Virus record (IMG/VR): IMGVR_UViG_3300025000_000012
Coordinates: 1-62,969 of that record
DNA from: a virus
Length of the DNA stretch: 62,969 bases
Reading direction: 5' to 3' (one strand)
The position numbers were made by a program, and so were the translations under genes. Of this stretch, positions 1 to 62,969 are shown piece by piece (the stretch's first letter is position 1; every line of letters begins with the position of its first letter). The notes beneath the pieces are model-generated. The model saw nothing but the letters and a program-made list of their open reading frames with translations, had not been told where the DNA came from and made no database searches.

Positions 1-127
1 CCCCCTCCGCCTCTGCTGAAGTAGTACGCGCACCGCAGGGGGTTACTTCTACTGAGACCCCGACTCTTAAAGCTGCTAAGGCTAAAGTAGCAAAGAATAA
101 AAAAGCCACAGCACCTAAAGTCGCTAA
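1..127. repeat. Terminal overlap, an exact copy of 62843-62969 (circular closure of the contig or a short terminal redundancy)
   Basis: Bases 1-127 (ccccctccgcctctgctgaag...aaagtcgctaa) match 62843-62969 base for base. Offset is 62,842 bp. Confidence 0.95.
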
Positions 128-3100
128 GCCCAAGGTTGTCAAGCCTAGGGTTGCCAAAGTTGAGAAGCCCGCTAAAGCCGAGACGCCTAAGGTCGTCAAA
201 GCGGAGAAACCCGTTAAAACTGAGAAGCCCAAAATTGAGAAGCCTAAGGTCGCAGCTAAAGCAAAAGCTGTTGAGGAAAAGAAGACTGCTAAAGAGACTA
301 CTAAAGTCTTGAAGCAGAGTAATGACGAGCGCGCAGCCACTGCAGCTGCGAAGGCTACTGCTGATGCGTTAGCTAAAAATGAGTCCCAAGCTAAGAAGGA
401 CGCCGAGAAAGCAAAGGCCCGTGAAGAGCTCAAGGCGCGTATAACCCCTGAAAAATATAATGAGTATCTCTCTCTGGTTGACGAGATTACGAGCTATACT
501 ACTAAGATTAACAGGGCTGCTCAGAAAGGTGACTTCCAAACGGCCAAAGCCTTAGATCAGTCTAGAAAGATAGCTCAGGCTCGTGTAGCAGCTATAAAAA
601 GTGTACAAACGACCGTCACTGATCAGAAAAAAGATACTAATACGATTGATCAGGCCTCTTCGAAAGTTGAGCAAGACTCAAATGTACAGATTCAGAAAGG
701 GCAAGAAAAAGCGAGTGTAAATCAAGGCTCGCAAGGTAGTTCAGCAAAAGATGTAGAGTCTGAGTTGCAGACCAAACTCGGTGACACTTGGACCTCCCTC
801 AAAACGCTCGGAGCAGCTAAGAAACCCGGTGGTGTAACTATAGTTAATACTGTTCCAGAGGCTCTTGAAGCAATAGGCTCTACTGTTTCAAGACGGAGTG
901 CTAAAGATACTACGACTCAAGCGCTGTATAATCCTAACACCGGGTTATCTGCGATAATAGCTAACAATATTGAGGTAGCTGACGCAGAAGGAATACTGCT
1001 TCACGAAGCTAGTGTTCATGCAATAGAGAATTCTACCCTGGATATGGAAGCTCTGGCACTGTTTAATAATAATAGGCCAACTCCATTTATGCAGTACGTG
1101 GAAGATTCACTCCGCGCAGGTGGGCTCCTTGATGAAGATGGTAATGCTACTGACGCTAATGAGGTGCGCGCCTACATAGTTGAGCATGCTATTAACCTCA
1201 GTCCTCAAAAGACTGTTAACCAGAAGTTTTGGCAATGGCTCAGCTATAATCATCCTAGGATCGCCGCGTACTTGAAGAAAGTAGCTGCGGCTCTTGGGTC
1301 ACACTTTAAGAGTCTAGGTGTCAAGATAGACGAGGGACAGTTAAACGAGGGACAGTTAAACGCGGCAGTAGCTAGTCTTGCAAAAGAAGCTAGGGATGCC
1401 CTGGGTAACGCTGTAAAGACTAAAGACGCGCGGGCTGAAGTCCCTGTCGTAGCATCTGTTAAGGGCTATAAGGAGAACGAAGACGGTGTCTTAGTCAAAG
1501 GCGAAGCTCCAGTAAAACCTGAGAACGTAATACCTCTGAGCTCTGTTAAAGCAGAGAAACTCTCTAAGCAAGACGCCGAGGCTCTTAAAGTCCTTAAAAA
1601 CTTATTTCAGAGTAGACATAAGACTCTCGAGGAAGCCGCAGCTGAGGTTATAGATGACTTTGTTATCTCTACGTCAAATCCAGCCATGCGTAAATACTAT
1701 GAGCTTACGCAGCGGATTAGTAGTTATAAGAGAGACAAGAATAACCAGACGTCAACAGTTTTTGATCGGATAGTTAGCTCACCTGAGTTTTACTTCCCTA
1801 AGACTTCAGCGGGTAAAAAGATTCTGCAAGCCGCTGTTGATGACTCCGATATACGGTACCGTGCGCAGAAACAAGTGCTTGGTGATTTTCTGGATAAGGC
1901 GAACTTGATTCTTAAAAAGAAGCCTAAGGTTTACGCCGCAGTTAATAAGTATTTACTTGACACTGATAAAACCGGAGTAGGCTTCAAGCTTCGTAAAAAT
2001 GGTGAGACCTGGGAGGTTAGAGACCGTAAAGATAAAGTCGTCGCTACACATATGGACGAGGGCGCTGCAAATGCAGATCTTGTTAATGCTGAGCAGGAAT
2101 GGCTTAAGACGCAGCTTATATCAAAGGATGCGCGGGATCTGATTCTCGAAGCCCGGCTTCTTACCAACAGAGCTTTCGATATTCTTATTGCGGATATGCG
2201 TAAGCAGATTACTCGAGCTACTGAGAATGGACTTGACGAGCCCACCGCTATGTTCGTAGACGCGGATGGCAAGACTAATGAAGTATCGCTTACCGAGCTC
2301 ATCGCTAATATGGGTGATCTTCGAGGTACCTATTTTCCTCGTGAACGCGTAGCACGAAACTTTCATCTCGTAGCTGAACAAGAGGGTAAGCCTAGTATCC
2401 TCGAAACATTTGATTGGCACTTCGTTGAGAATGAACTTGGCAATAACCGTGTTCAGATGATGAAGCGTGCTTTTAATAACGCAGCTCCTGCTGGCCGACG
2501 ATACCAAGAGTTACTGAAAGCAGGTTACAAGGCTGAGAATATTAATATCAAGCCCGTGACTTCACCGACAGAGCTCTTATTTGACCTTCCAGGTGTTCTT
2601 GCTTCTCTCGACGCGATTTTTAGTTCTGCTACTGAGAAGATGAATATCGACAGTCTCGAAGAGTCTGATAAACTCTGGATGGGTACTGTTGATAAAGCCC
2701 TAGCTCTACGCGTTGCTGATATCTATAAGGCTAAGGGTAACTTTAGCTCTAGGATGTCTCGAGCTGATAAGCTATGGGAAGGGTATGAGCCTGACATGAT
2801 TCGTGCTCTTACAAGCTACGCTTCACGAGTATCTACGGGCGTAGCCAAGAGAACTACAGCTCGTAAAATGCTTGAGGCCCTAACTGGTCGAGGTGTATCC
2901 TGGAAGCAATACCAAGCACAAGCAGAGAAAGCTAAACAGAAGGTGACTTACCAGGATTACTTAGCATATGTTAAGTCTCAACGGGTAAGCCCGACACAGC
3001 AGAAGATGATGTATGAAGACCTGCGTCAGTACATCAAGTACTTCTTATCACCAGATGACGCGCTTGGTAGAGCTATAGGTTACTTTAAAGCTGCTACGGT

Positions 3101-4490
3101 TCTTAAGTACCTCGGCTTCCGTGTAGGCTCGGCCGCAGTTAATATGACAACCATGGCTATGTCCGTACCCGCTACGATCGCCGGACATACCGGGGCTAAT
3201 CTGTCAACAGTCTTTAAGAATATCGCTAGCGCTAGTAAGTCATACCTGGCGTACAAGCATAACCAGTTAATACAAAGGGGATATAAGTTTCTTGGTAAGC
3301 CTATGTTGGTGAATGAAGCTGACAACGCCATCCTGAATACGATTTATGATAATGGGTGGGCCGAGGCACAGTTCAATCATGACGCAGCTCAGGCTATGAC
3401 AGGTAAAGTCGGCGAGTCTATGAATAACCTCATGGCCGCTGCAATGTATATGTTCGGTGCAGTTGAAGAAGCAAACAGAGCTATAACGATTCTTGCAACT
3501 TACAAGTCTCAGCCTGCTACCCTGGGTATGGGCGATAAGCTGGAGCTCTCCAAGCATACCTCGGATAGAGCTCACGGCATTTACGGTAAAGCTGCGAAGC
3601 CTTGGCTGGTGCAGCGGTATAGATTCTTGGATGCTACGTATACGTTCCAGAAATTTCAGCATACGTACCATCTGAATATGCTCGAGCTCTTCGGAAAGTA
3701 TAAGTCCCCTAAGGCTGTAGCGTTTATGGGATTGATGCCACAGCTGGTAGCAGGAACCTCAGTGACCGCAACTCTCGGCTTTGCTATAGCTTCTCTGTTT
3801 GGCGCCGATGATCCAGAAGAAGAATACACAACTCTTCTGGCTAAGCTCCTTGGTGATAGTGACTTTGCTGAGTCATTTGCCAAGTTCGGTGTAGTAGGCG
3901 CTGCTTTGGGTGTTAACCTTAAAGGCTCACTTGAAGTTAAGTCGCCGTTCCCGTCTACCCTAAGCGAGCTCTTCGGTGCGCCACAGGCTCTCGTGACGGA
4001 CACTATAGAGGGTATAGGCGCTATATCCAGGGGTGAGGGTAGAAGAGGCGCTGAACAGCTTTTGCCTACCGCTTTAGCAGGACCGCTGAAAGGTCATCGA
4101 GAAATGACTGAGGGCGTCACCAAGAGTAATTACGCGCCGGTCTTTGATCAGGGTAATGTAGTTAAAGCGTCTCCAGTAGACTTCGCTAAACGGTTTCTTA
4201 GTTTTAATCCTACTGAGGTTTCTGATATACGAAACACCGCATGGAGGGCAGACGAGATTCGGCGTAAGTATACTACAGCGCGGAGTAAAGTCTCAGCTCG
4301 GTATAACAGACTTATTATCCAGAGAGTACCTGGAGATGATGCTCAGTGGGCTGAATTCTGGAAGTCGGTAGCTCAGTATAACAAGAAAGCGGCTCATGCT
4401 AATCCTAGATACATGATTCCATTCATTGACACGGATTGGCTCTCAGGTCAAGACAAGCGTAACTTCAAGCCTAACAAGTACACGAAGTAG
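3..4490 (+). CDS. Giant virion/ejection (polyvalent-type) protein, C-terminal 1,495 codons. Same ORF as 60760..62969 across the circular junction, 2,190 aa in total.
   Basis: The frame is open from base 3. The ORF-track start (TTG 309) is only the first start-like codon. After removing the 127-bp overlap the frame is continuous with 60760 (63151 and 60760 share phase). Contains a K/A/P basic tract, a coiled-coil-like region and hydrophobic helices near the C-terminus (VAFMGLMPQLVAGTSVTATLGFAIASLFG). Confidence 0.8.
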   Translation, partial: PSASAEVVRAPQGVTSTETPTLKAAKAKVAKNKKATAPKVAKPKVVKPRVAKVEKPAKAETPKVVKAEKPVKTEKPKIEKPKVAAKAKAVEEKKTAKETTKVLKQSNDERAATAAAKATADALAKNESQAKKDAEKAKAREELKARITPEKYNEYLSLVDEITSYTTKINRAAQKGDFQTAKALDQSRKIAQARVAAIKSVQTTVTDQKKDTNTIDQASSKVEQDSNVQIQKGQEKASVNQGSQGSSAKDVESELQTKLGDTWTSLKTLGAAKKPGGVTIVNTVPEALEAIGSTVSRRSAKDTTTQALYNPNTGLSAIIANNIEVADAEGILLHEASVHAIENSTLDMEALALFNNNRPTPFMQYVEDSLRAGGLLDEDGNATDANEVRAYIVEHAINLSPQKTVNQKFWQWLSYNHPRIAAYLKKVAAALGSHFKSLGVKIDEGQLNEGQLNAAVASLAKEARDALGNAVKTKDARAEVPVVASVKGYKENEDGVLVKGEAPVKPENVIPLSSVKAEKLSKQDAEALKVLKNLFQSRHKTLEEAAAEVIDDFVISTSNPAMRKYYELTQRISSYKRDKNNQTSTVFDRIVSSPEFYFPKTSAGKKILQAAVDDSDIRYRAQKQVLGDFLDKANLILKKKPKVYAAVNKYLLDTDKTGVGFKLRKNGETWEVRDRKDKVVATHMDEGAANADLVNAEQEWLKTQLISKDARDLILEARLLTNRAFDILIADMRKQITRATENGLDEPTAMFVDADGKTNEVSLTELIANMGDLRGTYFPRERVARNFHLVAEQEGKPSILETFDWHFVENELGNNRVQMMKRAFNNAAPAGRRYQELLKAGYKAENINIKPVTSPTELLFDLPGVLASLDAIFSSATEKMNIDSLEESDKLWMGTVDKALALRVADIYKAKGNFSSRMSRADKLWEGYEPDMIRALTSYASRVSTGVAKRTTARKMLEALTGRGVSWKQYQAQAEKAKQKVTYQDYLAYVKSQRVSPTQQKMMYEDLRQYIKYFLSPDDALGRAIGYFKAATVLKYLGFRVGSAAVNMTTMAMSVPATIAGHTGANLSTVFKNIASASKSYLAYKHNQLIQRGYKFLGKPMLVNEADNAILNTIYDNGWAEAQFNHDAAQAMTGKVGESMNNLMAAAMYMFGAVEEANRAITILATYKSQPATLGMGDKLELSKHTSDRAHGIYGKAAKPWLVQRYRFLDATYTFQKFQHTYHLNMLELFGKYKSPKAVAFMGLMPQLVAGTSVTATLGFAIASLFGADDPEEEYTTLLAKLLGDSDFAESFAKFGVVGAALGVNLKGSLEVKSPFPSTLSELFGAPQALVTDTIEGIGAISRGEGRRGAEQLLPTALAGPLKGHREMTEGVTKSNYAPVFDQGNVVKASPVDFAKRFLSFNPTEVSDIRNTAWRADEIRRKYTTARSKVSARYNRLIIQRVPGDDAQWAEFWKSVAQYNKKAAHANPRYMIPFIDTDWLSGQDKRNFKPNKYTK

Positions 4491-4522
4491 TACAAGATAG
4501 GTATAATATTTTACTAGAAGTA

Positions 4523-4551
4523 TTTACTTCTGGTCAAAAACTTGGTATAAT
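4523..4551 (+). promoter_or_regulatory. sigma70-type promoter, TTTACT-N17-TATAAT with TG-extended -10
   Basis: -35 TTTACT at 4523-4528, 17-nt spacer, TGGTATAAT ending at 4551. GTCCTtacAGGAC hairpin at 4561-4573. Sits upstream of the 4609 gene. Confidence 0.7.
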
Positions 4552-4608
4552 CAAAATAAAGTCCTTACAGGACTACGCGGAGTTTAATAAACTTAGGAGG
4601 CTTATCTG

Positions 4609-4965
4609 ATGGATGCTTTTAGAATTACTCCGGACCTTGCTGGCGGAACCGCTTTATCCGGTACTGAGGCTATAGACCTTACTGTACAAGTTCCTTTTAC
4701 ATATAGACTCGCAGAGGCTCGGCTTACTCTTGGTGCGGTGTCTGCAGACCTCGGTGACCTGTCAATTACACTCGACTCTGAACTTGGTGCTGGGTTTGAT
4801 AATGTTATATCAACTCCTGATCCAGATGAGGACCTAGCCGCAACTACGAGCTTCCGGTACGCCGATATAGTTCCGCCTATTATCTTTCCAGGTGATGCTA
4901 TTAAAATAGCTTGGCCAAATGTAGGTGGTAAAGCCTGGGCTCTTGACATCATCGGCGTAAGATAA
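4609..4965 (+). CDS. Hypothetical virion-associated protein (118 aa)
   Basis: ATG with AGGAGG (4595-4600) 8 nt upstream. First gene after the 4.5-kb promoter. No recognisable motif. Confidence 0.7.
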   Translation: MDAFRITPDLAGGTALSGTEAIDLTVQVPFTYRLAEARLTLGAVSADLGDLSITLDSELGAGFDNVISTPDPDEDLAATTSFRYADIVPPIIFPGDAIKIAWPNVGGKAWALDIIGVR

Positions 4966-4978
4966 GCTAAGGAGCTCT

Positions 4979-6736
4979 ATGAATATAATAGCTCCAGAAA
5001 GACCTCGTAGATTAATGACCAATGGTCGTGGATCCGGGGTCTATAATGGTTTACGTAAAGTTGGCGGTTATCCATCCGACCTGCTCTACTACTACTCCCT
5101 CTCGCCGACAGTCACAGACGCCAACGCCCTCCGCCCACGCAAGGGTGACCCACTCACTTACAGTGAGACCGCAGACACCCCAGACCGTGACGGCGTAGAC
5201 TCCCCCGGACCGCATGTCTATTTCAGCCCTGAAGGTTATCTCTGGGGCATCGGAGGGCAGGTTGTGGCAGGGCAGGAAATCAGCAAGGTAATGACGGATG
5301 CGGAGTTGGCTGCGCTTGGCTCCGGTATTTATACACAGTTTATTCCACACTCTGAGCCAAGTTTGTTGGTGCAGTTTTCGTCTCAGATCGGCATTTCTAT
5401 TGCGGCGTCTGCTGGAGAGATGGCAGCGCTTGCGGAAAACGTGATTGTTTTTGGGGACAATTCCACTCAAAGGCTGGCGTATCAGGACATAGACAACGTG
5501 TCAACATCCCAGATTATCTCTGCATACGTGTCAATGGATGACGGGAACGCGCCAGTTATCGGGAGTTCTATATCGACAGGGGATTTTTCCCTTGTAGCAA
5601 ACTCAACAATACTTGCTATCGGCGTAACTATAACGCACGTCTCAGGGAGTATTTACCGTGTGTCAGCAACCCGGGCAGCTACTGGAGTCGGGGCTAAATT
5701 CGGCATTGCTAAATATGTAGGGCAATCTGCGCGGTCGTTTAAAATCACCAGGATCAACGTCACACGTACCGGAAGTTTGGAAGAGTATGTTAAAACGATT
5801 GGTGTGGCAGCGACCGGCGGCAAAGCAGTGATGACGGTATCCTGCCTGATCGTTCCAGGGTTCAACGGCGCAGATCTTCCTGACAATACGTTCAATATCC
5901 CTGTGATGGCAGCAAACGGAGTTGCAGGGTATGTGCCTATAGGTATGGCCAAATCAGGGTCAAGCATGACCGTGGTATCCAGCGATGGCGTGTCCTTCGC
6001 AAGCATGGCAGCATCTGTCAATGACGGCGAACCTCTCCTTGTCTGCATGAGGACGAGTGCTGACGGGACACAGTTTCAGGTCGGCTCAAGGCTCTACAAT
6101 CCTGATATGTCACCTGACGATGCGTCCATAGTTTGGGGAAGTCTGACAACCTCTGACGGCCAGTTTGACCCGATTGAGAGTTTTCAGATATTCCTCGACA
6201 CGCTACATGAAACCTACGTGCGGATGATTCAGATCTGGAACAAATCATGCACGGATGCTGAGATACTGAAATATGTGCCTGGGGTGCAGGAGGTTGAATT
6301 TCCAACTGAGGACCTTGTGGCTGCATTTTGGGTCGCAAACAATTTGGTTGATAGTATCGGCTTATTGAGCATTACCATGACAACCGGAACGATTGCAGAT
6401 TTGCCGAATGCAACGTGGGGCTTCCCTTCCGATGCGGCCACACTACAAGCTGACTCAGACCTCGGAGGTGATGCCTTCTTCGACTCAGCTAATGCGATGG
6501 CTCCGATAGTCAGGTCAGGCGCTGAGTGGTACGCGCTGCTCAACGAGACACACGTCTGGATTGGGTTTCATCTGACGAGAGGCGGGATTGTTATCTATAC
6601 GAACAGCATGGCAGCTAAAGAGACTCAGATACTGAATTACCTTGGACGGTATTCTCCCGTTGTGAGCTTCAACGAGCTGACAGAAGAACAATTCAATGCG
6701 CTGACAGAAGAACAATTCAATAATCTGAGTATTTGA
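4979..6736 (+). CDS. Putative tail fibre / receptor-binding protein (585 aa)
   Basis: AAGGAG at 4969-4974 before the ATG. Long ORF in a visibly GC-richer block. C-terminal tandem LTEEQFNxL repeat (24-bp period, 6677-6721). Function inferred from position only. Confidence 0.6.
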   Translation: MNIIAPERPRRLMTNGRGSGVYNGLRKVGGYPSDLLYYYSLSPTVTDANALRPRKGDPLTYSETADTPDRDGVDSPGPHVYFSPEGYLWGIGGQVVAGQEISKVMTDAELAALGSGIYTQFIPHSEPSLLVQFSSQIGISIAASAGEMAALAENVIVFGDNSTQRLAYQDIDNVSTSQIISAYVSMDDGNAPVIGSSISTGDFSLVANSTILAIGVTITHVSGSIYRVSATRAATGVGAKFGIAKYVGQSARSFKITRINVTRTGSLEEYVKTIGVAATGGKAVMTVSCLIVPGFNGADLPDNTFNIPVMAANGVAGYVPIGMAKSGSSMTVVSSDGVSFASMAASVNDGEPLLVCMRTSADGTQFQVGSRLYNPDMSPDDASIVWGSLTTSDGQFDPIESFQIFLDTLHETYVRMIQIWNKSCTDAEILKYVPGVQEVEFPTEDLVAAFWVANNLVDSIGLLSITMTTGTIADLPNATWGFPSDAATLQADSDLGGDAFFDSANAMAPIVRSGAEWYALLNETHVWIGFHLTRGGIVIYTNSMAAKETQILNYLGRYSPVVSFNELTEEQFNALTEEQFNNLSI

Positions 6737-6743
6737 GGGCATT

Positions 6744-7697
6744 ATGAAAAAAAGAATATTATGTGGACTCACCCTACTTCTTCTGGCCAGTCCGGTACAT
6801 GCAGACCAGATTACTTTGCACGAAACTATTGCTGATCTTGGTGGACCCTTTGGGAATGATTTCAACCTAACAATGTTTGAAAACTGGATCAACCAGGGCT
6901 TGATGAACACCGAAATTTATGGCCTGGCTGCTGATATCCAAACATCTCTTGGGATTGCAGCAGGAGTAGAACATTTTGGGACGTTCACCGGGGCAGTAAT
7001 TACCGACAACCAAACGCTTAAAACAGTGCTTCAGGAACTCGAAACAGCCGTTGAGGGTATAGAGGTCGGTGGGCTTGCTGATCTTGATGACCTCCCCGGC
7101 GATACGGTTGATGATAACCTGATAGATTTTGCATTGCTTGAAGGTGTCCAAGAAAGTCTCCCCACATGCACTATAGATACGGAGATGCTCGAATGGGATA
7201 CCACAACCTCGGCTTGGGTATGTGTTGCTCTGCCATCTATTGAGGTCCAAAAAACGGCACCACTTACCGTCGGGGATAACAATGTAGTCGGGTCAACTTT
7301 AGCCTTGATTGGAGATACAGACGGAGACGGCAAGGCCAATGTTCTCGACATGGGCGCAGGGATGGTCAAGACTGATGCGGATGGGGTCGTCTCGGCAATC
7401 ACTCCAGGCACAGGAGTGGAAACATTTATTGTCACTCCCTCAACAACGAACTTCTTCTCAATGTTGACCGGAGAAGGGGCGTTTGCTGCGACCTTGTTTG
7501 GCTATGCAGATGCCGGGGAAGTAAGAACCGGATTAAGTCTTGTCCCCGGAACAAATGTCCAGGTGTATGATGTGGACCTTGATGACCTCGCAGACGGTTC
7601 ACTCACAGCCAGTAAGGTTGGCGATGGCCTCTATGTAGCCGATGACTGCACCTCTGTATCAACTCCTGCAACGGGGGCAATATGTTTCGAATATTAA
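6744..7697 (+). CDS. Tail-fibre-like protein with N-terminal signal-peptide-like segment (317 aa)
   Basis: N-terminus MKKRILCGLTLLLLASPVHA|DQ. Segment HFGTFTGAVITDNQTLKTVLQELETAVE resembles a motif I recall from phage fibre proteins. Confidence 0.6.
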   Translation: MKKRILCGLTLLLLASPVHADQITLHETIADLGGPFGNDFNLTMFENWINQGLMNTEIYGLAADIQTSLGIAAGVEHFGTFTGAVITDNQTLKTVLQELETAVEGIEVGGLADLDDLPGDTVDDNLIDFALLEGVQESLPTCTIDTEMLEWDTTTSAWVCVALPSIEVQKTAPLTVGDNNVVGSTLALIGDTDGDGKANVLDMGAGMVKTDADGVVSAITPGTGVETFIVTPSTTNFFSMLTGEGAFAATLFGYADAGEVRTGLSLVPGTNVQVYDVDLDDLADGSLTASKVGDGLYVADDCTSVSTPATGAICFEY

Positions 7698-8503
7698 TCA
7701 CCATACTGCTTTGCCTCGGGCTGACATCTCCCGCACTGGCATCAAAGCGCTGGAACGGTTCGGCGTGGGTTGATACGACTGCCAGGCGCTGGGATGGTGA
7801 TTCGTGGGAGGCTGTCGTTGAGAAGCGCTGGGATGGTGATTCGTGGGAGGTTATATCTGGCGGCGAGGCCGATTACTGCGCCGACAAACTCGGCTCCTAC
7901 TCACTTTATTACGATGCTGACCACCCAGACGGGACAACCACGGCGTGTATCTCAGGCGGAACTACCGCCGTAACTATTTCCGGGGTTACTGTCGATGCGT
8001 CTGCAAATATGACGAGCGGAGGAACATACGGGATAATATGGGACGGGGCATTAGATCATTTCCTGAGCATCCCGGCAGTTGGGATAACTCCATCAAACGG
8101 AAGGATTGAACTAAATTTTAAATTCAACTCCGCCGAAGCCTCGGCAAATGTAGGAATAATCGAGTGGAGATATTCGTCAGGAGAGCGTATAAAAGTTAAT
8201 CTTGTGCGCTCGGCTGGCCCGGTTTGGAAATTAGAACTTTTTCACGCAGATGGGTCAAATGTATCAGTTTACACAGCAGACACCGACCTGACCTCAGGGA
8301 CAGCAGTGCTTATAATACTCGATTGGTCCAGTAGTACCGGCAATCTGTTTGCGTCGCTAAATGGAGTGAGTGCAACTATTGCCGGGGGCGGGGCATTTAC
8401 AACTCCGGCTACTGGCGTGATACTCGGCGAGGATTTGAGCGGGAGTACATCCTCCACTGCTGTGAGTTTTGACGATATAAAACTTTCTGGGTCACAGCAA
8501 TGA
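7682..8503 (+). CDS. Signal-peptide-bearing protein with RW(N/D)GxxW repeats and a possible LamG/concanavalin-like C-terminal region (273 aa)
   Basis: N-terminus MFRILITILLCLGLTSPALA. Repeats KRWNGSAW / RRWDGDSWE / KRWDGDSWE. The fold assignment of the C-terminal part is an inference. Confidence 0.6.
   Translation: MFRILITILLCLGLTSPALASKRWNGSAWVDTTARRWDGDSWEAVVEKRWDGDSWEVISGGEADYCADKLGSYSLYYDADHPDGTTTACISGGTTAVTISGVTVDASANMTSGGTYGIIWDGALDHFLSIPAVGITPSNGRIELNFKFNSAEASANVGIIEWRYSSGERIKVNLVRSAGPVWKLELFHADGSNVSVYTADTDLTSGTAVLIILDWSSSTGNLFASLNGVSATIAGGGAFTTPATGVILGEDLSGSTSSTAVSFDDIKLSGSQQ
7786..7850 (+). repeat. 39-bp-period direct repeat (2 copies of gcgctgggatggtgattcgtgggagg)
   Basis: Identical 26-mers at 7786-7811 and 7825-7850, encoding RWDGDSWE twice. 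Confidence 0.9.
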
Positions 8504-10152
8504 GACACATCAAAATAATCATTGCTATTTTTTTGTGTTCTCCGTGTTATGCGGCATACACGCCAATAGTAGGGATACCAACACCAACATGGCCAAGCGG
8601 CGGTCTTGATATTGCTCGCCCCTCTTTGCCTGATCCATGGACCACAGACACGGCTGGGTTTTACTTTATCGAACGAGACGCCATTCCGGCATGTTCTGAC
8701 ACTCCAACAAACGGCGATCCGACGCACCCCCGTTGCGACTTTCCTTCCTCCATTCCAGCGGGGTCTGTTATCGTCATCAATGGAACATACGATCATTATA
8801 AGGTTCTGACGCTGACCGGAACCCTGAATAATGAAATATGGATTATGGGGTATGATCCTGAGAACCGACCGGTAATTCCAAACCATTTACAGTCTACCTT
8901 CGACTATGTGATAATGGACGGTATTGACTACACATGGAACTCCGACGATACCCCGTTTGAAGTTGCATCAGGGGCTCATGGCCATTTACTTGTACGTAAC
9001 TGTAACTTTACAAATCCATTCTACCAGAATGGCAATAACGGATCTGCACTCGGGCCAAAAGGTTCAAATATTATCATTTATAACAATACTTTTAATACAA
9101 TAGGAGATTGGGACAACACAGATTCAGGTGACACTGACAGACATGCGATCAAGCTAGACTCAAGCAATGTGAATATTAGTGATATTTGGATTTTGAACAA
9201 CACCTTTCAATATATCCAGGGTGATGCAATCCAGGTTGGGGATACTGAGGCAGCAAGCACAGTTGCCAACATATATGTTGGTGGAAATACAGCTAGTTAT
9301 TGCACACAGAACGGTTTTTGGGCGAAACAAGCAACTGATGTGATTTTCTCGTCCAATATTGCGTCCCACATGCCAAGGCCAAACCCCGATGGTGGTGGCG
9401 GTGGAGGCATGGGGGCGCAATATGACCCCGTAAGTGTCTGGTTCATAAACAACATTATTCACGACACAAAAGACGGAATAATGATTGCTGGTGCCAACAA
9501 TGGTGGCGGGGGACCATTTTACGCAGTCGGTAATTTAATTTACAACGTGCAAAATGACGAGAGCGTAAATGGGAGTTGCAATGCCTATAATTACGGGGCG
9601 TTGATGTACCGTAACGAGGGCGGTTTTTATGCAGTCAATAATACGATTGCTGACGTGGACTCATTTCTCGTTACCATTCGCACTTCCGGGGTTGTCGCTA
9701 TGGGTAATATTTTTTCATCAGCAAAAACTACCGTTTGTCCCGCAATAAATGTGGCTGAATATCCAGGAGCGATGGATTACAATCTATTCAATACAGATGC
9801 TGTTAAATTCGGGCATGATGGTGGTGCTGGTATAGATGATGCCACCATCGAATATACCTCAGTGACGGCTTTCAGGGCGGGAGAGTCGAAAGATGCTAAT
9901 GCCCCTGTATCTGCCGATCCACTCTTTGTGGCATCCGATAATTACTGCATCCAAACAACCTCACCAGCAAAAGACACTGGCATCCTCTCAGATGTTTATG
10001 TCACATTTCAATCCCTCTACGGCCTCGACATCCGCCGAGATATAACCGGAGGTGTCCGGCCATACAATACACTGTGGGATATCGGAGCCTATGAGTTCGG
10101 CGCTACCCCACCAGGCCAGAGATACCGAGTCAGGGCGGCGGTGAATGATTGA
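8500..10152 (+). CDS. Right-handed parallel beta-helix (pectate-lyase-like) protein, candidate tailspike/depolymerase (550 aa)
   Basis: Repeated beta-helix turns: NCNFTNPF, IIIYNNTFNTIGDW, IWILNNTFQYIQGDAIQVGD, VIFSSNIASH, WFINNIIHDT. Hydrophobic N-terminus MRHIKIIIAIFLCSPCYA. ATGA overlap with the upstream gene. Confidence 0.75.
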   Translation: MRHIKIIIAIFLCSPCYAAYTPIVGIPTPTWPSGGLDIARPSLPDPWTTDTAGFYFIERDAIPACSDTPTNGDPTHPRCDFPSSIPAGSVIVINGTYDHYKVLTLTGTLNNEIWIMGYDPENRPVIPNHLQSTFDYVIMDGIDYTWNSDDTPFEVASGAHGHLLVRNCNFTNPFYQNGNNGSALGPKGSNIIIYNNTFNTIGDWDNTDSGDTDRHAIKLDSSNVNISDIWILNNTFQYIQGDAIQVGDTEAASTVANIYVGGNTASYCTQNGFWAKQATDVIFSSNIASHMPRPNPDGGGGGGMGAQYDPVSVWFINNIIHDTKDGIMIAGANNGGGGPFYAVGNLIYNVQNDESVNGSCNAYNYGALMYRNEGGFYAVNNTIADVDSFLVTIRTSGVVAMGNIFSSAKTTVCPAINVAEYPGAMDYNLFNTDAVKFGHDGGAGIDDATIEYTSVTAFRAGESKDANAPVSADPLFVASDNYCIQTTSPAKDTGILSDVYVTFQSLYGLDIRRDITGGVRPYNTLWDIGAYEFGATPPGQRYRVRAAVND

Positions 10153-10185
10153 TAAGAAATTACTACCAATCAAAAGGAGATTTTC

Positions 10186-11028
10186 ATGTTAGTTGAAAAA
10201 GCCATAGAATTATACATGGAGTATCTCAGAAGTAATACTCGACCAAATACTGTCAGGGCGTTTTATTATACTCTTAGTAGATTTAAAGCGGTCTTCTCAG
10301 GCCAAGATTTAAATAATGTTAAGGATATTCAGATTATAGAATTTATTCATGATATATCCCCTGATTGTTCTTCTACAACTAAGAATACTAGGGTTAGCGC
10401 TCTTCGTGCATTCTATAACTTTATTAATGAAGTCGCGGATGACGGATTAGTTAATCCATGTATGCGCCCAATTGTACGTAAAATGTTTAAAGTCTCTCGT
10501 GGGTCTTCACCTAAGCTTTTAGATAAGGACTTAATTGATGAAATTATTTTTAGAACTATTAATGAACGTGACCGTTTGATTTTAGAACTTATGGGCCGAG
10601 CTGGAATGCGTGTAGGTGAAGTTCTTAATGTTCGTCCAAGTGATATAGATTCAGACGCCTCAACAATAGCAATCGCTGAGCCTAAGAGTGGCAGAGTTGG
10701 TGAAAAAGTTTTTATTACTAAGAAACTTTGTGGTAAACTTCAATCTTATATAACTAAACGGCCGTCAATCAAAAATAAAATTATTTTTGATATAAGTTAT
10801 TCTACTGCGCATCGTATGGTAAAGCGTTCTGGATTATTGGTTAATTCTAAATTAAGACCTCATGATCTACGAAGACATGCTGCTACACAGGCAAGTAGAA
10901 ATAGTATCCCTTTAGAAATAGTTTCAAAGGTTATTTTGAGACACGCAGATATATCAACAACCCAGCGATACTTAGGTACTGTTGACCCAAGTGAAGCGAG
11001 CCGTTGGATTGAACATTTAAATAGGTGA
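10186..11028 (+). CDS. int: Tyrosine recombinase / integrase (XerC/XerD-like, 280 aa)
   Basis: Catalytic signature GRAGMRVGE (Arg), HDLRRHAAT (HxxR), LRHADISTTQRYL (His...Tyr). N-terminal SAM-like core-binding domain. AAGGAG 7 nt upstream. About 33% G+C in a 60-nt sample counted by hand. Confidence 0.9.
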   Translation: MLVEKAIELYMEYLRSNTRPNTVRAFYYTLSRFKAVFSGQDLNNVKDIQIIEFIHDISPDCSSTTKNTRVSALRAFYNFINEVADDGLVNPCMRPIVRKMFKVSRGSSPKLLDKDLIDEIIFRTINERDRLILELMGRAGMRVGEVLNVRPSDIDSDASTIAIAEPKSGRVGEKVFITKKLCGKLQSYITKRPSIKNKIIFDISYSTAHRMVKRSGLLVNSKLRPHDLRRHAATQASRNSIPLEIVSKVILRHADISTTQRYLGTVDPSEASRWIEHLNR

Positions 11029-11144
11029 AAGAATGCGGTTTGAGAAACATCACGAAGAACTGTCACACTGGACAATAATGCTTGTGATCCTTGTATCGAC
11101 AGTATACAATTTCATAGCTGGAACAATCTACTAAAAGGAGAAAT

Positions 11145-11534
11145 GTGATGATGAGGACGGCGGGCTGTACAGGTGCTTGTGGAATAAAATTAATATTACT
11201 TATAGCCTGTCTATTTATCTCTTCTTGTGCTCCGATGCCGCAGCCGGATAAGATGTTTAAGGGTGTTCAACGCCTTACGCCGTTGGAAGATGTTGAGTTG
11301 ATAATCCATGAAGTAAGTCTTGGGGAATGTCTCTGGAAGTGCAACAAGATAGCCTGGGAAGTCAACCCGATTCTCCCAATTCTTGCCCTTGGTGCCGCTC
11401 CTGCATGTGGCAGAGCCTGGCATGACGGCAAAGGTGGTATCAGTAAGTGTGAAATCTGGGTGCCGAAAGGTGACAAGGGCGCGATGAAGCATGAGTTGAG
11501 GCACTGCCAGGGCATGGCGGATAGGTGGTATTAA
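11145..11534 (+). CDS. Small lipoprotein with HExxH motif (possible metallopeptidase, about 128 aa)
   Basis: Lipobox-like LFISSC after a hydrophobic segment. C-terminal MKHELRHCQG. The start is probably ATG 11148 (GGAG 7 nt upstream). Confidence 0.6.
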   Translation: MMMRTAGCTGACGIKLILLIACLFISSCAPMPQPDKMFKGVQRLTPLEDVELIIHEVSLGECLWKCNKIAWEVNPILPILALGAAPACGRAWHDGKGGISKCEIWVPKGDKGAMKHELRHCQGMADRWY

Positions 11535-11535
11535 T

Positions 11536-11808
11536 ATGAAATACGGCGACCAAGTATACGTTTGGAACGGAGAAAAGACAGCTACGCACTTGCAAGATTA
11601 TAATACTTGCCGACCAGACAAAGTTCATCGGCCTGGAGATATTTGGATGTTCATTCAGTATATTGATGATACCCTGGCTAAGCACTTAGCGGATAATAGG
11701 GCCCGATATATTTGTATACGAACAAAATCAAGAAGCGGTGGAAATGTTGTAGGAGTTCCAGTACTCTGGGAACATGCCGAAAAAATAACAAAAGGAGAAA
11801 TAGGATGA
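11536..11808 (+). CDS. Hypothetical protein (90 aa)
   Basis: ATG 1 nt after the upstream stop. Its own stop overlaps the next start (ATGATG). Confidence 0.55.
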   Translation: MKYGDQVYVWNGEKTATHLQDYNTCRPDKVHRPGDIWMFIQYIDDTLAKHLADNRARYICIRTKSRSGGNVVGVPVLWEHAEKITKGEIG

Positions 11809-12281
11809 TGCGGAGAGCAGAGAACGAGGCAATGAAGACCGTAGGACTAGCATGGTTGGTTGCTATTATAGCTGGATGTTTTGTTCTTGGTGGGTGTACT
11901 ATTAAGACTGCTGAGTATAATTTTAATCAGGGTGTGCCAGATAAAGCTACGCAGCAAGTAGCGCAGGCAAAAGGTTTGACTGGCCCATCAGATATTGGTG
12001 GTGGATGTGGAAACACCATCGTTATTGTCGAGGAAACCAAGCAGGATTCTGAAGCTGCTGCTAGTACTCAAGGTGCAAGTGCTGCAACAGGGGCTATGAA
12101 GGATGTAATCAGTAAGCTGACAAACGATCTGCGACAGACTGATAGCAATAACCCGACAACTACAACCACGACTACAACAAATCCGATTACACCAGTCACT
12201 CCGATTACACCAGTCACTCCGACTACACCTGAGCCTACTGCGCCACTACCTGGTCAAGGCGAATTTGAGGAGATTGAATAA
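11805..12281 (+). CDS. Lipoprotein with Thr/Pro-rich linker (158 aa)
   Basis: Start re-set to ATG 11805 (AAAGGAG upstream). Lipobox VLGGC. NPTTTTTTTTNPITPVTPITPVTPTTPEP tract (18-bp DNA repeat). Confidence 0.65.
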   Translation: MMRRAENEAMKTVGLAWLVAIIAGCFVLGGCTIKTAEYNFNQGVPDKATQQVAQAKGLTGPSDIGGGCGNTIVIVEETKQDSEAAASTQGASAATGAMKDVISKLTNDLRQTDSNNPTTTTTTTTNPITPVTPITPVTPTTPEPTAPLPGQGEFEEIE

Positions 12282-12970
12282 TGCCTACTTGTCCAAAATG
12301 CGGAAACGTTTTCACTGAGCAGCCGATACTTTCTGGAAAGCCATTCCCTCATAAAGTAACCTGGGAACTTGATAGTGATCAGGGTAACGGTTCTGCGTGT
12401 ATCTTGTTTAGAACTTTACAGGATGCTGACATTATTGCTGTTACAGTAAATGGTGAAAAAGCCAGAAAAGGTATTCCTTATAAAGGTTGTCCGGTTTTCT
12501 TGATGAGTAAGCCTGGAGGTAGTTATAAAAATCCTCTGATTATGGCTATTACAATGTCTGATAATGTAACTTATGCTTATGTTGCCAATGCTTCCGGTGG
12601 AGGAACAGGTGGTGGAGGCGGTGGTACAGGTAATTATCTTCACAAGGCTACGTACGATTCATATGGAGTTCGGAATGGTAGACAGGCATGGAGGATTGAT
12701 AAGCGGGGCGATAGTTTAGGTCCAGGCCCTGTGAAGTTTACTTTCTCTTCTGGAAAAACCTTTACAGTGAAATCAACTGCGAAAAATTGTCGCGATCAAG
12801 AATCAACTTGTAGCAGAAACAGCAAGTCACCTATGTACGGATTTGTTTTTAAGCCCGGAAACGGGCGACCGAACGGCGAAGGAGATAGCGATATTGGTAC
12901 GAGCCATGGTGGAATATATCTACATGCCCCACATGGAGACAGTAGTAAGCAAGTAATTATGGAATGGTAA
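12281..12970 (+). CDS. Hypothetical protein with N-terminal zinc-ribbon-like CPKC and a poly-Gly linker (229 aa)
   Basis: MPTCPKCGNVF. SGGGTGGGGGGTGNY linker. TAATG overlap with the upstream stop. Confidence 0.65.
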   Translation: MPTCPKCGNVFTEQPILSGKPFPHKVTWELDSDQGNGSACILFRTLQDADIIAVTVNGEKARKGIPYKGCPVFLMSKPGGSYKNPLIMAITMSDNVTYAYVANASGGGTGGGGGGTGNYLHKATYDSYGVRNGRQAWRIDKRGDSLGPGPVKFTFSSGKTFTVKSTAKNCRDQESTCSRNSKSPMYGFVFKPGNGRPNGEGDSDIGTSHGGIYLHAPHGDSSKQVIMEW

Positions 12971-12971
12971 A

Positions 12972-13253
12972 GTGATTATCTGTGAGTACTGTTTAGCTGA
13001 ATTTCATGGTAGAACATTTTGTCCAGGGTGTGGAGTGAGTATCTTGGAGACACGAACTATAGCAGATGAAAGTTTACTGATGATAACAATGCGTGGTGTT
13101 AAAGACAGATACGCGCAGTGTGAAGAGTTGTTTTGTTTTGCTTATGATATTATGGGAAAGCTACCAGATATATGGTGTCCGCACTTTCAGCAGATTAATG
13201 GAAAGAAGACTTGTGATAATTGTGGTACTACTAACAAAGAGGTGAGTAGATGA
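12972..13253 (+). CDS. Cys-rich (zinc-ribbon-like) protein (93 aa)
   Basis: GTG start. CEYC...CPGC and CDNCG pairs. Confidence 0.5.
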   Translation: MIICEYCLAEFHGRTFCPGCGVSILETRTIADESLLMITMRGVKDRYAQCEELFCFAYDIMGKLPDIWCPHFQQINGKKTCDNCGTTNKEVSR

Positions 13254-13603
13254 ATCTGAAGTTCATGACAGATGTATTTAGGGTAGGTCAGCAAGTTAGA
13301 AACCCCGAGACGTGGAAAAATGCCGGCACAATGTTTGCTACGGTAACAGGGCTTCTAGGTATTGCATTTGCAGCTTTACGACACTTCGGGTATATTACGG
13401 TTGAACTTACTGCTGCAGATGCGGAAGTAATAGCTGGAATCTTAATATCTCTCGGAAGTCTTTTCCATATTATCTGGACAAAAATAACGAGCAAAAAAGT
13501 TGGAGTTCCTGGATTAGATAAGGCCGAGCCCACAAGACCTGTTAAAGCTGAAGAACTTGAAAGACCATCCACACCTGGTCAAAGTGAGGTGCTGCGTGGT
13601 TGA
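13250..13603 (+). CDS. Two-TM membrane protein, holin candidate (117 aa)
   Basis: ATGA overlap with GAGGTGAG upstream. Hydrophobic helices GTMFATVTGLLGIAFAAL and VIAGILISLGSLFHIIW, then a charged tail. Confidence 0.55.
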   Translation: MNLKFMTDVFRVGQQVRNPETWKNAGTMFATVTGLLGIAFAALRHFGYITVELTAADAEVIAGILISLGSLFHIIWTKITSKKVGVPGLDKAEPTRPVKAEELERPSTPGQSEVLRG

Positions 13604-14006
13604 AGATGAACCTGAAAAAGAGGGAAATTTAAAAGGTTGCAGTTTCTCTGAAGACGGAGTATGTAAGCTACACGGCGTAGAAGTTGAGCGTAGAGTTAAG
13701 TCAGTTGCGATTCAGAATTGGCTTCTTGGGTGGTCAGTTCTCGTTATGGTGTTTGTCGGTGGGGCTTATATCTATACCCGGGAAGTGAAGAATGATATAA
13801 ATATTCGTCATGCATATGATACTAATTCAGCCAATACAAGTATCAAAGAACTAGCAAAACAAGTTGAGGCTCTTATGAATGGCCAGACTAGAACAGAAGA
13901 AAGATATGAGTCCTTGCTACGTGCCATAACAGACATGAATGCTAATATATCAGCACTCATGTATTTGCAGTTTGAAAAAGCTGATGCTAAGTCGAAAGGC
14001 AAATAA
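13557..14006 (+). CDS. Single-TM protein with C-terminal coiled-coil-like region (holin/antiholin or spanin-like candidate)
   Basis: TM LLGWSVLVMVFVGGAYIY. The real start may be GTG 13596 (GAGG 7 nt upstream) rather than 13557. Confidence 0.5.
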   Translation: MKDHPHLVKVRCCVVEDEPEKEGNLKGCSFSEDGVCKLHGVEVERRVKSVAIQNWLLGWSVLVMVFVGGAYIYTREVKNDINIRHAYDTNSANTSIKELAKQVEALMNGQTRTEERYESLLRAITDMNANISALMYLQFEKADAKSKGK

Positions 14007-14049
14007 GGTCATCCGGTGATAGTACCACAAATTTAATCATGGAGCCATC

Positions 14050-14280
14050 GTGGCTGAGAAACCTAGAGACTACAAAAGAGAGTACGCATTGTACCACGGC
14101 AAGCCTGAGCAGATCAAACGACGAGCTCAGCGAAACAAGTCACGGCGGGCCTTAGCTAAACAGGGTTTAGTTCACAAAGGCGATGGCAAAGATTGTCATC
14201 ATCGCGACAATAATCCCTTTAACCAAGGCCGGTCTAATCTGGCTATAATATCTAAGTCTAAGAATAGGAGTATGAAATGA
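14050..14280 (+). CDS. Small HNH-like nuclease-motif protein (76 aa)
   Basis: GTG start after GGAG. KGDGKDCHHRDNNPFNQGRSNLAIISKSKNR resembles an HNH core (H...N...N). Confidence 0.6.
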   Translation: MAEKPRDYKREYALYHGKPEQIKRRAQRNKSRRALAKQGLVHKGDGKDCHHRDNNPFNQGRSNLAIISKSKNRSMK

Positions 14281-14438
14281 CGGTAAGAGACTGGTTTAAG
14301 AAGAAAGGAAGCACTGCAGAAAAGAAACCCGTAACTAAACCTGTACAGGTGAAAGACAAGACGTCTACTACGATTAAAGGTGCCGTGAAGAATATCACGG
14401 ATCGGAAACGTATGCTTGACGAAGCAGCTGGAATGTAA
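14277..14438 (+). CDS. Unlisted small Lys-rich ORF (53 aa)
   Basis: ATG overlaps the upstream stop (ATGAAATGA) with GGAG 6 nt upstream. Translates MTVRDWFKKKGSTAEKKPVTKPVQVKDK... Below the ORF-track size cut-off. Confidence 0.4.
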   Translation: MTVRDWFKKKGSTAEKKPVTKPVQVKDKTSTTIKGAVKNITDRKRMLDEAAGM

Positions 14439-14471
14439 CTCCTGGTCACCTCCTACGGACCTTTATAATAC

Positions 14472-14576
14472 CCTTTCTTAAAGTGTACATTTGACTATAG
14501 CCGATCGAAATAAAAAAGTGTATAAACGTATTCGAGACTTTCGAAGAGTCAACCTCGATATGTTTATACACTTTTT
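14472..14576. repeat. Copy A of a ~105-bp inverted-repeat-bounded intergenic element, at the convergent junction (likely bidirectional terminator region)
   Basis: Co-linear without gaps with copy B (18843-18947). Identical blocks cctttcttaaagtgta (1-16), ataaacgtattcga (51-64) and tatgtttatacacttt (88-103). Extra internal arm AAAAAGTGTATAAAC (14512-) pairs with GTTTATACACTTTTT (14562-14576). Confidence 0.85.
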
Positions 14577-14603
14577 ATTTAGCTTCTAGAGGCCTAATCT
14601 GAG

Positions 14604-14885
14604 TTATATTTCAACTCGGTTAATGAGATACTTAATCTGCTCCAGGGTAACATGCATTTCATTTAAGGGCTCCGCGGTGCTTCTAAAGTACTCAGAACTT
14701 GGCGCAAAAAATGGTGGCGACGCTTCAGAGCATACTCGAGGATCTTCAACGATCAAGCAGCTTACGCGGGCCTGCACGAGGTCACGAATTTCAAAAATAA
14801 ATCCACGCATCTCATTTAACTTACGTACAAACTGCGCGCCTTCAGTATCTTTAGGATTTAACATTGGTCTACCTGCTTCTAACAT
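14604..14885 (-). CDS. Hypothetical protein (93 aa)
   Basis: GGAG 6 nt before the ATG. Last gene of the leftward block. Preferred over the antisense ORF 14623..14898 by strand context. Confidence 0.5.
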   Translation of the reverse strand: MLEAGRPMLNPKDTEGAQFVRKLNEMRGFIFEIRDLVQARVSCLIVEDPRVCSEASPPFFAPSSEYFRSTAEPLNEMHVTLEQIKYLINRVEI

Positions 14886-15327
14886 ACCATTCTCCTAGTA
14901 GCTCAGGTTCAATAAATACTACGGTTAGTTTTGCGTCCTCAATTAACTCAACAACAAACTCTTGATTCCATGATGACTCAGGGTCTATTGGTAGAGTCAC
15001 TATAGTCTTGATCCTCCCATTTTGAATTATGTTTCCGAGACACTGCGTACACGGTAAGCAGGGATAGATATAAATAGTATCCCCTATACCGTCAGCAGAA
15101 ATAAGACAGTTCACTTCAGCATGAACCATCAACAAGTTCTTCAGCTCTTTATCAGCCAATCTATATGGCGTGTCCTCTATACCTGTAGGAAACCCATTAT
15201 AGCCAACGCCTCGTATTCTATGACCCTCGGTGATGACTGCTCCGACTTTCTTATTGGGGTCCTTTGACCAGAGAGATACATGCCGAGCGAGCTGAAGATA
15301 TCGGACCCTCCATTTATCAATTTGCAT
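14869..15327 (-). CDS. dCMP (deoxycytidylate) deaminase
   Basis: Zinc-binding signature HAEVNCL ... PCLPCTQC. 152 aa. Confidence 0.9.
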   Translation of the reverse strand: MQIDKWRVRYLQLARHVSLWSKDPNKKVGAVITEGHRIRGVGYNGFPTGIEDTPYRLADKELKNLLMVHAEVNCLISADGIGDTIYIYPCLPCTQCLGNIIQNGRIKTIVTLPIDPESSWNQEFVVELIEDAKLTVVFIEPELLGEWYVRSR

Positions 15328-15328
15328 A

Positions 15329-16090
15329 TCAGTCTACTCGCATCATCGCTTCAAGCTCATCAATATCCTTCTGGGTAAGTCCTTCACCAGTCTCCGCAGC
15401 TTTCAGAAACGTAAATAACTTGGTCTTCCAGTCAAGATCTCGGTTATCCCAGTCAAGGAATAATCTAACTGCTTGCATAGGTGGAAGCCAGTATCCCTTC
15501 CTGGAGTACTTCATACATCGCAGAGTAGAGGATACCGGACAATGTATATTCTTTAACCGCAGGATTCTACGCGGCTCATCGTGCTCGAAGTCCGCGTCAA
15601 CTAACGCAGACTCTGCGGTCACTAACCCGCAGCGTACCACAGTAAAGTCAAAGTTTTCCAAGATATCCATCAAACTGCCAGTAGCGACGATTTTGCCCTC
15701 TTTTACTGGTTTAATAATCTGGATAACTGGCGTCTGAAACAGAGGACTCTCTGGGTCATCCACTTTTTTAAACGTTACAGCCATTGTGTTTTCGTGGACT
15801 ACGGAGACATTGTACTTCTTTTCCATCAACTCACGGAACTTGGTGAAGCTATCCTCATCTGGAAAATAAACATCGACATCGCCCGCGCGTTCTACGGACT
15901 TACTAGTTGAGCACATATACCGCACGTACCCTCCGCAGATAAGCCCGCCATACTCGCGTACAAGTGTAAACAACGTAGATATCTCAGTAAAGCCGCGGTA
16001 GACTTTGCTCGGTACAAAACCATCTTTTGATATATACGAGGGTTTCTTCTTTTCTTCCAAGTCGGTAGCATCGTCGATAAGATCTTCCAT
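15329..16090 (-). CDS. Nucleotidyltransferase-fold (Pol-beta superfamily) protein (253 aa)
   Basis: GGLICGGYVRYMCS...AGDVDVYF fits the G[GS]-x(n)-DxD head motif of Pol-beta NTases and resembles the GGxVRD..DxD head of CCA-adding/poly(A) polymerases. Inference from the motif only. Confidence 0.5.
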   Translation of the reverse strand: MEDLIDDATDLEEKKKPSYISKDGFVPSKVYRGFTEISTLFTLVREYGGLICGGYVRYMCSTSKSVERAGDVDVYFPDEDSFTKFRELMEKKYNVSVVHENTMAVTFKKVDDPESPLFQTPVIQIIKPVKEGKIVATGSLMDILENFDFTVVRCGLVTAESALVDADFEHDEPRRILRLKNIHCPVSSTLRCMKYSRKGYWLPPMQAVRLFLDWDNRDLDWKTKLFTFLKAAETGEGLTQKDIDELEAMMRVD

Positions 16091-16092
16091 AG

Positions 16093-17457
16093 TTAATCTC
16101 CTATTCCAGTTGTTTGTTTTAAATAATCCAGTAGAGCGTTCTGCCCTTTCAATTTCATCTGCAGTGCTTTCATAATCTTCTCATCCACGGTACCCTTAGC
16201 AACAAGATGATGAAATATACAGACGTGCTTCTGGCCTTGTCTCTCTATCCTGGCATTTAATTGCAGGTAATGTTCTAAACTCCACGGCAACGCGTACCAT
16301 ACCAAGAGGTGTGACCCCATTTGAAGGTTGACACTGTGCGATAGTGAGGCCGGATGACATATTAAGAGGGGCACCTCACCTCTGTTCCACGCATCAACAA
16401 TGGCCTTGAACTCTTCAATTTTAGATCCACCCACAATAGCCGGTGTTCCAGGGAATGCTTTAAGAAGCATGTCCAGCTCAAACCTAAACTGGATAGCACA
16501 AAGTATTCCCTGGCCATTAGCCTCTTCAACCAGGGATTTTAGTATCTCGAGCTTCTCTGTGTGGATAACTTCATAGTTCCGTTTCTCATCAATGTATAGT
16601 CCTCCCTGGATAACTTGCCTGAGCTTCATAGACAAGGACGCTGCGAAGTTAGCGGTAACCGTCGTCTCTTCACTCAGCTTAAGCATTAACTCTTTCTCAA
16701 AGGTCTTGATCTTCTGCATCACCGGAGCGGAGAGCTTGACACTTATGATATTGTCAACCCGTCCAGGCATGGTCAGATAATCTGCCGCTTCGAGTCTGAA
16801 TGTTATATCGGACACGCGCTTATGAATCTCTACTTCGTGTGCGGGTGACTGCAGCTCCCAGCAAAAGATGCTATACGGTTTTTGCCGAAAGAATGTTTTA
16901 CGGTACGTAGTGATGTCTTTACCAAGCCTCTTGCCTCCGTCAAGAAGATAATATTGGGACCATAGATCGAGTAACGAGTTAGGCGCAGGTGTGCCACTCA
17001 AAATCAAGATAAACTCTCTACATAAGTCCTTGATGTGCTTCAAGGACTTAAACCGCTTTGTAGCATGACTCTTGACCATGGAACCCTCGTCAAGAATCAT
17101 CGCCTTAAACGGCAAAGGCCTCTTAGCTTTAAACATCCGCTTTAGTTCTTCAAAGAGCCACTGTATGCCATCAAAGTTAATGATATACAGATCAGAGATT
17201 CCTGTAAACTTCTTACTAGGACCATGTAGTACTTGATACGTCAACTCGGGCGTCCACTTCTCGATCTCATCTGGCCAAGTAGTCTTTACAGCTCGTAGCG
17301 GCGCAATAACCAGGGTGGGTACCCGTACTTCCCGCACCACTTCTAAAGATATCCGCGTCTTACCTAACCCCATATCGATCATTTGATACACAAATCTACG
17401 AGCTAAACAGAACGCTATTGCCCGATCTTGATATGCGTGTAATGGTGGGGTCGTCAT
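16093..17457 (-). CDS. SNF2-family DEAD/DEAH-box helicase (454 aa)
   Basis: Motif I DMGLGKT, motif II MILDEGS, C-terminal helicase lobe (LLICHPASLSHSVNLQ). Confidence 0.9.
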   Translation of the reverse strand: MTTPPLHAYQDRAIAFCLARRFVYQMIDMGLGKTRISLEVVREVRVPTLVIAPLRAVKTTWPDEIEKWTPELTYQVLHGPSKKFTGISDLYIINFDGIQWLFEELKRMFKAKRPLPFKAMILDEGSMVKSHATKRFKSLKHIKDLCREFILILSGTPAPNSLLDLWSQYYLLDGGKRLGKDITTYRKTFFRQKPYSIFCWELQSPAHEVEIHKRVSDITFRLEAADYLTMPGRVDNIISVKLSAPVMQKIKTFEKELMLKLSEETTVTANFAASLSMKLRQVIQGGLYIDEKRNYEVIHTEKLEILKSLVEEANGQGILCAIQFRFELDMLLKAFPGTPAIVGGSKIEEFKAIVDAWNRGEVPLLICHPASLSHSVNLQMGSHLLVWYALPWSLEHYLQLNARIERQGQKHVCIFHHLVAKGTVDEKIMKALQMKLKGQNALLDYLKQTTGIGD

Positions 17458-17951
17458 ACGTTTCCCTTTTTATCCCAAGGGCCTCTATTACTGCACTGCT
17501 CTGAAGCCGTACTAAACTTACAGTTCGTCGGGGAATAGTCTGCGTCATTATCTATTCGGTCTATAGATAAACCTTCAACGTAGTTATCGTCATACCACTT
17601 ATAAAAGCTATATGAGTCTTTTAGCCATTCCACACAGATGCCTATACCTCGGTCACCGTAGTATTTAAAATCTCGGTTAGCATAATTATGACACCGCGTT
17701 TTCATATTCTTTAATGCGGTTACGCCTTCACGGTGCTTAATTACATATCTATTAGGTGATAAGCCCCTTTTACAGCCGCAGCTTACAGATTTTCCGCTTG
17801 ATAAACTAGCGCGGGCTATATATTTTGTAACTCCACACGAGCACTGACAATTCCAGTACGTAACACCGCGTCTAGCTTCATAAGGCCCTATTACTGTTAG
17901 GTCCCCGAATACCGACCCGGTTAGATCAATAAAATTATGTGCTACTCGCAT
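17454..17951 (-). CDS. HNH-family homing-endonuclease-like / DNA-binding protein (165 aa)
   Basis: WNCQCSCG...VSCGCKR cluster and LSIDRIDNDADYSPTNCKFSTASEQCSNR (H-N-N type core). Confidence 0.6.
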   Translation of the reverse strand: MRVAHNFIDLTGSVFGDLTVIGPYEARRGVTYWNCQCSCGVTKYIARASLSSGKSVSCGCKRGLSPNRYVIKHREGVTALKNMKTRCHNYANRDFKYYGDRGIGICVEWLKDSYSFYKWYDDNYVEGLSIDRIDNDADYSPTNCKFSTASEQCSNRGPWDKKGNV

Positions 17952-17967
17952 AAACCTCCTTTAGTAT

Positions 17968-18186
17968 TTAAATACCGGCTTTTGTACCCGTAAGGTACTC
18001 AAGTATCATTTGGTCCTCCTGCTCTTGAAACCACTTAGCAAGCTGGTCTTTCGCGAGCTCACGATAATTAACGTATACCTGAGCGGGTATAAACTCTTCG
18101 ATAAACGCAGCTGACGGTAGCAGCGTACTAGCTACCGCAGTCGCGAATAAAGACTTCATGAAGTTCCGTCTACTAAGAGTGCTCAC
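17968..18186 (-). CDS. 72-aa protein with a consensus twin-arginine (Tat) signal peptide
   Basis: MSTLSRRNFMKSLFATAVASTLLPSAAF matches S-R-R-x-F-[LM]-K plus an h-region and an AxA-like site. Confidence 0.65.
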   Translation of the reverse strand: MSTLSRRNFMKSLFATAVASTLLPSAAFIEEFIPAQVYVNYRELAKDQLAKWFQEQEDQMILEYLTGTKAGI

Positions 18187-18347
18187 TCATCCTCCCTTGA
18201 TATGCCCGGAAACCACGCGTCATCATAATCAAGATCCTCTTCGTCGAGGTCTTCATCGTCGTCGTCATCGTCTTCATCATCGTACGGCGTCATAGTGTCA
18301 AGTCTATGCTGACCCTCTGCCGCCGCATCTTTATATTTCGGTCTCAT
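18183..18347 (-). CDS. Hyper-acidic 54-aa protein
   Basis: Start re-set to ATG 18347 (AAGGAGG 8 nt upstream). MRPKYKDAAAEGQHRLDTMTPYDDEDDDDDDEDLDEEDLDYDDAWFPGISREDE has 18 of 22 residues acidic in the core. Confidence 0.65.
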   Translation of the reverse strand: MRPKYKDAAAEGQHRLDTMTPYDDEDDDDDDEDLDEEDLDYDDAWFPGISREDE

Positions 18348-18390
18348 GATTAGAGTCCTCCTTAACAGACATAGTACGTGGCTTACGTGG

Positions 18391-18498
18391 TCACGTAGGT
18401 AGTACCAGAATTTTATCTGGCTTAGTAGTACCGGCCCAGCGATCACAAGTTATATGACAATCATGCTGAGCTTCATTACATCCACAGTATAATATCAT
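18391..18498 (-). CDS. Unlisted Cys/His-rich mini-ORF (35 aa)
   Basis: TAATG stop-start overlap with the upstream ORF. Translates MILYCGCNEAQHDCHITCDRWAGTTKPDKILVLPT. Competes with the long version of ORF 18183..18446. Confidence 0.35.
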   Translation of the reverse strand: MILYCGCNEAQHDCHITCDRWAGTTKPDKILVLPT

Positions 18499-18632
18499 TA
18501 GCGCCACCTCCAAGTAGTTCGTTTATTACAGTGTTGTACCGCAGGACAGTATCTACAAAACCGATACTCTCCTGAGTAGCACCAGCTATGTATACCAAAG
18601 AAACATTTTACTTTTTGTATGAGGCCAGGCAT
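18498..18632 (-). CDS. Cys-rich mini-protein (44 aa)
   Basis: ATG 18632 lies 2 nt after the upstream stop with GGGAG upstream. Translates MPGLIQKVKCFFGIHSWCYSGEYRFCRYCPAVQHC... Confidence 0.5.
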   Translation of the reverse strand: MPGLIQKVKCFFGIHSWCYSGEYRFCRYCPAVQHCNKRTTWRWR

Positions 18633-18633
18633 A

Positions 18634-18834
18634 TCAATCTCCCTCAGGTACAGAGTCTTTAGCCTCAAACCATACACCACGAGACCCACAGTAGGCCTCG
18701 CTAAATCGCATATCCTTGGCGTCCTTATTATTAGTGAACACATGGCCGGAGATTAGGTCACTATGTCCTCTTGATTGCTGACAGGACCCAAACTCCACTC
18801 GATAATGTTTACATCTTCTGCAGGCGGGTATCAT
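18634..18834 (-). CDS. Cys-rich small protein (66 aa)
   Basis: ATG preceded by AAGGAGA embedded in the TACACTTTAAGAAAGGAG motif. CRRC...C...CG pattern. Confidence 0.65.
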   Translation of the reverse strand: MIPACRRCKHYRVEFGSCQQSRGHSDLISGHVFTNNKDAKDMRFSEAYCGSRGVWFEAKDSVPEGD

Positions 18835-18842
18835 TTACACTC

Positions 18843-18947
18843 TCCTTTCTTAAAGTGTATAATTGCTCTATACGAGACAATTATTTTGTCTAGATAAACG
18901 TATTCGAAGCGTATGAAAATCAGGCCGGCCTATGTTTATACACTTTC
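18843..18947. repeat. Copy B of the ~105-bp inverted-repeat-bounded intergenic element
   Basis: Arms AAAGTGTATAA (18851-18861) and TTATACACTTT (18936-18946) are a perfect 11-bp inverted repeat. Central ATAAACGTATTCGA is identical to copy A. The left arm carries the SD of gene 18634..18834. Confidence 0.85.
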
Positions 18948-19133
18948 TAGAACATGAATAGGAGCCTTGTTTCGACAGTTTGAACAAACCTGTACGTCGT
19001 CTATCCGCTCAACTCTTATATGTAATCCCAGATTCTCAAAGAGTGCTCGAATCTTTACAGCGTGTGCGTCACAGCAAAATATAGCTCGAGTTGGTGTATG
19101 CGCAATAAAGTACGCAGGATATTTGTTGCTCAT
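18936..19133 (-). CDS. Cys-rich small protein (65 aa)
   Basis: CCDAH...CSNC. ATGA overlap with the ligase gene. The last 7 codons are encoded by the repeat-element arm. Confidence 0.55.
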   Translation of the reverse strand: MSNKYPAYFIAHTPTRAIFCCDAHAVKIRALFENLGLHIRVERIDDVQVCSNCRNKAPIHVLESV

Positions 19134-20290
19134 TTATCTACCCGGATGGTCTTGAGTCTTGGATGACGAAGAGAACCATCCGGAGTCTCTTCGTGGTAAA
19201 GGGTCTCCGCAGTCTTACCGAGATACTCACTTTGGTTAGCCCAAATAGCATCTCGGAGGACATCGCTAAACCCGCCACCTACTTTAACAGCGGTACCATT
19301 ATGGTCAACGATGATACCGCCTAACGAGCCGACGTACTTGCCTTGGCCTTCGAAAAAACCAATGATGGGTAAATCTTTGGATAGCACATTCTTCAACTTT
19401 AACCAGTCTGAGGAACGCTTGGTTTGGTATATATGATTTGGTGTCTTTAATACAAGGCCTTCATAACCATTGTCTAAGGCTTTCTGAAACGTAGCAGCGA
19501 CCTTGTCTTTGTCCTTAACCAGGATATGTTTAACGAACCCGATATGAGGCTCAGGAAGATGGGACTTGATATTCTCGAGCTGTGACAAACGTATATGAAA
19601 GGGGTCTTGTGTAAATGGAACGTCGAAGATATTATAGACCGCGGTAGGACTGTCCGCGAAAGACCGGAGCGCACCGCTCGATGTTTGGAAATGCTCGCCA
19701 GGTACCATCAGCTCACCATCAAAAGGCCAATTGATTCGAGATAGTGCGTCAGTGATATGGCCTACACCCTGGATAACGTGACCATTACGTGTATACAGCT
19801 TACCGTCTTTATGAATGGCGCGGAGGCCGTCAAGCTTCAATGACATATAAAGACCAGATGCAGGCATCTGCCCGTCGTAAGTCTTGGCTAGCATAGTTCC
19901 AAAGACACTTATCAAACCTGGTATGGCCTTGTTGATAGTAGTCACACTGATTCCAGCTCGCAGATCCTTAAGAAGGATTTTCTTAAAGAGCTCGCCATGC
20001 GGTTTGTCTAATTGACTAATATATGATTCGACTTCCTGTTTGGCCGCATTGCCAGACAGCACGCCATTTCTGAGCCTCTCCAAGAGAAGAAATGCGTAAT
20101 CCGTAGTCCGTTCATAATACAGATTACCTTTAGGTCTACACTCGAATTGTTTAATACCGTACATCCAGAGAGGCTCGTACGTGTATCTCAGTACGCATTT
20201 ACAAAGACTGTCAGCTTGCCTAAGTACCGCAATCTTGGCGTTAGTACCGGAGACTTGTTCTAGCTGCTTAAAGTAGTCAACGACACGCAT
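19130..20290 (-). CDS. ATP-dependent DNA ligase (386 aa)
   Basis: Adenylation motif SLKLDGLRA (KxDG), plus EGLVLK and LKLK motifs downstream. Confidence 0.9.
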   Translation of the reverse strand: MRVVDYFKQLEQVSGTNAKIAVLRQADSLCKCVLRYTYEPLWMYGIKQFECRPKGNLYYERTTDYAFLLLERLRNGVLSGNAAKQEVESYISQLDKPHGELFKKILLKDLRAGISVTTINKAIPGLISVFGTMLAKTYDGQMPASGLYMSLKLDGLRAIHKDGKLYTRNGHVIQGVGHITDALSRINWPFDGELMVPGEHFQTSSGALRSFADSPTAVYNIFDVPFTQDPFHIRLSQLENIKSHLPEPHIGFVKHILVKDKDKVAATFQKALDNGYEGLVLKTPNHIYQTKRSSDWLKLKNVLSKDLPIIGFFEGQGKYVGSLGGIIVDHNGTAVKVGGGFSDVLRDAIWANQSEYLGKTAETLYHEETPDGSLRHPRLKTIRVDK

Positions 20291-20580
20291 TTTATTTGCT
20301 CCTTTATAGATTGAATAAAGAGGTCTACTCCGGCCTTAGTATCGATCACCTCGACACGGAATCCCATTTTGCGTATTATGTCTATAGTATACTGCTGAAG
20401 CTTTGTAGGCTTCTTACCCTCTGACTTAACCTCCACTAGAGCGAAGATACCAGGGCTGAATAAGCATATGCGGTCAGGCACGCCACGGTTAGCCAGAGAG
20501 GACCACTTAAAGCTTAAGCCAAAAATCTTTTTAATTTCAAGGGTTAAGTACCGCTCAGTTGCTTTCTCCGACTCGGACAT
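20260..20580 (-). CDS. VRR-NUC domain nuclease (106 aa)
   Basis: Start re-set to ATG 20580 (GGAGG 9 nt upstream). GVPDRICLF...ALVEVKSEG fits the D...ExK core. Confidence 0.75.
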   Translation of the reverse strand: MSESEKATERYLTLEIKKIFGLSFKWSSLANRGVPDRICLFSPGIFALVEVKSEGKKPTKLQQYTIDIIRKMGFRVEVIDTKAGVDLFIQSIKEQIKCVSLTTLSS

Positions 20581-20866
20581 CTGTAGAATCCTCCACGAGT
20601 AGAGGTTTCTTGGTACTTGTGAGCATGTGATTCCACGCACGGATTTCCTCGAGCTCGCGCTTCCGCCGCACTGAGTTATAGTGTGCGTAAATCCTCTGGA
20701 TAATGTAATACCGTTGCCGCGTGTTAAGCTCAATGTAAAGGAGCTTAAGAATGTGGTCTTCATTCTTGGACTCGTACAAGTCCTTTGCTACATTAACCCA
20801 GTGACTCATATTACGAGCTGCTCGGTTAACTTGTTCCTTGGTCAATCCTACGTCCGCTGCGATCAT
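20555..20866 (-). CDS. Hypothetical protein (103 aa)
   Basis: Start re-set to ATG 20866 (AGGAG 5 nt upstream), just after the polymerase stop. Confidence 0.55.
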   Translation of the reverse strand: MIAADVGLTKEQVNRAARNMSHWVNVAKDLYESKNEDHILKLLYIELNTRQRYYIIQRIYAHYNSVRRKRELEEIRAWNHMLTSTKKPLLVEDSTDVRVGESN

Positions 20867-20874
20867 TTGGTCTC

Positions 20875-21819
20875 CTATTTCTTGTAACGTTGTCCTATCC
20901 ACCCTTTAGCTTGTAACTGCGCGTCAGGGCACCATTCAATATTACACAGATGACGATTAAAAGTATCCATCGTTGTATCAGTGATATCTTCGTTTTTAAT
21001 TATCCCCATAGCTTCATCATGCACACTTGCCACTAACTCTACTTCAGGCATAAAGTCTCTGATGTTCTGCATTCCCTGTCCCATTACTTCTCTGGCAGAG
21101 CCTTGAGTCGCGTTCTCAGTTATACGGCCGGGGGTTAATCTTAAACGTACCCACTTTTTGGTGTAAGGATCTGTACCCATGTGGGTGACTGTAGGTACTG
21201 GTCCCATGTATTCGTAATCAGGGATAAGAAAATCTTTAACCTGCGGTTTCATGTAGTAGATACATTTACCGGAGGGTAACTTCATCGCTAGCCAGAGGAT
21301 ACCGTTAACCTTGGCTAAGCCGAAGGTAATCCTTTTATATGTACTCTGTTGACCAGAGATGACCGTACGAGCTGCGGCGTTCTTAAGTCCTGACCACAGC
21401 TCTTCGATCAGGAAGTACTTGGCGCGGTAAGACTTAATAGCGATGCTTGACTCATCTAGGGAAACCTCCATGCCAAACTGAACTTTAGCGGTCTCTTTAA
21501 ACTTCTTAGCACCCATTTGGTAACCCGCCCCGAGGACGATTACCTTACCCATTTGGCGTTGTGCCGCACAAACTGGGTCTTCAGCTTTATAGCCTTCATA
21601 AATATCTTTATAAGACTTGTTATACCGAGCAGCAGCCATTGTAATATACTGGTCAATGCCGTTCTTAAAATCGTTGAGAGTCTCGTAGTCTTCTGCCAGC
21701 CACGCAAGGATTCTGTTTTCAATACCCGAGTAGTCTGAGACGATGAGGGAGCAGCCGTTCGGTGCTTTGATCATAGGCCGTATTAAAGCCTTTGCTGTGC
21801 CAATCGGATTTTCAATCAT
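20875..21819 (-). CDS. Family-A DNA polymerase, C-terminal part (palm/fingers, 314 aa)
   Basis: Motif A SDYSGIENRILAWLA, motif B RQMGKVIVLGAGYQMG, motif C VASVHDEAM. ATG overlaps the upstream stop (ATGA) with GGAGG 7 nt upstream. Confidence 0.9.
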   Translation of the reverse strand: MIENPIGTAKALIRPMIKAPNGCSLIVSDYSGIENRILAWLAEDYETLNDFKNGIDQYITMAAARYNKSYKDIYEGYKAEDPVCAAQRQMGKVIVLGAGYQMGAKKFKETAKVQFGMEVSLDESSIAIKSYRAKYFLIEELWSGLKNAAARTVISGQQSTYKRITFGLAKVNGILWLAMKLPSGKCIYYMKPQVKDFLIPDYEYMGPVPTVTHMGTDPYTKKWVRLRLTPGRITENATQGSAREVMGQGMQNIRDFMPEVELVASVHDEAMGIIKNEDITDTTMDTFNRHLCNIEWCPDAQLQAKGWIGQRYKK

Positions 21820-22880
21820 ATTACCGCCTCCAGAAACTCTTGTATGCGCTCTTCAGGATTAGGGACTGATGCTCTAGGTAAGTTATGAACCTGGAATCCT
21901 CGGCCCGCCCATCTACCAGGGCCTGCGCCATGGAACTGTACATTGTCATGTACCCAGTATTGATCACCAACTTTACGTGCTTGAGCTGCAAGCTTTGTGA
22001 ACTTAGCAGTCGAGGATCGTCCAAGCTCTTGCCGCATCTCAAGAACCTCTCGAACATTCTCTGGACAACTAGGATCGTCAAGACCTGCTTGTACAGCAGC
22101 GGCATCAAGAGTATCCATAGGAAATCCGTTTTCACCGCACCATGCTTTAATCTTCTCTAACTGGCCAAGTGTCTTAAACGCGCCACCGCTCTTCTCAGGA
22201 ACACACTCAAGGGCTTTAAGGACATATGTACCCAGATAGTCACGAATAGCTACGATGGCTTTGTAGTCTATGGGCAGCCCGGTTGTATTCATCTCGTACG
22301 TAAGTTCCCAAAGTCTCTGCTCCTTGGGAATAAGAACCTTACGAGGCAGAGTGTAGACAATCTCACGCATAGCCTCGATGTCACGTTTGCAGTACTCATA
22401 AAGCCGGCCGAAGTGTACACCATTAACACCCCAAGGTGTAGGTTGAACCCCTGACTTGGTAGGTACACAGCAGAGCTTTATGAGCTTGAGGCCGTCAGCG
22501 CTCTTAGGCATAGAGATACCAAGAGCTTCACCTGCGTTATGAAGACTAGCAGGTACGCCAAATGTTTGGCACAGCGCCATCGAATCTATAACCTGACCAA
22601 GTGATAGTCGTGGCCAGCACAGCTGCTCGTGGCCGATGAAGTTCCAGATTCTATAGTCAAATGTGGCATTGTGCGCATACACGGGTTGACCAGAGAGTAC
22701 GTGCTCAATTATATCTGGGTGAAGCTCATCTGCAGGAGTGAATACCGACACTGGTTCTTTGTCAAAGGCGTAGCCCATGCAGACGATCTGAGTTGACGGA
22801 TGCGTGGCATAGTTCATGCCACCACGTTTCTTAATATCCACGGCTGAATATGTTTCAAAGTCTACGAAGAGGTCACTCAC
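21816..22880 (-). CDS. Family-A DNA polymerase, N-terminal part (3'-5' exonuclease plus thumb, about 354 aa)
   Basis: ExoI FVDFETYS, ExoII AHNATFDYRIW, ExoIII YCKRDIEAM. Start re-set to GTG 22880 (GGAGGAAG upstream, after the stop of the 22900 gene). Confidence 0.85.
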   Translation of the reverse strand: MSDLFVDFETYSAVDIKKRGGMNYATHPSTQIVCMGYAFDKEPVSVFTPADELHPDIIEHVLSGQPVYAHNATFDYRIWNFIGHEQLCWPRLSLGQVIDSMALCQTFGVPASLHNAGEALGISMPKSADGLKLIKLCCVPTKSGVQPTPWGVNGVHFGRLYEYCKRDIEAMREIVYTLPRKVLIPKEQRLWELTYEMNTTGLPIDYKAIVAIRDYLGTYVLKALECVPEKSGGAFKTLGQLEKIKAWCGENGFPMDTLDAAAVQAGLDDPSCPENVREVLEMRQELGRSSTAKFTKLAAQARKVGDQYWVHDNVQFHGAGPGRWAGRGFQVHNLPRASVPNPEERIQEFLEAVI

Positions 22881-22899
22881 TGTTTCTTCCTCCAGCGGT

Positions 22900-23160
22900 C
22901 TAAATATTCCATGAAGCAATTTCTGTTGGCTTTTCACCTTGAACAACAATAGTCTCAAACATCAGCGCATCACAGATATACTGCATGCATGTTCCAATAG
23001 TTTTGAATTCTACTACTGGATATGGCTTCTGTCTTTCATCCATAGCTTTATATTTTCCAGGGCCCCCGCGTATTCTAAAGGCGCGGCCTTCTCTAATATA
23101 GATGTCCCAATGCCCGGGATTACGATGAATGACTTCGAAACTTAGGGGTGTAGTATTCAT
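22900..23160 (-). CDS. Hypothetical protein (86 aa)
   Basis: ATGA overlap with the upstream gene. No motif recognised. Confidence 0.6.
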   Translation of the reverse strand: MNTTPLSFEVIHRNPGHWDIYIREGRAFRIRGGPGKYKAMDERQKPYPVVEFKTIGTCMQYICDALMFETIVVQGEKPTEIASWNI

Positions 23161-23435
23161 ATCTTTTTCTCCGGCTTATTAGAAATTTCCATCCCATGTT
23201 GAAGTGCTTCAATATATACCACGCAGAAAACTTTCCATAATGGATGTATTTGAATATGCTTGTCTACTTGTGGTCCTACTAATTTCCATACTTCTTCCAT
23301 GTGAATTTCATCCGGGATTTTATCCCATGAATTAATTGGATAATGAGGTACTTTACATGGGCCTATATTTACATGGGTACCTTCTAAAGCTTTTTTCTGA
23401 GCTTTTTGATCTTTATCAAAGCCTAGCTTATTCAT
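23157..23435 (-). CDS. Hypothetical protein (92 aa)
   Basis: ATGA overlap with the upstream gene. No motif recognised. Confidence 0.6.
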   Translation of the reverse strand: MNKLGFDKDQKAQKKALEGTHVNIGPCKVPHYPINSWDKIPDEIHMEEVWKLVGPQVDKHIQIHPLWKVFCVVYIEALQHGMEISNKPEKKI

Positions 23436-23959
23436 ATCTTTCCCTCTCGTTTAAGTCTAAACCAGATTAACGCCAGACTGTTCCAGCAAATCGCAACATC
23501 GTGTGGCATACCAGACTCTGGGTCAATGTTAAACCGGCCCTCGTTAATATGTCGCCAAAAGCCGTCGAGGTACCGTTGCTCTGCGTCCTCAACAAGCATC
23601 CATGACCCTCGGTTATACTTGCCGAAAGGCTTGTTATTCATAGACCCGAGCTTGGCCACCTCTTTAAGTGCGGGTAGAAAATCCTCAAGGACTCCGGCCA
23701 TATACTTACCCTGGTCGAGCTTGTTTTCGTCAGGCGGCATAAAGTCTTTATATGTGTCGTCAAGAGCTGGAAAAATTTTATTAACCGTAGTAGGTTCGGT
23801 ACGCGTAGTATTACAGAATATACAGACATACTGATATTTTTTATTAACGCAGTTATACCTGTACCTGAATATTGCTTTAGGGTTATCGCAGCCCGCGCAG
23901 AAGCCAACAATATCTTCTGTACAAGACTGGTGTGGTAGCTTTTGTACTAGAGGTGGCAT
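23432..23959 (-). CDS. All-alpha NTP pyrophosphohydrolase of the phage dATP/dGTP diphosphohydrolase (DUF5664-like) type with an N-terminal zinc ribbon (175 aa)
   Basis: KLDQGK...FGKYNRGSWM...YLDGFWRHINEG...DPESGMPHDVAICWNSLALIW resembles that family as I recall it. N-terminal CAGC...CIFC. Confidence 0.6.
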   Translation of the reverse strand: MPPLVQKLPHQSCTEDIVGFCAGCDNPKAIFRYRYNCVNKKYQYVCIFCNTTRTEPTTVNKIFPALDDTYKDFMPPDENKLDQGKYMAGVLEDFLPALKEVAKLGSMNNKPFGKYNRGSWMLVEDAEQRYLDGFWRHINEGRFNIDPESGMPHDVAICWNSLALIWFRLKREGKI

Positions 23960-23963
23960 ATTT

Positions 23964-23984
23964 CTCCTTTCTAAAAGTGTATAT
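23964..23984 (-). promoter_or_regulatory. Solo copy of the TACACTTTnAGAAAGGAG motif, directly upstream of the 23959 start codon
   Basis: Minus-strand reading is ATATACACTTTTAGAAAGGAGAAATATG. Same motif as at 18842-18863, 14471-14490, 41314-41332 and 41506-41530. Confidence 0.6.
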
Positions 23985-23995
23985 TTATTGCCATG

Positions 23996-24022
23996 AAAAA
24001 GGACCCTACTCTCGCAGGGCCC
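23996..24022 (-). terminator. Rho-independent terminator after the SSB gene
   Basis: Minus strand reads GGGCCCU-gcgagagu-AGGGUCC (7-bp stem with one G-U pair) followed by UUUUU. Confidence 0.6.
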
Positions 24023-24058
24023 TTCTTATTACGGGATATTACATCAGCTGTGGGCTAC

Positions 24059-24622
24059 TTAGAACGGTACGTCTTCTCCAAAACCACCCTGTGACAGGGC
24101 TTCGGGTTCTGTGAATCCTGCGAACGCATCCTCAGCCTTCTGACGACCGTCGAGGCGCTCACCTTCACGCACGAGCATGACATTGTTGAGACCCCAGCCG
24201 ACGCCGTGGTTGCCGCTATTTGAGTAGGGATACGGATTAACATCAGCGCGGACGTAACAGCCGGCGTAGATGGCACCCTGGTCAAAGAGGGGCTTAGCAT
24301 CCGGGCCTACAACACCAGGAGCAGTATTGGCAGCACAGTTGAGAAAGTAATGGCCCTCGTACTCTTTGGAAGTTTTTTCACCAGATGCTAGCTCAGCATC
24401 ACCGTCGCGCAGAGGTTCGTAACGAAACTTAGGAACCTTGCCCTTCCAAAGCTTTTCTTTGCCCTGCTCGATGGCCTTATCAACGGCTTTTTTAACGGCC
24501 TCAACACCAGCTACATCCGACTTAGGAATAAGGAGGGAGCAGGAGTACTTCAAGGCGCCTGAAGGGTTGGCTTTCGGTTCAAAAAGAGCGGGAAAAGAAA
24601 TTCTACATACACTTGTGATCAT
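24059..24622 (-). CDS. DUF2815-type phage single-stranded DNA-binding protein (187 aa)
   Basis: N-terminus RISFPALFEPKA... and an acidic C-terminal tail GGFGEDVPF. Sits in the classic DUF2800/DUF2815/PolA module. Confidence 0.7.
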   Translation of the reverse strand: MITSVCRISFPALFEPKANPSGALKYSCSLLIPKSDVAGVEAVKKAVDKAIEQGKEKLWKGKVPKFRYEPLRDGDAELASGEKTSKEYEGHYFLNCAANTAPGVVGPDAKPLFDQGAIYAGCYVRADVNPYPYSNSGNHGVGWGLNNVMLVREGERLDGRQKAEDAFAGFTEPEALSQGGFGEDVPF

Positions 24623-24642
24623 GATTAGTCCTTGTAATGAAG

Positions 24643-24671
24643 ATTATTAACGTTGTTGTCCTAGTAGTAAA
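24643..24671 (-). promoter_or_regulatory. Weaker sigma70-type promoter candidate (TTTACT-N17-AATAAT)
   Basis: -35 TTTACT (24671-24666), -10 AATAAT/TAATAA (24648-24643). About 20 nt upstream of the SSB start. Confidence 0.4.
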
Positions 24672-24732
24672 AAGATGCTGCACCCCTGCGAGGGACTCAT
24701 GTCCGGCATTTCGGGGTTTAATCCACACAGGA

Positions 24733-25137
24733 TTAAGAGGTGATAGTGGTGGCTAACGCCGGTGTCGATGCTTTCGTATCAGGAAATACCTCCTTATGTT
24801 CACCACTGGCCATACGCTTCAGGTTGTTCGCTAAGACCCATTCAAAGCGGGCCTGAAGGTCAAATGCGTCAAAGTCAAAACACTTAGCGATGTTGATTAA
24901 AAAGAAAAAACAGTCTATAATCTCGCGGCTTATATTATCCCGATCTATAGACCCCGTTTTCCATGAAGCAAATGGCCAGGAGGAGGCAAGTTCGCCGACT
25001 TCTACACTAAGAGCTAAGACACACTCATTAGCGTACTGTAGCTTCTTTTCTGGTGTTAAGTCTTGAAACACAACACCCCGAAGGTTAGCTTGTGCTACAA
25101 CTTGGCCCATCATTTTATAGAGTGTAAGCTCATTCAT
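24733..25137 (-). CDS. MazG / dimeric-dUTPase-like all-alpha NTP pyrophosphohydrolase (134 aa)
   Basis: LSVEVGELASS (ExxE) and REIIDCFFFLINIA (E..D) helices. Confidence 0.6.
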   Translation of the reverse strand: MNELTLYKMMGQVVAQANLRGVVFQDLTPEKKLQYANECVLALSVEVGELASSWPFASWKTGSIDRDNISREIIDCFFFLINIAKCFDFDAFDLQARFEWVLANNLKRMASGEHKEVFPDTKASTPALATTITS

Positions 25138-25949
25138 TATACCACCGGAGTCTTTGAGTAAAAACCGGCTGCGCCTTTATGTCCACCTCCGCCGTATTTA
25201 ATAGCGACAGTAGATACATCGATGTCAGGTTTTACAGAGTAAATTGAGTACTTAAATTCACCCGGCTTGACACCAAATAGGACCATAGCGTCATGCTTCT
25301 CCGGGTCATAGACGGAGTCGAAGATTTTGGAGTTCGCGTAGGCTTTATTAATAACGACGACACGCAAGCCCTCGAGCACCGCGTCGTATGCCATACCCTG
25401 TGCATACATAGCATTCTGCTTATCTTCGTACTTAATAATTGTCTTGCCGAGTTCAATGATTTCAGCAATACAATGATTCTTATCTTCAAAAATATCGGTC
25501 CAGATATTACTGTTTGGCCGAGTATCCTCAAAGGTTCGCATGCCATACTGAAACGGTAAAGTACGAGGATCAGAATGATCCCAGACGTCATACCGACCGA
25601 GCAAATGAACCGCGAGATTAGCGTTCTGGCTATTTACTAAATAGTCCCAGGTAAGCTCGCAACCCGCGCGGCCTATTTCACGAATACCTTTTACGTTTCT
25701 CAGCGCTTCAAGCTTCTCGATAGCGGTCTTATGGTGGTCAAGCCAATGGAGCTCAGAATGATCTGCTAAGAACGCCATGTCTTCTGGAGAGAATGAAAAA
25801 TCAACAACAAAAGTAATATCGCTGACCTTAGCGCGGTCTACGGTATCTAGGTAGTTTACGCCGATCATTTCACATGTCGGGAAGTATTGCTTTACTATAG
25901 CCCCCGAGCAATGACCATCGAGGTCTGACTTATGGTAAAAGCATTGCAT
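25137..25949 (-). CDS. DHH/DHHA1-family phosphoesterase (about 270 aa)
   Basis: HKSDLDGH (DxD), WLDHHKT (DHH), GGGHKGAAGF (DHHA1 GGGH). The start is probably ATG 25949 (GAGAGG 6 nt upstream); the ORF track gives GTG 25985. Confidence 0.85.
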   Translation of the reverse strand: MQCFYHKSDLDGHCSGAIVKQYFPTCEMIGVNYLDTVDRAKVSDITFVVDFSFSPEDMAFLADHSELHWLDHHKTAIEKLEALRNVKGIREIGRAGCELTWDYLVNSQNANLAVHLLGRYDVWDHSDPRTLPFQYGMRTFEDTRPNSNIWTDIFEDKNHCIAEIIELGKTIIKYEDKQNAMYAQGMAYDAVLEGLRVVVINKAYANSKIFDSVYDPEKHDAMVLFGVKPGEFKYSIYSVKPDIDVSTVAIKYGGGGHKGAAGFYSKTPVV

Positions 25950-25959
25950 AGTAGACCTC

Positions 25960-26631
25960 TCAGGGATTCCAGGATTGAGCTTCACATTGCAAGAAGCCTT
26001 GTTTGCAAGTATCCATGTAGCACTGAGGCCCTACATGGCAAAACAACTCAGGAAAATGCCCGTGTACCAGTGATAGTACCCGCTCAGCAAACACCTGCAT
26101 CTCGTCTACATTACGATTACAGGTACGCTGGCGCAAGAAGAACATGAGGTTACGGGCATCTATGGTCCATAAATAATTAACCGCAGCAGCGTTAGGTAAA
26201 ACCTGACGGGCTTCTTCCCGAGGAACATTGAGCTTAAGCAGATCACCGTATGCTTTGTATGTAGCATCTAAGGCGCTCTGCATTATAATTTGTGCAGTGG
26301 GCGATACATTGCCGGTGACGCATGGGTAGTCTGAGTAATCTTGGTAGTGCTGAGACCCACTTGTCGGGGACCCAGTTCGTTGACGGGTGATTTGTGCGAG
26401 AAATGACCTTGATACACCCTGGATAAGGAACGTATAAACTACGTGCTCGAACAAGGATGTGTGTTCGGCGTTGATTAAGAACTTAGCTTTTGCGGCGGTG
26501 AACTTTGGAATCTCCGCATCTGCTTGGGCATTCATGGTAATACTCTGAGCAAGAGCAACCATCTCCGCTGGATAAGGAGTTGCTTGCATGAGCTCGATAC
26601 TCATTTTGTCGTACGACTGGACGTTTGGCAT
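25960..26631 (-). CDS. thyX: Flavin-dependent thymidylate synthase ThyX homologue with an atypical signature (223 aa)
   Basis: EHTSLFEHVVYTFLIQGVSRSFLAQITRQRTGSPTSGSQHY aligns to the ThyX RHRxxSxxxxSxRY signature, but reads RQR...S....SQHY. Start re-set to ATG 26631 (AGGAGG 7 nt upstream). Confidence 0.75.
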   Translation of the reverse strand: MPNVQSYDKMSIELMQATPYPAEMVALAQSITMNAQADAEIPKFTAAKAKFLINAEHTSLFEHVVYTFLIQGVSRSFLAQITRQRTGSPTSGSQHYQDYSDYPCVTGNVSPTAQIIMQSALDATYKAYGDLLKLNVPREEARQVLPNAAAVNYLWTIDARNLMFFLRQRTCNRNVDEMQVFAERVLSLVHGHFPELFCHVGPQCYMDTCKQGFLQCEAQSWNP

Positions 26632-26650
26632 TCTACTTCCTCCTACTAGG

Positions 26651-26684
26651 AAAACCCCTTTCACGATTGCTCGCGAAAGGGGTT
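26651..26684 (-). terminator. Rho-independent terminator
   Basis: Minus strand reads ACCCCUUUC-gcgagcaaucgu-GAAAGGGGU followed by UUUCC. Lies between the wHTH gene and thyX. Confidence 0.6.
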
Positions 26685-26717
26685 ATAGTCATGGGCTGTG
26701 AAACTACAGTTTACATT

Positions 26718-27260
26718 TTACAGGAGCTCGTCGTCTCCGTCAGGATCTGTATCGTCTTCAGGAACATCTGCAACGACATTGGGCTCGGGCAACTTGGCAG
26801 CAGCGGCCTCGTTACGCTTGATCTTGATGCGCAGCAGGGTAGCATTAGCGTCGGCCTCTTCCTTGAGCTCGACAAGCTCTTCGTCATCCGGGTCTTCAGC
26901 GATATCAGCATTAACCTGGTCAACTTTGGCCTGAGCCTTGGCGTACGCAGCACGCTGGGTCTTGAGAGTCTTGGCAAGTGCGTCGGCCTGCTCTTGCGGA
27001 GTCTTGGCGCTGGTAGAAGCTTTGGCTTTGCGATTGGCAAGGACAACTTCCTGTTGGGCATTATACTCGTCCTCAGTACAAAAGCGGAGCTTCTTGTTCT
27101 CATCAGCGACGATGAAGTGGCCCATCCACCGCAGATACGTCATCTGAGATGAAACACTCGCATCTTTGACTTCCAGCTTGGCAGCGATTTCGGCTTTGGT
27201 ATACTCACCAGTCTCGATCAGTTCCTTAACTTGTTCACGGCGGTTAACTTTCTCACTCAT
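26718..27260 (-). CDS. Winged-HTH DNA-binding protein with a C-terminal coiled-coil/acidic region (180 aa)
   Basis: EQVKELIETGEYTKAEIAAKLEVKDASVSSQMTYLRWMG is paralogous to EQVVNLIRTNGRISIKDIGEAIGISERNVSSQLSYLRKDG in 40512..40808. First gene after the 27.3-kb promoter. Confidence 0.7.
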   Translation of the reverse strand: MSEKVNRREQVKELIETGEYTKAEIAAKLEVKDASVSSQMTYLRWMGHFIVADENKKLRFCTEDEYNAQQEVVLANRKAKASTSAKTPQEQADALAKTLKTQRAAYAKAQAKVDQVNADIAEDPDDEELVELKEEADANATLLRIKIKRNEAAAAKLPEPNVVADVPEDDTDPDGDDELL

Positions 27261-27327
27261 GGTCGTTCCTCCAGATTATTGTGTGGTTGTGTAATTAGTG
27301 AGGGTCTTCCTCACTTTCGTATAACTT

Positions 27328-27356
27328 ATTATAGTCTAAATCTAAGCTAAAGTAAA
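27328..27356 (-). promoter_or_regulatory. sigma70-type promoter TTTACT-N17-TATAAT
   Basis: -35 at 27356-27351, -10 at 27333-27328. GTGAGG/CCTCAC hairpin (27298-27314) at about +7. Confidence 0.7.
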
Positions 27357-27429
27357 CAATTATTTTTCAAAACTGAAAAATAAAAGGTTCAAAATTTTGT
27401 ACTTAGCGGGCCCATCTTGCGCGGCCTAG

Positions 27430-27774
27430 TTACTCAGTTTTTGTCGCGTCTTTAATCATCTTCTCGAGTTTCATGCGAGCTAGCTTTGCTAACTCTGGTG
27501 GGACTGCTTGAATGTCTTGATTATTTATTATAGCCGGAATAGCATAGATCAAAGCTATATCAGTCTTTGTAGGTATAGCTATGCACAGCAGTATGGCTCC
27601 TATGAATATATTTATCCACTTATTAATAATGCGGGGCCATACGTCGTCTTCTACGAGCTCGACTATACCAAATATAAGGACGCTGGCTAAACCTAAAACT
27701 CCAATAAGACCAGATAAAAAGCAGACTGTATCCACCCGTGTAATCACGTACATCTGAAAATGCGTTAATTCCAT
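27430..27774 (-). CDS. Membrane protein, about 3 TM helices (114 aa)
   Basis: VCFLSGLIGVLGLASVLIFGIV, INIFIGAILLCIAI and IALIYAIPAII segments. Variant motif CTTATACAATGTAAAAGGAGG lies upstream. Confidence 0.65.
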   Translation of the reverse strand: MELTHFQMYVITRVDTVCFLSGLIGVLGLASVLIFGIVELVEDDVWPRIINKWINIFIGAILLCIAIPTKTDIALIYAIPAIINNQDIQAVPPELAKLARMKLEKMIKDATKTE

Positions 27775-27834
27775 TTAACACCTCCTTTTACATTGTATAA
27801 GCCACGTAGAAAAGCCCGATCAGTATTACAGCCG

Positions 27835-28122
27835 TTAGCATTCTGTTGTTTCCTCCTGCGCGACTTCGACCTGCAAGTCTGTTATACGTGAAGCTATGTC
27901 GTCGAGAGCTTCACGAAATGTATTATGATACTCACTAAATAAACCGTCTGCCCCAATCATATCCGCAATATAAACACGTTTGTTCGGATGATCCATAAGT
28001 TTACCCTCATGCGAGTAGTACCATGCATTATGGTCAACGCAGCAGGCCTTACCCTTCGCGAGTACCATCAGCCGCTTAAGCGCGGTCTTGATGGAAATGT
28101 CTTTCAAGTATGGCGGTGACAT
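27835..28122 (-). CDS. Hypothetical protein (95 aa)
   Basis: ORF with its start 1 nt after the upstream stop. No motif recognised. Confidence 0.6.
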   Translation of the reverse strand: MSPPYLKDISIKTALKRLMVLAKGKACCVDHNAWYYSHEGKLMDHPNKRVYIADMIGADGLFSEYHNTFREALDDIASRITDLQVEVAQEETTEC

Positions 28123-28123
28123 G

Positions 28124-29323
28124 TTAATCCTCCGTAATCGCGAGGTTAGCGAAGACCTCCTCAGCGGTCTGAAATTTAACTGGCTCGCGCTTATCTGAGA
28201 CGTTAGCCAGAGTGAGTTTACCCTCGGGTTTGATGATCAGGTTCTTAAAGAACTCGGCTTGACGGTCAGCTTTACTCAGAACCTTTTCAACCTTGGCGGG
28301 CCCAAAGAACTTGACTTCACTCAGCTCGGAGACATCGTAGCCATGCTCTTCAAGAACTTGGCGGGCGACAGTCTCGTTTTCCCAAGTGCGGTTACTGCGA
28401 CCACGTACTACTTTATGATCTGGGACTTCACCTCCTGCGATGATGATGTTAAAAGCATAGTTGTTGATGTCCTTGATATATGACTCAAGGACAGGAGCCT
28501 TCACAAGAAACTCTGAAAGCTCGGCCAGAGGGACCCGATCTGGAATCTCTGCGTAGATCTTGAACACCTGAGACGCGATCTCGTTTGCCATTGCGAGGCG
28601 CGCACGGCAGGTCATCTTCACATCACACCAGCGACATGCGTCAACAGACGGTCGGAGGATCGGATAATCCGCGAGAGTCTCTTGCAGGGCCGGTGATAGT
28701 GTATGCTTGATCCAACGAAGCACCTCAGGCACAGTGTACTCAGTCTGTCTGAAGTGATCCTCGTTGTGTCCTCTAGGCTGCCCGATAACACAGACAACTT
28801 TATCGTACTTCTCAGCATTAGCAGGCGACTTGAGTGCACCAGCTGTATAGCCGAGAAGCTGACTTGAAGACGGATCAACAATGATACCTTTGCCGAACTT
28901 CCAGTCACATACATATAAGATACGGTTGACTGAGAAGATGTAATCAACAGTACCCTCTACTTCATCGAGTAGACTACAACCCGTATGCTCTTCAAAGTCC
29001 TTACAGGACAGCCGAGTCTCGATCATCTCAGTTGTCTCTTGACCAGAGTGTTGCGCTTTTAGGGCAAAGACCCAATCAAGGATCTCTTCAACAGCGTCTC
29101 TGAACTCTACGTGCTTCAGAGGGTCCTTGTGCAGGACCGTCGAGACTGAGTACTCATCCCTGGTCAAGTAGTCTTCTACTACAGAGTGGAGATACGTACC
29201 CTCTTGCGCATCAGATGATGACGGCATTCGGGGTACATTCTCACACATCTTTACTGAGCCAGGGCATTGAATAATACGTGGTAACTTGCTCGGACTGAAC
29301 CGTGCATGTCGTTCTTCAGTCAT
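28124..29323 (-). CDS. DUF2800-type PD-(D/E)XK (Cas4-like) nuclease (399 aa)
   Basis: RFSPSKLPRIIQCPGS N-terminus and C-terminal CRWCDVKMTC cysteine cluster. Start re-set to ATG 29323 (AAGGAG 5 nt upstream). Confidence 0.75.
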   Translation of the reverse strand: MTEERHARFSPSKLPRIIQCPGSVKMCENVPRMPSSSDAQEGTYLHSVVEDYLTRDEYSVSTVLHKDPLKHVEFRDAVEEILDWVFALKAQHSGQETTEMIETRLSCKDFEEHTGCSLLDEVEGTVDYIFSVNRILYVCDWKFGKGIIVDPSSSQLLGYTAGALKSPANAEKYDKVVCVIGQPRGHNEDHFRQTEYTVPEVLRWIKHTLSPALQETLADYPILRPSVDACRWCDVKMTCRARLAMANEIASQVFKIYAEIPDRVPLAELSEFLVKAPVLESYIKDINNYAFNIIIAGGEVPDHKVVRGRSNRTWENETVARQVLEEHGYDVSELSEVKFFGPAKVEKVLSKADRQAEFFKNLIIKPEGKLTLANVSDKREPVKFQTAEEVFANLAITED

Positions 29324-29358
29324 TTGTTCTCCTTGTGATAACTGTGTTTGTTGTTTAA

Positions 29359-29904
29359 CTACGCTATTTGTACTCGAGTCTCGATCAACGTATCCTTGAT
29401 ACACTCGAGTTGATCCGCGAGGCTGATACACTCTTCTTTTACGTACTCAAGAGACCGGACAAACCCGTCATTAAAGCTGAAATATTTTCGAAGAATATCC
29501 GCACGGTCTTTGCTAAAATACTTCTCAACCAAGTGACTTTCTTTAGCGTCCATATAATGGCCGCAGTCAAAACCGAAGTACCATTCTTCGTTGATATGAA
29601 GCATAGGGTACCTACCCGTTGGAGTAGATGAGGAGTACGTAAGCCCGCCGTGTACATTAACCAAGAGTGATAGTCGCGTCTCTTCGCCGTTCCAGCAGAA
29701 GACATCAATGATTCCGCGCTTACCTATTGAAGAATGCTGGAGTTCCTGAAGTAACTCCTTTGACTGTAAATTCTGGTTATACGGGATTCCGAAGAGTGGA
29801 TGCTCAGGACCTACTGCTACGTATCCGCAACGGTGTCCCATATCAGTGAATATCGTTACACACTTATAACCGCGGTGCCAAAATAAAGATTCAATCCGGT
29901 ACAT
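29359..29904 (-). CDS. Conserved-looking hypothetical protein (181 aa)
   Basis: Motifs GHRCGYVAV, VHGGLTYS and WYFGFDCGHYMD suggest a metal-binding or catalytic fold. No family name assigned. Confidence 0.65.
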   Translation of the reverse strand: MYRIESLFWHRGYKCVTIFTDMGHRCGYVAVGPEHPLFGIPYNQNLQSKELLQELQHSSIGKRGIIDVFCWNGEETRLSLLVNVHGGLTYSSSTPTGRYPMLHINEEWYFGFDCGHYMDAKESHLVEKYFSKDRADILRKYFSFNDGFVRSLEYVKEECISLADQLECIKDTLIETRVQIA

Positions 29905-29935
29905 TACTGTTCTCCGTGTAGTCCTTGTTGTTAGA

Positions 29936-30142
29936 TTATTTAATACGCCGAACCTCTAAGTCTTCGTTACTCCATGTCTCGTCGACTTGAAGGGTTACTA
30001 TAGTACAGACTTCGGTCTCTGTTAAAGAGTACCGATCGATAATGCTGACGCAGAGTTCTCTTAATGAGTACCGAGAGCCCGCGCCAAGTCTGTTCTTGCC
30101 GATTCTAAATCTGATGTTAAATATCATTTTCCTCCCTTTCAC
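29936..30142 (-). CDS. Hypothetical small protein (63-68 aa)
   Basis: GTG 30142 or ATG 30127 start (GGGAGG upstream). No motif recognised. Confidence 0.45.
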   Translation of the reverse strand: MKGRKMIFNIRFRIGKNRLGAGSRYSLRELCVSIIDRYSLTETEVCTIVTLQVDETWSNEDLEVRRIK

Positions 30143-30419
30143 TCGCTACAGCATGCTGAATCATCTTTACAATCTTTTTATGATCCGCGCGGTCGAGGAA
30201 ATTTGTTTCCAAAGCTTCAGCTAGATCTCGCTCAAAGTCGCTTGCAATCATAAACTGTACAGCAACTTTATATACCAGCCAGAAGAATAAAACTAATACA
30301 CCAGCCCAGAGTAGGTTGACGCCGATATCAGAGGCTAAGAATAAAAGCATCATGTCCTTGGCGTCTCCACCTGCGGTAGCTACGATCTTACCGATTTCCT
30401 GCAGTTCTTGAACAGTCAT
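30117..30419 (-). CDS. Membrane protein (100 aa)
   Basis: MMLLFLASDIGVNLLWAGVLVLFFWLVY hydrophobic region. ATGA overlap with the upstream gene. Confidence 0.6.
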   Translation of the reverse strand: MTVQELQEIGKIVATAGGDAKDMMLLFLASDIGVNLLWAGVLVLFFWLVYKVAVQFMIASDFERDLAEALETNFLDRADHKKIVKMIQHAVASEREENDI

Positions 30420-30796
30420 TTGTCATTCTCCTCAATTTGTGGAAGTATCTTTCTAGCACGGACTTTTATAACGTGCCTACTATAATCGTCGGTACTGGTT
30501 TCTGCAGTTTTTAAAGCTTCTGCGATTGTTTGAGCTACAACAGTTATTGATTCTTCTACATATCGCGTTACACGGTACGATTTTAAGACAAGCTCTTCGC
30601 CGTGATACTTGCACCGAGACTCATCCATAGTTGGGTTACAGCCTTGTCTTTCCCTCATCCTGATTCGGTGTTTAATTCCACATTCGTTACATCGGAACGC
30701 GCTATCTTCTGTCGGTTTGCCACAGCGGTCACAGAGTCCTTCCGCACGACGTTTTAATCGATGTTGTTTAACTCGCTCTGAAGGAGTCATAGTCAT
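30416..30796 (-). CDS. Zinc-ribbon protein (126 aa), paralogue of 33459..33683 in its N-terminal 45 aa
   Basis: Start re-set to ATG 30796 (GAGGAGG 9 nt upstream). KRRAEGLCDRCGKP...FRCNECGIKHRIRMRERQGCNP versus KAKGLCVACQGP...TFCNDCGVVHRIYERQRRGFNP. Confidence 0.65.
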   Translation of the reverse strand: MTMTPSERVKQHRLKRRAEGLCDRCGKPTEDSAFRCNECGIKHRIRMRERQGCNPTMDESRCKYHGEELVLKSYRVTRYVEESITVVAQTIAEALKTAETSTDDYSRHVIKVRARKILPQIEENDK

Positions 30797-30797
30797 A

Positions 30798-31199
30798 TCA
30801 ACGGTCCTCCTCAGTTTGTGGAATTTGTAATGGCGCAGCTGAGTATTCATGCAGTGCCATAGACATACTCATAAGCCGCGCGGCCCAAGCATCGGGCAAT
30901 TTACGGGTTTGTAGTTCAGGTACTATAGCTTTAACAGCTTCCAAGAAGTACTCAGCTGTGTAGAAGCTGTTAAAGGTATACTCATTAAAGGGACGGTACT
31001 TCAAGTGCTCTGGCGCGGAATGATTCCAGATCATCAAGAGCGTGTAGTATAGATGTCGAGTCTCCATAGTATTTATAGGATGGAATACTCCGTTCCGGTC
31101 GCGCCAACAAAACAGAGTAACCGCTTTTACTGATTCCAGTTCCATATCAGCCTTCCACTTTTTGAAGGGTTTTGGTATCGTACTTTTGGCCTTTACCAA
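30798..31199 (-). CDS. Hypothetical protein (133 aa)
   Basis: ORF in an operon context. No motif assigned. Confidence 0.6.
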   Translation of the reverse strand: MVKAKSTIPKPFKKWKADMELESVKAVTLFCWRDRNGVFHPINTMETRHLYYTLLMIWNHSAPEHLKYRPFNEYTFNSFYTAEYFLEAVKAIVPELQTRKLPDAWAARLMSMSMALHEYSAAPLQIPQTEEDR

Positions 31200-31350
31200 G
31201 GCCTAGTCCAATGCCGTATTCATTGAAGCAGTCTTCACACATATACGCCCACATACCTACACGCATACGAGCGTCATATACAAAGTCGATGTACTCGGCA
31301 TTACAGACTTGGCAACCAGTATCAACTGTTACTCGAGATATTGCGCTCAT
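31147..31350 (-). CDS. Cys-rich small protein (67 aa)
   Basis: CQVC...MCEDC pairs. GGAGG 6 nt before the ATG. First gene after the 31.4-kb promoter. Confidence 0.65.
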   Translation of the reverse strand: MSAISRVTVDTGCQVCNAEYIDFVYDARMRVGMWAYMCEDCFNEYGIGLGLGKGQKYDTKTLQKVEG

Positions 31351-31410
31351 AGAACCTCCGCGTTATGGTGTTTAGTGTTCGTGAGATTAACTTCTCACTC
31401 TTTATAATTA

Positions 31411-31439
31411 ATTATACACCAGTTTTATGCAAAAGTAAA
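31411..31439 (-). promoter_or_regulatory. sigma70-type promoter TTTACT-N17-TATAAT
   Basis: -35 at 31439-31434, -10 at 31416-31411. GTGAGA/TCTCAC hairpin (31381-31398) at about +6. Shares TATAATTAATTATAAAGA with the 35.7-kb promoter. Confidence 0.7.
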
Positions 31440-31443
31440 CTCT

Positions 31444-31593
31444 TTATTTCCCAGAGAGTGAATTAATATCTCTGTGAATCTTGGTGTACGCTTGGAAGTC
31501 TCCTGAGAACGCTAGAGTCTTCGGTCCATATATTGCGAATACTATACTAAACACGGTGATAAATGCGGCCAGAAAATAGAATAGATTCTTCAT
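31444..31593 (-). CDS. Unlisted small hydrophobic-N-terminus protein (49 aa)
   Basis: GGAGGAACTAACATG. Translates MKNLFYFLAAFITVFSIVFAIYGPKTLAFSGDFQAYTKIHRDINSLSGK. Below the ORF-track size cut-off. Confidence 0.55.
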   Translation of the reverse strand: MKNLFYFLAAFITVFSIVFAIYGPKTLAFSGDFQAYTKIHRDINSLSGK

Positions 31594-31640
31594 GTTAGTT
31601 CCTCCGACTCAAAGGTTTAAGGTTCTGTGCGTGATAGTAG

Positions 31641-31847
31641 CTATACCATTGCCTTGATGTAGTCAAACAGGCCGTCGATCTGCTTGTCAGAGTCTGCAGA
31701 AGAGATGACCTTAGTCGACATCTTCGCTGCTCCGGTATCTGATATAGATGTATGGGTTAATATTATATCGTCGCCCTTTGTGGCAGAGGCGGCAATTGTG
31801 AGTTGTACCTTAAGAAGACCATTATACTTGATGTCGAGTTGGATCAT
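31641..31847 (-). CDS. Hypothetical protein (68 aa)
   Basis: ATGA overlap with the upstream gene. Confidence 0.55.
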   Translation of the reverse strand: MIQLDIKYNGLLKVQLTIAASATKGDDIILTHTSISDTGAAKMSTKVISSADSDKQIDGLFDYIKAMV

Positions 31848-32047
31848 TTGTACACCTCACCGAGATACTTGAGAGCACAGTCGCCCTCGCCTTTAGCAAT
31901 CCAGCGCCACATCATACACTCAGGTCCTATACACCCTGGATGAGAATATTGTTTATTAACAGGATCGTGTTCAAAGTTAGTACCATAGTTGCCTCGATGA
32001 TGCGGACACCACTTGGTTCTTGCTTTATCTTCAGTCATCATCTGCAT
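31844..32047 (-). CDS. Cys/His-rich small protein (67 aa)
   Basis: WCPHH...HPGCIGPECMMW...GDC. Confidence 0.55.
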   Translation of the reverse strand: MQMMTEDKARTKWCPHHRGNYGTNFEHDPVNKQYSHPGCIGPECMMWRWIAKGEGDCALKYLGEVYK

Positions 32048-32271
32048 ACCTCCTCAATAGGTAGCTGTACAGTAGCGATATACTCTACACGGACACTCTC
32101 GCTACAGTGGACCATATACTTATACTTCTGGACAACAGGTTGCGGTGTCTTTGGTAACTCCCATACATAGTAACCTGCGATAAGGCATACCACAAATATA
32201 GCTAAGAAAAGGCTGAGCATCTTGCTATCTCCAGAGTTGGAAGAGGTTGTGCGCTTTGTCATCATAGCCAT
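32038..32271 (-). CDS. Single-TM small membrane protein (77 aa)
   Basis: MLSLFLAIFVVCLIAGYYVW helix. Confidence 0.55.
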   Translation of the reverse strand: MAMMTKRTTSSNSGDSKMLSLFLAIFVVCLIAGYYVWELPKTPQPVVQKYKYMVHCSESVRVEYIATVQLPIEEVCR

Positions 32272-32470
32272 CTTGAACTCCTATTAATATTTTGAGGGAA
32301 TAACCATTGTCTATACCGAAGTCTGTGACCAGAGAGAGTGCTCGAGTATTATGCTCGTAGGCCCCGATAGAGTCTGACATAAAGTCATACCATATACCAG
32401 AGACCCCATCGAGTTGTGTTAATATCTCGAAGACCTCTTTGGTTCGATTCATATTAGCTTGCTGACCCAT
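32225..32470 (-). CDS. Hypothetical protein (81 aa)
   Basis: ORF with AAGGAGAG upstream of the ATG. Confidence 0.55.
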   Translation of the reverse strand: MGQQANMNRTKEVFEILTQLDGVSGIWYDFMSDSIGAYEHNTRALSLVTDFGIDNGYSLKILIGVQDGYDDKAHNLFQLWR

Positions 32471-32484
32471 GAGCTCTCCTTATA

Positions 32485-32784
32485 TCAGGTTCTTACGACC
32501 ACAGTGTTTACAGAAGTAACTCTTTGCCGCGCGGTTTCGGTACGTGTACATTTTCTGTAAAATACATCACGCCACTCTTGATCAATTGCAGGGTCGGCGC
32601 CTCTGATGTACTCTTTAACATAGACCATGCGGGTATGCTCGATTGAAAGAGCTTTGGCTTTATCCATCGTGGCCCGCTTATCCTTGGATATAAATAAAGG
32701 ACTCCACGTGCCGATCGGGGTCTTGAAACAGGCCATCCATTTTCTCCCATCCCAGTTTTCTACAGGAGGTGCTTTCTTCATCAT
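32485..32784 (-). CDS. Hypothetical protein (99 aa)
   Basis: ATGA overlap with the upstream gene. Confidence 0.55.
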   Translation of the reverse strand: MMKKAPPVENWDGRKWMACFKTPIGTWSPLFISKDKRATMDKAKALSIEHTRMVYVKEYIRGADPAIDQEWRDVFYRKCTRTETARQRVTSVNTVVVRT

Positions 32785-33122
32785 AGCTTCACCCAGCCTT
32801 CGATACGCGCGATGATAGCGATACGCATATAGTTAATAGGAAGATTCTTTATGGGATACTTTTTAAATGACAGACGAATAAGTATCTCCGCTTCAGGGCT
32901 GACAACGTGACAGAGAGTGCCCGCGTTGTTGACGTACGCGACCCAGCGTAACACCGTGTTATTGCACTTGTCGTCAAGACTTGACCGTAGGTCATACGGA
33001 AATATAACGGCGATACCTGATCCTGGTTTTCTAGGGGTTGGCATCAGCTCATCCTTAATGAAGCGAGTAAATCTCGAAGGCTCCATCTCTTTAAACTGCG
33101 ACTTAGTTAGTCTTCTCTTCAT
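32781..33122 (-). CDS. Hypothetical protein (113 aa)
   Basis: ORF in operon context with GAGGA upstream. Confidence 0.55.
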   Translation of the reverse strand: MKRRLTKSQFKEMEPSRFTRFIKDELMPTPRKPGSGIAVIFPYDLRSSLDDKCNNTVLRWVAYVNNAGTLCHVVSPEAEILIRLSFKKYPIKNLPINYMRIAIIARIEGWVKL

Positions 33123-33150
33123 AGTCCTCGTAGTCCTTGTTTTAGTTGAT

Positions 33151-33456
33151 TTAAAGCTCTGGTCCTGCTTTCCAGTCAGCTATAACTTTATGACCGATGT
33201 ACATAAGCTTCTGAAGTAACTCGCCCGCCGGGTAGTTGACTGCATAACGCGTGTCACCCTTTTCAAGCTGAAAGAAAGTAGCTCGCGCAGAGTCAAGCTT
33301 AAAGTCACTTATAGCGCCGTACTTAGTGTGCTTAATCCGTATGTAGAAACATTCTTTGTCTTCTGTGCCGACTTTAATATCTTTACAGTCTCGAGGATTA
33401 AGATACTTATCAACGATCTTAGCGATTTGCTCCGGTGTTGCTTGTACACAATACAT
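33151..33456 (-). CDS. Hypothetical protein (101 aa)
   Basis: ATG 2 nt after the upstream stop, with GAGGGAG upstream. Confidence 0.55.
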   Translation of the reverse strand: MYCVQATPEQIAKIVDKYLNPRDCKDIKVGTEDKECFYIRIKHTKYGAISDFKLDSARATFFQLEKGDTRYAVNYPAGELLQKLMYIGHKVIADWKAGPEL

Positions 33457-33458
33457 GT

Positions 33459-33683
33459 TTATTCTCCCTCGCCTGGATAAATTGGTGGTCTGCCGGGACT
33501 CATCGGAATATGGGGATTAAAGCCTCGGCGCTGCCGTTCATAAATGCGATGTACTACACCACAGTCATTACAAAACGTATGACCCGCCTCAGTAGGACCT
33601 TGACATGCTACGCAGAGTCCTTTAGCCTTTAACTCAGCCCGTTTAGCTCGGGCCTTTGCACGTCGTTCTAATATCTTCTGCAC
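33459..33683 (-). CDS. Zinc-ribbon protein (74 aa), paralogue of 30416..30796
   Basis: GTG start with AAGGAG 6 nt upstream. CVAC...CNDC plus the RxRRGxNP tail. Confidence 0.6.
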   Translation of the reverse strand: MQKILERRAKARAKRAELKAKGLCVACQGPTEAGHTFCNDCGVVHRIYERQRRGFNPHIPMSPGRPPIYPGEGE

Positions 33684-33713
33684 ACTTGTCTCCTTGCTCA
33701 GTTGAGATGATAG

Positions 33714-33995
33714 TCAATTAAAGAATCTTGTGTCATCAATAATACAGGGTAACTGCATATCTATTCCTCTGTTCCATTCACCCCACCAACTAGCAAATGC
33801 GTAAGAATTCTCAGTGACCTTAAATATATCTGAGTCAGCTTCGAATATTACGTGAGGTGTAACTTCCATTGTGCCGCTTGATATGCCTCTAAGCAAGAGA
33901 CAGTTGAGTGACCCACAATAGAACAGGTCACCAGTATAAGTGTTGATGACATCTGGATGCACTTGGAACTTTAATCCTGTTTTAACGCATCTCAT
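33714..33995 (-). CDS. Hypothetical protein (93 aa)
   Basis: The ATG overlaps the stop of the unlisted ORF 33992..34141 (ATGA). Confidence 0.55.
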   Translation of the reverse strand: MRCVKTGLKFQVHPDVINTYTGDLFYCGSLNCLLLRGISSGTMEVTPHVIFEADSDIFKVTENSYAFASWWGEWNRGIDMQLPCIIDDTRFFN

Positions 33996-34141
33996 TTTAC
34001 TCTCCTTGTCTTACCACGTTTCTTCCACGCCTGTTTCGCATTAAGCCTACGCGGAGTAGGGTATCTTTTAGACGCTGAAGCCCAGGATGATATATCATAA
34101 AATACATCTGAGCTGAGACGGAACAGTATTTCACGAAGCAT
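33992..34141 (-). CDS. Unlisted basic mini-protein (49 aa) filling an apparent gap
   Basis: TAATG overlap at its start and ATGA overlap at its end. Translates MLREILFRLSSDVFYDISSWASASKRYPTPRRLNAKQAWKKRGKTRRVK. Confidence 0.45.
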   Translation of the reverse strand: MLREILFRLSSDVFYDISSWASASKRYPTPRRLNAKQAWKKRGKTRRVK

Positions 34142-34413
34142 TAGTCTTCCTCCAAGGGACTATAAAGATTAGCATATGGGTTAACGCCAGGTGCATCACT
34201 GTTTTGATCAGACATGCAGCGATTAGCCCTGACATCGTAAGATGGTGGAAACACGGTAGGTACACGGTTCGTGATGTTATCCACCGTCTCAACAGGACCG
34301 ATAGGTTCACCACACCAAGCGCATCCGTGGTACTTATATGTACGGGATACACCTGGCGCTATTACATGCGACCGAAGATACTTAGTTACTGAAGCCGTAT
34401 TGCAGTCACACAT
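34141..34413 (-). CDS. Cys-rich small protein (90 aa)
   Basis: MCDC...HGCAWCGEP. Overlaps the end of the CXX-repeat gene by 8 nt. Confidence 0.55.
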   Translation of the reverse strand: MCDCNTASVTKYLRSHVIAPGVSRTYKYHGCAWCGEPIGPVETVDNITNRVPTVFPPSYDVRANRCMSDQNSDAPGVNPYANLYSPLEED

Positions 34414-35077
34414 AGAGTTTCTCCTGAACGATTAAGTATTCAATGGTGCTGATATAAATCATATATTGATCAAAGAATTTGGTGCCTAAGTGTCTCTGGG
34501 TAACAGCTTCACGAAACTGATTCAAATCACCTCGGAAGCATCCGCAAACTACTTGAACAAGACCCTTTGACCAGTATGTTGTGACGTCTGCATTTCGGCT
34601 TCCGATAGATTGTTTAAGATACCTTGCGGGGTTCTCTTTGAAGTCTGTGCAGTCCGTGCAGTCCGTGCAGTCCGTGCAGTACCTGCAGTTCGTGCAGTCT
34701 GTGCAGTCCGTGCAGTACCTGCAGTTCGTGCAGTTCTCGCAGTCCGTGCAGTCCATGCAGTACCTGCAGTTCGTGCAGTTCTCGCAGTCCGTGCAGTCCA
34801 TGCAGTCCATGCAGTCCATGCAGTTCGTGCAGTTCGTGCAGTTCATGCAGTCCGTGCAGTTCATGCAGTCCGTGCAGTCCGTGCAGTCCGTGCAGTCCGT
34901 GCAGTTCGTGCAGTTCTCGCAGTCCGTGCAGTCCATGCAGTTCGTGCAGTTCGTGCAGTCCGTGCAGTCCGTGCAGTTCATGTTATCCATCTTACAGGCT
35001 TGTTTATCTGCGAGCTCTTGAGACTTATAACTTACGCCAGTATTGCCTTTTTCTGATTTAGCGGATTCATATCTCAT
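34406..35077 (-). CDS. Protein with 37 consecutive Cys-X-X triplets plus a non-repetitive C-terminal domain (223 aa)
   Basis: [24 protein letters not shown]...[15 protein letters not shown], then [54 protein letters not shown]-type coupling to the upstream gene. Confidence 0.75.
34643..34975. repeat. 333-bp tract of 37 tandem 9-bp units (gtgcagtcc-like)
   Basis: Units gca-gt[ct]-c[ga]t and similar. Higher-order 45-bp repeats ([15 protein letters not shown] twice). The tract lacks stops in several frames, which creates spurious plus-strand ORFs. Confidence 0.95.
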
Positions 35078-35301
35078 TATTCGTCCTCCTTAGGAAAGCA
35101 GTCATCACAGATGCCAGTGATGAGGAGCTCGCGCTCTCTGGCCGGGACTTTAGGCATTGCGCGCTGAATCATTGCACCACGCTGCCACACCATATACTGG
35201 TCATAGTCAACAGTTACTTTGTTCAACGCTCGGCAGAATGGACACAGCGTGGTGATAGTAACTGTGTTATCTATGTCAGATCTTTTTATGCTTGTAATCA
35301 T
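35077..35301 (-). CDS. Zinc-binding small protein (74 aa)
   Basis: CPFC...GICDDCF pairs. Confidence 0.6.
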   Translation of the reverse strand: MITSIKRSDIDNTVTITTLCPFCRALNKVTVDYDQYMVWQRGAMIQRAMPKVPARERELLITGICDDCFPKEDE

Positions 35302-35313
35302 TATTCATCTCCT

Positions 35314-35706
35314 TCAACTTAAGGTTCCGCATTTTCTGCAGTAATAGCCAAACTCGTCAAGATTAAATCTGGCTTGGTCTCTAATACTCTTCAGGTGAAA
35401 GTCTACTTGATTATGAATGAACTCATTTGTACGGCACTTAGGACAGCATAAGCCGAAGGTCGTGTTGACCAGTGTGGAGCTTGTGACTTGGCCCTCTGTT
35501 ATGTCTATAGAGGTTAATGTCCGAAGTTTATCTTCATCAAGCTTCGTGAACCATACGACCACACGAGTCTTGAATCCATCTTCAGTCGTGACTGCATCTC
35601 GTCGCTTGACAAGATAGCCTGCTCGATTCAGACGATCAGACCAATATACTAAGGGTTGCTTTTTCTGTCTCTCAAATGATATTATTCTCACTTTAGCCTC
35701 CACCAT
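35314..35706 (-). CDS. Hypothetical protein with a C-terminal zinc ribbon (130 aa)
   Basis: CCPKC...YYCRKCG. GGTGGAGG upstream. First gene after the 35.7-kb promoter. Confidence 0.6.
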   Translation of the reverse strand: MVEAKVRIISFERQKKQPLVYWSDRLNRAGYLVKRRDAVTTEDGFKTRVVVWFTKLDEDKLRTLTSIDITEGQVTSSTLVNTTFGLCCPKCRTNEFIHNQVDFHLKSIRDQARFNLDEFGYYCRKCGTLS

Positions 35707-35745
35707 AATTAATTTATTATAGACTGTATTTCTTCTTTATAATTA

Positions 35746-35774
35746 ATTATAAACTAATTAGTCACCAAAGTAAA
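35746..35774 (-). promoter_or_regulatory. sigma70-type promoter TTTACT-N17-TATAAT
   Basis: -35 at 35774-35769, -10 at 35751-35746. Confidence 0.65.
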
Positions 35775-35857
35775 TACTTTCTTTTCCAAAAGTGAAATTG
35801 GTGTAGGCTGGAAATAACAATGGCCACACTAAGAGTAGCATGGCCAGGTGATAGTAT

Positions 35858-36286
35858 TTATGATTTTAGTGGCGGCATCCAATAATAGACACAGCCTCGC
35901 GTATACTGAGCCGGTATATCAGGAGGTAGACCCTCTGGTCTTGGCCAGAAAGAGAACACGTTTTTAAGGTCTCTCGACACCTTGTCATTGCCACTAGGGC
36001 TATTACGAGGAATACCTAGAGCTCTTCGAATATCAGCGGCCGTCATCTTTTGCCATTGATCAAGAGGCGCTGCGGTGTCGAAGATACTCTCAATTTGCGT
36101 GATATACTTAGTAACTGCGGGCATATCAAGTTTAGCGTCTTGACGGTCAAGGTATTTGTCAATAAATTTCCGTAAGGCTTTAGCGAAGTCTTCATCAGTC
36201 TGAGGATCATTAATTACTTTAAGCGTGTACGCTATAGATTTATATAGCCGCGGCGTAATACAATTATAGATATTTGGAGTAGTCAT
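35858..36286 (-). CDS. Stand-alone paralogue of the primase C-terminal domain (142 aa)
   Basis: IFDTAAPLDQWQKMTAADIRRALGIP...YYWMPP aligns with FFDTTAPIDQWTKLTLRDVRALIGLG...FYWVPP at the C-terminus of 36289..38592. Confidence 0.7.
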   Translation of the reverse strand: MTTPNIYNCITPRLYKSIAYTLKVINDPQTDEDFAKALRKFIDKYLDRQDAKLDMPAVTKYITQIESIFDTAAPLDQWQKMTAADIRRALGIPRNSPSGNDKVSRDLKNVFSFWPRPEGLPPDIPAQYTRGCVYYWMPPLKS

Positions 36287-36288
36287 AG

Positions 36289-38592
36289 TTATTGAACCTG
36301 AGTTGAGGGTTGATGAGTGTCAAACATAAGAGCGCCGACCGGAGTCTGAGTACCTCTGGATGGGGGTACCCAGTAGAACGTACGTGATCTAGCATGTGCG
36401 CCCTTCTCAGGCGGAGGAGTATGCGGCAGTTGTCCGAGCCACGCTAGGAATGTCTGCTTGAACAGACGCTGTGATAGTGAGTTGCCACCTGATTTACGTG
36501 TCTCACCACCCAGCCCAATAAGCGCGCGTACATCACGTAATGTAAGCTTAGTCCATTGGTCAATAGGCGCAGTGGTGTCAAAGAAATCATCTAAGTCATC
36601 GGCTACCGCTTCATCGGCCATGAGTCTTGCTCGCGCGTTGATGTAGTCACGGTCTTGGACGGCTTGAGGATAACGTGTCTCTTCAGTTAGTTGAGAGAAC
36701 CACCACGGCTCACCCGTGACATAGAGATGATGGACCTGAGCCCATAACTGGTCAAGATCAATGTTATGCTTGAAGTTTAGCGAGGCTGTGTGTATAAGTA
36801 GCACGCGTCTATTTTGAGAGTCAGAGAGAAAAGATTGTAGGTTTGTAGACCCAATGAAAGAGGTACGTCTGGTCATCTCCACTTGATGCCGCCCGTAAGG
36901 TAGAACCTTCTTTTCAGTCGTTGCGTCAAGGAATTCCTTGAACTCGGAGAATGTGTTATGGGTGAACAGAGTGTCTATCTCATTGATATTACAGATTAGA
37001 GAGTTGCTGAGCTCCATGGTCAGCTTAGTGCTCTCAGTTTTAAACTTGCCGAGCTTGAGGTCCTTACTCGCGTCACAGTAGTGAATGAGGGCCTTAGGAA
37101 AGAGAGACTGTACCCACTTAGTCTTGCCTATGCCTTGCGAGCCTGTAAAGATAAGGACTTGGTTAAGCATGACTGACTGGTCCTTAGGATCGTGGCACGC
37201 ACCAGCTACGACTTGAATCAGCCATTTTTGTAAAAAGACTTTATATGATGACAAAAAGCGAGTATGAGATGGCATAACCTCGATAGTATTCATGAGAGCC
37301 GTTATGCGGTCTTGCCCATCCCAGGTAAGATTATTAAAGTAATCCTTGATAGGATTTATGAAATTTGTGTTACCAACAGCACCAAGATAATTAAATATGC
37401 GTCGGTCAGTAAAGCTACCAGAGATGGTATTCATCTTTAAGAAGTCTGAGCCAATGAGACTCGTGATTTGATCAAGAGATGCGTTAGAAGTTGGCATACC
37501 CCAGTCTGCTTGCTTAGATGGAGGTATGATTACATCCATCTGCATAAGTAACTCATTGACGACAGGTTTGATACCCGTAAACCTAAGATAAGTGTGAAAA
37601 TTATCAATAGTACCCTTTAACCGACCTTTCTTATCAACGTCAGGATAAGACGGGAATTGAGCATCAGCGAGCTTGATGATAGTCGCGATGGTTATAGGGT
37701 TGTCAGTATTCTTATCATTGAATGAGTGCCACACAGCATCTGCTGAGTCAGGATCGTACTTATTCCCTGATCGAGACCATTCTACCCAGAGAGAGAAGCC
37801 TTTAAGGGACCCGGAGTACTCATGATGAAGTGCTTGACCAATGATTAACCAAGGTGTGCGTGCTTCATCTGTGCAGTTGAGATCAAGAACCGCGGACTCA
37901 CCTTTTGAGACGCGGTCAAAGATATCGTCAGTTAAACATTGTACTGGAAGCCGGTTAAGCAGACTCTTAACATAAGGAATAGCGAGAGGCTCAGTCGACT
38001 TAGAAGACTTGGTAGGTGGAGAGGCTTCAGAGTCTTGCTGCTCTGTTTGGTCAACGTGACGTTGTGTAGTAAATAAGCCTTCAAGTATGCTGAGTAAGGT
38101 TGTAGACTCAATGACTCGGACCGGCAGAGGATTGTCATCCGCGATATTGTTGGTCACTGTAACAAAGCCAGTCGATATAAAGAGATCACGTTTATTGGTA
38201 GTGTTACGCTTACCCTTGCCATATTCAGCGATGATAGTCGCTTTGTCAGTCACTTCGACAACTACATGACAACCCATGCCGCTCGGTGAAACCTCAGTGT
38301 ATGAATCAAGGGACTTGACCAGGGAGAGATTTTCAGGAGTAAATTCGTCGACGTCAATACAGACAAATGGATGATCTTCGGTGTATGCAAAACCTAGGCC
38401 GAGAGTCTTACCGACTCGGAATCGTACATCTTCAAAGGGCAAGAGTTTAGTCGGCCAGTCCTTACCCAGGATAGGTTTCTTTAAAGTTTTATTAGGTATC
38501 TTCGGATGTGGTTGAGGAGACCACAATAGCCAGAAGGGTGCAGATTGTAAAGAAAGCGGAATAGTGCTAGGATCTACTGTGAGGTGTGCCAT
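36289..38592 (-). CDS. Bifunctional prim-pol / VirE(D5)-type P-loop primase-helicase (767 aa)
   Basis: Prim-pol motifs FVCIDVDEF and EVSPSGMGCHVVV. Walker A FTGSQGIGKTKW. Largest early gene. Confidence 0.85.
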   Translation of the reverse strand: MAHLTVDPSTIPLSLQSAPFWLLWSPQPHPKIPNKTLKKPILGKDWPTKLLPFEDVRFRVGKTLGLGFAYTEDHPFVCIDVDEFTPENLSLVKSLDSYTEVSPSGMGCHVVVEVTDKATIIAEYGKGKRNTTNKRDLFISTGFVTVTNNIADDNPLPVRVIESTTLLSILEGLFTTQRHVDQTEQQDSEASPPTKSSKSTEPLAIPYVKSLLNRLPVQCLTDDIFDRVSKGESAVLDLNCTDEARTPWLIIGQALHHEYSGSLKGFSLWVEWSRSGNKYDPDSADAVWHSFNDKNTDNPITIATIIKLADAQFPSYPDVDKKGRLKGTIDNFHTYLRFTGIKPVVNELLMQMDVIIPPSKQADWGMPTSNASLDQITSLIGSDFLKMNTISGSFTDRRIFNYLGAVGNTNFINPIKDYFNNLTWDGQDRITALMNTIEVMPSHTRFLSSYKVFLQKWLIQVVAGACHDPKDQSVMLNQVLIFTGSQGIGKTKWVQSLFPKALIHYCDASKDLKLGKFKTESTKLTMELSNSLICNINEIDTLFTHNTFSEFKEFLDATTEKKVLPYGRHQVEMTRRTSFIGSTNLQSFLSDSQNRRVLLIHTASLNFKHNIDLDQLWAQVHHLYVTGEPWWFSQLTEETRYPQAVQDRDYINARARLMADEAVADDLDDFFDTTAPIDQWTKLTLRDVRALIGLGGETRKSGGNSLSQRLFKQTFLAWLGQLPHTPPPEKGAHARSRTFYWVPPSRGTQTPVGALMFDTHQPSTQVQ

Positions 38593-38700
38593 GCGCGTCC
38601 TTTCTGTTGATGTTTAATGATGTAGGAGTTTGTTTGTTCGGTGTAACATGAAGCTGATTGATTAAATGAGCTTAACCAGGAGAGTGTAGGCTGAATAAAT

Positions 38701-38754
38701 GTCTTGATTTGACGACTTGGTTCATGATAGTACTTTAAGCCGCCAAATCAAGAC
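38701..38754 (-). promoter_or_regulatory. Perfect 11-bp inverted repeat in the primase 5' leader
   Basis: GTCTTGATTTG (38701-38711) and CAAATCAAGAC (38744-38754) with a 32-nt spacer. Lies between the 38.8-kb promoter and the primase ATG. Confidence 0.6.
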
Positions 38755-38811
38755 CGCCTCCTACAGCGCAGGGTATTCACTCACAGTGAGGATCACTCAC
38801 TTTCAATCGAT

Positions 38812-38840
38812 ATTATAGCATGGAGAGTCTCTTTTGTAAA
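38812..38840 (-). promoter_or_regulatory. sigma70-type promoter TTTACA-N17-TATAAT
   Basis: -35 at 38840-38835, -10 at 38817-38812. GTGAG/CTCAC hairpin (38786-38800) at about +5, with a third CACTCAC copy allowing an alternative pairing. Confidence 0.7.
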
Positions 38841-38905
38841 CGATAATAATTAAGATGAATCGAAAAAGTATACCTATATAGAATAAATTAATAAGAGAAG
38901 CGGAG

Positions 38906-38914
38906 TGTGGATAA
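38906..38914 (-). promoter_or_regulatory. Perfect DnaA-box 9-mer (TTATCCACA)
   Basis: The plus strand reads tgtggataa. It is embedded in the exact 11-mer TGGATAAGCAT, which recurs at 39314-39324. Confidence 0.5.
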
Positions 38915-39007
38915 GCATAATACAAGGCTAAGGTAGGCGGAACGTGAGAGTAAGTTGAGACTGAGAGTATGCACGAATTAGGTATATTGGGCCAAAACAA
39001 ATCGCTC

Positions 39008-39117
39008 TAGGCCTAAGTATATAATATAATTAAGAAAAAATGGAAAAAGCGAGTTCGCTTTATATTCACGGGCTGATTTGTAGGGCCTAAGTATATGAAA
39101 TAATTAGATAAATTTGG
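39008..39117. repeat. Two ~36-bp imperfect direct repeats (TAGGCCTAAGTATATnAnATAATTA...)
   Basis: Copies at 39008-39043 and 39081-39117, period 73 bp. Partial third copy ATAGGCCCTGAATAT at 39268-39282. Confidence 0.75.
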
Positions 39118-39311
39118 ACGCGTCGAATAAGCTGCTTTTTTTCCACTTAGTTTATACTTTTTTTAGAAAAAAAATATGTTTTATGTTGTATTTTATCTGC
39201 TATTCAACATATTTTAAAATATACGTAATAATATTATATACTTATAAAAGATGAATAGTATGCTCGAATAGGCCCTGAATATCCTACGAACATAACATAT
39301 CGTAAATACTC

Positions 39312-39320
39312 TCTGGATAA
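39312..39320 (-). promoter_or_regulatory. DnaA-box-like 9-mer (TTATCCAGA, 8/9)
   Basis: The plus strand reads tctggataa. Same orientation as the box at 38906. Further 7/9 matches at 39651-39659 and 40100-40108. Confidence 0.4.
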
Positions 39321-39470
39321 GCATTTTTATTCAACTATTCAACCGATAAACTCTTATACTAGTAAAATCAGATACTTAGACTAAGCGAATATCAAATTGA
39401 TTCGACCAAGCTCTTCAAATGACGGAACGGTGTAGCTCGATTTTAAGATACATTCTGGGTTTTCGTTGGG

Positions 39471-39600
39471 CCCCGCAAGATTTGCTGCTTAGCTGACACA
39501 ATTGGATTACCGAGTCTGCAAGTATCTTAGTAAGCGATGTCGAGAGGCAAGATTTGCGAGGTCCTTGAGTCAGTGATGCCGAGAGGCAAGATTTGCGGGG
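39471..39600. repeat. Three copies of GCAAGATTTGC, two of them inside 26-bp direct repeats
   Basis: Exact 11-mers at 39475, 39547 and 39586. GATGyCGAGAGGCAAGATTTGCGrGG at 39536-39561 and 39575-39600. Flanks CCCCGCAA (39471) and TTGCGGGG (39593) are complementary. Confidence 0.85.
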
Positions 39601-39665
39601 ATGATGTGCTCCTGCGCAGGATCCTCAACTCCAGTAATATTAATTTAATTCCTGGATAAAAAAGA

Positions 39666-39694
39666 ATTTACTTTTGCGTTAAAATATATTATAA
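39666..39694 (+). promoter_or_regulatory. sigma70-type promoter TTTACT-N17-TATAAT
   Basis: -35 at 39666-39671, -10 at 39689-39694. AAGCAGAA/TTCTGCTT hairpin (39707-39727) at about +6. Confidence 0.7.
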
Positions 39695-39756
39695 TATATT
39701 ATATAAAAAGCAGAAACTTCTTCTGCTTAATTAAAACTTAGTACTGGAGAAACACT

Positions 39757-39966
39757 ATGAATATACCTACCTGGTTATTAGCAGAAGTAGATAAACTACG
39801 TGGACAATTTCCAGATATTAATTATACTGATGCAGTACCACTAGAACAAAGCGATATTGAGTTATTTGTAATTCACGTGCATAACGACTTTAAAGAGTAC
39901 ATCATTATACTACGAAACAATACCAACTATGACACTTGGATAGATGTTAAAATTGTCGAAATGTAA
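39757..39966 (+). CDS. Hypothetical early protein (69 aa)
   Basis: GGAG 8 nt before the ATG. Only rightward ORF in the control region, driven by the 39.7-kb promoter. Confidence 0.6.
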   Translation: MNIPTWLLAEVDKLRGQFPDINYTDAVPLEQSDIELFVIHVHNDFKEYIIILRNNTNYDTWIDVKIVEM

Positions 39967-40022
39967 TGTAATGTTACATCATGTAACATCATGTAACATG
40001 ATGTAGCATGATGTAGCATGAT
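39961..40022. repeat. Six tandem 10-bp units, each a near-palindrome ATGT(A/T)ACAT
   Basis: ATGTAATGTA|ATGTTACATC|ATGTAACATC|ATGTAACATG|ATGTAGCATG|ATGTAGCATG|AT. Begins at the stop codon of 39757..39966. Confidence 0.9.
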
Positions 40023-40052
40023 TATAAAGTAAAGCTCTACAGCATCTGGTGT

Positions 40053-40426
40053 AATAATGCTAGGTGCTGTGCTTTATTCATCGGACCCAGTATGACTCTA
40101 CTGGATAATGGAGCTGAGCTCTCCAGCAGCACTATCACGTTGATACTGGAACTTTGGTGTGTTCGCGAAGTTAGTGTGTCACCGCGGTAATCGACACAGC
40201 TAAGCTCTTAGACAAGACTTGCGGGGACTATCATCACCACGTTGCTAGGTTGGGATAATATAATGCTGGGCTCTTCATTAGCACTATCATCCAGTGTGAT
40301 CATACTGGGTGTCATGATTAAGCCGAGCCCTCCAAGAACACTATCATCCAGTATAGTTATTTAATTAAATAGCAATGTAGTTAAATAACTAAATACCTTT
40401 GCAATATTAATAATCACTATCATCAG
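40053..40426. repeat. Iteron-like array: five CACTATCA(T/C)C boxes plus CCAGT-N8-ACTGG palindromes
   Basis: Boxes at 40130, 40226, 40282, 40339 and 40415 (the two central ones are the exact 14-mer CACTATCATCCAGT). ccagtatgactctactgg and ccagtgtgatcatactgg. ATAATGCTrGG...TTCAT leader occurs twice. Confidence 0.8.
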
Positions 40427-40511
40427 CGTATTTCACCAAATGATTAAATACCCAGCAAAAGAACAAGCCGCAGATAATCATTCTTATCTGCGGCTCATTC
40501 CTATCTAAGAA

Positions 40512-40808
40512 TCATTCCTCTTTTTCCTCATAAATCCGGCCCTTTGAATCCTTTCCAAACTTCAAACCATCCTTACGAAGATATGACAACTGACTCGACA
40601 CATTGCGCTCACTAATGCCGATCGCTTCGCCAATATCTTTGATGCTAATCCGACCATTTGTCCTTATCAGATTGACGACTTGCTCTTTCCGACCTTCACC
40701 TTTCTCGCCGACTTTCTTGACCAGCTCTTCGCGCTCCGCCTTCAAAGCCGCAATCTCTTCAAGCAGCAGTTCCATTTCCGATTTTGCACTCTCGTTTTCT
40801 TTCTTCAT
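40512..40808 (-). CDS. Winged-HTH DNA-binding protein with an N-terminal coiled coil (98 aa), candidate regulator
   Basis: ELLLEEIAALKAEREELVKK, then GRISIKDIGEAIGISERNVSSQLSYLRKDG. Paralogous to the N-terminus of 26718..27260. Confidence 0.7.
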   Translation of the reverse strand: MKKENESAKSEMELLLEEIAALKAEREELVKKVGEKGEGRKEQVVNLIRTNGRISIKDIGEAIGISERNVSSQLSYLRKDGLKFGKDSKGRIYEEKEE

Positions 40809-40863
40809 GATGTCACCCTCTCTTTGATTTTTAACTCCTTAACTACATCCTTCCTACAATTTA

Positions 40864-40892
40864 ATTATATCATATTTCACAATATACACAAC
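40864..40892 (-). promoter_or_regulatory. Candidate promoter for the 40808 gene (TATAAT -10, weak -35)
   Basis: TATAAT at 40869-40864. -35 GTTGTG/TTGTGT 16-17 nt upstream. Confidence 0.35.
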
Positions 40893-40942
40893 TATATTAC
40901 ACCTTATAACAAAATTAAAAATTTGCCTGCGGCGCTATAATT

Positions 40943-41075
40943 GTGGTCGCTACGCTCCCATTTAATATCCGTTCACTTCGTTCACTCTATAACATATATT
41001 CATCGCTACGCTCTTCATTCTAGTGGTCGCGCTGCTCCCATTAATAAATCGTTCACGCTGTTCACTTAATAACAT
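40943..41075. repeat. Two 53-bp imperfect direct repeats, period 80 bp
   Basis: GTGGTCGCTACGCTCCCATTTAATATCCGTTCACTTCGTTCACTCTATAACAT (40943-40995) versus GTGGTCGCGCTGCTCCCATTAATAAATCGTTCACGCTGTTCACTTAATAACAT (41023-41075). TCGCTrCGCTC and GTTCAC sub-repeats. Confidence 0.85.
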
Positions 41076-41228
41076 GAGATCCTGTCGGATCAATGACTTG
41101 CAGTCGCTGCGCTCCTGTCTGCAGGACCATAAAAATCAGGCAATTTGCAGACTAGGCGGGTGTACCCTGTCCAAATACTGTACAGCACTTCCTCTTTCCT
41201 ATAGCTCCGGAAAAAATTAGAATCCCTT

Positions 41229-41333
41229 AGACCTCTCAATACACTTTGTGTACAGCTTCTCTGAGTCATTACTCTCGTGAAATCTGGAATCCCTTAACTC
41301 GCCTGTACACATTTAGAAAGGGCTACACTGAAT
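41229..41333 (+). repeat. Two degenerate direct repeats: GAATCCCTTA followed by the TACAC(T/A)TT motif
   Basis: agaatcccttagacctctcaatacactttgtg (41229-) and ggaatcccttaactcgcctgtacacatttagaaaggg (41297-41333). Confidence 0.7.
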
Positions 41334-41414
41334 CTTAGCTACACCATATACCAGTTTACTTAATATTCAATCTTTCGGAGCCTGAAAACACTCGCCTATA
41401 TTATATAGTGAAAG

Positions 41415-41530
41415 CTCTCTAGAAAGTGTATAACAGCCCTTCTGCTCTCATTTCATCAAGTCCGAGTACAAACGTATACCTAAAATTTTCGGTCAGTCTA
41501 AGGCTCGTTTATACACTTTCAGAAAGGGCC
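41415..41530. repeat. Copy D of the ~105-bp inverted-repeat-bounded element, upstream of the late operon
   Basis: Arms AAAGTGTATAAC (41423-) and GTTTATACACTTT (41507-41519), central ACAAACGTAT. The right arm continues CAGAAAGGGCC (full motif, plus orientation). Confidence 0.8.
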
Positions 41531-41582
41531 ACCTCCTATCTCTCTGGTCAAACGGGTTTGGTATAAATTTTAAATAAGTCGG

Positions 41583-41611
41583 TTTACTTTTCAGCTTAAC
41601 TAGGGTATAAT
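41583..41611 (+). promoter_or_regulatory. sigma70-type promoter TTTACT-N17-TATAAT
   Basis: -35 at 41583-41588, -10 at 41606-41611. About 55 nt upstream of the 41666 gene. Confidence 0.7.
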
Positions 41612-41665
41612 ACAGAAAAGTAGAAGTATATCTTAATTTCATCACAAACAGTCAAGGAAACATAC

Positions 41666-42163
41666 ATGCTGGATTTAGAGCTCATGCGGTTGCAGTACGA
41701 AATCCTCAATAAGTCGATCGCTCAGATAGCGTCGGACGAGGAGACTAGTGCCACGCTGCTCCAGCGAGAGGCCACCGAGCTCGGCTGGAAACAATTCTGG
41801 CCAGACCCGCCTCAAAAGCCGTATGAAGAGACCGATGACGTCGATGAGATTATGTCTCTCGAGTCAGAACAGTATATCGACCGTGCCCGGAAACGCTTGA
41901 AGGTCTACTCCCTGGCCAAGGAAGTCCTGATGGCCCAGCGGTATCTTGCCCTTGAGTGCAAAATCGTAAAGACCGCTAGTGATATTCTGGATAACTTTGA
42001 GAGTAATGGGCTCGGCAGCTCACAGGCTATTAAGCAACTGAGTGCCCTGTTCAAAGACATGACTGCTGGGTCGAATCTTGCGAACTTAGCCTCAATGACG
42101 CTAGGCACTGACGATAATGGCTTACCGACAGTCACGATCAGGGACCTCTCTGGTCATAGATAA
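41666..42163 (+). CDS. Hypothetical protein, possible small terminase / DNA-binding subunit (165 aa)
   Basis: First gene of the rightward block, two genes upstream of TerL. The assignment is positional only. Confidence 0.45.
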   Translation: MLDLELMRLQYEILNKSIAQIASDEETSATLLQREATELGWKQFWPDPPQKPYEETDDVDEIMSLESEQYIDRARKRLKVYSLAKEVLMAQRYLALECKIVKTASDILDNFESNGLGSSQAIKQLSALFKDMTAGSNLANLASMTLGTDDNGLPTVTIRDLSGHR

Positions 42164-42252
42164 CCAATACGCTTTGACCTAGCGCCTGCAACGCGAAAAG
42201 GACTCCTCCACTCCCTGGTCAAAGTTTTTCGGAGAATATCTTAGGAGAAGAT

Positions 42253-43107
42253 ATGAAAACAGTAGAAGAGAAACAAGCGAACAACACAGCAAGCAGATTA
42301 TATTATGCTGAAATGAGTGCTGAGAAAAAGGCACGACGAATGGAGGCGCAGAGAATTTATCGGCAGAACCCGGTAAATCGAGAAAAAGCAAGAGAAGCCT
42401 GTAGAAAGGCTAGACTAGACCCCGAGAAGCGTGCCAAATACAACAATTGTACTAAGGCTTATAATACCAAGACTAGGCTTGACCCAGAAGTTCGGACACA
42501 ACAAAATGAAGCTAGCCGAATAGCTCGAGCTCTTGATAGGTTGGACCCGGAAAAGTGTGAAAAGTTTAATGAAGCGAGTAGATTGAGTACAGCGAAAGCC
42601 CGGTTAACCCCACAAGGTAAACATAAATCCAGTATGTCTAGTATCAAAAGTCGGTACTGCCTTTCTGAAGAGGATTTTCGGGACCTGATGGATGCACAAA
42701 AGGGGTGCTGCGCGATTTGTGGAACCGATTTTGGTGAGCTGTTTAGAAGAGCCTCAGTTGATCATTGTCATATAACTGGAAAAATAAGAAAACTGTTATG
42801 TAATAAGTGTAATACCTCAGTCGGACAAATAGAGTTTCTTAATCCTGAACACGCGATAGAGTACTTAGAAAAACCGGATACCCAGATACTGTATAATACA
42901 AGTTCTGCGCAGCAATATAAAAAGACACACGACGCGCATTGTGAATTATGCGGGCGTACTGAAAATTTAGTCATAGATCATAATCATTCTACTGGAAACA
43001 TACGAGGTATTCTGTGTAGTACTTGTAATAACGCACTTGGCGCGGTAGAGTCCCACATGTTTTCTGCATACGTTCAGTACGCACGAGGCGGCAATTGTGC
43101 GGTTTGA
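42253..43107 (+). CDS. Endonuclease VII (HNH-superfamily) protein with two nuclease cores (284 aa)
   Basis: CCAICG...VDHCHITGKIRKLLCNKCNTSVG and CELCG...IDHNHSTGNIRGILCSTCNNALG. N-terminal ~21-aa repeats RLDPEKRAKYN / RLDPEVRTQQNEASR / RLDPEKCEKFNEASR. Confidence 0.85.
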   Translation: MKTVEEKQANNTASRLYYAEMSAEKKARRMEAQRIYRQNPVNREKAREACRKARLDPEKRAKYNNCTKAYNTKTRLDPEVRTQQNEASRIARALDRLDPEKCEKFNEASRLSTAKARLTPQGKHKSSMSSIKSRYCLSEEDFRDLMDAQKGCCAICGTDFGELFRRASVDHCHITGKIRKLLCNKCNTSVGQIEFLNPEHAIEYLEKPDTQILYNTSSAQQYKKTHDAHCELCGRTENLVIDHNHSTGNIRGILCSTCNNALGAVESHMFSAYVQYARGGNCAV

Positions 43108-44560
43108 ATTAATAACAGATACTTTAGATCCTGTACTCCAAGCTTATTTAGACTCTAGAGCCCGCGTTAGTATTATAATAGGCCCTTTGGGGTCAGGTAA
43201 AACTTATACTAGCTGCCAAAAGATGTTTACCTTGATGTGCGGACAAAAACCAAATCAACAAGGGTATAGAAAATCACGTTGGATAGCAATTAGAAATACA
43301 TTTCCAGATCTATTAACAACAACTGTAAAAGACTGGATAGACTTGTTTGGTGAACTTGGTACGTACAAAGCTGGTGGAACATCACCGCCTAGTCATACAC
43401 TAAGATTTAGACTGCCAGATAAATCGTTAGTATTAGCAGAATTAATTTTCATAGCTCTAGATAGACCCGCTGCTATTAAAAAGCTTCGTGGTACACAGGT
43501 TACCGGCTTTTGGTTAAATGAAATAAAGGAGCTCGATAAATCTATTATTGATATGGCCGACTTTAGACACGGTCGATATCCAAGCGCAATGGACGGCGGG
43601 CCCAGCTGGCATGGAATATTCGGTGATTCGAATCAATGCGATGACGACCACTGGATGTACACTATGGCTGAAGAAACAAAGCCTGAAGGATGGGAGTTTT
43701 TTACACAGCCTGGTGGTTTGATGCGTGAGATGATTGATACTGATGGTACCCAAGAGTGGACTGGTAAATGGGTTAGTAACCCCGCCGCTGAAAACATACG
43801 GAACTTGCCGGGTCGAGAATTATATTATATGAACGGGCAGCAAGGTAAAGATCAAGCGTGGATCGCGGTTAACTTGGGAAATCAATATGGAACAGTCGAA
43901 GATGGTAAAGCAATCTACGCCGAGCAGTGGCACGACGACGTTCACGTCTCTACTTCTATAGAGCTGATTGAGGATCACGAGATTATAGTTGGCATGGACT
44001 TCGGTTTGACACCTGCTGCAATCATTGGTCAAGAGACGCCGAACGGTACGCTGCATATCTTAGAAGAGCTCGTCGCAGAGGGCATGGGTATTAATCAATT
44101 TGCCACAAACATCCTTTTGCCGGCTCTACGTGCTAGGTACAGCAAGTGTGAATGGGTATTCGTTGGAGACCCTGCAGGAAACAAGAGGGCTGATACTGAT
44201 GAGCAAACTGTCTTTAAAGAACTTGACGACCTTGGGATATCCGCTGAGGCTGCAAACTCCAATGACCCAACTATACGCTGGGAAGCAGTTCGATACTTCT
44301 TACAGCAGATGCGCGGCGGCAAGCCCGCGTTCAGACTTCATACTCGCTGTAAGATGCTCCGCAAAGGGTTTAACGGTGGTTACAAGCTTAGACGCATTCA
44401 GCTAGCTGGATCAACTAAGTATGCCTCTAAGGCAGATAAAAATAAATTTAGCCATCCCCATGATGGTTTACAATACCTCTGTATGTACGTCAAGGGAGAA
44501 ACTGGTGCTACATCAAACAACGACTTTGAGAGACCTGAGGAAAATAGATGGTCAGCTTAG
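43097..44560 (+). CDS. terL: Terminase large subunit (487 aa)
   Basis: Walker A IIGPLGSGKT, Walker B-like GFWLNEIKE, C-terminal nuclease-domain acidic motifs (VGMDFG, VFVGDPAG). Confidence 0.9.
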   Translation: MRFELITDTLDPVLQAYLDSRARVSIIIGPLGSGKTYTSCQKMFTLMCGQKPNQQGYRKSRWIAIRNTFPDLLTTTVKDWIDLFGELGTYKAGGTSPPSHTLRFRLPDKSLVLAELIFIALDRPAAIKKLRGTQVTGFWLNEIKELDKSIIDMADFRHGRYPSAMDGGPSWHGIFGDSNQCDDDHWMYTMAEETKPEGWEFFTQPGGLMREMIDTDGTQEWTGKWVSNPAAENIRNLPGRELYYMNGQQGKDQAWIAVNLGNQYGTVEDGKAIYAEQWHDDVHVSTSIELIEDHEIIVGMDFGLTPAAIIGQETPNGTLHILEELVAEGMGINQFATNILLPALRARYSKCEWVFVGDPAGNKRADTDEQTVFKELDDLGISAEAANSNDPTIRWEAVRYFLQQMRGGKPAFRLHTRCKMLRKGFNGGYKLRRIQLAGSTKYASKADKNKFSHPHDGLQYLCMYVKGETGATSNNDFERPEENRWSA

Positions 44561-44569
44561 GTGTGATAA

Positions 44570-44899
44570 ATGAGTAAAGTGAAAAATATCGAGGAAGACA
44601 ATGGTAGGATAACCTGGGTACTTGAGTGCCCCGGCTGTGAATGCCAGCATATGATATGGTCTGGAGCCGGGCCAAGACCAGTATGGGCCTTTAACGGTGA
44701 TACTGAGAAGCCTACATTTTCTCCAAGCTTGCTCGTAACTATGGGGCTTAAGCCGGACCCAGTAACTCACCTCGCACCGAAGGGTGCCCCAAAACAAATA
44801 TGTCACTCTTTTATTCGTGATGGCAAAATTGAGTATCTTGGAGACTGTACCCATCCACTTGCTGGACAGACAATTGACTTACCCGAGGTGGAGTGGTGA
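44570..44899 (+). CDS. Cys-rich conserved phage protein (DUF6527-like, 109 aa)
   Basis: ECPGCECQH...WAFNGDTEKPTFSPSLLV...CHSFIRDGKIEYLGDCTHPLAGQ. The family name is from memory. Confidence 0.55.
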   Translation: MSKVKNIEEDNGRITWVLECPGCECQHMIWSGAGPRPVWAFNGDTEKPTFSPSLLVTMGLKPDPVTHLAPKGAPKQICHSFIRDGKIEYLGDCTHPLAGQTIDLPEVEW

Positions 44900-45246
44900 A
44901 GATTCCTGAGTTTCCCTCAACCGATACGCAGGTATCTACAATTGGACGGTACGAGTGGTCTGTAGCTCGGCTTATTCAGTTAGCAAAGGACTTGCCTGTT
45001 ATGGAGGTTCCACTTAATCATTTATATGTGTGGCATAAGTATGAAAAGCTTACGCTGCGTGAAATGGTTATGCATATGCGTACAGTACAGGCTGCAGACT
45101 TAAGCGCTCCTATAATTCTCGATGAAGACGGAGAGATAATGGACGGTCGACACAGGGTGATGAAAGCTATGCTATTAAGTGAGAAAACAATCAAGGCTGT
45201 ACGGTTCGACGAGAACCCTAGACCTTGTAGAATAAACGAGAACTAG
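44893..45246 (+). CDS. ParB-like nuclease (ParB/Srx fold) domain protein (117 aa)
   Basis: APIILDEDGEIMDGRHRVMKA. Confidence 0.65.
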   Translation: MVKIPEFPSTDTQVSTIGRYEWSVARLIQLAKDLPVMEVPLNHLYVWHKYEKLTLREMVMHMRTVQAADLSAPIILDEDGEIMDGRHRVMKAMLLSEKTIKAVRFDENPRPCRINEN

Positions 45247-47262
45247 ATGGTCAACTTGATAAATAATAAGCCAAGTATACAGACCTTCTTATCTTGGGTT
45301 GGTGAGGCGCAGTCCGCACATTCAGACTGGCGCTCCCAGAGTTGGGAAGATTTCGAGTTCCGAGATGGTAAACACTGGACTCAAGCTGCATTCAACAGAC
45401 TCAAAGATAAGGGTATTAATCCTCTTACCATAAACAGAATCTTTCCGATACTTAATCTTATTCAGGGACACTTTTTACGTAATCAACAGGATATCGTCGC
45501 CAAAGGCCGTTCTAAAGACGACAATGAGCTCGGCCAGGTTATGAGTGAGGCTCTGGCATATGTTAAAGATCAAAACAAGGGTGCGGAGTTAGTATCATCG
45601 GCCTTTGGCGACGAGATTACTGCAGGCTATGGCTGTATTCAGGTCGGTAAAAACAGTGACCCGCGATGCGAGCCTGTGCAGTGGAAGGCTACACCCTGGT
45701 ATTCTGCGTGGTGGGACCCATTTGCTACACCCTGGATAAACAAGGACGAGTGTCGGTACTTTTTTACAGCTGGTTGGAAAAACCTCGAGGATACATGCCT
45801 TATCTTCCCAGAGAAGACAAAGGACCTTCTGGATAAGTTCAGCCAGTTGAGTAATACATATTACGTCCCTGACATCTACGACCAAGGAACTGCTATTGAG
45901 GATTACCACAGATATCTTTCCTCGAATCATTGGGTTAACAGCGATCGGAAGCGTATTCGTCCAATAGAGATGTGGTATACACAGATAACTAAGGGCTGGT
46001 TTGCTATAATGCCGGACTCTAGAGTTATCGACCTTGATACACTGCCTAACCCGCAAGACCAAATTCAGGTTGTTCAGTACTCGAAAGAGCTTATAACAGC
46101 CAATGTCAAGAAGATGCGTGTCGCCACGTTTGTCAGTGACTTACTCCTGCAAGACGTGGCTTCACCTTACGCACATGACTTATACCCCTTCGCGCCATTT
46201 GTAGGATACCTTGACCGCTTTAACTGTCCCTTTGGTGTTCCGAGACAAGTTAAAGAGCAGCTTATGGAAGTTAATAAACGTCGATCTATGGCGTTGTCTC
46301 TCATAAGCAATCGTCGGGTCATAGTTGAGGAAGACGCCGCGAAGGATATCAACAAGCTTTACGACGAATCAAACCGGCAAGATGGCCTCATCGTTCTCAA
46401 GAAGGGCAAGATGAGCGCTTTCCAGATCCAGGAGATGGCTACTTTAGCCGCTCCGCAAATTGACTTAATGAATCAGTCAGAACGCGAGATCCAGGAAATA
46501 GTCGGCGCTAATGACGAGGCCCTATCCAGGGATTCTAGACTGCAATCTGGCATCGCGATCGATAAAAAGCAGGAACTCGCAGCTACAGTCACCGCCTCTT
46601 TGATCGAGAATGCTAAGTACTCACAACGGCGGCTTGGTGAACTTACCCTGGCTATGGTTCAAAAAGAATGGACAGGCCCGAAAGTACTCCGCGTGACTGA
46701 TCGTATGTCGGGTGCAGAGAAGTTTGTTGAAATAAATCAAAAGCTTTATAACCCAGAAACGGGGGCTATAGAAGTTCGAAACAATATAACTGAAGCAACA
46801 TTCGATATAGTCATTGCAAACGTGCCTATTACAGACGTTATGCGTGAAAAGAATATGGAACTGTTGTTTGGTGCCATTAATAAAGCACCGCCTGAGGCAA
46901 TCGGTCCTCTGCTTAACATGGCATTTGAGATATCTGATATCCCGAATAAAGACGCCTTGCTTAAGCAGATTCGTGCAGCTACTGGCATGGAGCCTATGGA
47001 CGAGAATCTTTCATCTACGGAGCGTGAAGCACAAGCTGCACAGATGAAAATGCAGAAGGAACAAGCCCAGGCTGAAGAGTCTGACCTACAGCGACGTGAA
47101 CGCGAGACTGCTATAGCAGAGAGTGTTGCTAAGATTGAAAAAATGAAGGCTAGCGCCGTTGCTGAAACCCGTGCGGCTGAGCGTGAGGATTGGAAAGCTG
47201 GTGCCGAGCTCGGGCAAGAGATTTTGAAAGCACAAACTGAAAAAACGGAGAAAGCTAAATGA
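45247..47262 (+). CDS. Portal protein (671 aa)
   Basis: Size and position downstream of TerL. C-terminal charged coiled-coil tail (EREAQAAQMKMQKEQAQAEESDLQRRERE). Confidence 0.75.
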   Translation: MVNLINNKPSIQTFLSWVGEAQSAHSDWRSQSWEDFEFRDGKHWTQAAFNRLKDKGINPLTINRIFPILNLIQGHFLRNQQDIVAKGRSKDDNELGQVMSEALAYVKDQNKGAELVSSAFGDEITAGYGCIQVGKNSDPRCEPVQWKATPWYSAWWDPFATPWINKDECRYFFTAGWKNLEDTCLIFPEKTKDLLDKFSQLSNTYYVPDIYDQGTAIEDYHRYLSSNHWVNSDRKRIRPIEMWYTQITKGWFAIMPDSRVIDLDTLPNPQDQIQVVQYSKELITANVKKMRVATFVSDLLLQDVASPYAHDLYPFAPFVGYLDRFNCPFGVPRQVKEQLMEVNKRRSMALSLISNRRVIVEEDAAKDINKLYDESNRQDGLIVLKKGKMSAFQIQEMATLAAPQIDLMNQSEREIQEIVGANDEALSRDSRLQSGIAIDKKQELAATVTASLIENAKYSQRRLGELTLAMVQKEWTGPKVLRVTDRMSGAEKFVEINQKLYNPETGAIEVRNNITEATFDIVIANVPITDVMREKNMELLFGAINKAPPEAIGPLLNMAFEISDIPNKDALLKQIRAATGMEPMDENLSSTEREAQAAQMKMQKEQAQAEESDLQRRERETAIAESVAKIEKMKASAVAETRAAEREDWKAGAELGQEILKAQTEKTEKAK

Positions 47263-47444
47263 CTAGACAAGAAGAAGCAGCATTTGAAAAACGAGTAGAG
47301 AAAGAGTTTAAATCACAGAGGCCTCTTCAAAATGGACGTGACTTTCGCTGGAATCAGCCTCATCAGTACGCAGTTCAAGGTGACAAGAAATTTAGAGATA
47401 ATTTTGACCGCATATTCCCATCGGCTCCAGGCGCTGGGATTTAA
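47259..47444 (+). CDS. Hypothetical small protein (61 aa)
   Basis: ATGA overlap with the portal stop. Confidence 0.5.
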   Translation: MTRQEEAAFEKRVEKEFKSQRPLQNGRDFRWNQPHQYAVQGDKKFRDNFDRIFPSAPGAGI

Positions 47445-47509
47445 TTTCACCCTAGAGGTGTAAAACTTGTAGTACCTCGTCCACTAAAGAGACGTTAAAG
47501 GAGAACAGT

Positions 47510-48580
47510 ATGGCTGAAGTAACACGAGCAGTAGAAGGATCAGAGTCCACAGAAGCATCTGCACCAATGTCAAATTCCGCAGTAGTTGAGTTACAGGGCT
47601 TGACAGAAGTCTCAGAAGCAGAATTAATGGGTTTTACACCGGAAGCAGCAGAGGAAAAATCGGCGCCCCCTGAGTCGTTAGCTGAAGAAACAAAACCTGT
47701 TGAGGAAAAACCAAAAGATACTCCTCTGAAGGAAGTCGTCAAAGAGGAAACACCGAAAGAGGAAACACCGAAAGAGGAAACACCGAAAGAAGAGCCTGTA
47801 AAGCCTCCTAAAGGATTCGTTCCGATAGCGGCTATACATGAGGTTCGTGGTGAAAACAAGTATCTTAAGGAGCAACTTGCTGAGATTAAAGCGCAGTTAG
47901 AGAATCGTCCGGTCACTCCAGTAGTAACAGAAACACCTGAACCAAGTGAGTTTGACGATTTTTCAGAGCTGAGTGACGCTGAATTCCAAGAGCTAGCAAC
48001 AGATTCACCCGCAGAAGCTTTGCTGTACATGAAGCAGTTGAATAAATACCAGGAGTTCAAGAGAAAATCTGCTGAAGAGACCCAACAGGCCGCTGCAGCG
48101 CAAGAGTACTTGGACACGGTATTTGAGAAAACTAATTCAGAAATGGAGCAGATTGTTCCGGGGATTTTTGATCCGGAGTCTCCAGCCGGTACAGAGTTTA
48201 GGGAATTTGCAGTAGACCTAGGATTCACGGATGATATGTTTTATCTGACGAATCCGGCCACGCAGATCATACTCCCTGGTGAAACTGAGCCACTACTGCT
48301 CGGAGAACAAGCCGCACAAGTAATACGTCTTCTGGCTAACGCCAAGACGAAAGTAAGTGCTACACAAGTCGTTGATGTTGAGAAAATTAAAGCCGAGACT
48401 CGCGCGATTGTTGAAGCCGAGTTTCTTGCAAAAATAAAAACAGGCCAGCCATTTAGGTCCTTGTCTGACGTACCAGTTAGCAATGAAAATCGCCCAGAGT
48501 TTAAGGGTAAAGAGCTTTCCGAAGCTGAATTTGCACGACTGAATGCAAAAGAACAAGAGTTATACTTGGCCGGCGAATAA
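47510..48580 (+). CDS. Scaffolding protein (356 aa)
   Basis: Acidic and helical, lying between the portal and capsid genes. KEETPKEETPKEETPKEE from three 15-bp repeats at 47741-47785. Confidence 0.7.
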   Translation: MAEVTRAVEGSESTEASAPMSNSAVVELQGLTEVSEAELMGFTPEAAEEKSAPPESLAEETKPVEEKPKDTPLKEVVKEETPKEETPKEETPKEEPVKPPKGFVPIAAIHEVRGENKYLKEQLAEIKAQLENRPVTPVVTETPEPSEFDDFSELSDAEFQELATDSPAEALLYMKQLNKYQEFKRKSAEETQQAAAAQEYLDTVFEKTNSEMEQIVPGIFDPESPAGTEFREFAVDLGFTDDMFYLTNPATQIILPGETEPLLLGEQAAQVIRLLANAKTKVSATQVVDVEKIKAETRAIVEAEFLAKIKTGQPFRSLSDVPVSNENRPEFKGKELSEAEFARLNAKEQELYLAGE

Positions 48581-48590
48581 GGAGTTATAA

Positions 48591-49682
48591 ATGGCCGATC
48601 TTACAGAATTTGCGTTAAATGATCCGTTGGCAGTACAACGGTGGTCCACCTCTCTGGCAGTAGAAGCTGCTAAGAAACAGTATTTTGCCCCGTTTATCGG
48701 TACGGGTCATGATTCCCTGTTAACCCTCAAAGACGAGCTCAATAAGGGTGCTGGCGATAAGGTCACCGTTGGTCTGCGCATGAAGCTTTCCAAACCTGGT
48801 GTTGAGGGTGACGGAATCATCGAAGGTCATGCGACTGGTGAGGAAGCACTCATCTTCTTCAATGACGCTCTGTTCATTGACCAATTGAGAAAGGGTACCA
48901 AGTCCAAGGGTAAGATGTCCGAGCAGCGCGTTCCTTATAACCTTCGTAAAGAGGGTCGGGATGCTTTGTCTACCTGGTGGGCTGAAGAGCTAGACGAAGA
49001 GATTATGTTCTATCTGGCCGGGGCTCGCGGTGTAGGAACCTCTTATCATCAGCCTACATCCTGGACGGGCCGCGCGAGTAACGCTCTGCAGGCTCCTGAT
49101 ACAGCCCATGTAATGTACGCTAGCACCGCTACCGCCAAGACTGGTATTACGACCTCTATGCCCATCACTCTGATGGACGTTGAGCGCTTGGTTGCTCGTG
49201 CTGAGCTGACAGATCCGATGATTCAGCCCTTCAACGTCAATGGTCAGAAGAAGTTCGTCCTGCTTATGCACACCATCCAAGCATATCAGCTTCGTACTGG
49301 TACTTCTACCAATGATTGGATGACTATTCATAAAGCCACGGATTCCAGTGAAGGCGCCAAGTCTATGATCTATACCAATGCTCTCGGTGAGTACGCTGAT
49401 GTCGTTCTGCATAAGCATCGTAACGTGGTAACCTTCAGCGACTATGGTTCTGGCGCTAATGTCGCCGCTGCCCGCGCGCTGTTTATGGGTGCTCAGGCCG
49501 GTCTGATCGCTTATGGTCAGGGCGGAAGCGCTCAGCGCTACAACTGGAATGAAGAGACTGATGACCGTGGAAATGCTTTGGCTATTACTGCAGGAACGAT
49601 CTTCGGCGTTAAGAAGGCTCAGTATAACTCAAAAGACTTCAGCACCATCGCTTTTGACGCATACATGCCCGCTTCTATCTAA
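48591..49682 (+). CDS. Major capsid protein (HK97 fold, N4-gp56-like family, 363 aa)
   Basis: WSTSLAVEAAKKQYFAPFIGTG...LNKGAGDKVTVGLRMKLSKPGVEGDGIIEGHATGEEAL...FIDQLRKG fits the pattern I recall for N4-gp56-type capsids. GGAG upstream. Confidence 0.8.
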   Translation: MADLTEFALNDPLAVQRWSTSLAVEAAKKQYFAPFIGTGHDSLLTLKDELNKGAGDKVTVGLRMKLSKPGVEGDGIIEGHATGEEALIFFNDALFIDQLRKGTKSKGKMSEQRVPYNLRKEGRDALSTWWAEELDEEIMFYLAGARGVGTSYHQPTSWTGRASNALQAPDTAHVMYASTATAKTGITTSMPITLMDVERLVARAELTDPMIQPFNVNGQKKFVLLMHTIQAYQLRTGTSTNDWMTIHKATDSSEGAKSMIYTNALGEYADVVLHKHRNVVTFSDYGSGANVAAARALFMGAQAGLIAYGQGGSAQRYNWNEETDDRGNALAITAGTIFGVKKAQYNSKDFSTIAFDAYMPASI

Positions 49683-49690
49683 TATCTACT

Positions 49691-49723
49691 ATTAATGATG
49701 TAGCTTCATGCTACGTCATTAAT
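49691..49723 (+). terminator. Strong 14-bp stem-loop after the capsid gene (attenuator/stabiliser, no U-tract)
   Basis: ATTAATGATGTAGC-ttcat-GCTACGTCATTAAT, with one G-U pair. Confidence 0.5.
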
Positions 49724-49741
49724 TAAGGAGACTACAATCAC

Positions 49742-50230
49742 ATGGCTAATGTAACAAAGAAAAATATAGCACTCTCGCATGCGAAAGTGCTCGGTGGAAA
49801 ACCCTACGGGAACTTGTCAGTTCTTACATACTCCTTGGCTACTAATGCCTCAGGTGTATGGGTAGACTCAGATCAAGCTACCGCAGTAGCAATCAACGAT
49901 GTACTACGCTTGGGAATTATCCCTAAGGGCACCAAGATCGGTATTGACTATGTCAATAAAGTCAGCACCGCATTTAAGACTGGTACTACCGGTAAAGTCG
50001 GTTTCTTGTATGTTGATGGCGTAGATTCATCTGCAGTACCTGAAGATGATGATTATTTCTGCGCCGCTACTACTTTGGCCGCTGCCGCAGTTCTTCGGCA
50101 GACTAATGTCGCAGTAAGACCAGTTACGCTCCCGAAAGATGCGTACCTTACCGTGACTATAGCTGGCGCTGCGCAAGATGCGGCTGCTCAGCTGGATATC
50201 TCGATTATCGGTGTAACTGACGCAGCTTAA
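49742..50230 (+). CDS. Hypothetical head protein (decoration/auxiliary candidate, 162 aa)
   Basis: AAGGAG upstream. Lies immediately after the capsid gene and is followed by a terminator. Confidence 0.6.
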   Translation: MANVTKKNIALSHAKVLGGKPYGNLSVLTYSLATNASGVWVDSDQATAVAINDVLRLGIIPKGTKIGIDYVNKVSTAFKTGTTGKVGFLYVDGVDSSAVPEDDDYFCAATTLAAAAVLRQTNVAVRPVTLPKDAYLTVTIAGAAQDAAAQLDISIIGVTDAA

Positions 50231-50259
50231 TCTTTATTGCTGACGTTAGAGTTTTATAG

Positions 50260-50288
50260 ACTGGTTAACTTGTTTAACCAGTTTATTA
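50260..50288 (+). terminator. Rho-independent terminator candidate
   Basis: ACTGGTTAA-cttgt-TTAACCAGT followed by TTATT. Confidence 0.55.
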
Positions 50289-50313
50289 AGCCCCTAACCT
50301 CAAAGAGGACCAA

Positions 50314-50952
50314 ATGACACTAGCTGAACTTATATCGGCATTTAGAAGTACGACGTCAGACACCGCGCTTCCGTACCTATGGTCTGACGCTGAAGTTACT
50401 ATGTACCTGAATGCTGCTGAGATCGAAGCCGCTACGAGGGCTAATCTCTTGCAGGTTACTGGTGGTACATATGGTATGATTACTACAGTACCAGAGACTT
50501 CTGAGTATACGGTGAGTCCACTTGTTCTTGAGATTAAACGAATTAAGATTGGCGAGGTTATTCTTAGCAGGAAAACTAAAGAAGCGCTGGACGATGAATG
50601 GCCGGGATGGGAAATAGCAACGGGATCGCCAACTCGGTATATTCTTACTGGTCAAACGCTTCGAGCAGTACCAATACCAGAAGCCGCAGAGAATATGATT
50701 ATGGACGTCGTAAGGCTTCCAATTACGATGGCTTCTACAGGACCCGAGATTCCTGCTAAGTATCATTTAAAGTTAATGGACTGGGTATTCTTTTTAGCAT
50801 ACTCAAAGCAGGACGCGGATACTTTTAATGCTGATATGGCAAATATGTATTCAAGGCGTTTTGACCAGTCTTTTGGTGAATCCCAAACTGCGAATGTTCA
50901 GCGTCAGCAGTTAACTCAGATGCCTACACAGAATCGGCCAACCTGGATTTAA
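50314..50952 (+). CDS. Head-tail adaptor/connector-like protein (212 aa)
   Basis: N-terminus LAELISAFRSTTSDTALPYLWSDAEVTMYLNAAEIEAA resembles adaptor families. Inference. Confidence 0.55.
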   Translation: MTLAELISAFRSTTSDTALPYLWSDAEVTMYLNAAEIEAATRANLLQVTGGTYGMITTVPETSEYTVSPLVLEIKRIKIGEVILSRKTKEALDDEWPGWEIATGSPTRYILTGQTLRAVPIPEAAENMIMDVVRLPITMASTGPEIPAKYHLKLMDWVFFLAYSKQDADTFNADMANMYSRRFDQSFGESQTANVQRQQLTQMPTQNRPTWI

Positions 50953-50953
50953 T

Positions 50954-52204
50954 ATGCCTAAATTCTCATTAGAAGATCAAACACGAGTTCTAGGACCTTT
51001 TCCTCATGGAATGAATAATAGACAACCTAGTCATGCGTTACCTGTGGGTACAGCTAGAAACTCTGTGAATGGTGTCTTTGATAATCTAGGCAAGTTTCAT
51101 CGCCGAGGCGGATTAACTAAGGTATATTCAGGAATGGGTTTATCTAATGGGTACCGGTGTGAGCTTGGTAGATTTTTTGTAGAGAACGGACAATTACGAC
51201 GACTTTTGCCTAATAATACTTCAGAGGTGATCTGTGAAGGAATCTTGGGTTCAGATCTTACATATAATTATTTTAACGGTACTTTATACTTTAGCGATGG
51301 TTTAGTAAATAAAAAAGTCACAAGTAGTACCTGTTATAATTGGGGCCTGACTCCGCCAGCTGAGTTATCAGTATACTCAGTATCTGGTACTTACGGTGCT
51401 GGAACTTATCTCGCCGCATGTGTATGGGTAGACCATGACGGAGTAGAGTCCGGAGCATCTGATGTTATATCAATAGACGTGCCCTCTAATTCAGGATTTG
51501 TATTTACCAATTTACCAAATAAGTCTGACCCACAGATTAGCGTTCTAAGGATTTACTTAAGCACGGCTAACGGTGAACTTTTATATCGCGTAGCTGATAT
51601 TAGTCCAGGAACGTATTCATATACGATACTGTCAGGTAGGTATGACGCGGGTATAATCTGCGCGTCTCTCGAGGTTACACAACCGCCTCCTGGTCGAGTT
51701 ATTCGGTTCTATAATGGTCGTGCGTATGTAGCAGACAGTGTAGGAACTATATGGTATTCTGACCCATACGAGTATGACCGGTTTAGACCCGCAGATAACT
51801 ATATCATGCTGACTAAGCCTGTAGATATCCTGGAGCCGGTAACAGCGGGTATCTTTATAGCTTACGGAGATACCACGTATTTTTACGGCGGTACCCCGGA
51901 GAACGGCTTTAACCCAGTGTTGAAGTTTAACTATGGTGGGGTATTTAAAACAGGCGCGCCGATTCCAAATTCACCACAAGTATCTTGGCAGTCCCAGCGA
52001 GGGATGATAGTGGGATCGCCAGATGGTTCGTGCGAGAATCTCCAAGAAAAACACGTAGCGGTAGAATCAGCCGTGTCTGGTGCTACTTTAATACAAGAGT
52101 CAAACGGACTTCGTCAGTATATTGTAAGTCTTAATCAGCCGACCACTTCAAGGATGGCCGCAACTAGTTGGATTGATGCCGAGATTATACGGCGAGGAGC
52201 TTAA
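50954..52204 (+). CDS. Virion structural protein (416 aa)
   Basis: Tightly packed in the structural operon. No motif recognised. Confidence 0.65.
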   Translation: MPKFSLEDQTRVLGPFPHGMNNRQPSHALPVGTARNSVNGVFDNLGKFHRRGGLTKVYSGMGLSNGYRCELGRFFVENGQLRRLLPNNTSEVICEGILGSDLTYNYFNGTLYFSDGLVNKKVTSSTCYNWGLTPPAELSVYSVSGTYGAGTYLAACVWVDHDGVESGASDVISIDVPSNSGFVFTNLPNKSDPQISVLRIYLSTANGELLYRVADISPGTYSYTILSGRYDAGIICASLEVTQPPPGRVIRFYNGRAYVADSVGTIWYSDPYEYDRFRPADNYIMLTKPVDILEPVTAGIFIAYGDTTYFYGGTPENGFNPVLKFNYGGVFKTGAPIPNSPQVSWQSQRGMIVGSPDGSCENLQEKHVAVESAVSGATLIQESNGLRQYIVSLNQPTTSRMAATSWIDAEIIRRGA

Positions 52205-52714
52205 ATGGAACAGTACGAAGTTGGATTCACCTACACGCTGAAACATATCGGCGTAGACGGAAAGCTAATCTCCGTAGAGCAAGTCCACAACATAATGCCT
52301 ATAGTAGGCATCGACTACTTGCTTAACACGGCGTTTAAAGGCGGTAGCGCGTATACCTCATGGTACGTCAGTTTATTTGACGCCAATAGGCTTCCGTTGT
52401 CTACAGATACTATGGAGACGCTGATGGCAGACTGCACGGAGAATACCGCGTATACTGTTACCGGTGGTGCGCGTAAGTTGATTACGTTTCCTGCGGTCAA
52501 CTCAGGCACGCTGTCAACACTTGATGACGCCAACGAGAATGAGTTTGACTTTGTAGGAGCGTCGACTGTTCGCGGCGCCTTTATCACGACTAATGTAACT
52601 CGGGGAAATAACGCAGGCCTGCTCATCTCGGCCGTGTTGTTCCCGAGTCCTAAGGTCATATCAGCAGGTGAATCTTTGCGAGTCCCAGTTGGATTTGCGT
52701 TAGTCTCGGTATAA
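52205..52714 (+). CDS. Small structural protein, paralogue set member 1 (169 aa)
   Basis: GIDYLLNTAFKGGSAYTSWYVSLFDAN, compared with LVLTWLFSTAAATRPTTWYVSLHTGDP in the next gene. Confidence 0.65.
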   Translation: MEQYEVGFTYTLKHIGVDGKLISVEQVHNIMPIVGIDYLLNTAFKGGSAYTSWYVSLFDANRLPLSTDTMETLMADCTENTAYTVTGGARKLITFPAVNSGTLSTLDDANENEFDFVGASTVRGAFITTNVTRGNNAGLLISAVLFPSPKVISAGESLRVPVGFALVSV

Positions 52715-52723
52715 GGGGGACCT

Positions 52724-53122
52724 ATGTCAGCATTTTCTACATTCTCAGCAAACCTGGTACTTACCTGGTTATTCAGCACGGCTGCTGCGACTAGACCTAC
52801 GACGTGGTATGTATCTCTGCATACGGGTGATCCTGGCACGGACGGTTCTGCTAATGAAGTAACAACTGGCCTAGACGCTAACTACGTCCGTAAAGCTTTA
52901 ACAATGGGTACCGCTGCAGCTAAACAGATGCTCAATTCAGCACAGTGTTCGTGGACAGCCGCTGCAAGTATTACGCCATACACGATCACTCATGTCTGTA
53001 TCAAGGATGCATTGACCGCGGGTAATACTTTGTTTATGGCAGCTAAGCCAGTGCCGACCTCAGTCACTAATAACGCAGTCACAACCTTTGCGGTCGGTGA
53101 AATTATCGCCGCCTTACTCTAA
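52724..53122 (+). CDS. Small structural protein, paralogue set member 2 (132 aa)
   Basis: Shares the WYVSL(F/H) core with 52205..52714. Confidence 0.65.
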   Translation: MSAFSTFSANLVLTWLFSTAAATRPTTWYVSLHTGDPGTDGSANEVTTGLDANYVRKALTMGTAAAKQMLNSAQCSWTAAASITPYTITHVCIKDALTAGNTLFMAAKPVPTSVTNNAVTTFAVGEIIAALL

Positions 53123-53131
53123 GAGGATACT

Positions 53132-53602
53132 ATGGGTGATTTCAAACTTAGTACAGGAATGAAGAATGCGATAGCCGCTGTGATGGCTACCGACTGGAAC
53201 GCTAATAACATGGTGCTCCGGATCTACGGCTCCCCGACCAGCCAAGCCGCGGCTGACGCGCTTATCCCAGCCGCTACCAATACGGCTATCGGCGCCGCAA
53301 CTCTACTGGTCACGATCAGCAACAACTCGGCAGGTACGGCTATAACCTTGAATACAACCCCGACTGATGGTGTGCTGACCAAGACCGTCGCTGAGACTTG
53401 GAGTGGCGTGATCGCAGCTTCTGGCTACCCCTCGTTCTACCGGGCGTCCGCAATTGCAGATACCGGTGCTCTCAGTACGACGGAGAAGCGCTATCAAGGG
53501 ACCGCAGGAGCGCTAAACAAGAGCTTGATTGTCCAGGCATATATGACCCTCGGCCAGACTCAACCTATCGATGGTTACGCACTCGGAGTTCCTGGAGAGT
53601 AA
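53132..53602 (+). CDS. Small structural protein, possible distant member 3 (156 aa)
   Basis: Same N-terminal helix-then-strand layout (KNAIAAVMATDWNANNMVLRIYGSP). The similarity is weak. Confidence 0.6.
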   Translation: MGDFKLSTGMKNAIAAVMATDWNANNMVLRIYGSPTSQAAADALIPAATNTAIGAATLLVTISNNSAGTAITLNTTPTDGVLTKTVAETWSGVIAASGYPSFYRASAIADTGALSTTEKRYQGTAGALNKSLIVQAYMTLGQTQPIDGYALGVPGE

Positions 53603-53605
53603 GAG

Positions 53606-54148
53606 ATGTCTAATATTCTTACATATCCAGAGTGGTCTGAGTTCATTTTACAAGGTAATGCTTGGTGGAACGAGTCTACTGGGCTGTTTGAGTCGTTTAC
53701 TGCAAGTTCGCCCATCGACCCAAGAGAGTATGGAACAATAAGTCTTCAGTACAATGGTACTGATGCGCTTTCAGTATTCGGGGGCCATAAAATTATTATT
53801 GTTGTTGATGTCCTTAGGTTTGGTAGCCTTCTTATTGACGACGGTACATTTACAGAAACTAACGCTGTACAACTTCGGTTCGAAGGGCAGTATATCGGAA
53901 CTGGAGCACCTGCGTGGACCCACACGGGCGTAATTATTGAGCGAAGTCAAACACAGTATGTCGTTGAAGTTCAATTACCAGAAGTGGTAAACGGGATGTT
54001 CTGGTGGTCCGCAGTGACCGCGGTAGACCCGCCGTTCTGGGCGCCTAGGCAATTCGTGGCGACTTATAGAATGTATCTTGATGTTTTCGAAGACACCGCA
54101 CCAGAGTTTTGGACAAACTTCTCCGGGCAGACCGAGATCATCATATGA
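53606..54148 (+). CDS. Virion structural protein (180 aa)
   Basis: Packed ORF. Its stop overlaps the next ATG (ATGA at 54145). Confidence 0.6.
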   Translation: MSNILTYPEWSEFILQGNAWWNESTGLFESFTASSPIDPREYGTISLQYNGTDALSVFGGHKIIIVVDVLRFGSLLIDDGTFTETNAVQLRFEGQYIGTGAPAWTHTGVIIERSQTQYVVEVQLPEVVNGMFWWSAVTAVDPPFWAPRQFVATYRMYLDVFEDTAPEFWTNFSGQTEIII

Positions 54149-55989
54149 TAACCCCCGATGGCGACAGGAGTAAAAAGCGGCTCTGGTTCGCGGAGAAGCA
54201 ACTTGCTGTCATCAAGGATATCGATGTCCCTGCCAAGGCTGTCAAGTGGGATGGTTTTACCTTTAAAGTTTGGCAGCAAGGAGACCTGACCGGTGGCCGT
54301 GTTATCGCCCCAATGGGGGCAGTTGTCGTCTGCTCGACCAAGCAGGGGGTGAAGATCTCTGTTGCTGATCATTGGGCCGGGGCGTTCACTACCCTCGCCG
54401 ACCTTTACGTGCTATTCTACAAAGTCGCTGATGAAGAGGCCGAGGTCATTATTCTGAACAAGACCTCACTTGAGGATCTCGCGCTCGCCAGTTTAGAAGA
54501 AGTGCTGATTGACGGTGAGATGGTTACGAAAGACTTTCAGACTATTAAATTCCGGCCTATGGTAGCCCTTGATCCATATGGCTTAGTAGACGGAGTTTCC
54601 ACTGGGGTAGATACAGTATGGATAGAGAGTTACCCGCAGTCTCCCGGGCTTATGCCGTACAAGGCAGGCGAAGCGTTCTCGCTTACTGTTACTGAGAATA
54701 TGTTCGTTGACCTGAACGGCAACGGTGAAGCCGACGAGATTAAGTACATGACTGATTCGTCTTTATTATTCTACGCGGCTAATGGTTTAAACCTCGGTGG
54801 CCGATTAACGATGGCCTATGAGACTGGCTGGGGGCAAATAGCTAATCCGTGGAGGACCATTCAACAACTGACTGCAGACTGGCAGGTTATGTGGCAAAAC
54901 GTCAGTTATGAAGTAGTAGATAACCAGAAGATTATCGCCCGTAACTTTCAGTTTCCAAACACTTGGGTGATAACCAAGGAGTCAATGATTCCTGAAGATA
55001 CTGTACCTGATGCGCTTAGGCTTATTTTACTTGAAGGGCCTCACGATCTTTCAAGTATTCCGATGGGCTCGTATTCATTTGTTTCAAATAATATACAAAC
55101 ATTTTTGCACTGCTTCAACTTAACATTTACAGGAACTGACGCGAGTCAGTACTTCTTTGATAATCCTGATGAAGTAAAGTGGCGACTCTTTTACTCACTG
55201 AAAGTAGGTAGTACTGTACACGTAGTTGACTCTTCACAGTTTATTGACTTACTAGATACCCTCGCAACTGTTGACATTTTAGAGGGTGGAACTGATTGGG
55301 AAAACGCTCGGCGTATGCTGCAACAGCTTATCGGAGGGTACCCAAATAAGACCTTTACAGTACCCTATGATACAAGTATGTTTCACGCGCATGACGGAAA
55401 CATCTATACCTGGACAAGAGAATACGGAACTGTAAAGTTTACACCGTATGGTTTATTTATCGCGTCAGTAATAGTTCCTGCTGAAGTATCACTTAATGAA
55501 GGCACTCGACCTGAAATTTCATACGCTGGTACCTATGACACTGTTCCGCTTTACCTATGTACCTGTAATGACGTAAAAAATGAAATTAGAGCAGTATACT
55601 ACGGGTCCCCATTTGTAGGTTGGGTCTTGCTTCCTGGAGTAGCTGCGGAACTGACACTAGTACATGCTAGGCCTGTACGGGTATCTCCTACGAGTATCTT
55701 CCTTACTGGTGTTATTAAAGAGACTCTTACTGTAGACGATGTAGAGACTGAAGTTTACTCCTTCGCGTGCTTACAGTGGAAGATAGATGAAGAAGGCCTT
55801 GCGAGTACAGCGCCCTGGCAGAAACTTGGTAGACTACCTTTTGTTGTTGGTGAAGAAGATAACTTTAACACCTGCTTATTTGGCGCGGATAAATTAGTCG
55901 ACGACCTTGCTAATTATTTATCTCCTCCACCAGTTTCACCGCAGCAATCTGTTGGGCCCTATAATCTTTACGCAATCGGGATGCCATGA
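54145..55989 (+). CDS. Large virion/tail protein (614 aa)
   Basis: Start re-set to ATG 54145 (ATGA coupling). The ORF track gives 54109. Confidence 0.65.
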   Translation: MITPDGDRSKKRLWFAEKQLAVIKDIDVPAKAVKWDGFTFKVWQQGDLTGGRVIAPMGAVVVCSTKQGVKISVADHWAGAFTTLADLYVLFYKVADEEAEVIILNKTSLEDLALASLEEVLIDGEMVTKDFQTIKFRPMVALDPYGLVDGVSTGVDTVWIESYPQSPGLMPYKAGEAFSLTVTENMFVDLNGNGEADEIKYMTDSSLLFYAANGLNLGGRLTMAYETGWGQIANPWRTIQQLTADWQVMWQNVSYEVVDNQKIIARNFQFPNTWVITKESMIPEDTVPDALRLILLEGPHDLSSIPMGSYSFVSNNIQTFLHCFNLTFTGTDASQYFFDNPDEVKWRLFYSLKVGSTVHVVDSSQFIDLLDTLATVDILEGGTDWENARRMLQQLIGGYPNKTFTVPYDTSMFHAHDGNIYTWTREYGTVKFTPYGLFIASVIVPAEVSLNEGTRPEISYAGTYDTVPLYLCTCNDVKNEIRAVYYGSPFVGWVLLPGVAAELTLVHARPVRVSPTSIFLTGVIKETLTVDDVETEVYSFACLQWKIDEEGLASTAPWQKLGRLPFVVGEEDNFNTCLFGADKLVDDLANYLSPPPVSPQQSVGPYNLYAIGMP

Positions 55990-57266
55990 CAATATTAGTA
56001 AAAGAAATGGTTCGGACAGTAGTACCAGTCATCGGAGGTAGCCCCGCTACGTCTAGCTATAACTCGACAACAACAGTTATTCAAAATACTAGCTCTACAG
56101 GGCCAAATGCTACATGGACTCCTGCAGTTCCAGGTAGTAATGCGGGTTCTAACCAGCCAGACTCAACGAAGAGTATCCGGCTCGCTACTAGCTCAGAGAC
56201 ATATTTAATCTTGGATACATTATTTCCAGGGTATTATCAAATAAACTCTCTTCCACACACGTACGGCCCGTTTTATACTTACACTAAGAATGTTATATTT
56301 GGTACCCCCGCGTACACTTGGTCAGATGGTCGGTACGCTGCATACTGGAGTGGTTCAGCTGGTATAGGCTTCTATATATTTACTGGCTACGATGTTAATA
56401 ATTATCCAACACAAAGTATCAACGTAGCCCCGGTTGAACAAACATATGTAAACCGTAACGAGTACTTACAAAATCCGGATGCTACTTCCGAGATCTACAA
56501 GTATGTTATTGAGCGGGCAGAACGAGAAGTAGAAGAGTATACTATAAAATACGGGGCTGACGCTCCTGAGACCCAGGCGAAAAAACAGGATCTCGCTGAC
56601 TTAAAGCGCCTTCAAAAAGACACAGTAGATGAAATTTACGGTATACCAGAAGGCCCCAATATATTTGGCACTGGGTATGATACTTTAACAACTGATGCTT
56701 CTTCAGGGATTCCATATTTTATACAACCGAGTTCAGCGTCTACAGTGGAAGTTACCACACACACGAGCATGCCCGCTGTAGCCGAGTCCCCGGCTATTCA
56801 GCTACAGACTTGGCAGATTAATATGATCACTAACCGTGGGTGGAATACCTGGGCGCGGAGCATAAATCCGTTGCTCCCTGGTAACTACCTATTATTCGCT
56901 ATGCCCCAAAGTATTGATAGCGGATGCCTAGCAATCGGTCCAAAGAATATGGAGGGCCTTGGTATAGCACGGTTTTCCAACTCTATTATTGTGGATAAAG
57001 ACGGTGCAAAAGCACATGAGTACGGTGTAGTAGTTCAGTCAATGAACAGCGCCCACAGTGGCCTCTCGGCCCTGCGGATATATCGACACACCGACGGGAG
57101 CATCGCCTACGTGGTAACTACTGGGACAGAGACTTTTGTACATACAAGTTCTAGCCCGTATCCTCTGGCTACGCCGCTTTATATCTACGGATACTTATAC
57201 GCTAGCGGTGACCAGGTTAGTTCAGCATCTTTTGTAACAGGTGAAGTCAATTATGGGAGCGTATAA
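55986..57266 (+). CDS. Virion/tail protein (426 aa)
   Basis: ATGA overlap with the upstream gene. Confidence 0.65.
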   Translation: MTILVKEMVRTVVPVIGGSPATSSYNSTTTVIQNTSSTGPNATWTPAVPGSNAGSNQPDSTKSIRLATSSETYLILDTLFPGYYQINSLPHTYGPFYTYTKNVIFGTPAYTWSDGRYAAYWSGSAGIGFYIFTGYDVNNYPTQSINVAPVEQTYVNRNEYLQNPDATSEIYKYVIERAEREVEEYTIKYGADAPETQAKKQDLADLKRLQKDTVDEIYGIPEGPNIFGTGYDTLTTDASSGIPYFIQPSSASTVEVTTHTSMPAVAESPAIQLQTWQINMITNRGWNTWARSINPLLPGNYLLFAMPQSIDSGCLAIGPKNMEGLGIARFSNSIIVDKDGAKAHEYGVVVQSMNSAHSGLSALRIYRHTDGSIAYVVTTGTETFVHTSSSPYPLATPLYIYGYLYASGDQVSSASFVTGEVNYGSV

Positions 57267-58456
57267 TGATAGGTGAGGGTTTTCTCTTTATATACGACTT
57301 TGCTGTATTCTTTGAGGGCGAAGGTACACTTTCTGTCGGTCAGTCTACCGCCAACCTCGTGACTTTTACGGGCATAGGTGAGTTGTCGATTGAGTCCTCA
57401 AGTAACTATGGCTTCGCATTAATCCCGGCTATTGTCTCACAGGGACAAGAGAGCGCAGACTTTCCAGGCTGGGGTGACGCGATGATTCCGCCTATATTCT
57501 CAAGTGGCACTGGCGGGTTCTATACTCCTCCGGATCCTGAGTACGGGTTTGCATTTATTCCAGCTATTCAGTCCTTCGGGTACATGAACGAGCCCGGAGG
57601 TCAAGGCTCTGCGTATATTCCTTCGCTCGTCTCTCAAGGTGTTGAGGGTCCATATGGTTCCGGCGTAGCGTCTATCCCAACGATTCAGAGTTTCGGTTGG
57701 GACGATTTTGGACCACAAGAAGCGCCGATTATATCCATAGTGTACGCCTTCTCTGGTGCGGGCGCTAAAGTGGATATGATTGTTTTTATAAATGAACGCG
57801 GTGAGATAACTGATACTATATCTGGATCACGGATTCAACTAGAGTCGATTTTAGCATCAATTAATGCTACTGGCTCCATAGTATCTATAGGGTCTTTCCT
57901 CGCTTCCGCGGTATCGCAAGCTTATGCAACTACATCCAGTAGCGGTATTGTAGAGTACCTCGATGAAGATATTGTAATAAGTAAACCTTCAGTTAATGAC
58001 ACAAATAGAGTATGGGTCGTTAACATTGATACGGGCGCCTCCGGTCAGTACGATGGGTACGGCTTTAATTCATTCTTTGAAGAAGACGGTATTTGTTACG
58101 GCGTAGCGGAAGATGGTATCTATCAGCTTGACGGCACTACTGATAGCGGTCAAGATATTGACGCACTGTTAGAGATCGGTAAATCTAACTTCGGTATCCA
58201 GGAAGAGAAGAAGATCATAAATGTTTACGCTGGTGTAAGATCAGATAATACCATGCTGCTCAAGGTAGACGCTGATGGTGAGTCTTATATCTACGAGGCC
58301 CGACGAGCTAACGACGAATTGTCAAATACTCGATTCGACGTCGGCAAGGGCCTTAAGGGTAACTACTATAACTTTACGCTGCTTAATAACGAAGGCGGTG
58401 ACTTTGAGTTAGAAACAATGTCATTTGAACCTGTAACCCTTTCAAGGAAGATATAA
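57266..58456 (+). CDS. Virion/tail protein (396 aa)
   Basis: TAATG overlap. Internal repeats of the type FALIPAIVSQG / FAFIPAIQSFG / SAYIPSLVSQG / VASIPTIQSFG. Confidence 0.65.
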   Translation: MIGEGFLFIYDFAVFFEGEGTLSVGQSTANLVTFTGIGELSIESSSNYGFALIPAIVSQGQESADFPGWGDAMIPPIFSSGTGGFYTPPDPEYGFAFIPAIQSFGYMNEPGGQGSAYIPSLVSQGVEGPYGSGVASIPTIQSFGWDDFGPQEAPIISIVYAFSGAGAKVDMIVFINERGEITDTISGSRIQLESILASINATGSIVSIGSFLASAVSQAYATTSSSGIVEYLDEDIVISKPSVNDTNRVWVVNIDTGASGQYDGYGFNSFFEEDGICYGVAEDGIYQLDGTTDSGQDIDALLEIGKSNFGIQEEKKIINVYAGVRSDNTMLLKVDADGESYIYEARRANDELSNTRFDVGKGLKGNYYNFTLLNNEGGDFELETMSFEPVTLSRKI

Positions 58457-59424
58457 TGGCTACACCGCAAGAGTTCATAGATAATATAATCAGTAATGCC
58501 TTAGACACCGCGGATAATCAAACTGAAGCAGCGTCTGACGCAGCAGATGATTTGATCCGAGTCAACGCAGGTTTCTACCTCACTCCTCCGGACAGCTCAG
58601 CGGGCTTTGCAGTAGAGGCAGTAGAGCCCGAGATTCCTACTGCAAAGGACTCTACATATACGTACGAGGTAGAGTTGGAAAAATTGATAGCACTTCTCTC
58701 TGGCCAATTAGCTAGCTTCTTTCAGCTTTATTATCCATTAAGCTCAGATGCGTTTGATGAAGCTACAACATGGCTTGTTAATACGATAACTGTAGGCGGC
58801 ACGGGTATACGTCCTGATATCGAAGATCAGACATGGCAACGAGACCGTGAAAGAATAATCACCGAGGGTAATCGTCTTGAAGCCCAGGTAACAATAGGCT
58901 TCGCAGCTAAAGGCATTATGCTTCCTGCCGGTGCAATGAATAAGCAGATACGCAATATACGTCAAGCTGGTTACGCGGAGATAGGAAAAGCTTCTACAAC
59001 TATAGCAGTTGAGCAGCTCAAGATTGAAATTGAGACAATCAAGTTTGCAGTTGGTAAAGCTCTTGAGTCTCGTCAAATGGCTATGCAAGCCGCAGCAGAT
59101 TATATTCGCGCTATAGCGTCAGCGCCAGACGCTGCTGCTAGAGTCGCTGCTCTTAATAGTGACGTACAAGCCAAGATGATGGCTGCAGCAGCGAGTTTCT
59201 ACGGCGTACGGCTCGACCGTGATAAGATCGTTCTCACGTCCAAGCTCGCTGAGATGGAGTCACGTGATACGATCTACAGGCATCGTCGTGACAATGCAAC
59301 ACAGAATGACCAAGTTAAAGTACAGGCCTTAGCCGCCGCTGCTGATGTATTTGCAAGAACCGCTTCAGCTGCGCTCTCTAGCCTTAATAGTATCGTGTCC
59401 TCAGCCACTAACGCGTTTGCATAA
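58456..59424 (+). CDS. Internal virion protein candidate (322 aa, Ala-rich helical)
   Basis: TAATG overlap. Position and composition are comparable to the podovirus internal core proteins that precede a giant ejection protein. Confidence 0.6.
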   Translation: MATPQEFIDNIISNALDTADNQTEAASDAADDLIRVNAGFYLTPPDSSAGFAVEAVEPEIPTAKDSTYTYEVELEKLIALLSGQLASFFQLYYPLSSDAFDEATTWLVNTITVGGTGIRPDIEDQTWQRDRERIITEGNRLEAQVTIGFAAKGIMLPAGAMNKQIRNIRQAGYAEIGKASTTIAVEQLKIEIETIKFAVGKALESRQMAMQAAADYIRAIASAPDAAARVAALNSDVQAKMMAAAASFYGVRLDRDKIVLTSKLAEMESRDTIYRHRRDNATQNDQVKVQALAAAADVFARTASAALSSLNSIVSSATNAFA

Positions 59425-59434
59425 GGAGAAGACT

Positions 59435-60760
59435 ATGGCATGGCCTAATGATAAAGCTGCTTACAAAGCACCAGTTAAAAGTAAGTTACAGAAAAAGATT
59501 GATGCAACTCCTGTTGGTACAGTAGCGGGTGCCCTCGGAAAAGCCGCTACTATTCCGCCGCGGGTTTTTAGTACAGTAGTTGAAAAAGCACCGGTTACTC
59601 AAGTAGCTAGCGCTGTGGCTAATACACTTTCTCAGGACAGTGCTACACAGAAACAAGCTATTGGTGCTATAACGCGTAAACGTGTTGGGGATAGCCGTAG
59701 AGGCTTGGTAACTCCGTTTAACTCAGACCTTAACGCACCTGCTACTGTTATACGTACACCCCCAGTTGAACCAGTAAGTGCTCCAGCTGTAGCAGTTCCT
59801 GTTTCGGCTTCGGTACAGCCTACTAGGTCTAGCCAGGTAGCACGTCAGGCGTTGATCAGTAAAGCGATGACCCGAGGTTCTGTACAACAGCCTTTTGCGG
59901 GTACTCAACAAGTCGGTAACATGGACGTAACCTTCGATAAGTCAGTACCTACTGCAGCACGACAAGCTTTTATGACTAATCCAGTGGAACCTACCGCGGG
60001 TATTCAGCGTTACCAAGATTATATGAATACACCGCGAGGTAGATTCTTCGGCGCTACTCCGGTGTCTGACGACACCGAGAGACCTATTGTCATGAATACA
60101 TTTGGCCAAGTCATGCAGGAAAAAGCACGCCGCAGTCTGATCAAAGACAACGCTGCAATGGATGCAGTATCTGAGAAGAACAGGATTGATGACCAGAGTA
60201 ATAAAGCATATAATGCTAATCAAGTCGAGAAAAACCGTATCGATGAAGAGGGCAACCTCCGAACCGCTGGTATAGAGAGCGCCAAGAATGCGCTGACGGC
60301 TAAAGAGGTCGCTTCACAGTCGGGCCTCAGAAGTGCACAAGCCGATCAAGCACAAACCGAGACAGAGGTTAAGCAGCAGCAATTCCTTCAGGAACGTCAA
60401 GTTGCTAAGCTTACTGATACAGTTATTAACGGTAAAACTCCTGAAGCACGTAAAGAAGCTGCGGAGATGCTTAAGTCTATTGGTGAGGTTAAGGGAAGTA
60501 CTTCTCAGCCTGAGATTATCCAGACTCCACCTATAGAAGAGCGTGATCCTGAAACCGGCGCACTGCGAACAGTACCTGGGACAATTTATAGAGTTGACAA
60601 GCAAACTGGCACATCCCGGGAAGTAGTTCCTGAGGGCGTTAACTTACCGTCAATCGCAGATGGTCAGGCAAGTTACCTGAAGTACAAAGGCACCGCTAAA
60701 GAAGCCGCGGCTAAAGCTGCATTCATAAAACAATTTGGATTAGACCCAGAGACATTATAA
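59435..60760 (+). CDS. Internal virion protein candidate (441 aa)
   Basis: Start re-set to ATG 59435 (AAGGAGAA upstream). Its stop overlaps the ATG of the giant ORF (TAATG). Confidence 0.6.
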   Translation: MAWPNDKAAYKAPVKSKLQKKIDATPVGTVAGALGKAATIPPRVFSTVVEKAPVTQVASAVANTLSQDSATQKQAIGAITRKRVGDSRRGLVTPFNSDLNAPATVIRTPPVEPVSAPAVAVPVSASVQPTRSSQVARQALISKAMTRGSVQQPFAGTQQVGNMDVTFDKSVPTAARQAFMTNPVEPTAGIQRYQDYMNTPRGRFFGATPVSDDTERPIVMNTFGQVMQEKARRSLIKDNAAMDAVSEKNRIDDQSNKAYNANQVEKNRIDEEGNLRTAGIESAKNALTAKEVASQSGLRSAQADQAQTETEVKQQQFLQERQVAKLTDTVINGKTPEARKEAAEMLKSIGEVKGSTSQPEIIQTPPIEERDPETGALRTVPGTIYRVDKQTGTSREVVPEGVNLPSIADGQASYLKYKGTAKEAAAKAAFIKQFGLDPETL

Positions 60761-62969
60761 TGGCAAAACCTTTTGACTTGCTGGAAGAAGAGACAACTTC
60801 TGTAAACAAACCTTATGATCTTCTGGAAGGTACTGAAAGTACTACGACAGATCCGACATTAGGCGGTATAACTGATACTCCTGTTGAAGGTGGCTTTGTA
60901 GCCTCTGCTAAGCAGTCCGTAGGCTCGACGATTAAAGGCATTGGACAAGCTGCTGCAGATTATATTCCAGGAGTAGAACAAGATAATCCTCTGACCTCTT
61001 ATGGTCAAGAAGTAATTGAAGCGAATCCTACAAAGATTCAAAAGCTGTCAGACGTTCCCGAGAATCCACTTACTACTGTAACTGAAGCAACGGGCGGCTC
61101 TGTTCCTCCTTTAGCTGGTATGATGGGTGTCCGGGCTCTTGGCGCGGGTATTACCGCTGTAGCTCCGCTCACAGGTCCCGCTGCTCCTGTAGTAGCTGGG
61201 ATCGGCGCATTCACCTCCTGGGCAGGCCCCGCTATTATCGCAGCACTTCCGTCCTATAGCAGCATCCGTGATAAGCAAATCTTTAAAGACCCTGATGCGC
61301 AGGAAGCCGCCGCGTCTAAATTCAAGGCTCTTCTTGGCGCTGGTGTAGTCGGCGCTATTGAAGTAGCCTTCGGTCCACAAGAGTGGGCCCTCGCTGCGAT
61401 GACTAAAGAGGGCCGTAAGGCCCTTGCTAAGAAGATCGAGAAGCTCGGTCTTGGTCAATCGTTTGTCCATACAGTAGGAACCTCCGCTGCTATTGAGGGA
61501 GCTGAAGAGCTTGTACAGAACCCAGTTGAGCAACTCGCCGCAGGTGATAACCCACTCACTGAAGAGAGTCTCATGGAGACAGCTCTTGGCGGTGTTATGG
61601 GTGTAGCCGGTGGCGGTGTCATGGGTGGAGTTACACACGTTCTTCTTCCTAAGAGCAAGACTAAGGGAGATCCCTCTGAAGCGGTCCTCTCGCATATCGA
61701 GAAACAGAAGCCTACTGCTCTGCAGCTCACAGCTCTTAAGAACTCACCTGAGCAGTTGAAGAGAGTAGGACTCACGCCCGCGCACATAGACTCTCTCCTG
61801 GCTAAGCATGATAGTGGGACCGTTGAGACTGCACAATTCCAGTCCCTCTTAGACTCCGCACCCAACGATACTATACGCGCAGGTCTACTTGCTACTGCAG
61901 CAGGTGCTAAACACCTCTCAATCGAGAACGCCGAGACTATACGTAAGACCGCAGAAGCTAAAGCAAAAGAGCTTTCACACGCTAATGCTTTAACTTTAGC
62001 TGAGTCTCGGCGTACCGAACTCGCTGCTAAAATCGATCTTACACCTGACGAGGCCGTTCAGCTTACTCTCCTTAATAAAGCTGGCGTAGACCCAATAAAA
62101 CTCGGCCGCGCACTCAACAAGACTATAACAGAGGTCCCAGATTCTGCTAAGCCTGTTCCTCCGCCGAGTACTGACCTTTTACACTCAGACGCCAAGACTC
62201 TTATTGATGCTCGTGCTAATGAGCTTGCTAACAAGAAGTTCAGAACAACTAGCGAGAAGCATGAGCTTCTTAAGCTCGGCAAGATTCAGTCCGGTGGGTA
62301 TAGGATTGGCGATGTAGCAAAGACTCTTGGTCGTACGGTCCTTAAAGATCCTAAGGTCGCGACTCCTGTTACTGAGACTCCTGTTGTACCTAAGAATTAC
62401 TTAACCGCACAGCCGGGTGACATAATTACGCTATACCGCGGTGAGAACTCAGAGAATACTAAAGACGGTGAATGGTGGACTACTGATAAAGCTAAAGCAG
62501 AACGGTACGGTGTAGTAACGGAAGTATCGCTTCCTGCTGAAGTAGCCGCAGCTCATGCGGCGATGGGACATCATGGTCCAGACGAGTATGTCTTCTCAGG
62601 TAAACGCCCTGCTGAACTCGTCAATACACAGACTACTGCTACTCCTGAAGACATTGAAGCGCAGATCGCGGAGCAAGAAGCACCCGCTCCCGAGTTTGAT
62701 CTTCTTGCTAATGAAGCTGGATCTGAGGTCAATGACATTATGTATGACCTCGCTGATCAAGCCGTCGATACGCAGGATCAAGCGGATACCCGTGCTCGAG
62801 CTCAGAGATTCAAGACTCTCCAAGCTGCTGTACCTAACAACACCCCCTCCGCCTCTGCTGAAGTAGTACGCGCACCGCAGGGGGTTACTTCTACTGAGAC
62901 CCCGACTCTTAAAGCTGCTAAGGCTAAAGTAGCAAAGAATAAAAAAGCCACAGCACCTAAAGTCGCTAA
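60760..62969 (+). CDS. Giant virion/ejection (polyvalent-type) protein, N-terminal 736 codons (continues at 3..4490)
   Basis: ATG 60760. I translated the frame by eye to the window end and found no stop. Gly/Ala-rich hydrophobic segments (GMMGVRALGAGITAVAPLTGPAAPVVAGIGAF) and a compact YRG...WWTTD...DEY module at 62421-62601. Absent from the ORF track because it has no stop in the window. Confidence 0.8.
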   Translation, partial: MAKPFDLLEEETTSVNKPYDLLEGTESTTTDPTLGGITDTPVEGGFVASAKQSVGSTIKGIGQAAADYIPGVEQDNPLTSYGQEVIEANPTKIQKLSDVPENPLTTVTEATGGSVPPLAGMMGVRALGAGITAVAPLTGPAAPVVAGIGAFTSWAGPAIIAALPSYSSIRDKQIFKDPDAQEAAASKFKALLGAGVVGAIEVAFGPQEWALAAMTKEGRKALAKKIEKLGLGQSFVHTVGTSAAIEGAEELVQNPVEQLAAGDNPLTEESLMETALGGVMGVAGGGVMGGVTHVLLPKSKTKGDPSEAVLSHIEKQKPTALQLTALKNSPEQLKRVGLTPAHIDSLLAKHDSGTVETAQFQSLLDSAPNDTIRAGLLATAAGAKHLSIENAETIRKTAEAKAKELSHANALTLAESRRTELAAKIDLTPDEAVQLTLLNKAGVDPIKLGRALNKTITEVPDSAKPVPPPSTDLLHSDAKTLIDARANELANKKFRTTSEKHELLKLGKIQSGGYRIGDVAKTLGRTVLKDPKVATPVTETPVVPKNYLTAQPGDIITLYRGENSENTKDGEWWTTDKAKAERYGVVTEVSLPAEVAAAHAAMGHHGPDEYVFSGKRPAELVNTQTTATPEDIEAQIAEQEAPAPEFDLLANEAGSEVNDIMYDLADQAVDTQDQADTRARAQRFKTLQAAVPNNTPSASAEVVRAPQGVTSTETPTLKAAKAKVAKNKKATAPKVA
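62843..62969. repeat. Terminal overlap, an exact copy of 1-127
   Basis: See the feature at 1-127. Confidence 0.95.

Follow-up and report, generated by a model that had tools for sequence, protein, structure and literature searches.

Dispersed copies of a single DNA motif are known from several phages, among them the stoperators of mycobacteriophage L5 and other cluster A phages, which are bound by the gp71 repressor, and the conserved inverted repeats of the Streptomyces phage phiC31. Stoperators lie mostly in short intergenic gaps beside start or stop codons, are asymmetric and oriented with transcription, and beside the regulator gene their motif acts as a genuine operator. Composite sites include lambda cosB, where R3-I1-R2 is bound by a winged-helix dimer of gpNu1 together with IHF, and the repressosome formed by GalR and HU at gal; in these, inverted protein-binding sites tens of base pairs apart flank an architectural bend site, and helical phase has to be kept by the spacing. 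Bacterial RIP/BIME-1 units, the Correia elements of Neisseria and REPINs are intergenic units of about 100–150 bp with inverted ends and a less conserved interior that are present in many copies and are located at the 3' ends of genes or between cistrons; RIP and Correia elements carry a central IHF site. Two inverted sites and a central site within ~100 bp are a known arrangement, seen in lambda cosB, bacterial RIP/BIME and Correia elements. Lastly, in the Rep proteins of iteron plasmids (F RepE, pPS10 RepA), a winged-helix protein reads either a long asymmetric site or a partly shared inverted repeat.

The element described here is genuine and conserved and, judging from sequence, is best explained as a new variant of these operator and architectural designs. 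Like the L5 and phiC31 sites, it has an asymmetric arm that follows transcription, and it sits in short intergenic gaps, with the exception of one copy inside an ORF (copy E). Whereas a stoperator is a single 13-bp site, the phage element is a composite of ~105 bp made of two everted half-sites and a centre; it also differs from the L5 and phiC31 sites in that it occupies only 4–6 sites per genome, that no lysogeny genes were found and that its repressor is a candidate. It resembles cosB and gal in its inverted sites, in the block midway between them, in a spacing that keeps helical phase and in a winged-helix binder, which is predicted here; the distance between the arms is 83 bp, whereas gal has 113 bp and cosB ~50 bp. 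A small-terminase-like gene follows shortly downstream of copy D, a further likeness to cosB. However, lambda has one cos site where this phage has four copies of the element, the centre matches the IHF consensus poorly, and the binding known for lambda is here a prediction. Unlike RIP, Correia and REPIN units, which number tens to hundreds in their hosts and are mobile or recently so (as seen in Correia duplications and REP hairpins), the element has non-palindromic arms, no visible duplication and positions that are conserved between diverged phages. The proposal shares with Rep the use of two site modes by one winged-helix protein; Rep, in contrast, has two winged-helix domains and tandem direct iterons at an origin, whereas the phage protein has one such domain and its long sites are inverted and 83 bp apart. 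An earlier note on this DNA knew of no phage element with conserved ends, a conserved centre and variable filler, and our literature searches did not contradict it, a search by element sequence having returned nothing relevant, though the design itself is known from the systems above.

The window analysed, 62,969 nucleotides with a GC content of 45.5%, is a complete phage genome assembled as a circle, its ends joined by a 127-bp overlap (1-127 = 62843-62969), and is identical to the groundwater-metagenome contig k127_115315 (ENA ERZ909587, PRJNA268031). A leftward gene block runs from 38.6 kb down to 14.6 kb and encodes a PriCT-2/VapE primase-helicase, a DUF2800 nuclease, ThyX, SSB, a MazZ-like dNTP diphosphohydrolase, DNA polymerase A (in two ORFs), a ligase, an SNF2 helicase and a dCMP deaminase. 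The rightward block begins with a small-terminase-like gene at 41666, followed by Endonuclease VII, which thus stands between the small-terminase-like gene and terL, then terL and a P22-type portal; it crosses the genome junction and ends at 14438. Among ~70 scanned ORFs we found no integrase, ParA/ParB, other recombinase or lysogeny gene, the sole recombinase trace being a weak SAM-like domain match (E=0.019). No close relative was found among cultured phages by near or protein-level matching; the best terL matches, to Pseudoalteromonas and Burkholderia podoviruses, are <50% identical. A metagenome scan with terL returned only 11 loci, all ≤63% identical and mostly on contigs known from the viral-contig scan. 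The related phages used for comparison (L-numbers) were found via terminase, SSB, the terS-like protein and ligase.

Three copies of the element, here called A, B and D, had been noticed earlier, and all are present. Searched by nhmmer with a profile of 13 elements from 9 contigs (alignment A2; E in 1 Mb), copy A lies at 14472..14576 (minus strand, E=5.9e-16), copy B at 18844..18948 (minus strand, E=7.9e-18) and copy D at 41415..41527, which is matched on both strands (E=2.1e-18 on the minus and 1.1e-7 on the plus strand). Copy B is real, though it had been placed at 18843-18947, one base to the left of its true register; with 18844-18948 the reported gap-free alignment of A and B holds, and positions 1–16 (CCTTTCTTAAAGTGTA), 51–64 (ATAAACGTATTCGA) and 88–103 (TATGTTTATACACTTT) are identical. 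The filler between these blocks is unrelated, as had been stated: A and B match at 17 of the 58 remaining positions (29%), which is chance level. The offset of 2–3 nt described for copy D corresponds to 2 extra bases between its arms, with arm centres 84 bp apart compared to 82 bp, and the inverted-repeat ends likewise proved correct, the arms being inverted repeats of 11–13 bp. The tally of three full copies fell one short, since a fourth, copy E, exists at 586..702 (plus strand, E=6.1e-7). In the window, the 13-mer AAAGTGTATAAAC has 9 matches at ≤2 mismatches compared to 1.9 expected, a number reached by 0 of 100 shuffles, and the gapped pattern TGTATAA-N60-90-TACRCTTTNAGAAAGG has 3 matches compared to 0.00 expected.

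Copy A sits where the leftward replication operon converges with the end of the rightward late operon. Its arms are at 14479-14491 and 14562-14574 and its centre at 14522-14535, with an extra full motif at 14515-14527 that forms, together with the arm at 14562-14574, a long, terminator-like hairpin with T-runs on both strands. The suggestion of a processing or termination module fits this copy only, as a terminator scan found none at B or D, and an intrinsic terminator was rejected as a general reading because hairpin and T-run coincide at copy A only. L087 has, after the element, a GC-rich terminator that is separate from it.

Copy B fills a gap of 101 bp. On one side stands a 65-aa ORF, located after the ligase gene, with its stop codon at 18936-18938; on the other, the following gene starts with an ATG at 18834. 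The arms of copy B are at 18852-18864 and 18934-18946, its centre is at 18894-18907, and an extra degenerate site, GCGTATG, lies at 18909-18915. A sigma-70 promoter was sought by the criterion of -35 and -10 at 16–18 bp spacing, the -10 having A at position 2 and T at position 6. This candidate was rejected: the one match, on the plus strand at B (18834-18863), is chance-like and unconserved in A, C, D and L024. The arm variant TGTACGC lacks the key -10 adenine. A promoter for a phage RNA polymerase or sigma factor was rejected as well: the long arm resembles promoters of the T7/SP6 type, yet ORF scans of the window found no gene for an RNA polymerase or a sigma factor.

Copy D has its arms at 41423-41435 and 41507-41519, the latter with an extension AGAAAGG to 41527, and its centre reads ACAAACGTATAC at 41468-41479, then CTAAAATTTTCGGTC at 41481-41495. 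Downstream of it, about 60–200 bp away, lies the sigma-70-like promoter of the packaging/late operon (TTTACT-17-TATAAT, 41583..41611, plus strand). Copy E has arms at 598-610 and 680-692, 82 bp apart, the centre CTAATACGATTGATCAGGCC and an extension CAGAAAGGGC to 702. It is located, in frame, inside a virion-type ORF of ~2,190 aa that runs from 60760 across the genome junction to 4490; relatives of this giant ORF were sought as a test of the conservation of copy E, and none were found. The downstream part of the giant ORF, a 1,393-aa ORF at 309-4490, has no DxDGD motif. The placement of the elements at module boundaries therefore stands for A, B and D and fails for copy E.

The window also contains half copies, each consisting of one arm and its extension. 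Half copy C (23963..23986, minus strand; repeat family D11) reads ATATACACTTTTAGAAAGGAG, then ATG at 23959, and directly follows the GC-rich terminator hairpin of the SSB gene (~23990-24030), an arrangement also found in L024, L025, L029 and L087. An isolated long arm, CTGTACACATTTAGAAAGGGC, lies at 41302..41323 (plus strand; repeat family D8).

A search of related phage genomes had been proposed in the earlier note, and there the elements are present with their block spacing largely kept. The three-block element occurs at equivalent sites in at least 8 related uncultivated phages, the proteins of which are only about 45–65% identical. In L024 and L087 it follows the ligase gene; L024, L087 and L088 carry it where the leftward operon ends, or close to that point; and in L002, L007, L009, L010, L080, L081 and L084 it lies upstream of terS. 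L088 has one extra element after its DUF2800 gene, where the window has none. Occupancy is patchy among distant relatives, L086 being without elements, and the 640 bp upstream of terS in L079 (to the contig end) are without copy D. In the alignment of 13 elements, only the blocks are conserved across relatives, while the filler varies; their consensus sequences are AAAGTGTATAAAC, AATACGTTTMTATAGGCC (often after TTCGAAA or CCGAAAA) and GTTTATACACTTT-N-AGAAAGG. Chance and recent duplication are thereby excluded, and the blocks are shown to be under selection.

The distance between arm centres is 82, 82, 84 and 82 bp in A, B, D and E. In the relatives it is 83 bp in seven elements, 82 and 84 bp in one each, with outliers of 73 and 105 bp. 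Thirteen of the 15 elements thus fall at 82–84 bp, and the outliers differ by -0.95 and +2.1 helical turns. Arm spacing is quantised in helical turns, by an argument built on these two outliers only. In A, B, D and L007, the distance from the centre to either arm is 39–44 bp (coordinates read off printed sequences). AA/TT periodicity in the filler peaks at ~11–11.5 bp, with p~0.004 that is uncorrected for 9 periods and confounded by the aligned centre block.

These comparisons bear on whether the element could be a miniature inverted-repeat mobile element or a host-type repeat (REPIN, BIME/RIP or Correia-like) that spread in the lineage and was perhaps co-opted as a binding site. Such an origin would be in keeping with the 13-bp terminal inverted repeats, the length of ~105 bp, the presence of several copies in a genome, of which one lies in frame within an ORF, and the patchy site occupancy among distant relatives (L086, L088, L079). 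One Clostridia MAG moreover contains at least 8 intergenic composites with the same 13-mer and an 82-bp period, a repeat family in which the 13-mer recurs in four units and which lies at the 3' ends of genes, though the bacterial matches amount to 3 independent families compared to ~1–2 expected (an estimate from uniform base composition), which is not above chance and makes the family a lead only. The interiors of copies from the same genome are unrelated, as the 29% identity of A and B illustrates; none of the 15 elements has a target-site duplication or a consistent direct repeat at its border, the inverted repeat ending at the arms in all 15; and the window yielded no gene for a transposase or a RAYT-like protein. 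Three near-identical genomes match the window at 100% identity over stretches of 9–13 kb that span copies A and B. The conservation of sites A, B and D across phages with proteins of only 50–60% identity further argues that the blocks are held by selection rather than by recent copying. The mobile-element interpretation is consequently weak, and we regard it as very unlikely.

Each element has one longer arm, which reads TATACACTTT-N-AGAAAGG along the flanking genes and has 6 matches in the window. The extended arm (N-AG(A/T)AAGG) always points with the flanking genes, at A, B, C, D, E and 41302-41323 and in all relatives. Its purine run is the Shine-Dalgarno sequence of the next gene at B and C; at A, D, E and 41302-41323 the AGAAAGG extension has no start codon downstream.

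This arrangement could reflect a structured RNA in the sense transcript, in which a long-range stem of the two arms around a variable region would act in processing, stability, attenuation or translational coupling near the ribosome-binding site. The arms can pair over 10–13 bp, with folds at z = -3.4 to -4.2 relative to full shuffles, several arm differences (A, L024, L007) become G-U pairs in the sense strand, the 3' arm adjoins the Shine-Dalgarno sequence in B, C and relatives, and the arm that bears it is always sense-oriented. However, for 15 arm pairs 75.9% of cells pair compared to 78.1% in partner shuffles (486 of 500 shuffles at least equal), and arm covariation is 0.073 compared to a shuffle mean of 0.088, so there is no compensatory signal. 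Since neither pairing nor covariation is higher than in partner shuffles, each arm appears to follow the consensus and not to be tuned to its partner. L087_A and L088_E have C-A mismatches in the sense strand; with the arms fixed, 13 of the 15 interiors show no better folding than their shuffled versions; and in A and both L024 elements one arm prefers pairing with the centre region over the other arm. Extended self-complementarity was seen only in two L088 copies, equally on both strands, and a hairpin or cruciform of the whole element was rejected, being significant only in two L088 copies. The orientation of the centre block relative to the Shine-Dalgarno-bearing arm is the same in A, B and E-type elements and opposite in D-type elements, a flip that a binding site tolerates and a defined RNA fold cannot. 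Rfam gave no match at the gathering score for the whole window and no relevant match at E≤1 for 14300-19100, and the same heptamers recur as arrays of tight palindromes in untranslated regulatory DNA. With no Rfam match, no compensatory changes, no filler folding better than shuffles and a variable centre orientation, a structured RNA is poorly supported and in our view quite unlikely.

The palindromes offer a more direct view of the arm motif. Relatives carry the arm heptamer TATACAC head to head, as 17-bp palindromes TATACAC-TTT/AAA-GTGTATA, in arrays located between a leftward winged-helix gene and terS; there are ~10–12 copies in L007, 6 in L012, 4 in L084 and 2 each in L080, L079 and L065. 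The window has one tight palindrome of this form, AATACAC-TTT-GTGTACA, at 41236..41252. An inverted repeat of 7-3-7 is the classic site of a dimeric helix-turn-helix protein. Single half-sites occur as well: ATATACACA at 40882..40890 (plus strand) overlaps the likely -35 of the winged-helix gene, a promoter assigned by inspection, and TTATACACC (GGTGTATAA on the minus strand) at 31412..31420 (plus strand; repeat family D3) overlaps the -10 of one conserved early leftward promoter. The palindromes and copy D, by comparison, stand off the nearest promoters by about 60–400 bp and do not lie over them.

The winged-helix gene (40512..40808, minus strand) encodes 98 aa with a match to Pfam HTH_24 (E=6.9e-7), and its product is the only clear DNA-binding regulator found. 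In the AF2 model (pLDDT 87), a winged helix-turn-helix comes after an N-terminal helix of 33 residues, and Foldseek relates the model to the dimeric repressors ArsR/SmtB, MarR/SlyA and MecI at E~6e-3, with which sequence-level hints agree. Homologues lie upstream of terS on the opposite strand in nearly all relatives, and 20 homologues show no or almost no variation in the recognition helix RNVSSQLSYLRKDG, just as the heptamer hardly varies; covariation of helix and motif across relatives is not informative because both vary too little. The 98-aa protein is the likeliest candidate for the binder of the arms, a candidacy that draws on synteny and co-conservation only. A second candidate is the small-terminase-like protein of 165 aa (41666..42163, plus strand), the AF2 model of which (pLDDT 81) begins with a three-helix bundle, continues with a helix of 55 residues and ends in strands. 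The protein has no Pfam or PHROG match, and its Foldseek matches to HTH domains are non-significant. This protein or a host protein could be the binder instead.

The earlier note listed four interpretations without choosing among them: a structured RNA, a looping operator, a processing or termination module and a miniature mobile element. The operator for a dimeric or tetrameric regulator fits best, given the arrayed 17-bp palindrome, the helical-turn spacing and the lack of arm covariation, and the others are poorly supported. We propose, with about an even chance of being right, that the elements are composite sites at which a protein binds double-stranded DNA in helical phase, operators of the looping or roadblock type with the winged-helix protein as their candidate binder. 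The arms (AAAGTGTATAAAC and its inverse) would be split half-sites of the operator TATACAC-WWW-GTGTATA, placed ~8 helical turns apart with the third block (AATACGTTTMTATAGGCC) about midway. A dimeric or higher-order DNA-binding protein, likeliest the 98-aa protein, would occupy the arms, and the centre may take up a further subunit or mark a sharp bend, so that ~100 bp of DNA would be looped or wrapped. The resulting complex would act on transcription at operon boundaries and gene junctions as a roadblock, silencer or insulator, copy D being the putative upstream control site of the packaging operon.

Several observations favor the operator. First, the arm motif is the half-site of palindromes arrayed beside a conserved winged-helix gene. 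Second, the invariance of the recognition helix matches that of the heptamer, and the fold is like that of dimeric repressors. Third, one single half-site overlaps an early promoter at its -10, and another overlaps the likely -35 of the winged-helix gene. The constant co-orientation of the long arm with the flanking genes suggests a polar block to transcription, and sites at gene junctions, after a terminator, at a convergent operon end and upstream of the packaging promoter suggest a barrier, silencer or insulator. Weighing against it, the palindromes and copy D lie far from promoters, copy E lies inside a late structural gene, which is odd for a transcriptional operator, and the Shine-Dalgarno-like AGAAAGG is also found at sites with no downstream gene. 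In addition, a silencing repressor would have no obvious role in the life cycle, since no integrase or lysogeny gene was found.

The same binding could instead serve chromosome architecture, through a kind of phage site not described before, a reading we consider conceivable but rather unlikely. One winged-helix protein would then use two geometries of the heptamer, tight arrayed palindromes and everted half-sites eight turns apart around a centre block, the latter forming wrapped polar barriers of ~100 bp that partition domains of transcription or replication. The repeats with an 82-bp period in Clostridia are a hint that bacteria, too, may have this system or a host partner of it.

Cis sites for DNA replication or packaging are a serious rival to the operator, although on balance an unlikely one. 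The arms would be recognised by an initiator, the small terminase or the primase-helicase, with the centre as the place of bending or cutting, as modelled on P4 ori/crr, SPP1 oriL/oriR, SPP1 pacL-pacC-pacR and lambda cosB (R3-IHF-R2). At the level of DNA, the non-covariation of the arms, the spacing and the palindromes support such sites equally. The small-terminase-like gene stands a short way downstream of copy D and the palindrome arrays, the position of Endonuclease VII between that gene and terL is in keeping with packaging, and the location of the copy at 586-702 within coding sequence is common for ori and pac sites. There are also GTTCAC direct repeats at 40940-41080, and near them lies the gene for the PriCT-2 and VapE primase-helicase, which is of the P4 alpha type. 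P4 iterons read TGTTCACC. On the other hand, the fillers are not AT-rich, and 4–5 sites per genome with a Shine-Dalgarno-bearing arm always co-oriented with transcription are unexpected for pac or cos. Half copies adjoin ribosome-binding sites, and what Foldseek matches to the terS-like protein does not reach significance.

Binding by a host protein such as DnaA or IHF appears extremely unlikely. By inspection, the arms TTATACAC(T) differ from the DnaA box TTATNCACA at only one of 9 positions, but TTATNCACA at ≤1 mismatch is not enriched in the window (62 matches compared to 60.5 expected), and the invariant CAC-TTT flank is not a feature of DnaA boxes. The reverse centre TATAAACGTATTA matches the IHF consensus WATCAANNNNTTR at 5–8 of 9 positions (inspection, alignment A2), always without the C of the core, a key base of that site. 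The heptamer is conserved across phages from different environments, as sites of a host protein might be.

If the phased operator is correct, this lineage of groundwater and sediment phages would control its genome by a few large nucleoprotein sites and not by operators that cover promoters, extending the idea of dispersed repressor sites in mycobacteriophages and phiC31 to a new design. Constraint by protein binding alone would then suffice for conserved ends and a conserved centre with variable filler, with no need of RNA structure or transposition, a lesson useful for sorting similar metagenomic finds. The proposal is directly testable, because it names the 98-aa protein, the 17-bp palindrome, the 105-bp composite site and a predicted dependence on helical phase.

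A conserved sigma-70-like promoter family of the form (A)GTTTACTTTT-N14-15-TATAAT recurs once per 4-5 kb through the leftward replication operon and is also present at both rightward starts. Members were located on the minus strand at 27316-27370, 31399-31453 and 35734-35788, with further ones at 38840-38812 and 24671-24643, and on the plus strand at 39632-39703 and 41582-41611. The divergent control region is repeat-dense beyond its TATACAC sites (window 39978-40024, 40074-40352 and 40940-41080), containing four to five copies of a 10-bp iteron ATCATGTAAC, direct and inverted repeats of 36-42 bp (CACTATCATCCAGT), GCTACGCTCC repeats, and GTTCAC-N4-GTTCAC direct repeats, which resemble the iterons to which the P4 alpha primase-helicase binds. 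This region may be the replication origin.

Upstream of terS, several relatives carry a second conserved motif, AAAATTTTCGG, alongside the TATACAC sites. It was found at window 41481-41495 and, among contigs of related phages, at 1165-1180 in L084, where it forms the perfect palindrome CCGAAAATTTTCGG, at about 1400-1415 in L080 and at 940-1180 in L007. Two other relatives showed palindromes of their own: a variant, ATATACTC-TTT-TAGTATAT, in three tandem copies upstream of terS in L002 (10138-10235), and a related form, ATACTAATTTAGTAT, after the SSB terminator in L086 (about 5790-5810), where the single-arm half copy of the three-block element would stand. Intergenic composites of ~330 bp were observed in contigs of Clostridia bacterium ELA502 (L090, L092 and L094-L099; for example, L094 2860-3140), each consisting of four TTTTTACAAAT-N16-AAAAGTGTATAAAA units, two forward and two reverse, with 82 bp between direct units and terminator-like hairpins separating the outer units from the inner ones. 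This one MAG contains at least eight copies, all at gene 3' ends, and an Rfam search with the composites returned no match.

The two ends of the window share a 127-bp exact direct repeat (1-127 and 62843-62969), most likely an overlap left by circular assembly at k=127; with this overlap removed, the true genome length is most likely 62,842 bp. An ORF of ~2,190 aa crosses the junction (window 60760-62842 plus 1-4490) and is broken in two by an ORF listing of the linear window. The N-terminal third of its product is Lys/Ala/Gln-rich and of low complexity, Pfam gave nothing informative, and no DxDGD motif was found in the part checked (309-4490).

DNA polymerase A is encoded by two overlapping ORFs in the window (20875-21819, 314 aa, and 21816-22958, 380 aa) but by one gene of 659-679 aa in relatives (L001 2990-4996, L086, L087 and L088). 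The interval from the three-block copy B to the SNF2 helicase gene (17454-18834) is occupied by several small ORFs together with a gene for an HNH endonuclease (17454-17951), whereas in L001, the closest relative, it holds one small ORF only. A nucleotide-metabolism cluster (window 14869-15327, 23432-23959, 24733-25137 and 25960-26664) comprises genes for a dCMP deaminase, a MazZ-like dATP/dGTP diphosphohydrolase, a dUTPase_2-type enzyme and ThyX, and the phage DNA may accordingly contain a modified base; the scanned ORFs included no PurZ.

Tandem repeats also occur inside coding sequences. In the ORF at 34406-35077 (223 aa), for which a Pfam search gave no match, a 9-bp unit is repeated in tandem at least 33 times (34585-35017), encoding a protein of three-residue repeats, and the ORF at 47510-48580 contains three tandem copies of the 15-bp unit AAAGAGGAAACACCG (47741-47793).

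Follow-up and report, generated by a model that had tools for sequence, protein, structure and literature searches.

What is the 18- to 20-nt sequence TRTACACTTTNAGAAAGG that recurs along a 63-kb phage genome, and by which transcription or translation machinery would it be read? The window, i.e., the whole analyzed stretch of 62,969 nucleotides, contains five full copies of it, one of which stands at 23,964 directly in front of a replication operon. A preliminary description of this DNA had compared the sequence with promoters of the SP6/T7 type, while seeing no gene for a polymerase of that kind, and had offered three options: a middle or late promoter read by a modified host RNA polymerase (RNAP), an RNA processing site, or a translational enhancer.

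The ends of the window repeat over 127 bp, which indicates a circular assembly and a complete phage genome of 62,842 bp, and identical copies of this genome originate from groundwater metagenomes. Megablast comparison with 50,697 deposited phages revealed no similarity at the DNA level. The closest cultured phages share at most 30% (portal) or 49% (TerL) amino acid identity, so that the phage, judged by these comparisons, belongs to a family without a cultured relative and hence without a literature of its own; a full-text literature search with the core sequence returned unrelated primers only. TerL relatives of this family are found in metagenomes in the hundreds. The genome encodes a P22-type portal, a large terminase, and a capsid protein, a set of replication proteins (VapE-type primase, family A DNA polymerase in two ORFs, ligase, SNF2 helicase, DUF2800 nuclease, and Enc34-type SSB), enzymes of nucleotide metabolism (ThyX, dUTPase, and dCMP deaminase), and a tyrosine recombinase, while Rfam and tRNA scans gave no match. 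Rightward genes extend from 41666 through the circular junction to about 14438 and leftward genes from 38592 to about 14604; the interval of 38.6 to 41.66 kb is repeat-rich, low in G+C, and holds few ORFs.

The five full copies of the motif in the window are as follows:

23964..23983, minus strand: copy D, TATACACTTTTAGAAAGGAG, 31.7 bits; its AGGAG is the Shine-Dalgarno sequence (SD) for the ATG at 23959, and a syntenic copy is present in the relatives L108, L110, and L111.
18842..18861, minus strand: copy B, TATACACTTTAAGAAAGGAG, 31.0 bits; SD for the ATG at 18834 (66-aa gene, 18634-18834).
14470..14489, minus strand: copy A, TGTACACTTTAAGAAAGGGT, 29.2 bits; located where the leftward cluster ends, and followed by no ORF.
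41510..41529, plus strand: copy C, TATACACTTTCAGAAAGGGC, 29.7 bits; a TerS-like gene lies 156 nt downstream.
41304..41323, plus strand: copy E, TGTACACATTTAGAAAGGGC, 26.5 bits; in the second unit of a 67-bp direct repeat.

The recurrence noticed earlier proved to be real. Scored with a 20-column position weight matrix (PWM; 23 bits) built from 16 copies of the window and its relatives, the full copies reached 26.5 to 31.7 bits, compared with 16.5 bits for the best of 20 shuffles; as the matrix contains the window's own sites, their scores are partly circular, whereas those of the relatives' matches and of the next match in the window (683-702, plus strand, 18.8 bits, within a giant ORF) are not. 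All remaining matches scored at most 10.3 bits. Furthermore, TACACTTTNAGAAAGGRG was found six times at up to three mismatches versus 0.39 times expected, a count of six being reached in none of 100 shuffles, and the 16-nt core TACAC[T/A]TTNAGAAAGG occurs exactly at 14472-14487, 18844-18859, and 23966-23981 on the minus strand and at 41306-41321 and 41512-41527 on the plus strand. Two earlier statements had to be revised: copy E, previously placed at 41314-41332, lies 10 nt further left, and a variant reported near 27.8 kb (27781-27801) lacks CTTT and falls outside the 30 best PWM matches, so that it is not supported.

All five full copies are intergenic and point in the same direction as the downstream genes. 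In copies B and D, AGGAG stands 7 to 8 nt before the ATG, in agreement with the earlier observation that two copies abut a start codon and supply its SD. No start codon follows the plus-strand copies C and E, as had been stated, and the same is true of copy A, which faces convergent plus-strand genes. Since AGAAAGG is nevertheless conserved in A, C, and E, it is not merely an SD, and the earlier conclusion that the motif is more than a ribosome-binding site (RBS) holds; the conservation suggests that the AAAGG tail belongs to the start region or to the 5' end of the RNA. The full copies fold at -0.6 to -2.9 kcal/mol into differing structures with no common hairpin, and, in view of this lack of a conserved fold, the shared feature of the copies is their sequence and not their structure. 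In addition, since the full copies are strictly oriented, they cannot act purely as symmetric DNA-binding sites. On these sequence features we regard the element as a family-specific cis-regulatory DNA site, consisting of a 13-nt asymmetric core, TRTACACTTTNAG, to which the full copies add AAAGG(R).

Conservation in related phages had been named as a check on the motif. Relatives were available as four near-complete genomes (L108+L114, L110+L116, L111/L112+L115, and L113+L117) and as shorter loci (L053 and L083-L100), with protein identities to the window of about 40 to 80%. In twelve relative loci (181 kb), the 16-nt core at up to two mismatches was found 11 times versus 0.5 times expected, in 11 of 11 cases on the gene strand, which makes 16 of 16 co-oriented copies together with the window. 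Syntenic sites keep the motif even where protein identity is as low as 40 to 75%. An exact-motif scan of IMG/VR gave 82 single chance matches and one true relative (L053), and a metagenome scan with one half of the DNA polymerase gave one short contig.

At site D, the window, L108, L110, and L111 share one arrangement, namely the SSB gene, a terminator hairpin, 12 to 17 non-conserved nucleotides, the motif, and the ATG of a dGTPase-like gene. Across these four phages the motif reads T[AT]TACACTTT[TA][AT]G[ATG][AG]AGG, and conservation begins exactly at TRTAC, the 12 to 17 nt upstream of it being completely different. L113 keeps the SSB terminator with a degenerate motif, so that the motif is present in four of the five phages that have the terminator. 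L108 retains sites B and A in the form TACGCTTT..AGAAAGG; the counterpart of copy B is TATACGCTTTAAGAAAGGAG, and that of copy A precedes a 97-aa gene. Site C lies 140 to 200 nt upstream of the TerS-like gene in L053, L084, L086, L087, and L115, always with a host-type promoter (class I, see below) in between, and no start codon follows the C copies of L053 and L086. The more distant L091 and L093 carry at this site the co-varying sequence T[AT]TACTCTTTTTGAAGC in 4 to 5 tandem units.

Apart from the full copies, the 13-nt core is found lacking the AAAGG tail and on the opposite strand, and together with further elements it gives the sites a modular anatomy:

41238..41254, plus strand: palindromic variant AATACACTTTGTGTACA in the first unit of the 67-bp repeat of copy E, of the type that forms arrays in relatives.
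41423..41432, minus strand: antisense core TATACACTTT(CTAGA); distance to copy C, 78 bp between 5' ends.
18937..18946, plus strand: antisense core TATACACTTT(CTAGA); distance to copy B, 76 bp between 5' ends.
14565..14574, plus strand: antisense core TATACACTTT; distance to copy A, 76 bp between 5' ends.
14515..14524, minus strand: additional core TATACACTTT in sense orientation, upstream of copy A by 35 bp.
14522..14535, minus strand: central element TCGAATACGTTTAT, at the midpoint between the antisense core and copy A.
18894..18907, minus strand: central element TCGAATACGTTTAT, the identical 14-mer, at the midpoint between the antisense core and copy B.

An antisense core at 76 to 78 bp (5' end to 5' end) from a full copy is thus present in modules A, B, and C of the window, and likewise in L053, L084, L086, and L087; inspection of L115 indicated the same spacing, and in L111 antisense cores form arrays within two intergenic modules. 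Related central elements, ACGTTTATA, are found in L108. In all relatives, the interval between a 98-aa gene and the TerS-like gene contains 2 to 10 units of the form AAAATATTTCGG-N15-20-TACACTTTGTGTA, in which the core is extended to a 5- to 7-bp palindrome with a TTT center and modest folding; the window holds one palindromic unit of this type, at 41238-41254. The antisense cores at fixed spacing and the palindromic arrays of the relatives had escaped the preliminary description, as had two paralogous winged-helix (wHTH) proteins to which we return below.

The motif does not stand alone among the putative promoters of this genome. The following elements are relevant to its context:

4523+, 24671-, 27356-, 31439-, 35774-, 38840-, 39667+, and 41583+: class I promoters, matching TTTACT-N17-TATAAT at 12 or 11 of 12 positions.
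41583..41611, plus strand: class I promoter (12/12) between copy C and the TerS-like gene.
24643..24671, minus strand: class I promoter of the SSB gene (11/12), the last one of the leftward cluster.
23996..24027, minus strand: intrinsic terminator behind the SSB gene and 12 nt ahead of copy D (-22 kcal/mol, z -5.6; a U-run follows).

Six of the class I elements are perfect (12/12) and two match at 11/12; all are intergenic and co-oriented with genes, and the consensus was present in every relative examined. By their two-block sequence they are ordinary host-type promoters, as had been proposed when classical sigma70-type promoters were said to coexist with the motif. The one at 41583-41611, 54 nt past copy C, is kept in L053, L084, L115, and L116. 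Hairpins equivalent to the SSB terminator follow the SSB gene in L108, L110, L111, and L113 (-15 to -29 kcal/mol in the five phages together), and the genes downstream of it encode a dGTPase-like protein, DNA polymerase, VRR-NUC, ligase, helicase, and dCMP deaminase. Importantly, between this terminator and the end of the leftward cluster no class I promoter is present in the window, only motif copies D, B, and A. Downstream of the SSB terminator, TTTACT-N17-TATAAT was likewise absent from L110, L111, and L113, and the replication cluster of L108 has none either, with one 11/12 match located past site A.

All ORFs of at least 45 aa were compared with Pfam and/or PHROGs (small ones concatenated), and selected ORFs also with NCBIfam. 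This profile search, which had been suggested for the hypothetical ORFs and the giant protein, revealed no RNAP or sigma family match above threshold in any ORF, in line with the earlier statement that no T7-like RNAP is encoded, and no gp55- or gp33-like protein was detected among the phage ORFs. The sole sigma signal was a sub-threshold similarity of the 98-aa wHTH protein to ECF region 4 (22.8 bits versus a cutoff of 42.9). The giant ORF runs from 60760 through the circular junction to 4490 and encodes 2190 aa. Its product gave no family match, contains no DxDxD, DxDGD, or Rx3Kx6-8YG (T7 motif B) pattern, and matched no PDB sequence, either alone or as a profile of 21 sequences; its last ~920 aa correspond to a C-terminal module common to hundreds of proteins of 2000 to 5600 aa. 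At the sequence level (families, catalytic motifs, and PDB searches), nothing marks it as an RNAP.

We propose, with a probability of about 0.5, that the full copies constitute a second, factor-dependent, and phage-specific class of compact promoters without a -35 element. TACACT would serve as a -10-like hexamer that keeps the critical positions A-11 and T-7, and transcription would start about 7 nt downstream of it, within the purine run of AGAAAGG. The mRNAs of B and D would then begin just upstream of their own SD, and transcripts from A, C, and E with the SD-like AAAGGG, for which one might speculate that AAAGG acts as an SD-like 5' stabilizer. Copies D, B, and A would serve replication operons, whereas E and C would act in tandem with the host-type promoter that precedes the operon of packaging and structural genes. 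Since the motif has no -35 element and the phage no recognizable RNAP or sigma factor, host RNAP would presumably be directed to it by a phage-encoded factor, the best candidates being the 180-aa and 98-aa wHTH proteins. The motif, its orientation, synteny, and terminator context, and the lack of class I promoters in the operons behind it are read directly from the sequences, whereas we infer that it acts as a promoter, where transcription starts, and which factor takes part.

The argument that carries this proposal comes from site D. The start of the replication operon lies within 40 nt of the SSB terminator, the replication genes behind the terminator have no class I promoter, and the motif is the only conserved sequence in between; most simply read, it would restart transcription. 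Furthermore, A at position 2 and T at position 6 of TACACT/TACGCT are found in 15 of the 16 full copies, copy E having TACACA with T-7 lost, and no consistent -35 hexamer is present 16 to 18 bp upstream of TACACT. With a short motif in the -10 region and no -35 element, the architecture fits that of a putative promoter of the T4 late type. Of the three options offered earlier, a middle or late promoter used by a modified host RNAP fits best, while an RNA processing site and a translational enhancer fit less well.

Several observations speak against the promoter reading. The antisense cores (14565, 18937, and 41432, together with the arrays of L111) and the palindromic arrays of 2 to 10 copies, as well as the 76 to 78 bp spacing, look more like protein-binding sites; the same patterns are, however, compatible with a factor-dependent promoter if one protein recognizes all the cores. 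The structural operon is already equipped with a host-type promoter, a perfect one, 54 nt past copy C; copy E lacks T-7; and the leaders predicted for B and D would be just ~8 to 12 nt long.

The non-structural genes common to all four syntenic relatives are mostly those of replication and nucleotide enzymes, and the remaining ones are two weakly conserved small ORFs (a zinc-ribbon protein of 74 aa and a protein of 142 aa) and two wHTH paralogues:

26718..27260, minus strand: winged-helix protein of 180 aa, C-terminally helical and ending in an acidic tail (...DDELL); candidate trans-acting factor.
40512..40808, minus strand: 98-aa paralogue with an N-terminal coiled coil and a winged helix (HTH_24, 6.9e-07); candidate trans-acting factor.

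The 180-aa protein shows 56 to 71% identity in all four syntenic relatives and matches the DNA polymerase in its degree of conservation within the family, and its gene has its own perfect class I promoter. Its confident structural model (pLDDT 88.7) combines a winged helix with three long helices and closes with a disordered, acidic tail (..DDELL), and the closest folds are DNA binders and repressors of the PadR, MarR, and BirA type, with weak E-values. The 98-aa gene is divergent from the TerS-like gene and adjoins the motif arrays, and its product matches weakly the DNA-binding domains of lambda O-like proteins. Both paralogues share the recognition helix ..VSSQ[LM][ST]YLR.., yet no co-variation between this helix and the DNA core was seen: in L084 the helix of the 98-aa paralogue has diverged while the DNA core has not, and for this reason we treat the two proteins as candidate motif-binding factors only in the sense of a lead. 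An unlikely elaboration is that the 180-aa protein is a sigma-like or appropriator-type specificity factor that would bring host RNAP to the -35-less TRTACACTTTNAGAAAGG promoters, the coiled-coil paralogue using the core as an operator.

The alternative that survives best is that the cores are operators or "stoperators." The repressor of mycobacteriophage L5 acts at dispersed, orientation-biased, asymmetric 13-bp stoperators, and here a wHTH protein (98 aa and/or 180 aa) would bind the asymmetric core and block or tune host RNAP, the palindromic arrays beside the 98-aa gene being its autoregulatory operators. This would account for a core that is asymmetric, about 13 nt long, intergenic near gene starts, and orientation-biased, that occurs in both orientations at the fixed spacing, and that forms, in all relatives, arrays of 7-3-7 palindromes beside the divergent 98-aa wHTH gene. 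The common recognition helix of the two conserved paralogues, the repressors among the nearest folds of the 180-aa protein, and the presence of a tyrosine recombinase point the same way. However, no core overlaps a class I promoter, the full sites number about five versus 20 to 30 in L5, and at site D a roadblock straight after a strong terminator would be redundant and would leave essential replication genes promoterless. Nor was any sign of lysogeny found: a scan of GTDB species genomes (n = 185,579) with the exact peptide pattern QMTYLRWM of the 180-aa family revealed no relative within a bacterial chromosome and one confirmed relative, on an 8.9-kb MAG contig. A 1-Mb contig was set aside as prophage evidence on account of its jumps in GC content, which make it probably chimeric. 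Since operators would leave the replication operon promoterless and the implied lysogeny is unsupported by the scan of species genomes, we rank this explanation below the promoter reading and consider it possible, though doubtful.

A role at the RNA level is improbable. The element would then be a conserved 5' leader, acting as a translational enhancer or RBS in the manner of the T7 gene 10 leader (CTTTAAGAAGGAGA), as an SD-like 5' stabilizer, or as a processing site, in transcripts that start upstream, e.g., from the -10-like TATAGT, TATAGA, and TATAAC found 6 to 7 nt before A, B, and copy C of L053. Such hexamers do precede several copies at this distance, and in A, C, and L053 a core-like hexamer stands another 17 bp upstream; the orientation strictly follows the genes, copies B and D contain an SD, and copy B is nearly identical to the RBS region of T7 gene 10. 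At site D, however, nothing is conserved upstream in the four phages, and with the terminator 12 to 17 nt before the motif the RNA would have to arise by read-through. Moreover, no ORF follows copies A, C, and E, the core recurs on the antisense strand and as DNA palindromes, and neither a conserved fold nor an Rfam match was obtained.

Replication-origin iterons or terminase (pac/cos) sites, of which the dispersed copies would be by-products, are very improbable: arrays of 2 to 10 units with periods of 53 to 92 bp do lie between the primase and TerS-like genes in every relative, many metagenome contigs end at these arrays, and the 98-aa protein weakly resembles lambda O-like DNA-binding domains, but neither the conserved AAAGG extension nor the single, gene-oriented copies that stand in synteny behind the SSB terminator and ahead of other replication genes would be explained. 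Hardly credible, finally, is a promoter for an unrecognized phage RNAP, either SP6/T7-like or a virion RNAP within the 2190-aa protein as in N4 and crAss-like phages, for although the motif is long (~23 bits), asymmetric, strictly oriented, and partly similar to SP6 (ACACTATAGAAG), although the palindromes of the relatives have, like N4 early promoters, a 5- to 7-bp stem and a 3-nt loop, and although the giant protein has no assigned function, no ORF matches an RNAP family, the giant protein lacks catalytic motifs and PDB matches and ends in a widespread module, the shared non-enzymatic, non-replication genes are only those of the two wHTH proteins and the 74- and 142-aa ORFs, nothing is conserved upstream of TRTAC, and the full motif does not fold.

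Four further readings were rejected: (i) a sigma70 -10 element when the motif is read on its other strand, where TTTACA-18-TATAAT results for copy B only and the others lose T-7 or the -35 element; (ii) the motif as a -35 element or MotA box followed by a downstream -10, for which there is no consistent hexamer and which would remove the start codons of B and D; (iii) a sigma54 promoter at the TGGCAA upstream of D, which lacks the invariant GC at -12 and whose TGGCA two of the four phages do not share; and (iv) an inverton formed by inverted cores flanking a promoter and acted on by the tyrosine recombinase, as the 56 to 58 bp between the cores are too short and the orientation is the same in every assembly.

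The claim made here is modest: the regulatory motif is new, the element appears to be of a familiar kind, and the promoter mechanism is proposed. If the full copies are promoters, a large uncultured family would transcribe its replication genes, and perhaps the late ones too, from promoters that host RNAP is not expected to recognize unaided, and the absence of a known polymerase, sigma factor, or activator would point to an undescribed factor that redirects host RNAP. The element would gain in interest if the conserved winged-helix protein proved to be the specificity factor, as this would represent a new route to a second transcription class for a phage without its own RNAP or sigma factor. 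Together with the TTTACT-N17-TATAAT class, the motif offers practical markers to delimit transcription units in uncultured genomes.

Among known systems, the hairpin promoters of the N4 type differ in that here the full copies have no common structure, only the palindromic variants form hairpins, and no virion RNAP was detected. The T7 gene 10 leader with its epsilon enhancer resembles copy B (ACTTTAAGAAAGGAGA versus ACTTTAAGAAGGAGA in T7), but three of the five phage copies have no ORF and the core is present on the other strand too. With SP6/T7-type promoters the motif shares strict orientation, length, asymmetry, inclusion of the start region, and a partial match, ACACT.T.AGAA; this resemblance, on which the preliminary description had dwelt, is superficial, since conservation starts at TRTAC, only ~10 to 12 nt before the likely start, the -17 to -9 recognition region of the ~23-bp block (-17 to +6) conserved in such promoters has no counterpart, the alignment with SP6 needs an indel, the copies are less uniform, and the phage has no RNAP gene. 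The L5 stoperators are likewise asymmetric (~13 nt), dispersed between genes, oriented to transcription, and accompanied by a small DNA-binding protein; they differ in that here there are about five full sites, no evident lysogeny, and one site that follows a terminator where a promoter is needed, the binding itself being putative.

Also comparable are the activator-dependent promoters of T4 (MotA/AsiA), P2 (Ogr), and Mu (Mor/C). Although no homologue of these activators was found and the candidates belong to an uncharacterized winged-helix family, these promoters, like the proposed ones, are used by host RNAP, lack a -35 element, and depend on a phage DNA-binding factor, which here would be the predicted one; in the divergent modules, moreover, the central element lies ~52 bp from each putative start. 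The T4 late promoters (TATAAATA) are read by host core RNAP with gp55 and gp33. In contrast to them, TRTACACTTTNAGAAAGG is longer and of another sequence, it is accompanied by no gp55- or gp33-like protein, and its core occurs also in antisense and palindromic form. Both are nevertheless short, -35-less motifs of the (here putative) -10 region, placed a few nucleotides before the (here predicted) start, and both are dispersed before non-early genes, alongside ordinary sigma70 promoters in the same genome.

Besides its five full copies, the motif, an 18-20-nt element oriented with the genes, has a further match, TGTACAGATTCAGAAAGGGC, at 683-702(+), which lies within the giant ORF and runs in the same orientation. 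With 18.8 bits on the motif matrix, this match exceeded every shuffle but fell far below the five full copies, and it could be either a sixth, internal copy or a product of chance. Immediately 3' of copy C, CCACCTCCT at 41529-41538(+) is the same sequence as the anti-Shine-Dalgarno end of 16S rRNA. In two more distant relatives of the window phage (metagenome loci L091, 8832-9113, and L093, 1889-2300), four to five tandem units with T[AT]TACTCTTTTTGAAGC were found upstream of the TerS-like gene. These units are a diverged version of the motif, with changes in both of its blocks.

The two ends of the window form a direct repeat of 127 bp (1-127 = 62843-62969), which is the overlap of a circular assembly. 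The '1393-aa' ORF continues across the junction, and in the closed circle it encodes a giant protein of 2190 aa (60760, through the junction, to 4490). Its C-terminal part of about 920 aa is an end module common to hundreds of proteins of 2000-5600 aa, which are without known fold or family. The region 62283-62554 of the giant ORF (residues ~530-600) reads ...ITLYRGENSENTKDGEWWTTD...HHGPDEYVFSG..., a stretch that, by eye, looks like an R-S-E ADP-ribosyltransferase motif; profile searches gave no hits supporting this likeness.

A tyrosine recombinase (10186-11028(+); Phage_integrase match, 1.4e-20) is encoded among the tail and lysis genes, and its candidate roles are integration, dimer resolution or inversion. 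When species genomes were scanned for a sequence pattern, no relative could be confirmed as part of a bacterial chromosome. At locus L118 (1-12264), early genes of a relative lie terminally on an ENA contig of 1.0 Mb, where they adjoin cytochrome and kinase genes; the G+C content jumps across the join (38% to 62% to 47%), and the contig is therefore probably a chimeric assembly and not a prophage.

Several further features concern gene content and the ORF-poor region.

Gene and repeat features of the window
20875-21819(-) and 21816-22958(-), family A DNA polymerase, two ORFs with a 4-nt overlap
14869-15327, 23432-23959, 24733-25137 and 25960-26664 (all -), nucleotide-metabolism set: dCMP deaminase, dGTP diphosphohydrolase N-domain protein, dUTPase_2, ThyX
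15329-16090, Gad2-domain protein
42253-43107(+), endonuclease VII-domain ORF
39961-40022 and 40943-41075, inverted-repeat nest and two 53-nt direct repeats

In L110, L111 and L113, one undivided ORF of 659-952 aa encodes the polymerase. The endonuclease VII-domain ORF, preceded by a hairpin and T-run (~42172-42240), sits between the TerS-like gene and TerL, which abut or overlap in most relatives, and is probably a homing-endonuclease-type insertion. The nucleotide-metabolism set and the Gad2-domain protein may be a sign of modified DNA. The dense cluster of overlapping inverted repeats (ATGTTACATCATGTAACAT...) and the direct repeats (GTGGTCGC..GCTCCCATT..CGTTCAC..GTTCACT) bear no relation to the motif and may belong to an origin or serve as operators.

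Host-type class I promoters (TTTACT-N17-TATAAT), whose consensus is kept in all relatives, occur in the window as six perfect and two near-perfect copies.

Class I promoters and leader hairpins
4523, 27356(-), 31439(-), 35774(-), 39667, 41583, perfect promoters
38840(-), 24671(-), near-perfect promoters
~27300-27325(-), ~31385-31410(-), ~38785-38810(-), GTGAG-N6-8-CTCAC leader hairpins

The three hairpins are alike and lie at about +10 of their promoters; L110 and L113, too, have 'gtgag' leaders of like form downstream of class I promoters. The form of the -35 hexamer may be a clue to the host: it is TTTACT, often lengthened to TTTACTTTTGC, and not TTGACA.

Follow-up and report, generated by a model that had tools for sequence, protein, structure and literature searches.

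A 37-triplet Cys-x-x array in a phage early-region protein and the modular family to which it belongs

Introduction

In the beetle antifreeze protein TmAFP of Tenebrio molitor (1EZG, PF02420), the inward residues of the 12-residue beta-helix are C2, S5, C8, and A11, one at every third position (PMC8038014). Cys-bearing triplets are also found in heterocycloanthracin, where the number of Cys-Xaa-Xaa units differs between strains through in-frame indels (Haft 2009, PMC2674419). Such TOMM precursors, which include sonorensin, measure up to about 90 aa, consist of a leader and a C-terminal core, and depend on cyclodehydratase, dehydrogenase, and scaffold genes. Metallothioneins are approximately one third Cys, carry small polar residues in between, and have no hydrophobic core; they are <10 kDa, lack folded flanks, and space their Cys irregularly, with CxC and CC motifs. 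The pentapeptide DNA mimics MfpA, Qnr, and AlbG are rod-like repeats with an acidic surface, built on an A(D/N)LXX motif with a period of five. A last group, the phage solenoid proteins of phrog_7964 and phrog_20532 (Bobb AII27939.1, phiRM10 gp34), carry hexapeptide/YdcK left-handed beta-helices or pentapeptide arrays with hydrophobic cores, and are products of accessory or early-region genes with no assigned function. Here we compare these systems with a phage protein containing 37 consecutive Cys-x-x triplets.

Results

The Cys-array gene and its expression signals

The window is the whole 62,969-nt stretch of IMG/VR record IMGVR_UViG_3300025000_000012. The ORF table places an ATG-initiated ORF of 223 aa on its minus strand at 34406-35077, and the encoded protein has a mass of 25.4 kDa, a pI of 4.3, and 40 Cys in total. 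The features of the locus are as follows:

34406-35077, minus strand: complete ORF with TGA stop at 34406-34408, supported by homologues and phrog_15341
34976-35077, minus strand: N-terminal cap (type B), residues 1-34, with predicted short strands and a helix at 20-32
34643-34975, minus strand: Cys-x-x array, residues 35-145, 37 triplets of C-[TMER]-[DNY] encoded by a 9-bp tandem repeat
34409-34642, minus strand: C-terminal "CGCF" domain, residues 146-223, with four predicted strands and two helices
35085-35091, minus strand: Shine-Dalgarno sequence AAGGAGG, 7 nt 5' of the ATG, read from the sequence
35077-35079, minus strand: TAA stop of the upstream 74-aa ORF, sharing one base with the ATG (TAATG)
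34406-34413, minus strand: 8-nt overlap ATGTGTGA with the start of the downstream 90-aa ORF (34141-34413)
35746-35774, minus strand: sigma-70-like promoter match TTTACT-17-TATAAT, 10/12, a consensus match only
35821-35846: terminator-like hairpin ahead of the promoter match

The promoter match heads a string of genes (130-aa, 74-aa, Cys-array, and 90-aa), and the 8-nt overlap indicates that this string is translationally coupled. With a strong ribosome-binding site, coupling to both neighbors, and at least 150 homologues, the ORF looks like a genuine protein-coding gene. The N-terminus is hydrophilic and without a signal peptide; judged by its sequence, the protein would be cytoplasmic.

The phage is a novel tailed one of ~63 kb, and the gene is an accessory component of its replication/early arm. 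The first-pass annotation had set it among anti-host-type mini-proteins, a label for which the neighboring genes, having no assigned function, give no backing. A close relative of this phage was not found, the primase-helicase reaching 25% identity at best and the portal about 30%, and no gene neighbors common to the window and other family loci were identified.

A homogenized 9-bp repeat encodes the array

The first-pass annotation had claimed 37 unbroken C-[TMER]-[DNY] triplets, which proved exact, and a nested 15-aa repeat, which occurs twice in tandem as described. The triplets comprise CTD (16), CTN (8), CMD (5), CEN (3), CRY (3), and CMN (2). At the DNA level, the unit is TGCACGGAC together with single-base variants. 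Tandem Repeats Finder reports 37.3 copies of period 9 at 34642-34977 (85% matches, 0 indels), and no other tandem repeat in the window comes close to its score of 434, the runner-up reaching 108. The tract is built from only seven distinct 9-mers; every one of its 37 Cys codons is TGC, and ACG, which is the Thr codon used least in the rest of the phage, encodes 22 of its 24 Thr. This combination excludes chance and identifies the tract as a homogenized DNA repeat.

The array is 33% Cys, spaced exclusively as CxxC, and carries a net charge of -21 over 111 aa (pI 4.05). It contains no Gly, and its exclusion from the collagens, which need Gly at every third residue, is upheld. The same is true of the pentapeptide repeats, given a period of three and no Pfam pentapeptide match at E<=10.

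A modular family with a conserved array of labile length

Residues 19-128, within the N-terminal cap and the array, match phrog_15341 (E=7.5e-32), which has no assigned function, and the at least 150 homologues were recovered at E<=1e-3. Members consist of a small N-terminal cap, an array of 3 to >50 triplets, and a variable C-terminal domain, with at least three N-terminal and five C-terminal types flanking the array. An array is found in essentially every member, whether of phage, giant-virus, or fungal origin; the loci are both viral and cellular, and some contigs carry 2-4 paralogues.

Across 179 arrays (2,959 triplets), Cys is invariant and Pro accounts for about 0.1%. The first variable position is mostly T/S/R/I/V (T 33%, S 13%, R 13%) and the second mostly D/N/G/Y (D 31%, N 24%, G 12%, Y 11%); a super-period was looked for in the family arrays and none was seen. 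Lengths in the 179 arrays run from 3 to 41 triplets with neither parity preference nor quantization. Older arrays maintain Cys through synonymous TGC/TGT variation. A universal preference for TGC, suggested by four arrays, was rejected on a set of 26, where 15 are TGC-majority and 11 TGT-majority and the majority codon tracks GC content.

The tract had also been described as slippage-prone and possibly variable in length. Homologue pairs with 100% identical flanks support this, with 14 vs 6, 21 vs 11, 21 vs 8, and 14 vs 10 triplets and clean indels within the array, showing a conserved array of labile length. In such sequence comparisons, both the length of the array and its surface residues prove to change very rapidly, through slippage in frame or through recombination. 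The notion of a recent, non-conserved expansion holds in its first half only: the window array itself is young and homogenized, whereas the array as such is conserved family-wide.

When positions 33000-37000 were compared by megablast with 50,697 phage records, no match appeared; tblastn was equally negative for the first 34 aa and, with the complete protein as query, returned only four weak C-terminal matches because the array is masked. Pfam, NCBIfam, and PADLOC returned nothing on the Cys-array protein or its neighbors. The family was not found in the literature on phage CXXCXX repeats, cysteine-rich beta-solenoids, or phage pentapeptide and anti-defence proteins. In generic DNA-pattern scans of viral and genome collections, genuine members were outnumbered by uninformative simple sequence read in other frames.

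The C-terminal domain follows bona fide beta-solenoids in other phage proteins

The type B N-terminus of the window protein is shared with family members P0030, P0042-44, P0046, P0051-54, P0174, and others. The C-terminal region, initially described as an ordinary domain of 75 aa, is confirmed as a conserved domain of ~78 aa, with the motif NPxRY..IGSR..YW..(C)GCFxG..F located behind the repeat array. The domain matches phrog_20532 (E=2.5e-12) and phrog_7964 (E=1.1e-6), and profile searching with it, as the first-pass annotation had suggested, recovered 2,635 protein clusters (at 50% identity) in an exhaustive search with the domain profile (A1). No Pfam relative was found with the protein or the C-terminal alignment, and the PDB, searched by sequence with the domain profile, yielded no match under E=0.3. 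The exhaustive search replaced a word-indexed search with the domain alone, which had found one protein.

The repeats that precede this domain in thousands of phage proteins include pentapeptide (PF00805), YdcK solenoid (PF18836), Hexapep, and bactofilin-like repeats; in Bacillus phage Bobb and Ruminococcus phage phiRM10 gp34, the domain sits behind hexapeptide repeats. BFVD Foldseek matches at E<=1e-3 are chiefly phage beta-solenoid proteins. Also in that set are two viral proteins that are Cys-rich or misnamed, and a single fragment of the C-terminal domain. The first-pass statement that a similar domain follows pentapeptide repeats in phage proteins is borne out both by these matches and by P0239, which combines the domain with pentapeptide repeats (PF00805, E=7.6e-24). 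An hhalign comparison of C-terminal types 1 and 2 gave a probability of 1.3%, and a common origin of the differing C-terminal domains is thus not established.

Structure prediction and the beetle antifreeze alignment

AlphaFold (AF2), proposed as a check in the first-pass annotation, gives a divided answer. Both caps are modeled with confidence (pLDDT ~93 for the N-terminal cap and 92-97 for the "CGCF" domain), whereas confidence on the array is low, 46-70 in one run and 50-64 in a second, independent one, with an isolated beta-bridge at every third array residue. An antifreeze-like solenoid had been suggested for the array. In its favor, phmmer aligns the array with TmAFP (1EZG, E=5.8e-6, with large compositional bias) such that array Cys fall on the C,S,C,A columns and each third, inward position is small or Cys. 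Against it are the low array pLDDT and a Foldseek search of the PDB that gave no match below E=0.8 and did not retrieve 1EZG. PF02420 scores 13.4 bits (E=0.1) against a 36.5-bit cutoff, short of the Pfam gathering score. The right-handed beetle antifreeze beta-helix, with its coil of 12 residues, is the best analogue of the array.

An antifreeze function itself was rejected: the second variable position is D/N/Y and never T, hence there is no TCT ice-binding strand, and a secretion signal is lacking. A "LIM" match of the full protein to 9e5c was discarded as spurious, the match being to a 3-periodic T/A/E repeat without Cys.

Discussion

The explanation that we put forward, tentatively and as a whole somewhat short of an even chance, is that of an accessory gene from a modular family of cap, Cys-x-x array, and C-terminal domain, whose array forms a solenoid rod. 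Its structural component is about evenly balanced. By analogy with the swapped repeats, the array would take the structural place of a beta-solenoid ahead of the shared C-terminal domain, folding into a very thin rod like that of the beetle antifreeze protein with every third residue pointing inward. Cys would occupy each of the four inward positions in a coil, and ~9 coils would yield a rod of ~44 Å, assuming a coil of 12 aa per 4.8 Å. In the reducing cytoplasm, the Cys column would be held probably by bound metal and not by disulfides. A strict coil of 12 residues between two fixed caps might favor arrays in multiples of four triplets, and the absence of any such preference in array length counts against it.

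The role of such a rod is more doubtful. It may be a hypervariable binding surface and spacer that would display the C-terminal domain to a target in the host at an early stage of infection. With similar reserve, the acidic rod of the window phage could be a polyanionic, nucleic-acid-like decoy that would lure a host DNA-binding or defence protein. Net charge across family arrays ranges from -0.79 to +0.44 per triplet, and the acidic decoy therefore cannot be a general mechanism of the family. No conserved gene neighborhood, defence/anti-defence annotation, or literature links the family to a host target. A bolder proposal, which we regard as doubtful too, is that the array represents a new architecture, a minimal beta-solenoid whose whole core would be an unbroken column of cysteines, four to the coil, threaded by a metal ladder or wire, and which phages and giant viruses would use as a scaffold, rapidly variable in length and surface, for engaging host factors. 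Anti-defence decoys are an example of such use.

Other explanations read the same features differently. The array could lack a regular fold and act as a metallothionein-like sponge, its thiolate clusters sequestering or buffering metal (Zn/Cu/Cd/Fe) or redox equivalents while the caps solubilize it. Its high content of Cys, the sole invariant residue, would suit this role, as would its unconstrained length, the cytoplasmic location without a signal peptide, the CxxC-type, zinc-ribbon-like character of adjoining ORFs, and the failure of AF2, which models no metals, to fold it. We consider a sponge unlikely, since the strict residue preferences (first position beta-branched or polar, second D/N/G/Y, Pro excluded) point to a single backbone conformation that recurs along the array, CxC and CC motifs are absent, and bona fide beta-solenoids are interchangeable with the array before the same C-terminal domain. 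Hypervariable surface residues in near-identical genes would also be unneeded for a simple sponge. Low AF2 confidence could equally reflect an unstructured, hypermutable linker, a tolerated simple-sequence expansion between two small domains in which Cys has no specific role. Wide length variation agrees with this reading, and homogenized 9-bp units with an otherwise rare Thr codon indicate recent amplification at the DNA level. The retention of every third Cys in hundreds of independent arrays, including old ones of mixed TGC/TGT codons, together with the exclusion of Pro and the near-universal presence of the array in so broad a family, renders a linker improbable.

The charge of the window array bears on a further possibility raised by the first-pass annotation, an acidic rod that imitates B-DNA and inhibits a host restriction/defence nuclease or gyrase, like pentapeptide-repeat proteins and Ocr. 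A charge of -21 over the predicted ~44 Å amounts to about -0.47 e/Å, compared with -0.59 e/Å for B-DNA; the C-terminal domain is common to phage pentapeptide-repeat proteins, and the gene adjoins replication genes. This proposal fits the window array (-21/111 aa) and fails for the family, where the mean is -0.17 per triplet and, among 178 arrays, 7% are equally acidic and 14% net positive. A TmAFP-like rod would moreover be far thinner than DNA, and homology to known DNA mimics, a PADLOC match, and a literature link are all missing, leaving DNA mimicry rather unlikely. A RiPP precursor of the heterocycloanthracin/sonorensin kind, with Cys-x-x units converted to thiazol(in)es, is suggested by the strain-variable Cys-Xaa-Xaa repeats that typify those peptides (Haft 2009, PMC2674419) and by family member P0107, which scores 25 bits against TIGR03601, below the cutoff of 35. 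It is very improbable here: the window protein has no NCBIfam match even at E<=10, its array counts 37 units where heterocycloanthracin has about 13 Cys, and the folded 78-aa domain behind the array means that the latter is not a C-terminal core peptide. Cyclodehydratase, dehydrogenase, and scaffold genes were not found among the subset of window ORFs scanned. Least probable of all is a DNA-level element in which the 37 x 9-bp repeat serves as iterons or an origin and the reading frame is incidental. The rank of the tandem repeat within the window, its position 1.3 kb downstream of the primase-helicase gene, and two open frames on the other strand would allow this. What is conserved, however, is the protein, its Cys codons remaining fixed while x codons and the DNA unit differ between phages; family genes occupy unrelated genomic positions, the flanks encode confidently folded domains, and the intergenic region 39961-40022 holds a better iteron-like candidate.

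Both the Cys-array family and the C-terminal domain are common in phage genomes, and neither has a Pfam entry, a solved structure, or an assigned function; AlphaFold provides no usable model for the array. A solenoid with a Cys core, perhaps laddered by metal, would, if real, constitute a new structural class and an attractive tunable nanorod scaffold. Arrays that are hypervariable in otherwise identical genes, together with several paralogues in some phages, suggest an arms-race interface, whose target could point to a new way of taking over the host or countering its defences. There is also a lesson for annotation, in that Cys-x-x arrays are masked as low complexity, frameshift-prone in assemblies, and mislabelled, for example as "CaiB/BaiF" or "TNFR-Cys".

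Returning to the described systems, the phage consensus C-[TS]-[DNG] corresponds to the CT[NGD] and Sx[DNH] triplets of TmAFP, whose repeat number likewise varies, in that case between isoforms. Unlike TmAFP, the phage array has Cys at all four inward positions and no 12-residue super-period, and the protein is cytoplasmic with additional N- and C-terminal domains. With the phrog_7964/phrog_20532 proteins it shares a homologous "CGCF" domain after the repeats and a similar genomic setting, while its Cys-x-x repeats and N-terminal cap differ from theirs. It has the Cys content of metallothioneins, but a strict period of three, first- and second-position preferences, CxxC spacing only, and two folded domains in a 25-kDa protein set it apart from their clusters. 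With heterocycloanthracin and sonorensin it has in common a variable number of Cys-x-x units, in a protein of a different size and layout. Finally, the window protein resembles MfpA, Qnr, and AlbG in its presumed rod-like repeat and acidic surface, and differs from them in its period of three, the absence of their motif, and a charge that is not conserved in its family.

The array gene

The Cys-x-x protein is encoded on the minus strand, downstream of a promoter-like sequence.

34406-35077, minus strand: ORF of 223 aa (ORF table of the window)
35774-35746, minus strand: sigma-70-like promoter match ahead of a four-gene string, a consensus match only

The ORF is a genuine gene on several grounds: a Shine-Dalgarno sequence (AAGGAGG) can be read in the window 7 nt 5' of its ATG, the stop of the upstream 74-aa ORF shares a base with that ATG (TAATG), its own stop region overlaps the start of the next ORF by 8 nt, its strand carries every gene between ~14.6 and 40.8 kb, and the promoter-like match lies upstream. 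A terminator-like hairpin precedes this putative promoter.

Residues 35-145 (window 34643-34975) form 37 unbroken triplets: CTD (16), CTN (8), CMD (5), CEN (3), CRY (3) and CMN (2). Tandem Repeats Finder reports period 9, 37.3 copies, 85% matches and no indels, with a score of 434 that is four times that of the next best tandem repeat in the window. The ORF and 37 triplets described in the first-pass annotation are thus accurate to the base. Just seven 9-mers, all a few base substitutions away from TGCACGGAC, make up the tract. Every Cys codon is TGC (37/37), against 35 TGT to 29 TGC in other sampled genes of the phage, and Thr is encoded by ACG in 22 of 24 cases, elsewhere the rarest Thr codon of the phage (81/523). 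These 9-mers and codons mark the window array as a young DNA amplification that has been homogenised.

A catalogued family with hypervariable arrays

The window protein belongs to a phage family that is catalogued in PHROGs (phrog_15341, E=7.5e-32, function unknown) but wholly uncharacterised. At least 150 homologues were matched among 5.8 billion proteins searched, those listed being all unnamed or 'hypothetical'. Members share a plan of a ~35-aa N-terminal cap, a Cys-x-x array and a C-terminal domain, with at least three cap types (the window protein has the 'MRYESAKxxKGNxGVSYxSQ' type) and at least five different C-terminal domains. Pattern scans recovered genuine members from many phage contigs of IMG/VR and from bacterial and archaeal genome bins (e.g., Helicobacter bilis, Erysipelotrichales, Nanohalarchaeota). 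Some viral contigs (L039, IMG/VR 3300037172_000055; L088; L067; L037) carry 2-4 paralogues with the same cap and different arrays and tails, which indicates local gene-family expansion. Loci vary, lying between a 492-aa ORF and the portal gene (DUF4055), beside ERF/DnaB or in a nucleotide-metabolism arm, and the window has no gene neighbours in common with the other family loci compared.

Related arrays occur in lichen-fungus proteins and one Mimiviridae protein. The lichen-fungus proteins (P0055, P0059 and P0060; Physcia stellaris and relatives) have a presequence-like N-terminus; their arrays, like those of the bacterial or viral P0085 and P0117, end in a common 'C.GL(T/I).A.G.KGV' motif and not in phage C-terminal domains. 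Two BFVD entries with 26-33% identity to the Cys-x-x protein, H6SUK4 (Campylobacter virus IBB35, 'CaiB/BaiF family protein') and A0A5B8IEK9 (Mimiviridae sp. ChoanoV1, 'TNFR-Cys domain-containing protein'), are probably misnamed members. In P0151 (L247, an ENA ERZ2641571 contig of 905 bp, 472-870), an apparent 'TAxTAx' repeat is a Cys-x-x array in the wrong frame; frame 2 encodes a normal cap and CxxCxx array, and a frameshift then leads to the C-terminal domain. P0221 resembles it, and arrays are frameshift-prone in low-coverage assemblies.

Array statistics were taken from 179 arrays (2,959 triplets); the search was built so that Cys does not vary in them. The x1 position holds T (33%), S (13%), R (13%) and I/V (11%), the x2 position D (31%), N (24%), G (12%) and Y (11%), and Pro accounts for ~0.1% at either. 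Since residues show no autocorrelation at lags of 1-10 triplets, the true unit is three residues. In the protein set, arrays have 3 to 41 triplets, and one viral locus (L060) reaches 53; neither odd or even numbers nor any class modulo 4 is favoured. In older arrays both TGC and TGT occur (e.g., 13:22), and Cys is therefore kept by selection on the protein. Among homologues whose flanks on both sides of the array are 100% identical, clean internal indels separate arrays of 14 and 6, 21 and 11, 21 and 8, and 14 and 10 triplets, and P0054 and P0058, with flanks 100% and 95% identical, have arrays of equal length with scrambled x residues. The array is thus conserved as a feature, and its length and surface are hypervariable. 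The refuting case named in the first-pass annotation, a recent, non-conserved expansion, does not apply: the tract is no one-off event, although the window copy is recent.

The C-terminal domain and the fold of the array

An exhaustive search of 1.84 billion representatives with a 41-sequence profile of the C-terminal (CGCF) domain recovered 2,635 clusters at E<=1e-3, of which 592 reach E<=1e-10. The domain stands alone, behind Cys-x-x arrays or behind other repeats: YdcK-type solenoid (PF18836, 5.8e-14), Hexapep, bactofilin-like and pentapeptide repeats (PF00805, 7.6e-24), the last bearing out the remark in the first-pass annotation that a similar domain comes after pentapeptide-repeat regions in some phage proteins. 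Cultured carriers are Bacillus phage Bobb (AII27939.1) and Ruminococcus phage phiRM10 (gp34); Pfam, NCBIfam and PDB sequences contain no relatives. Because the domain follows beta-solenoid repeats elsewhere, the array would appear to occupy the structural slot of a beta-solenoid.

AlphaFold was run on the window protein (58 sequences) and a 16-triplet homologue (59 sequences). The CGCF domain (four strands and two helices) is modelled at pLDDT 92-97 and caps are confident in both runs; the arrays reach 46-70 and 50-64, respectively, and in these low-pLDDT regions DSSP assigns an isolated beta-bridge every third residue. Foldseek found no significant match in the PDB and nine in BFVD at E<=1e-3, mostly phage beta-solenoid proteins; it retrieved no solved solenoid for the array.

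The only meaningful PDB sequence match to the array, under strong compositional bias, is the beetle antifreeze protein TmAFP (1EZG, E=5.8e-6), whose C, S, C and A columns align with successive array Cys. TmAFP side chains alternate out-in-out-out-in, with inward C2, S5, C8 and A11 around a C2-C8 disulfide (PMC8038014). Inward residues thus recur at every third position, the Cys spacing of the array, and the TmAFP triplets CT[N/G/D] and Sx[D/N/H] match the phage consensus. For these reasons the best structural model would be a thin beta-helix like that of TmAFP, with only Cys in its core, about 9.25 coils and a length of about 44 A; we give it an even chance. A cytoplasmic location of the protein would favour metal bridges in this putative core over a reduced or a disulfide-bonded state.

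Genome context

The window looks like a complete ~63-kb tailed-phage genome with two arms, one structural (terminase, portal, major head protein) and one for replication (primase-helicase, exonuclease, split PolA, ligase, helicase, ThyX, Enc34-type SSB, VRR-NUC). The phage has no close cultured relative and no Megablast match; its portal shares ~30% identity with the portals of Bcep22- and PBC5-like phages.

309-4490, plus strand: structural-arm ORF of 1393 aa, TTG start
4979-6736, plus strand: structural-arm ORF of 585 aa
20875-21819, minus strand: family A DNA polymerase ORF, 314 aa
21816-22958, minus strand: family A DNA polymerase ORF, 380 aa
23432-23959, minus strand: MazZ-like dATP/dGTP diphosphohydrolase N-terminal domain (PF18909)
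25137-25985, minus strand: DHH phosphoesterase
25960-26664, minus strand: ThyX
39961-40022: 10-bp unit ATGTAACATG x5.2 (alternatively 20-bp unit x3), in the ORF-poor region between the divergent arms
40038-40071: hairpin of 15 pairs

Neither large structural-arm ORF has a PHROG match at E<=1e-5. Both polymerase ORFs match Pfam DNA_pol_A and phrog_17; they adjoin and overlap, the gene being either split or frameshifted. The nucleotide-metabolism cluster (23432-26664) may point to remodelling of the dNTP pool or to base modification, and the repeat at 39961-40022 is a candidate for an operator or a set of origin iterons. For the small ORFs flanking the array gene, PHROG, Pfam and PADLOC gave no function. 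Paired, zinc-ribbon-like CxxC motifs occur in small minus-strand neighbours within 31844-35706 (35077-35301, 35314-35706, 33459-33683, 34141-34413 and 31844-32047), among which the sole PHROG match is that of the 74-aa ORF (35077-35301) to phrog_20898, of unknown function.

Possible functions

No defence or anti-defence models, conserved neighbours or literature tying the family to a known activity were found. The first-pass observation is confirmed and its interpretation in part supported. Its DNA-mimicking rod agrees with the acidity of the window array (charge -21, pI 4.05, among the most acidic 7% of 178 arrays), whose linear charge density would approach that of DNA. Family-wide the idea does not hold: with 14% of arrays net positive and a mean of -0.17 per triplet, DNA mimicry could be no more than a local specialisation. 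A metallothionein-like sponge, a disordered linker and a DNA-level iteron array were also considered. A RiPP precursor deserves mention, as Cys-Xaa-Xaa repeats that vary between strains are the defining trait of heterocycloanthracin precursors (Haft 2009, PMC2674419) and one array-family relative has a sub-threshold TIGR03601 match; the window protein itself, however, lacks this match and carries a folded domain behind its array, and maturation enzymes are absent among the window ORFs scanned.

The features combined would be best fitted by a putative host-interaction scaffold under diversifying pressure: surface and length are hypervariable, a phage can carry multiple paralogues, caps and C-terminal domains are shuffled, and the genes occupy early or accessory positions. 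The window protein is structurally intriguing and experimentally tractable; it is a variant of beta-solenoid or Cys-repeat proteins and not a categorically new system.
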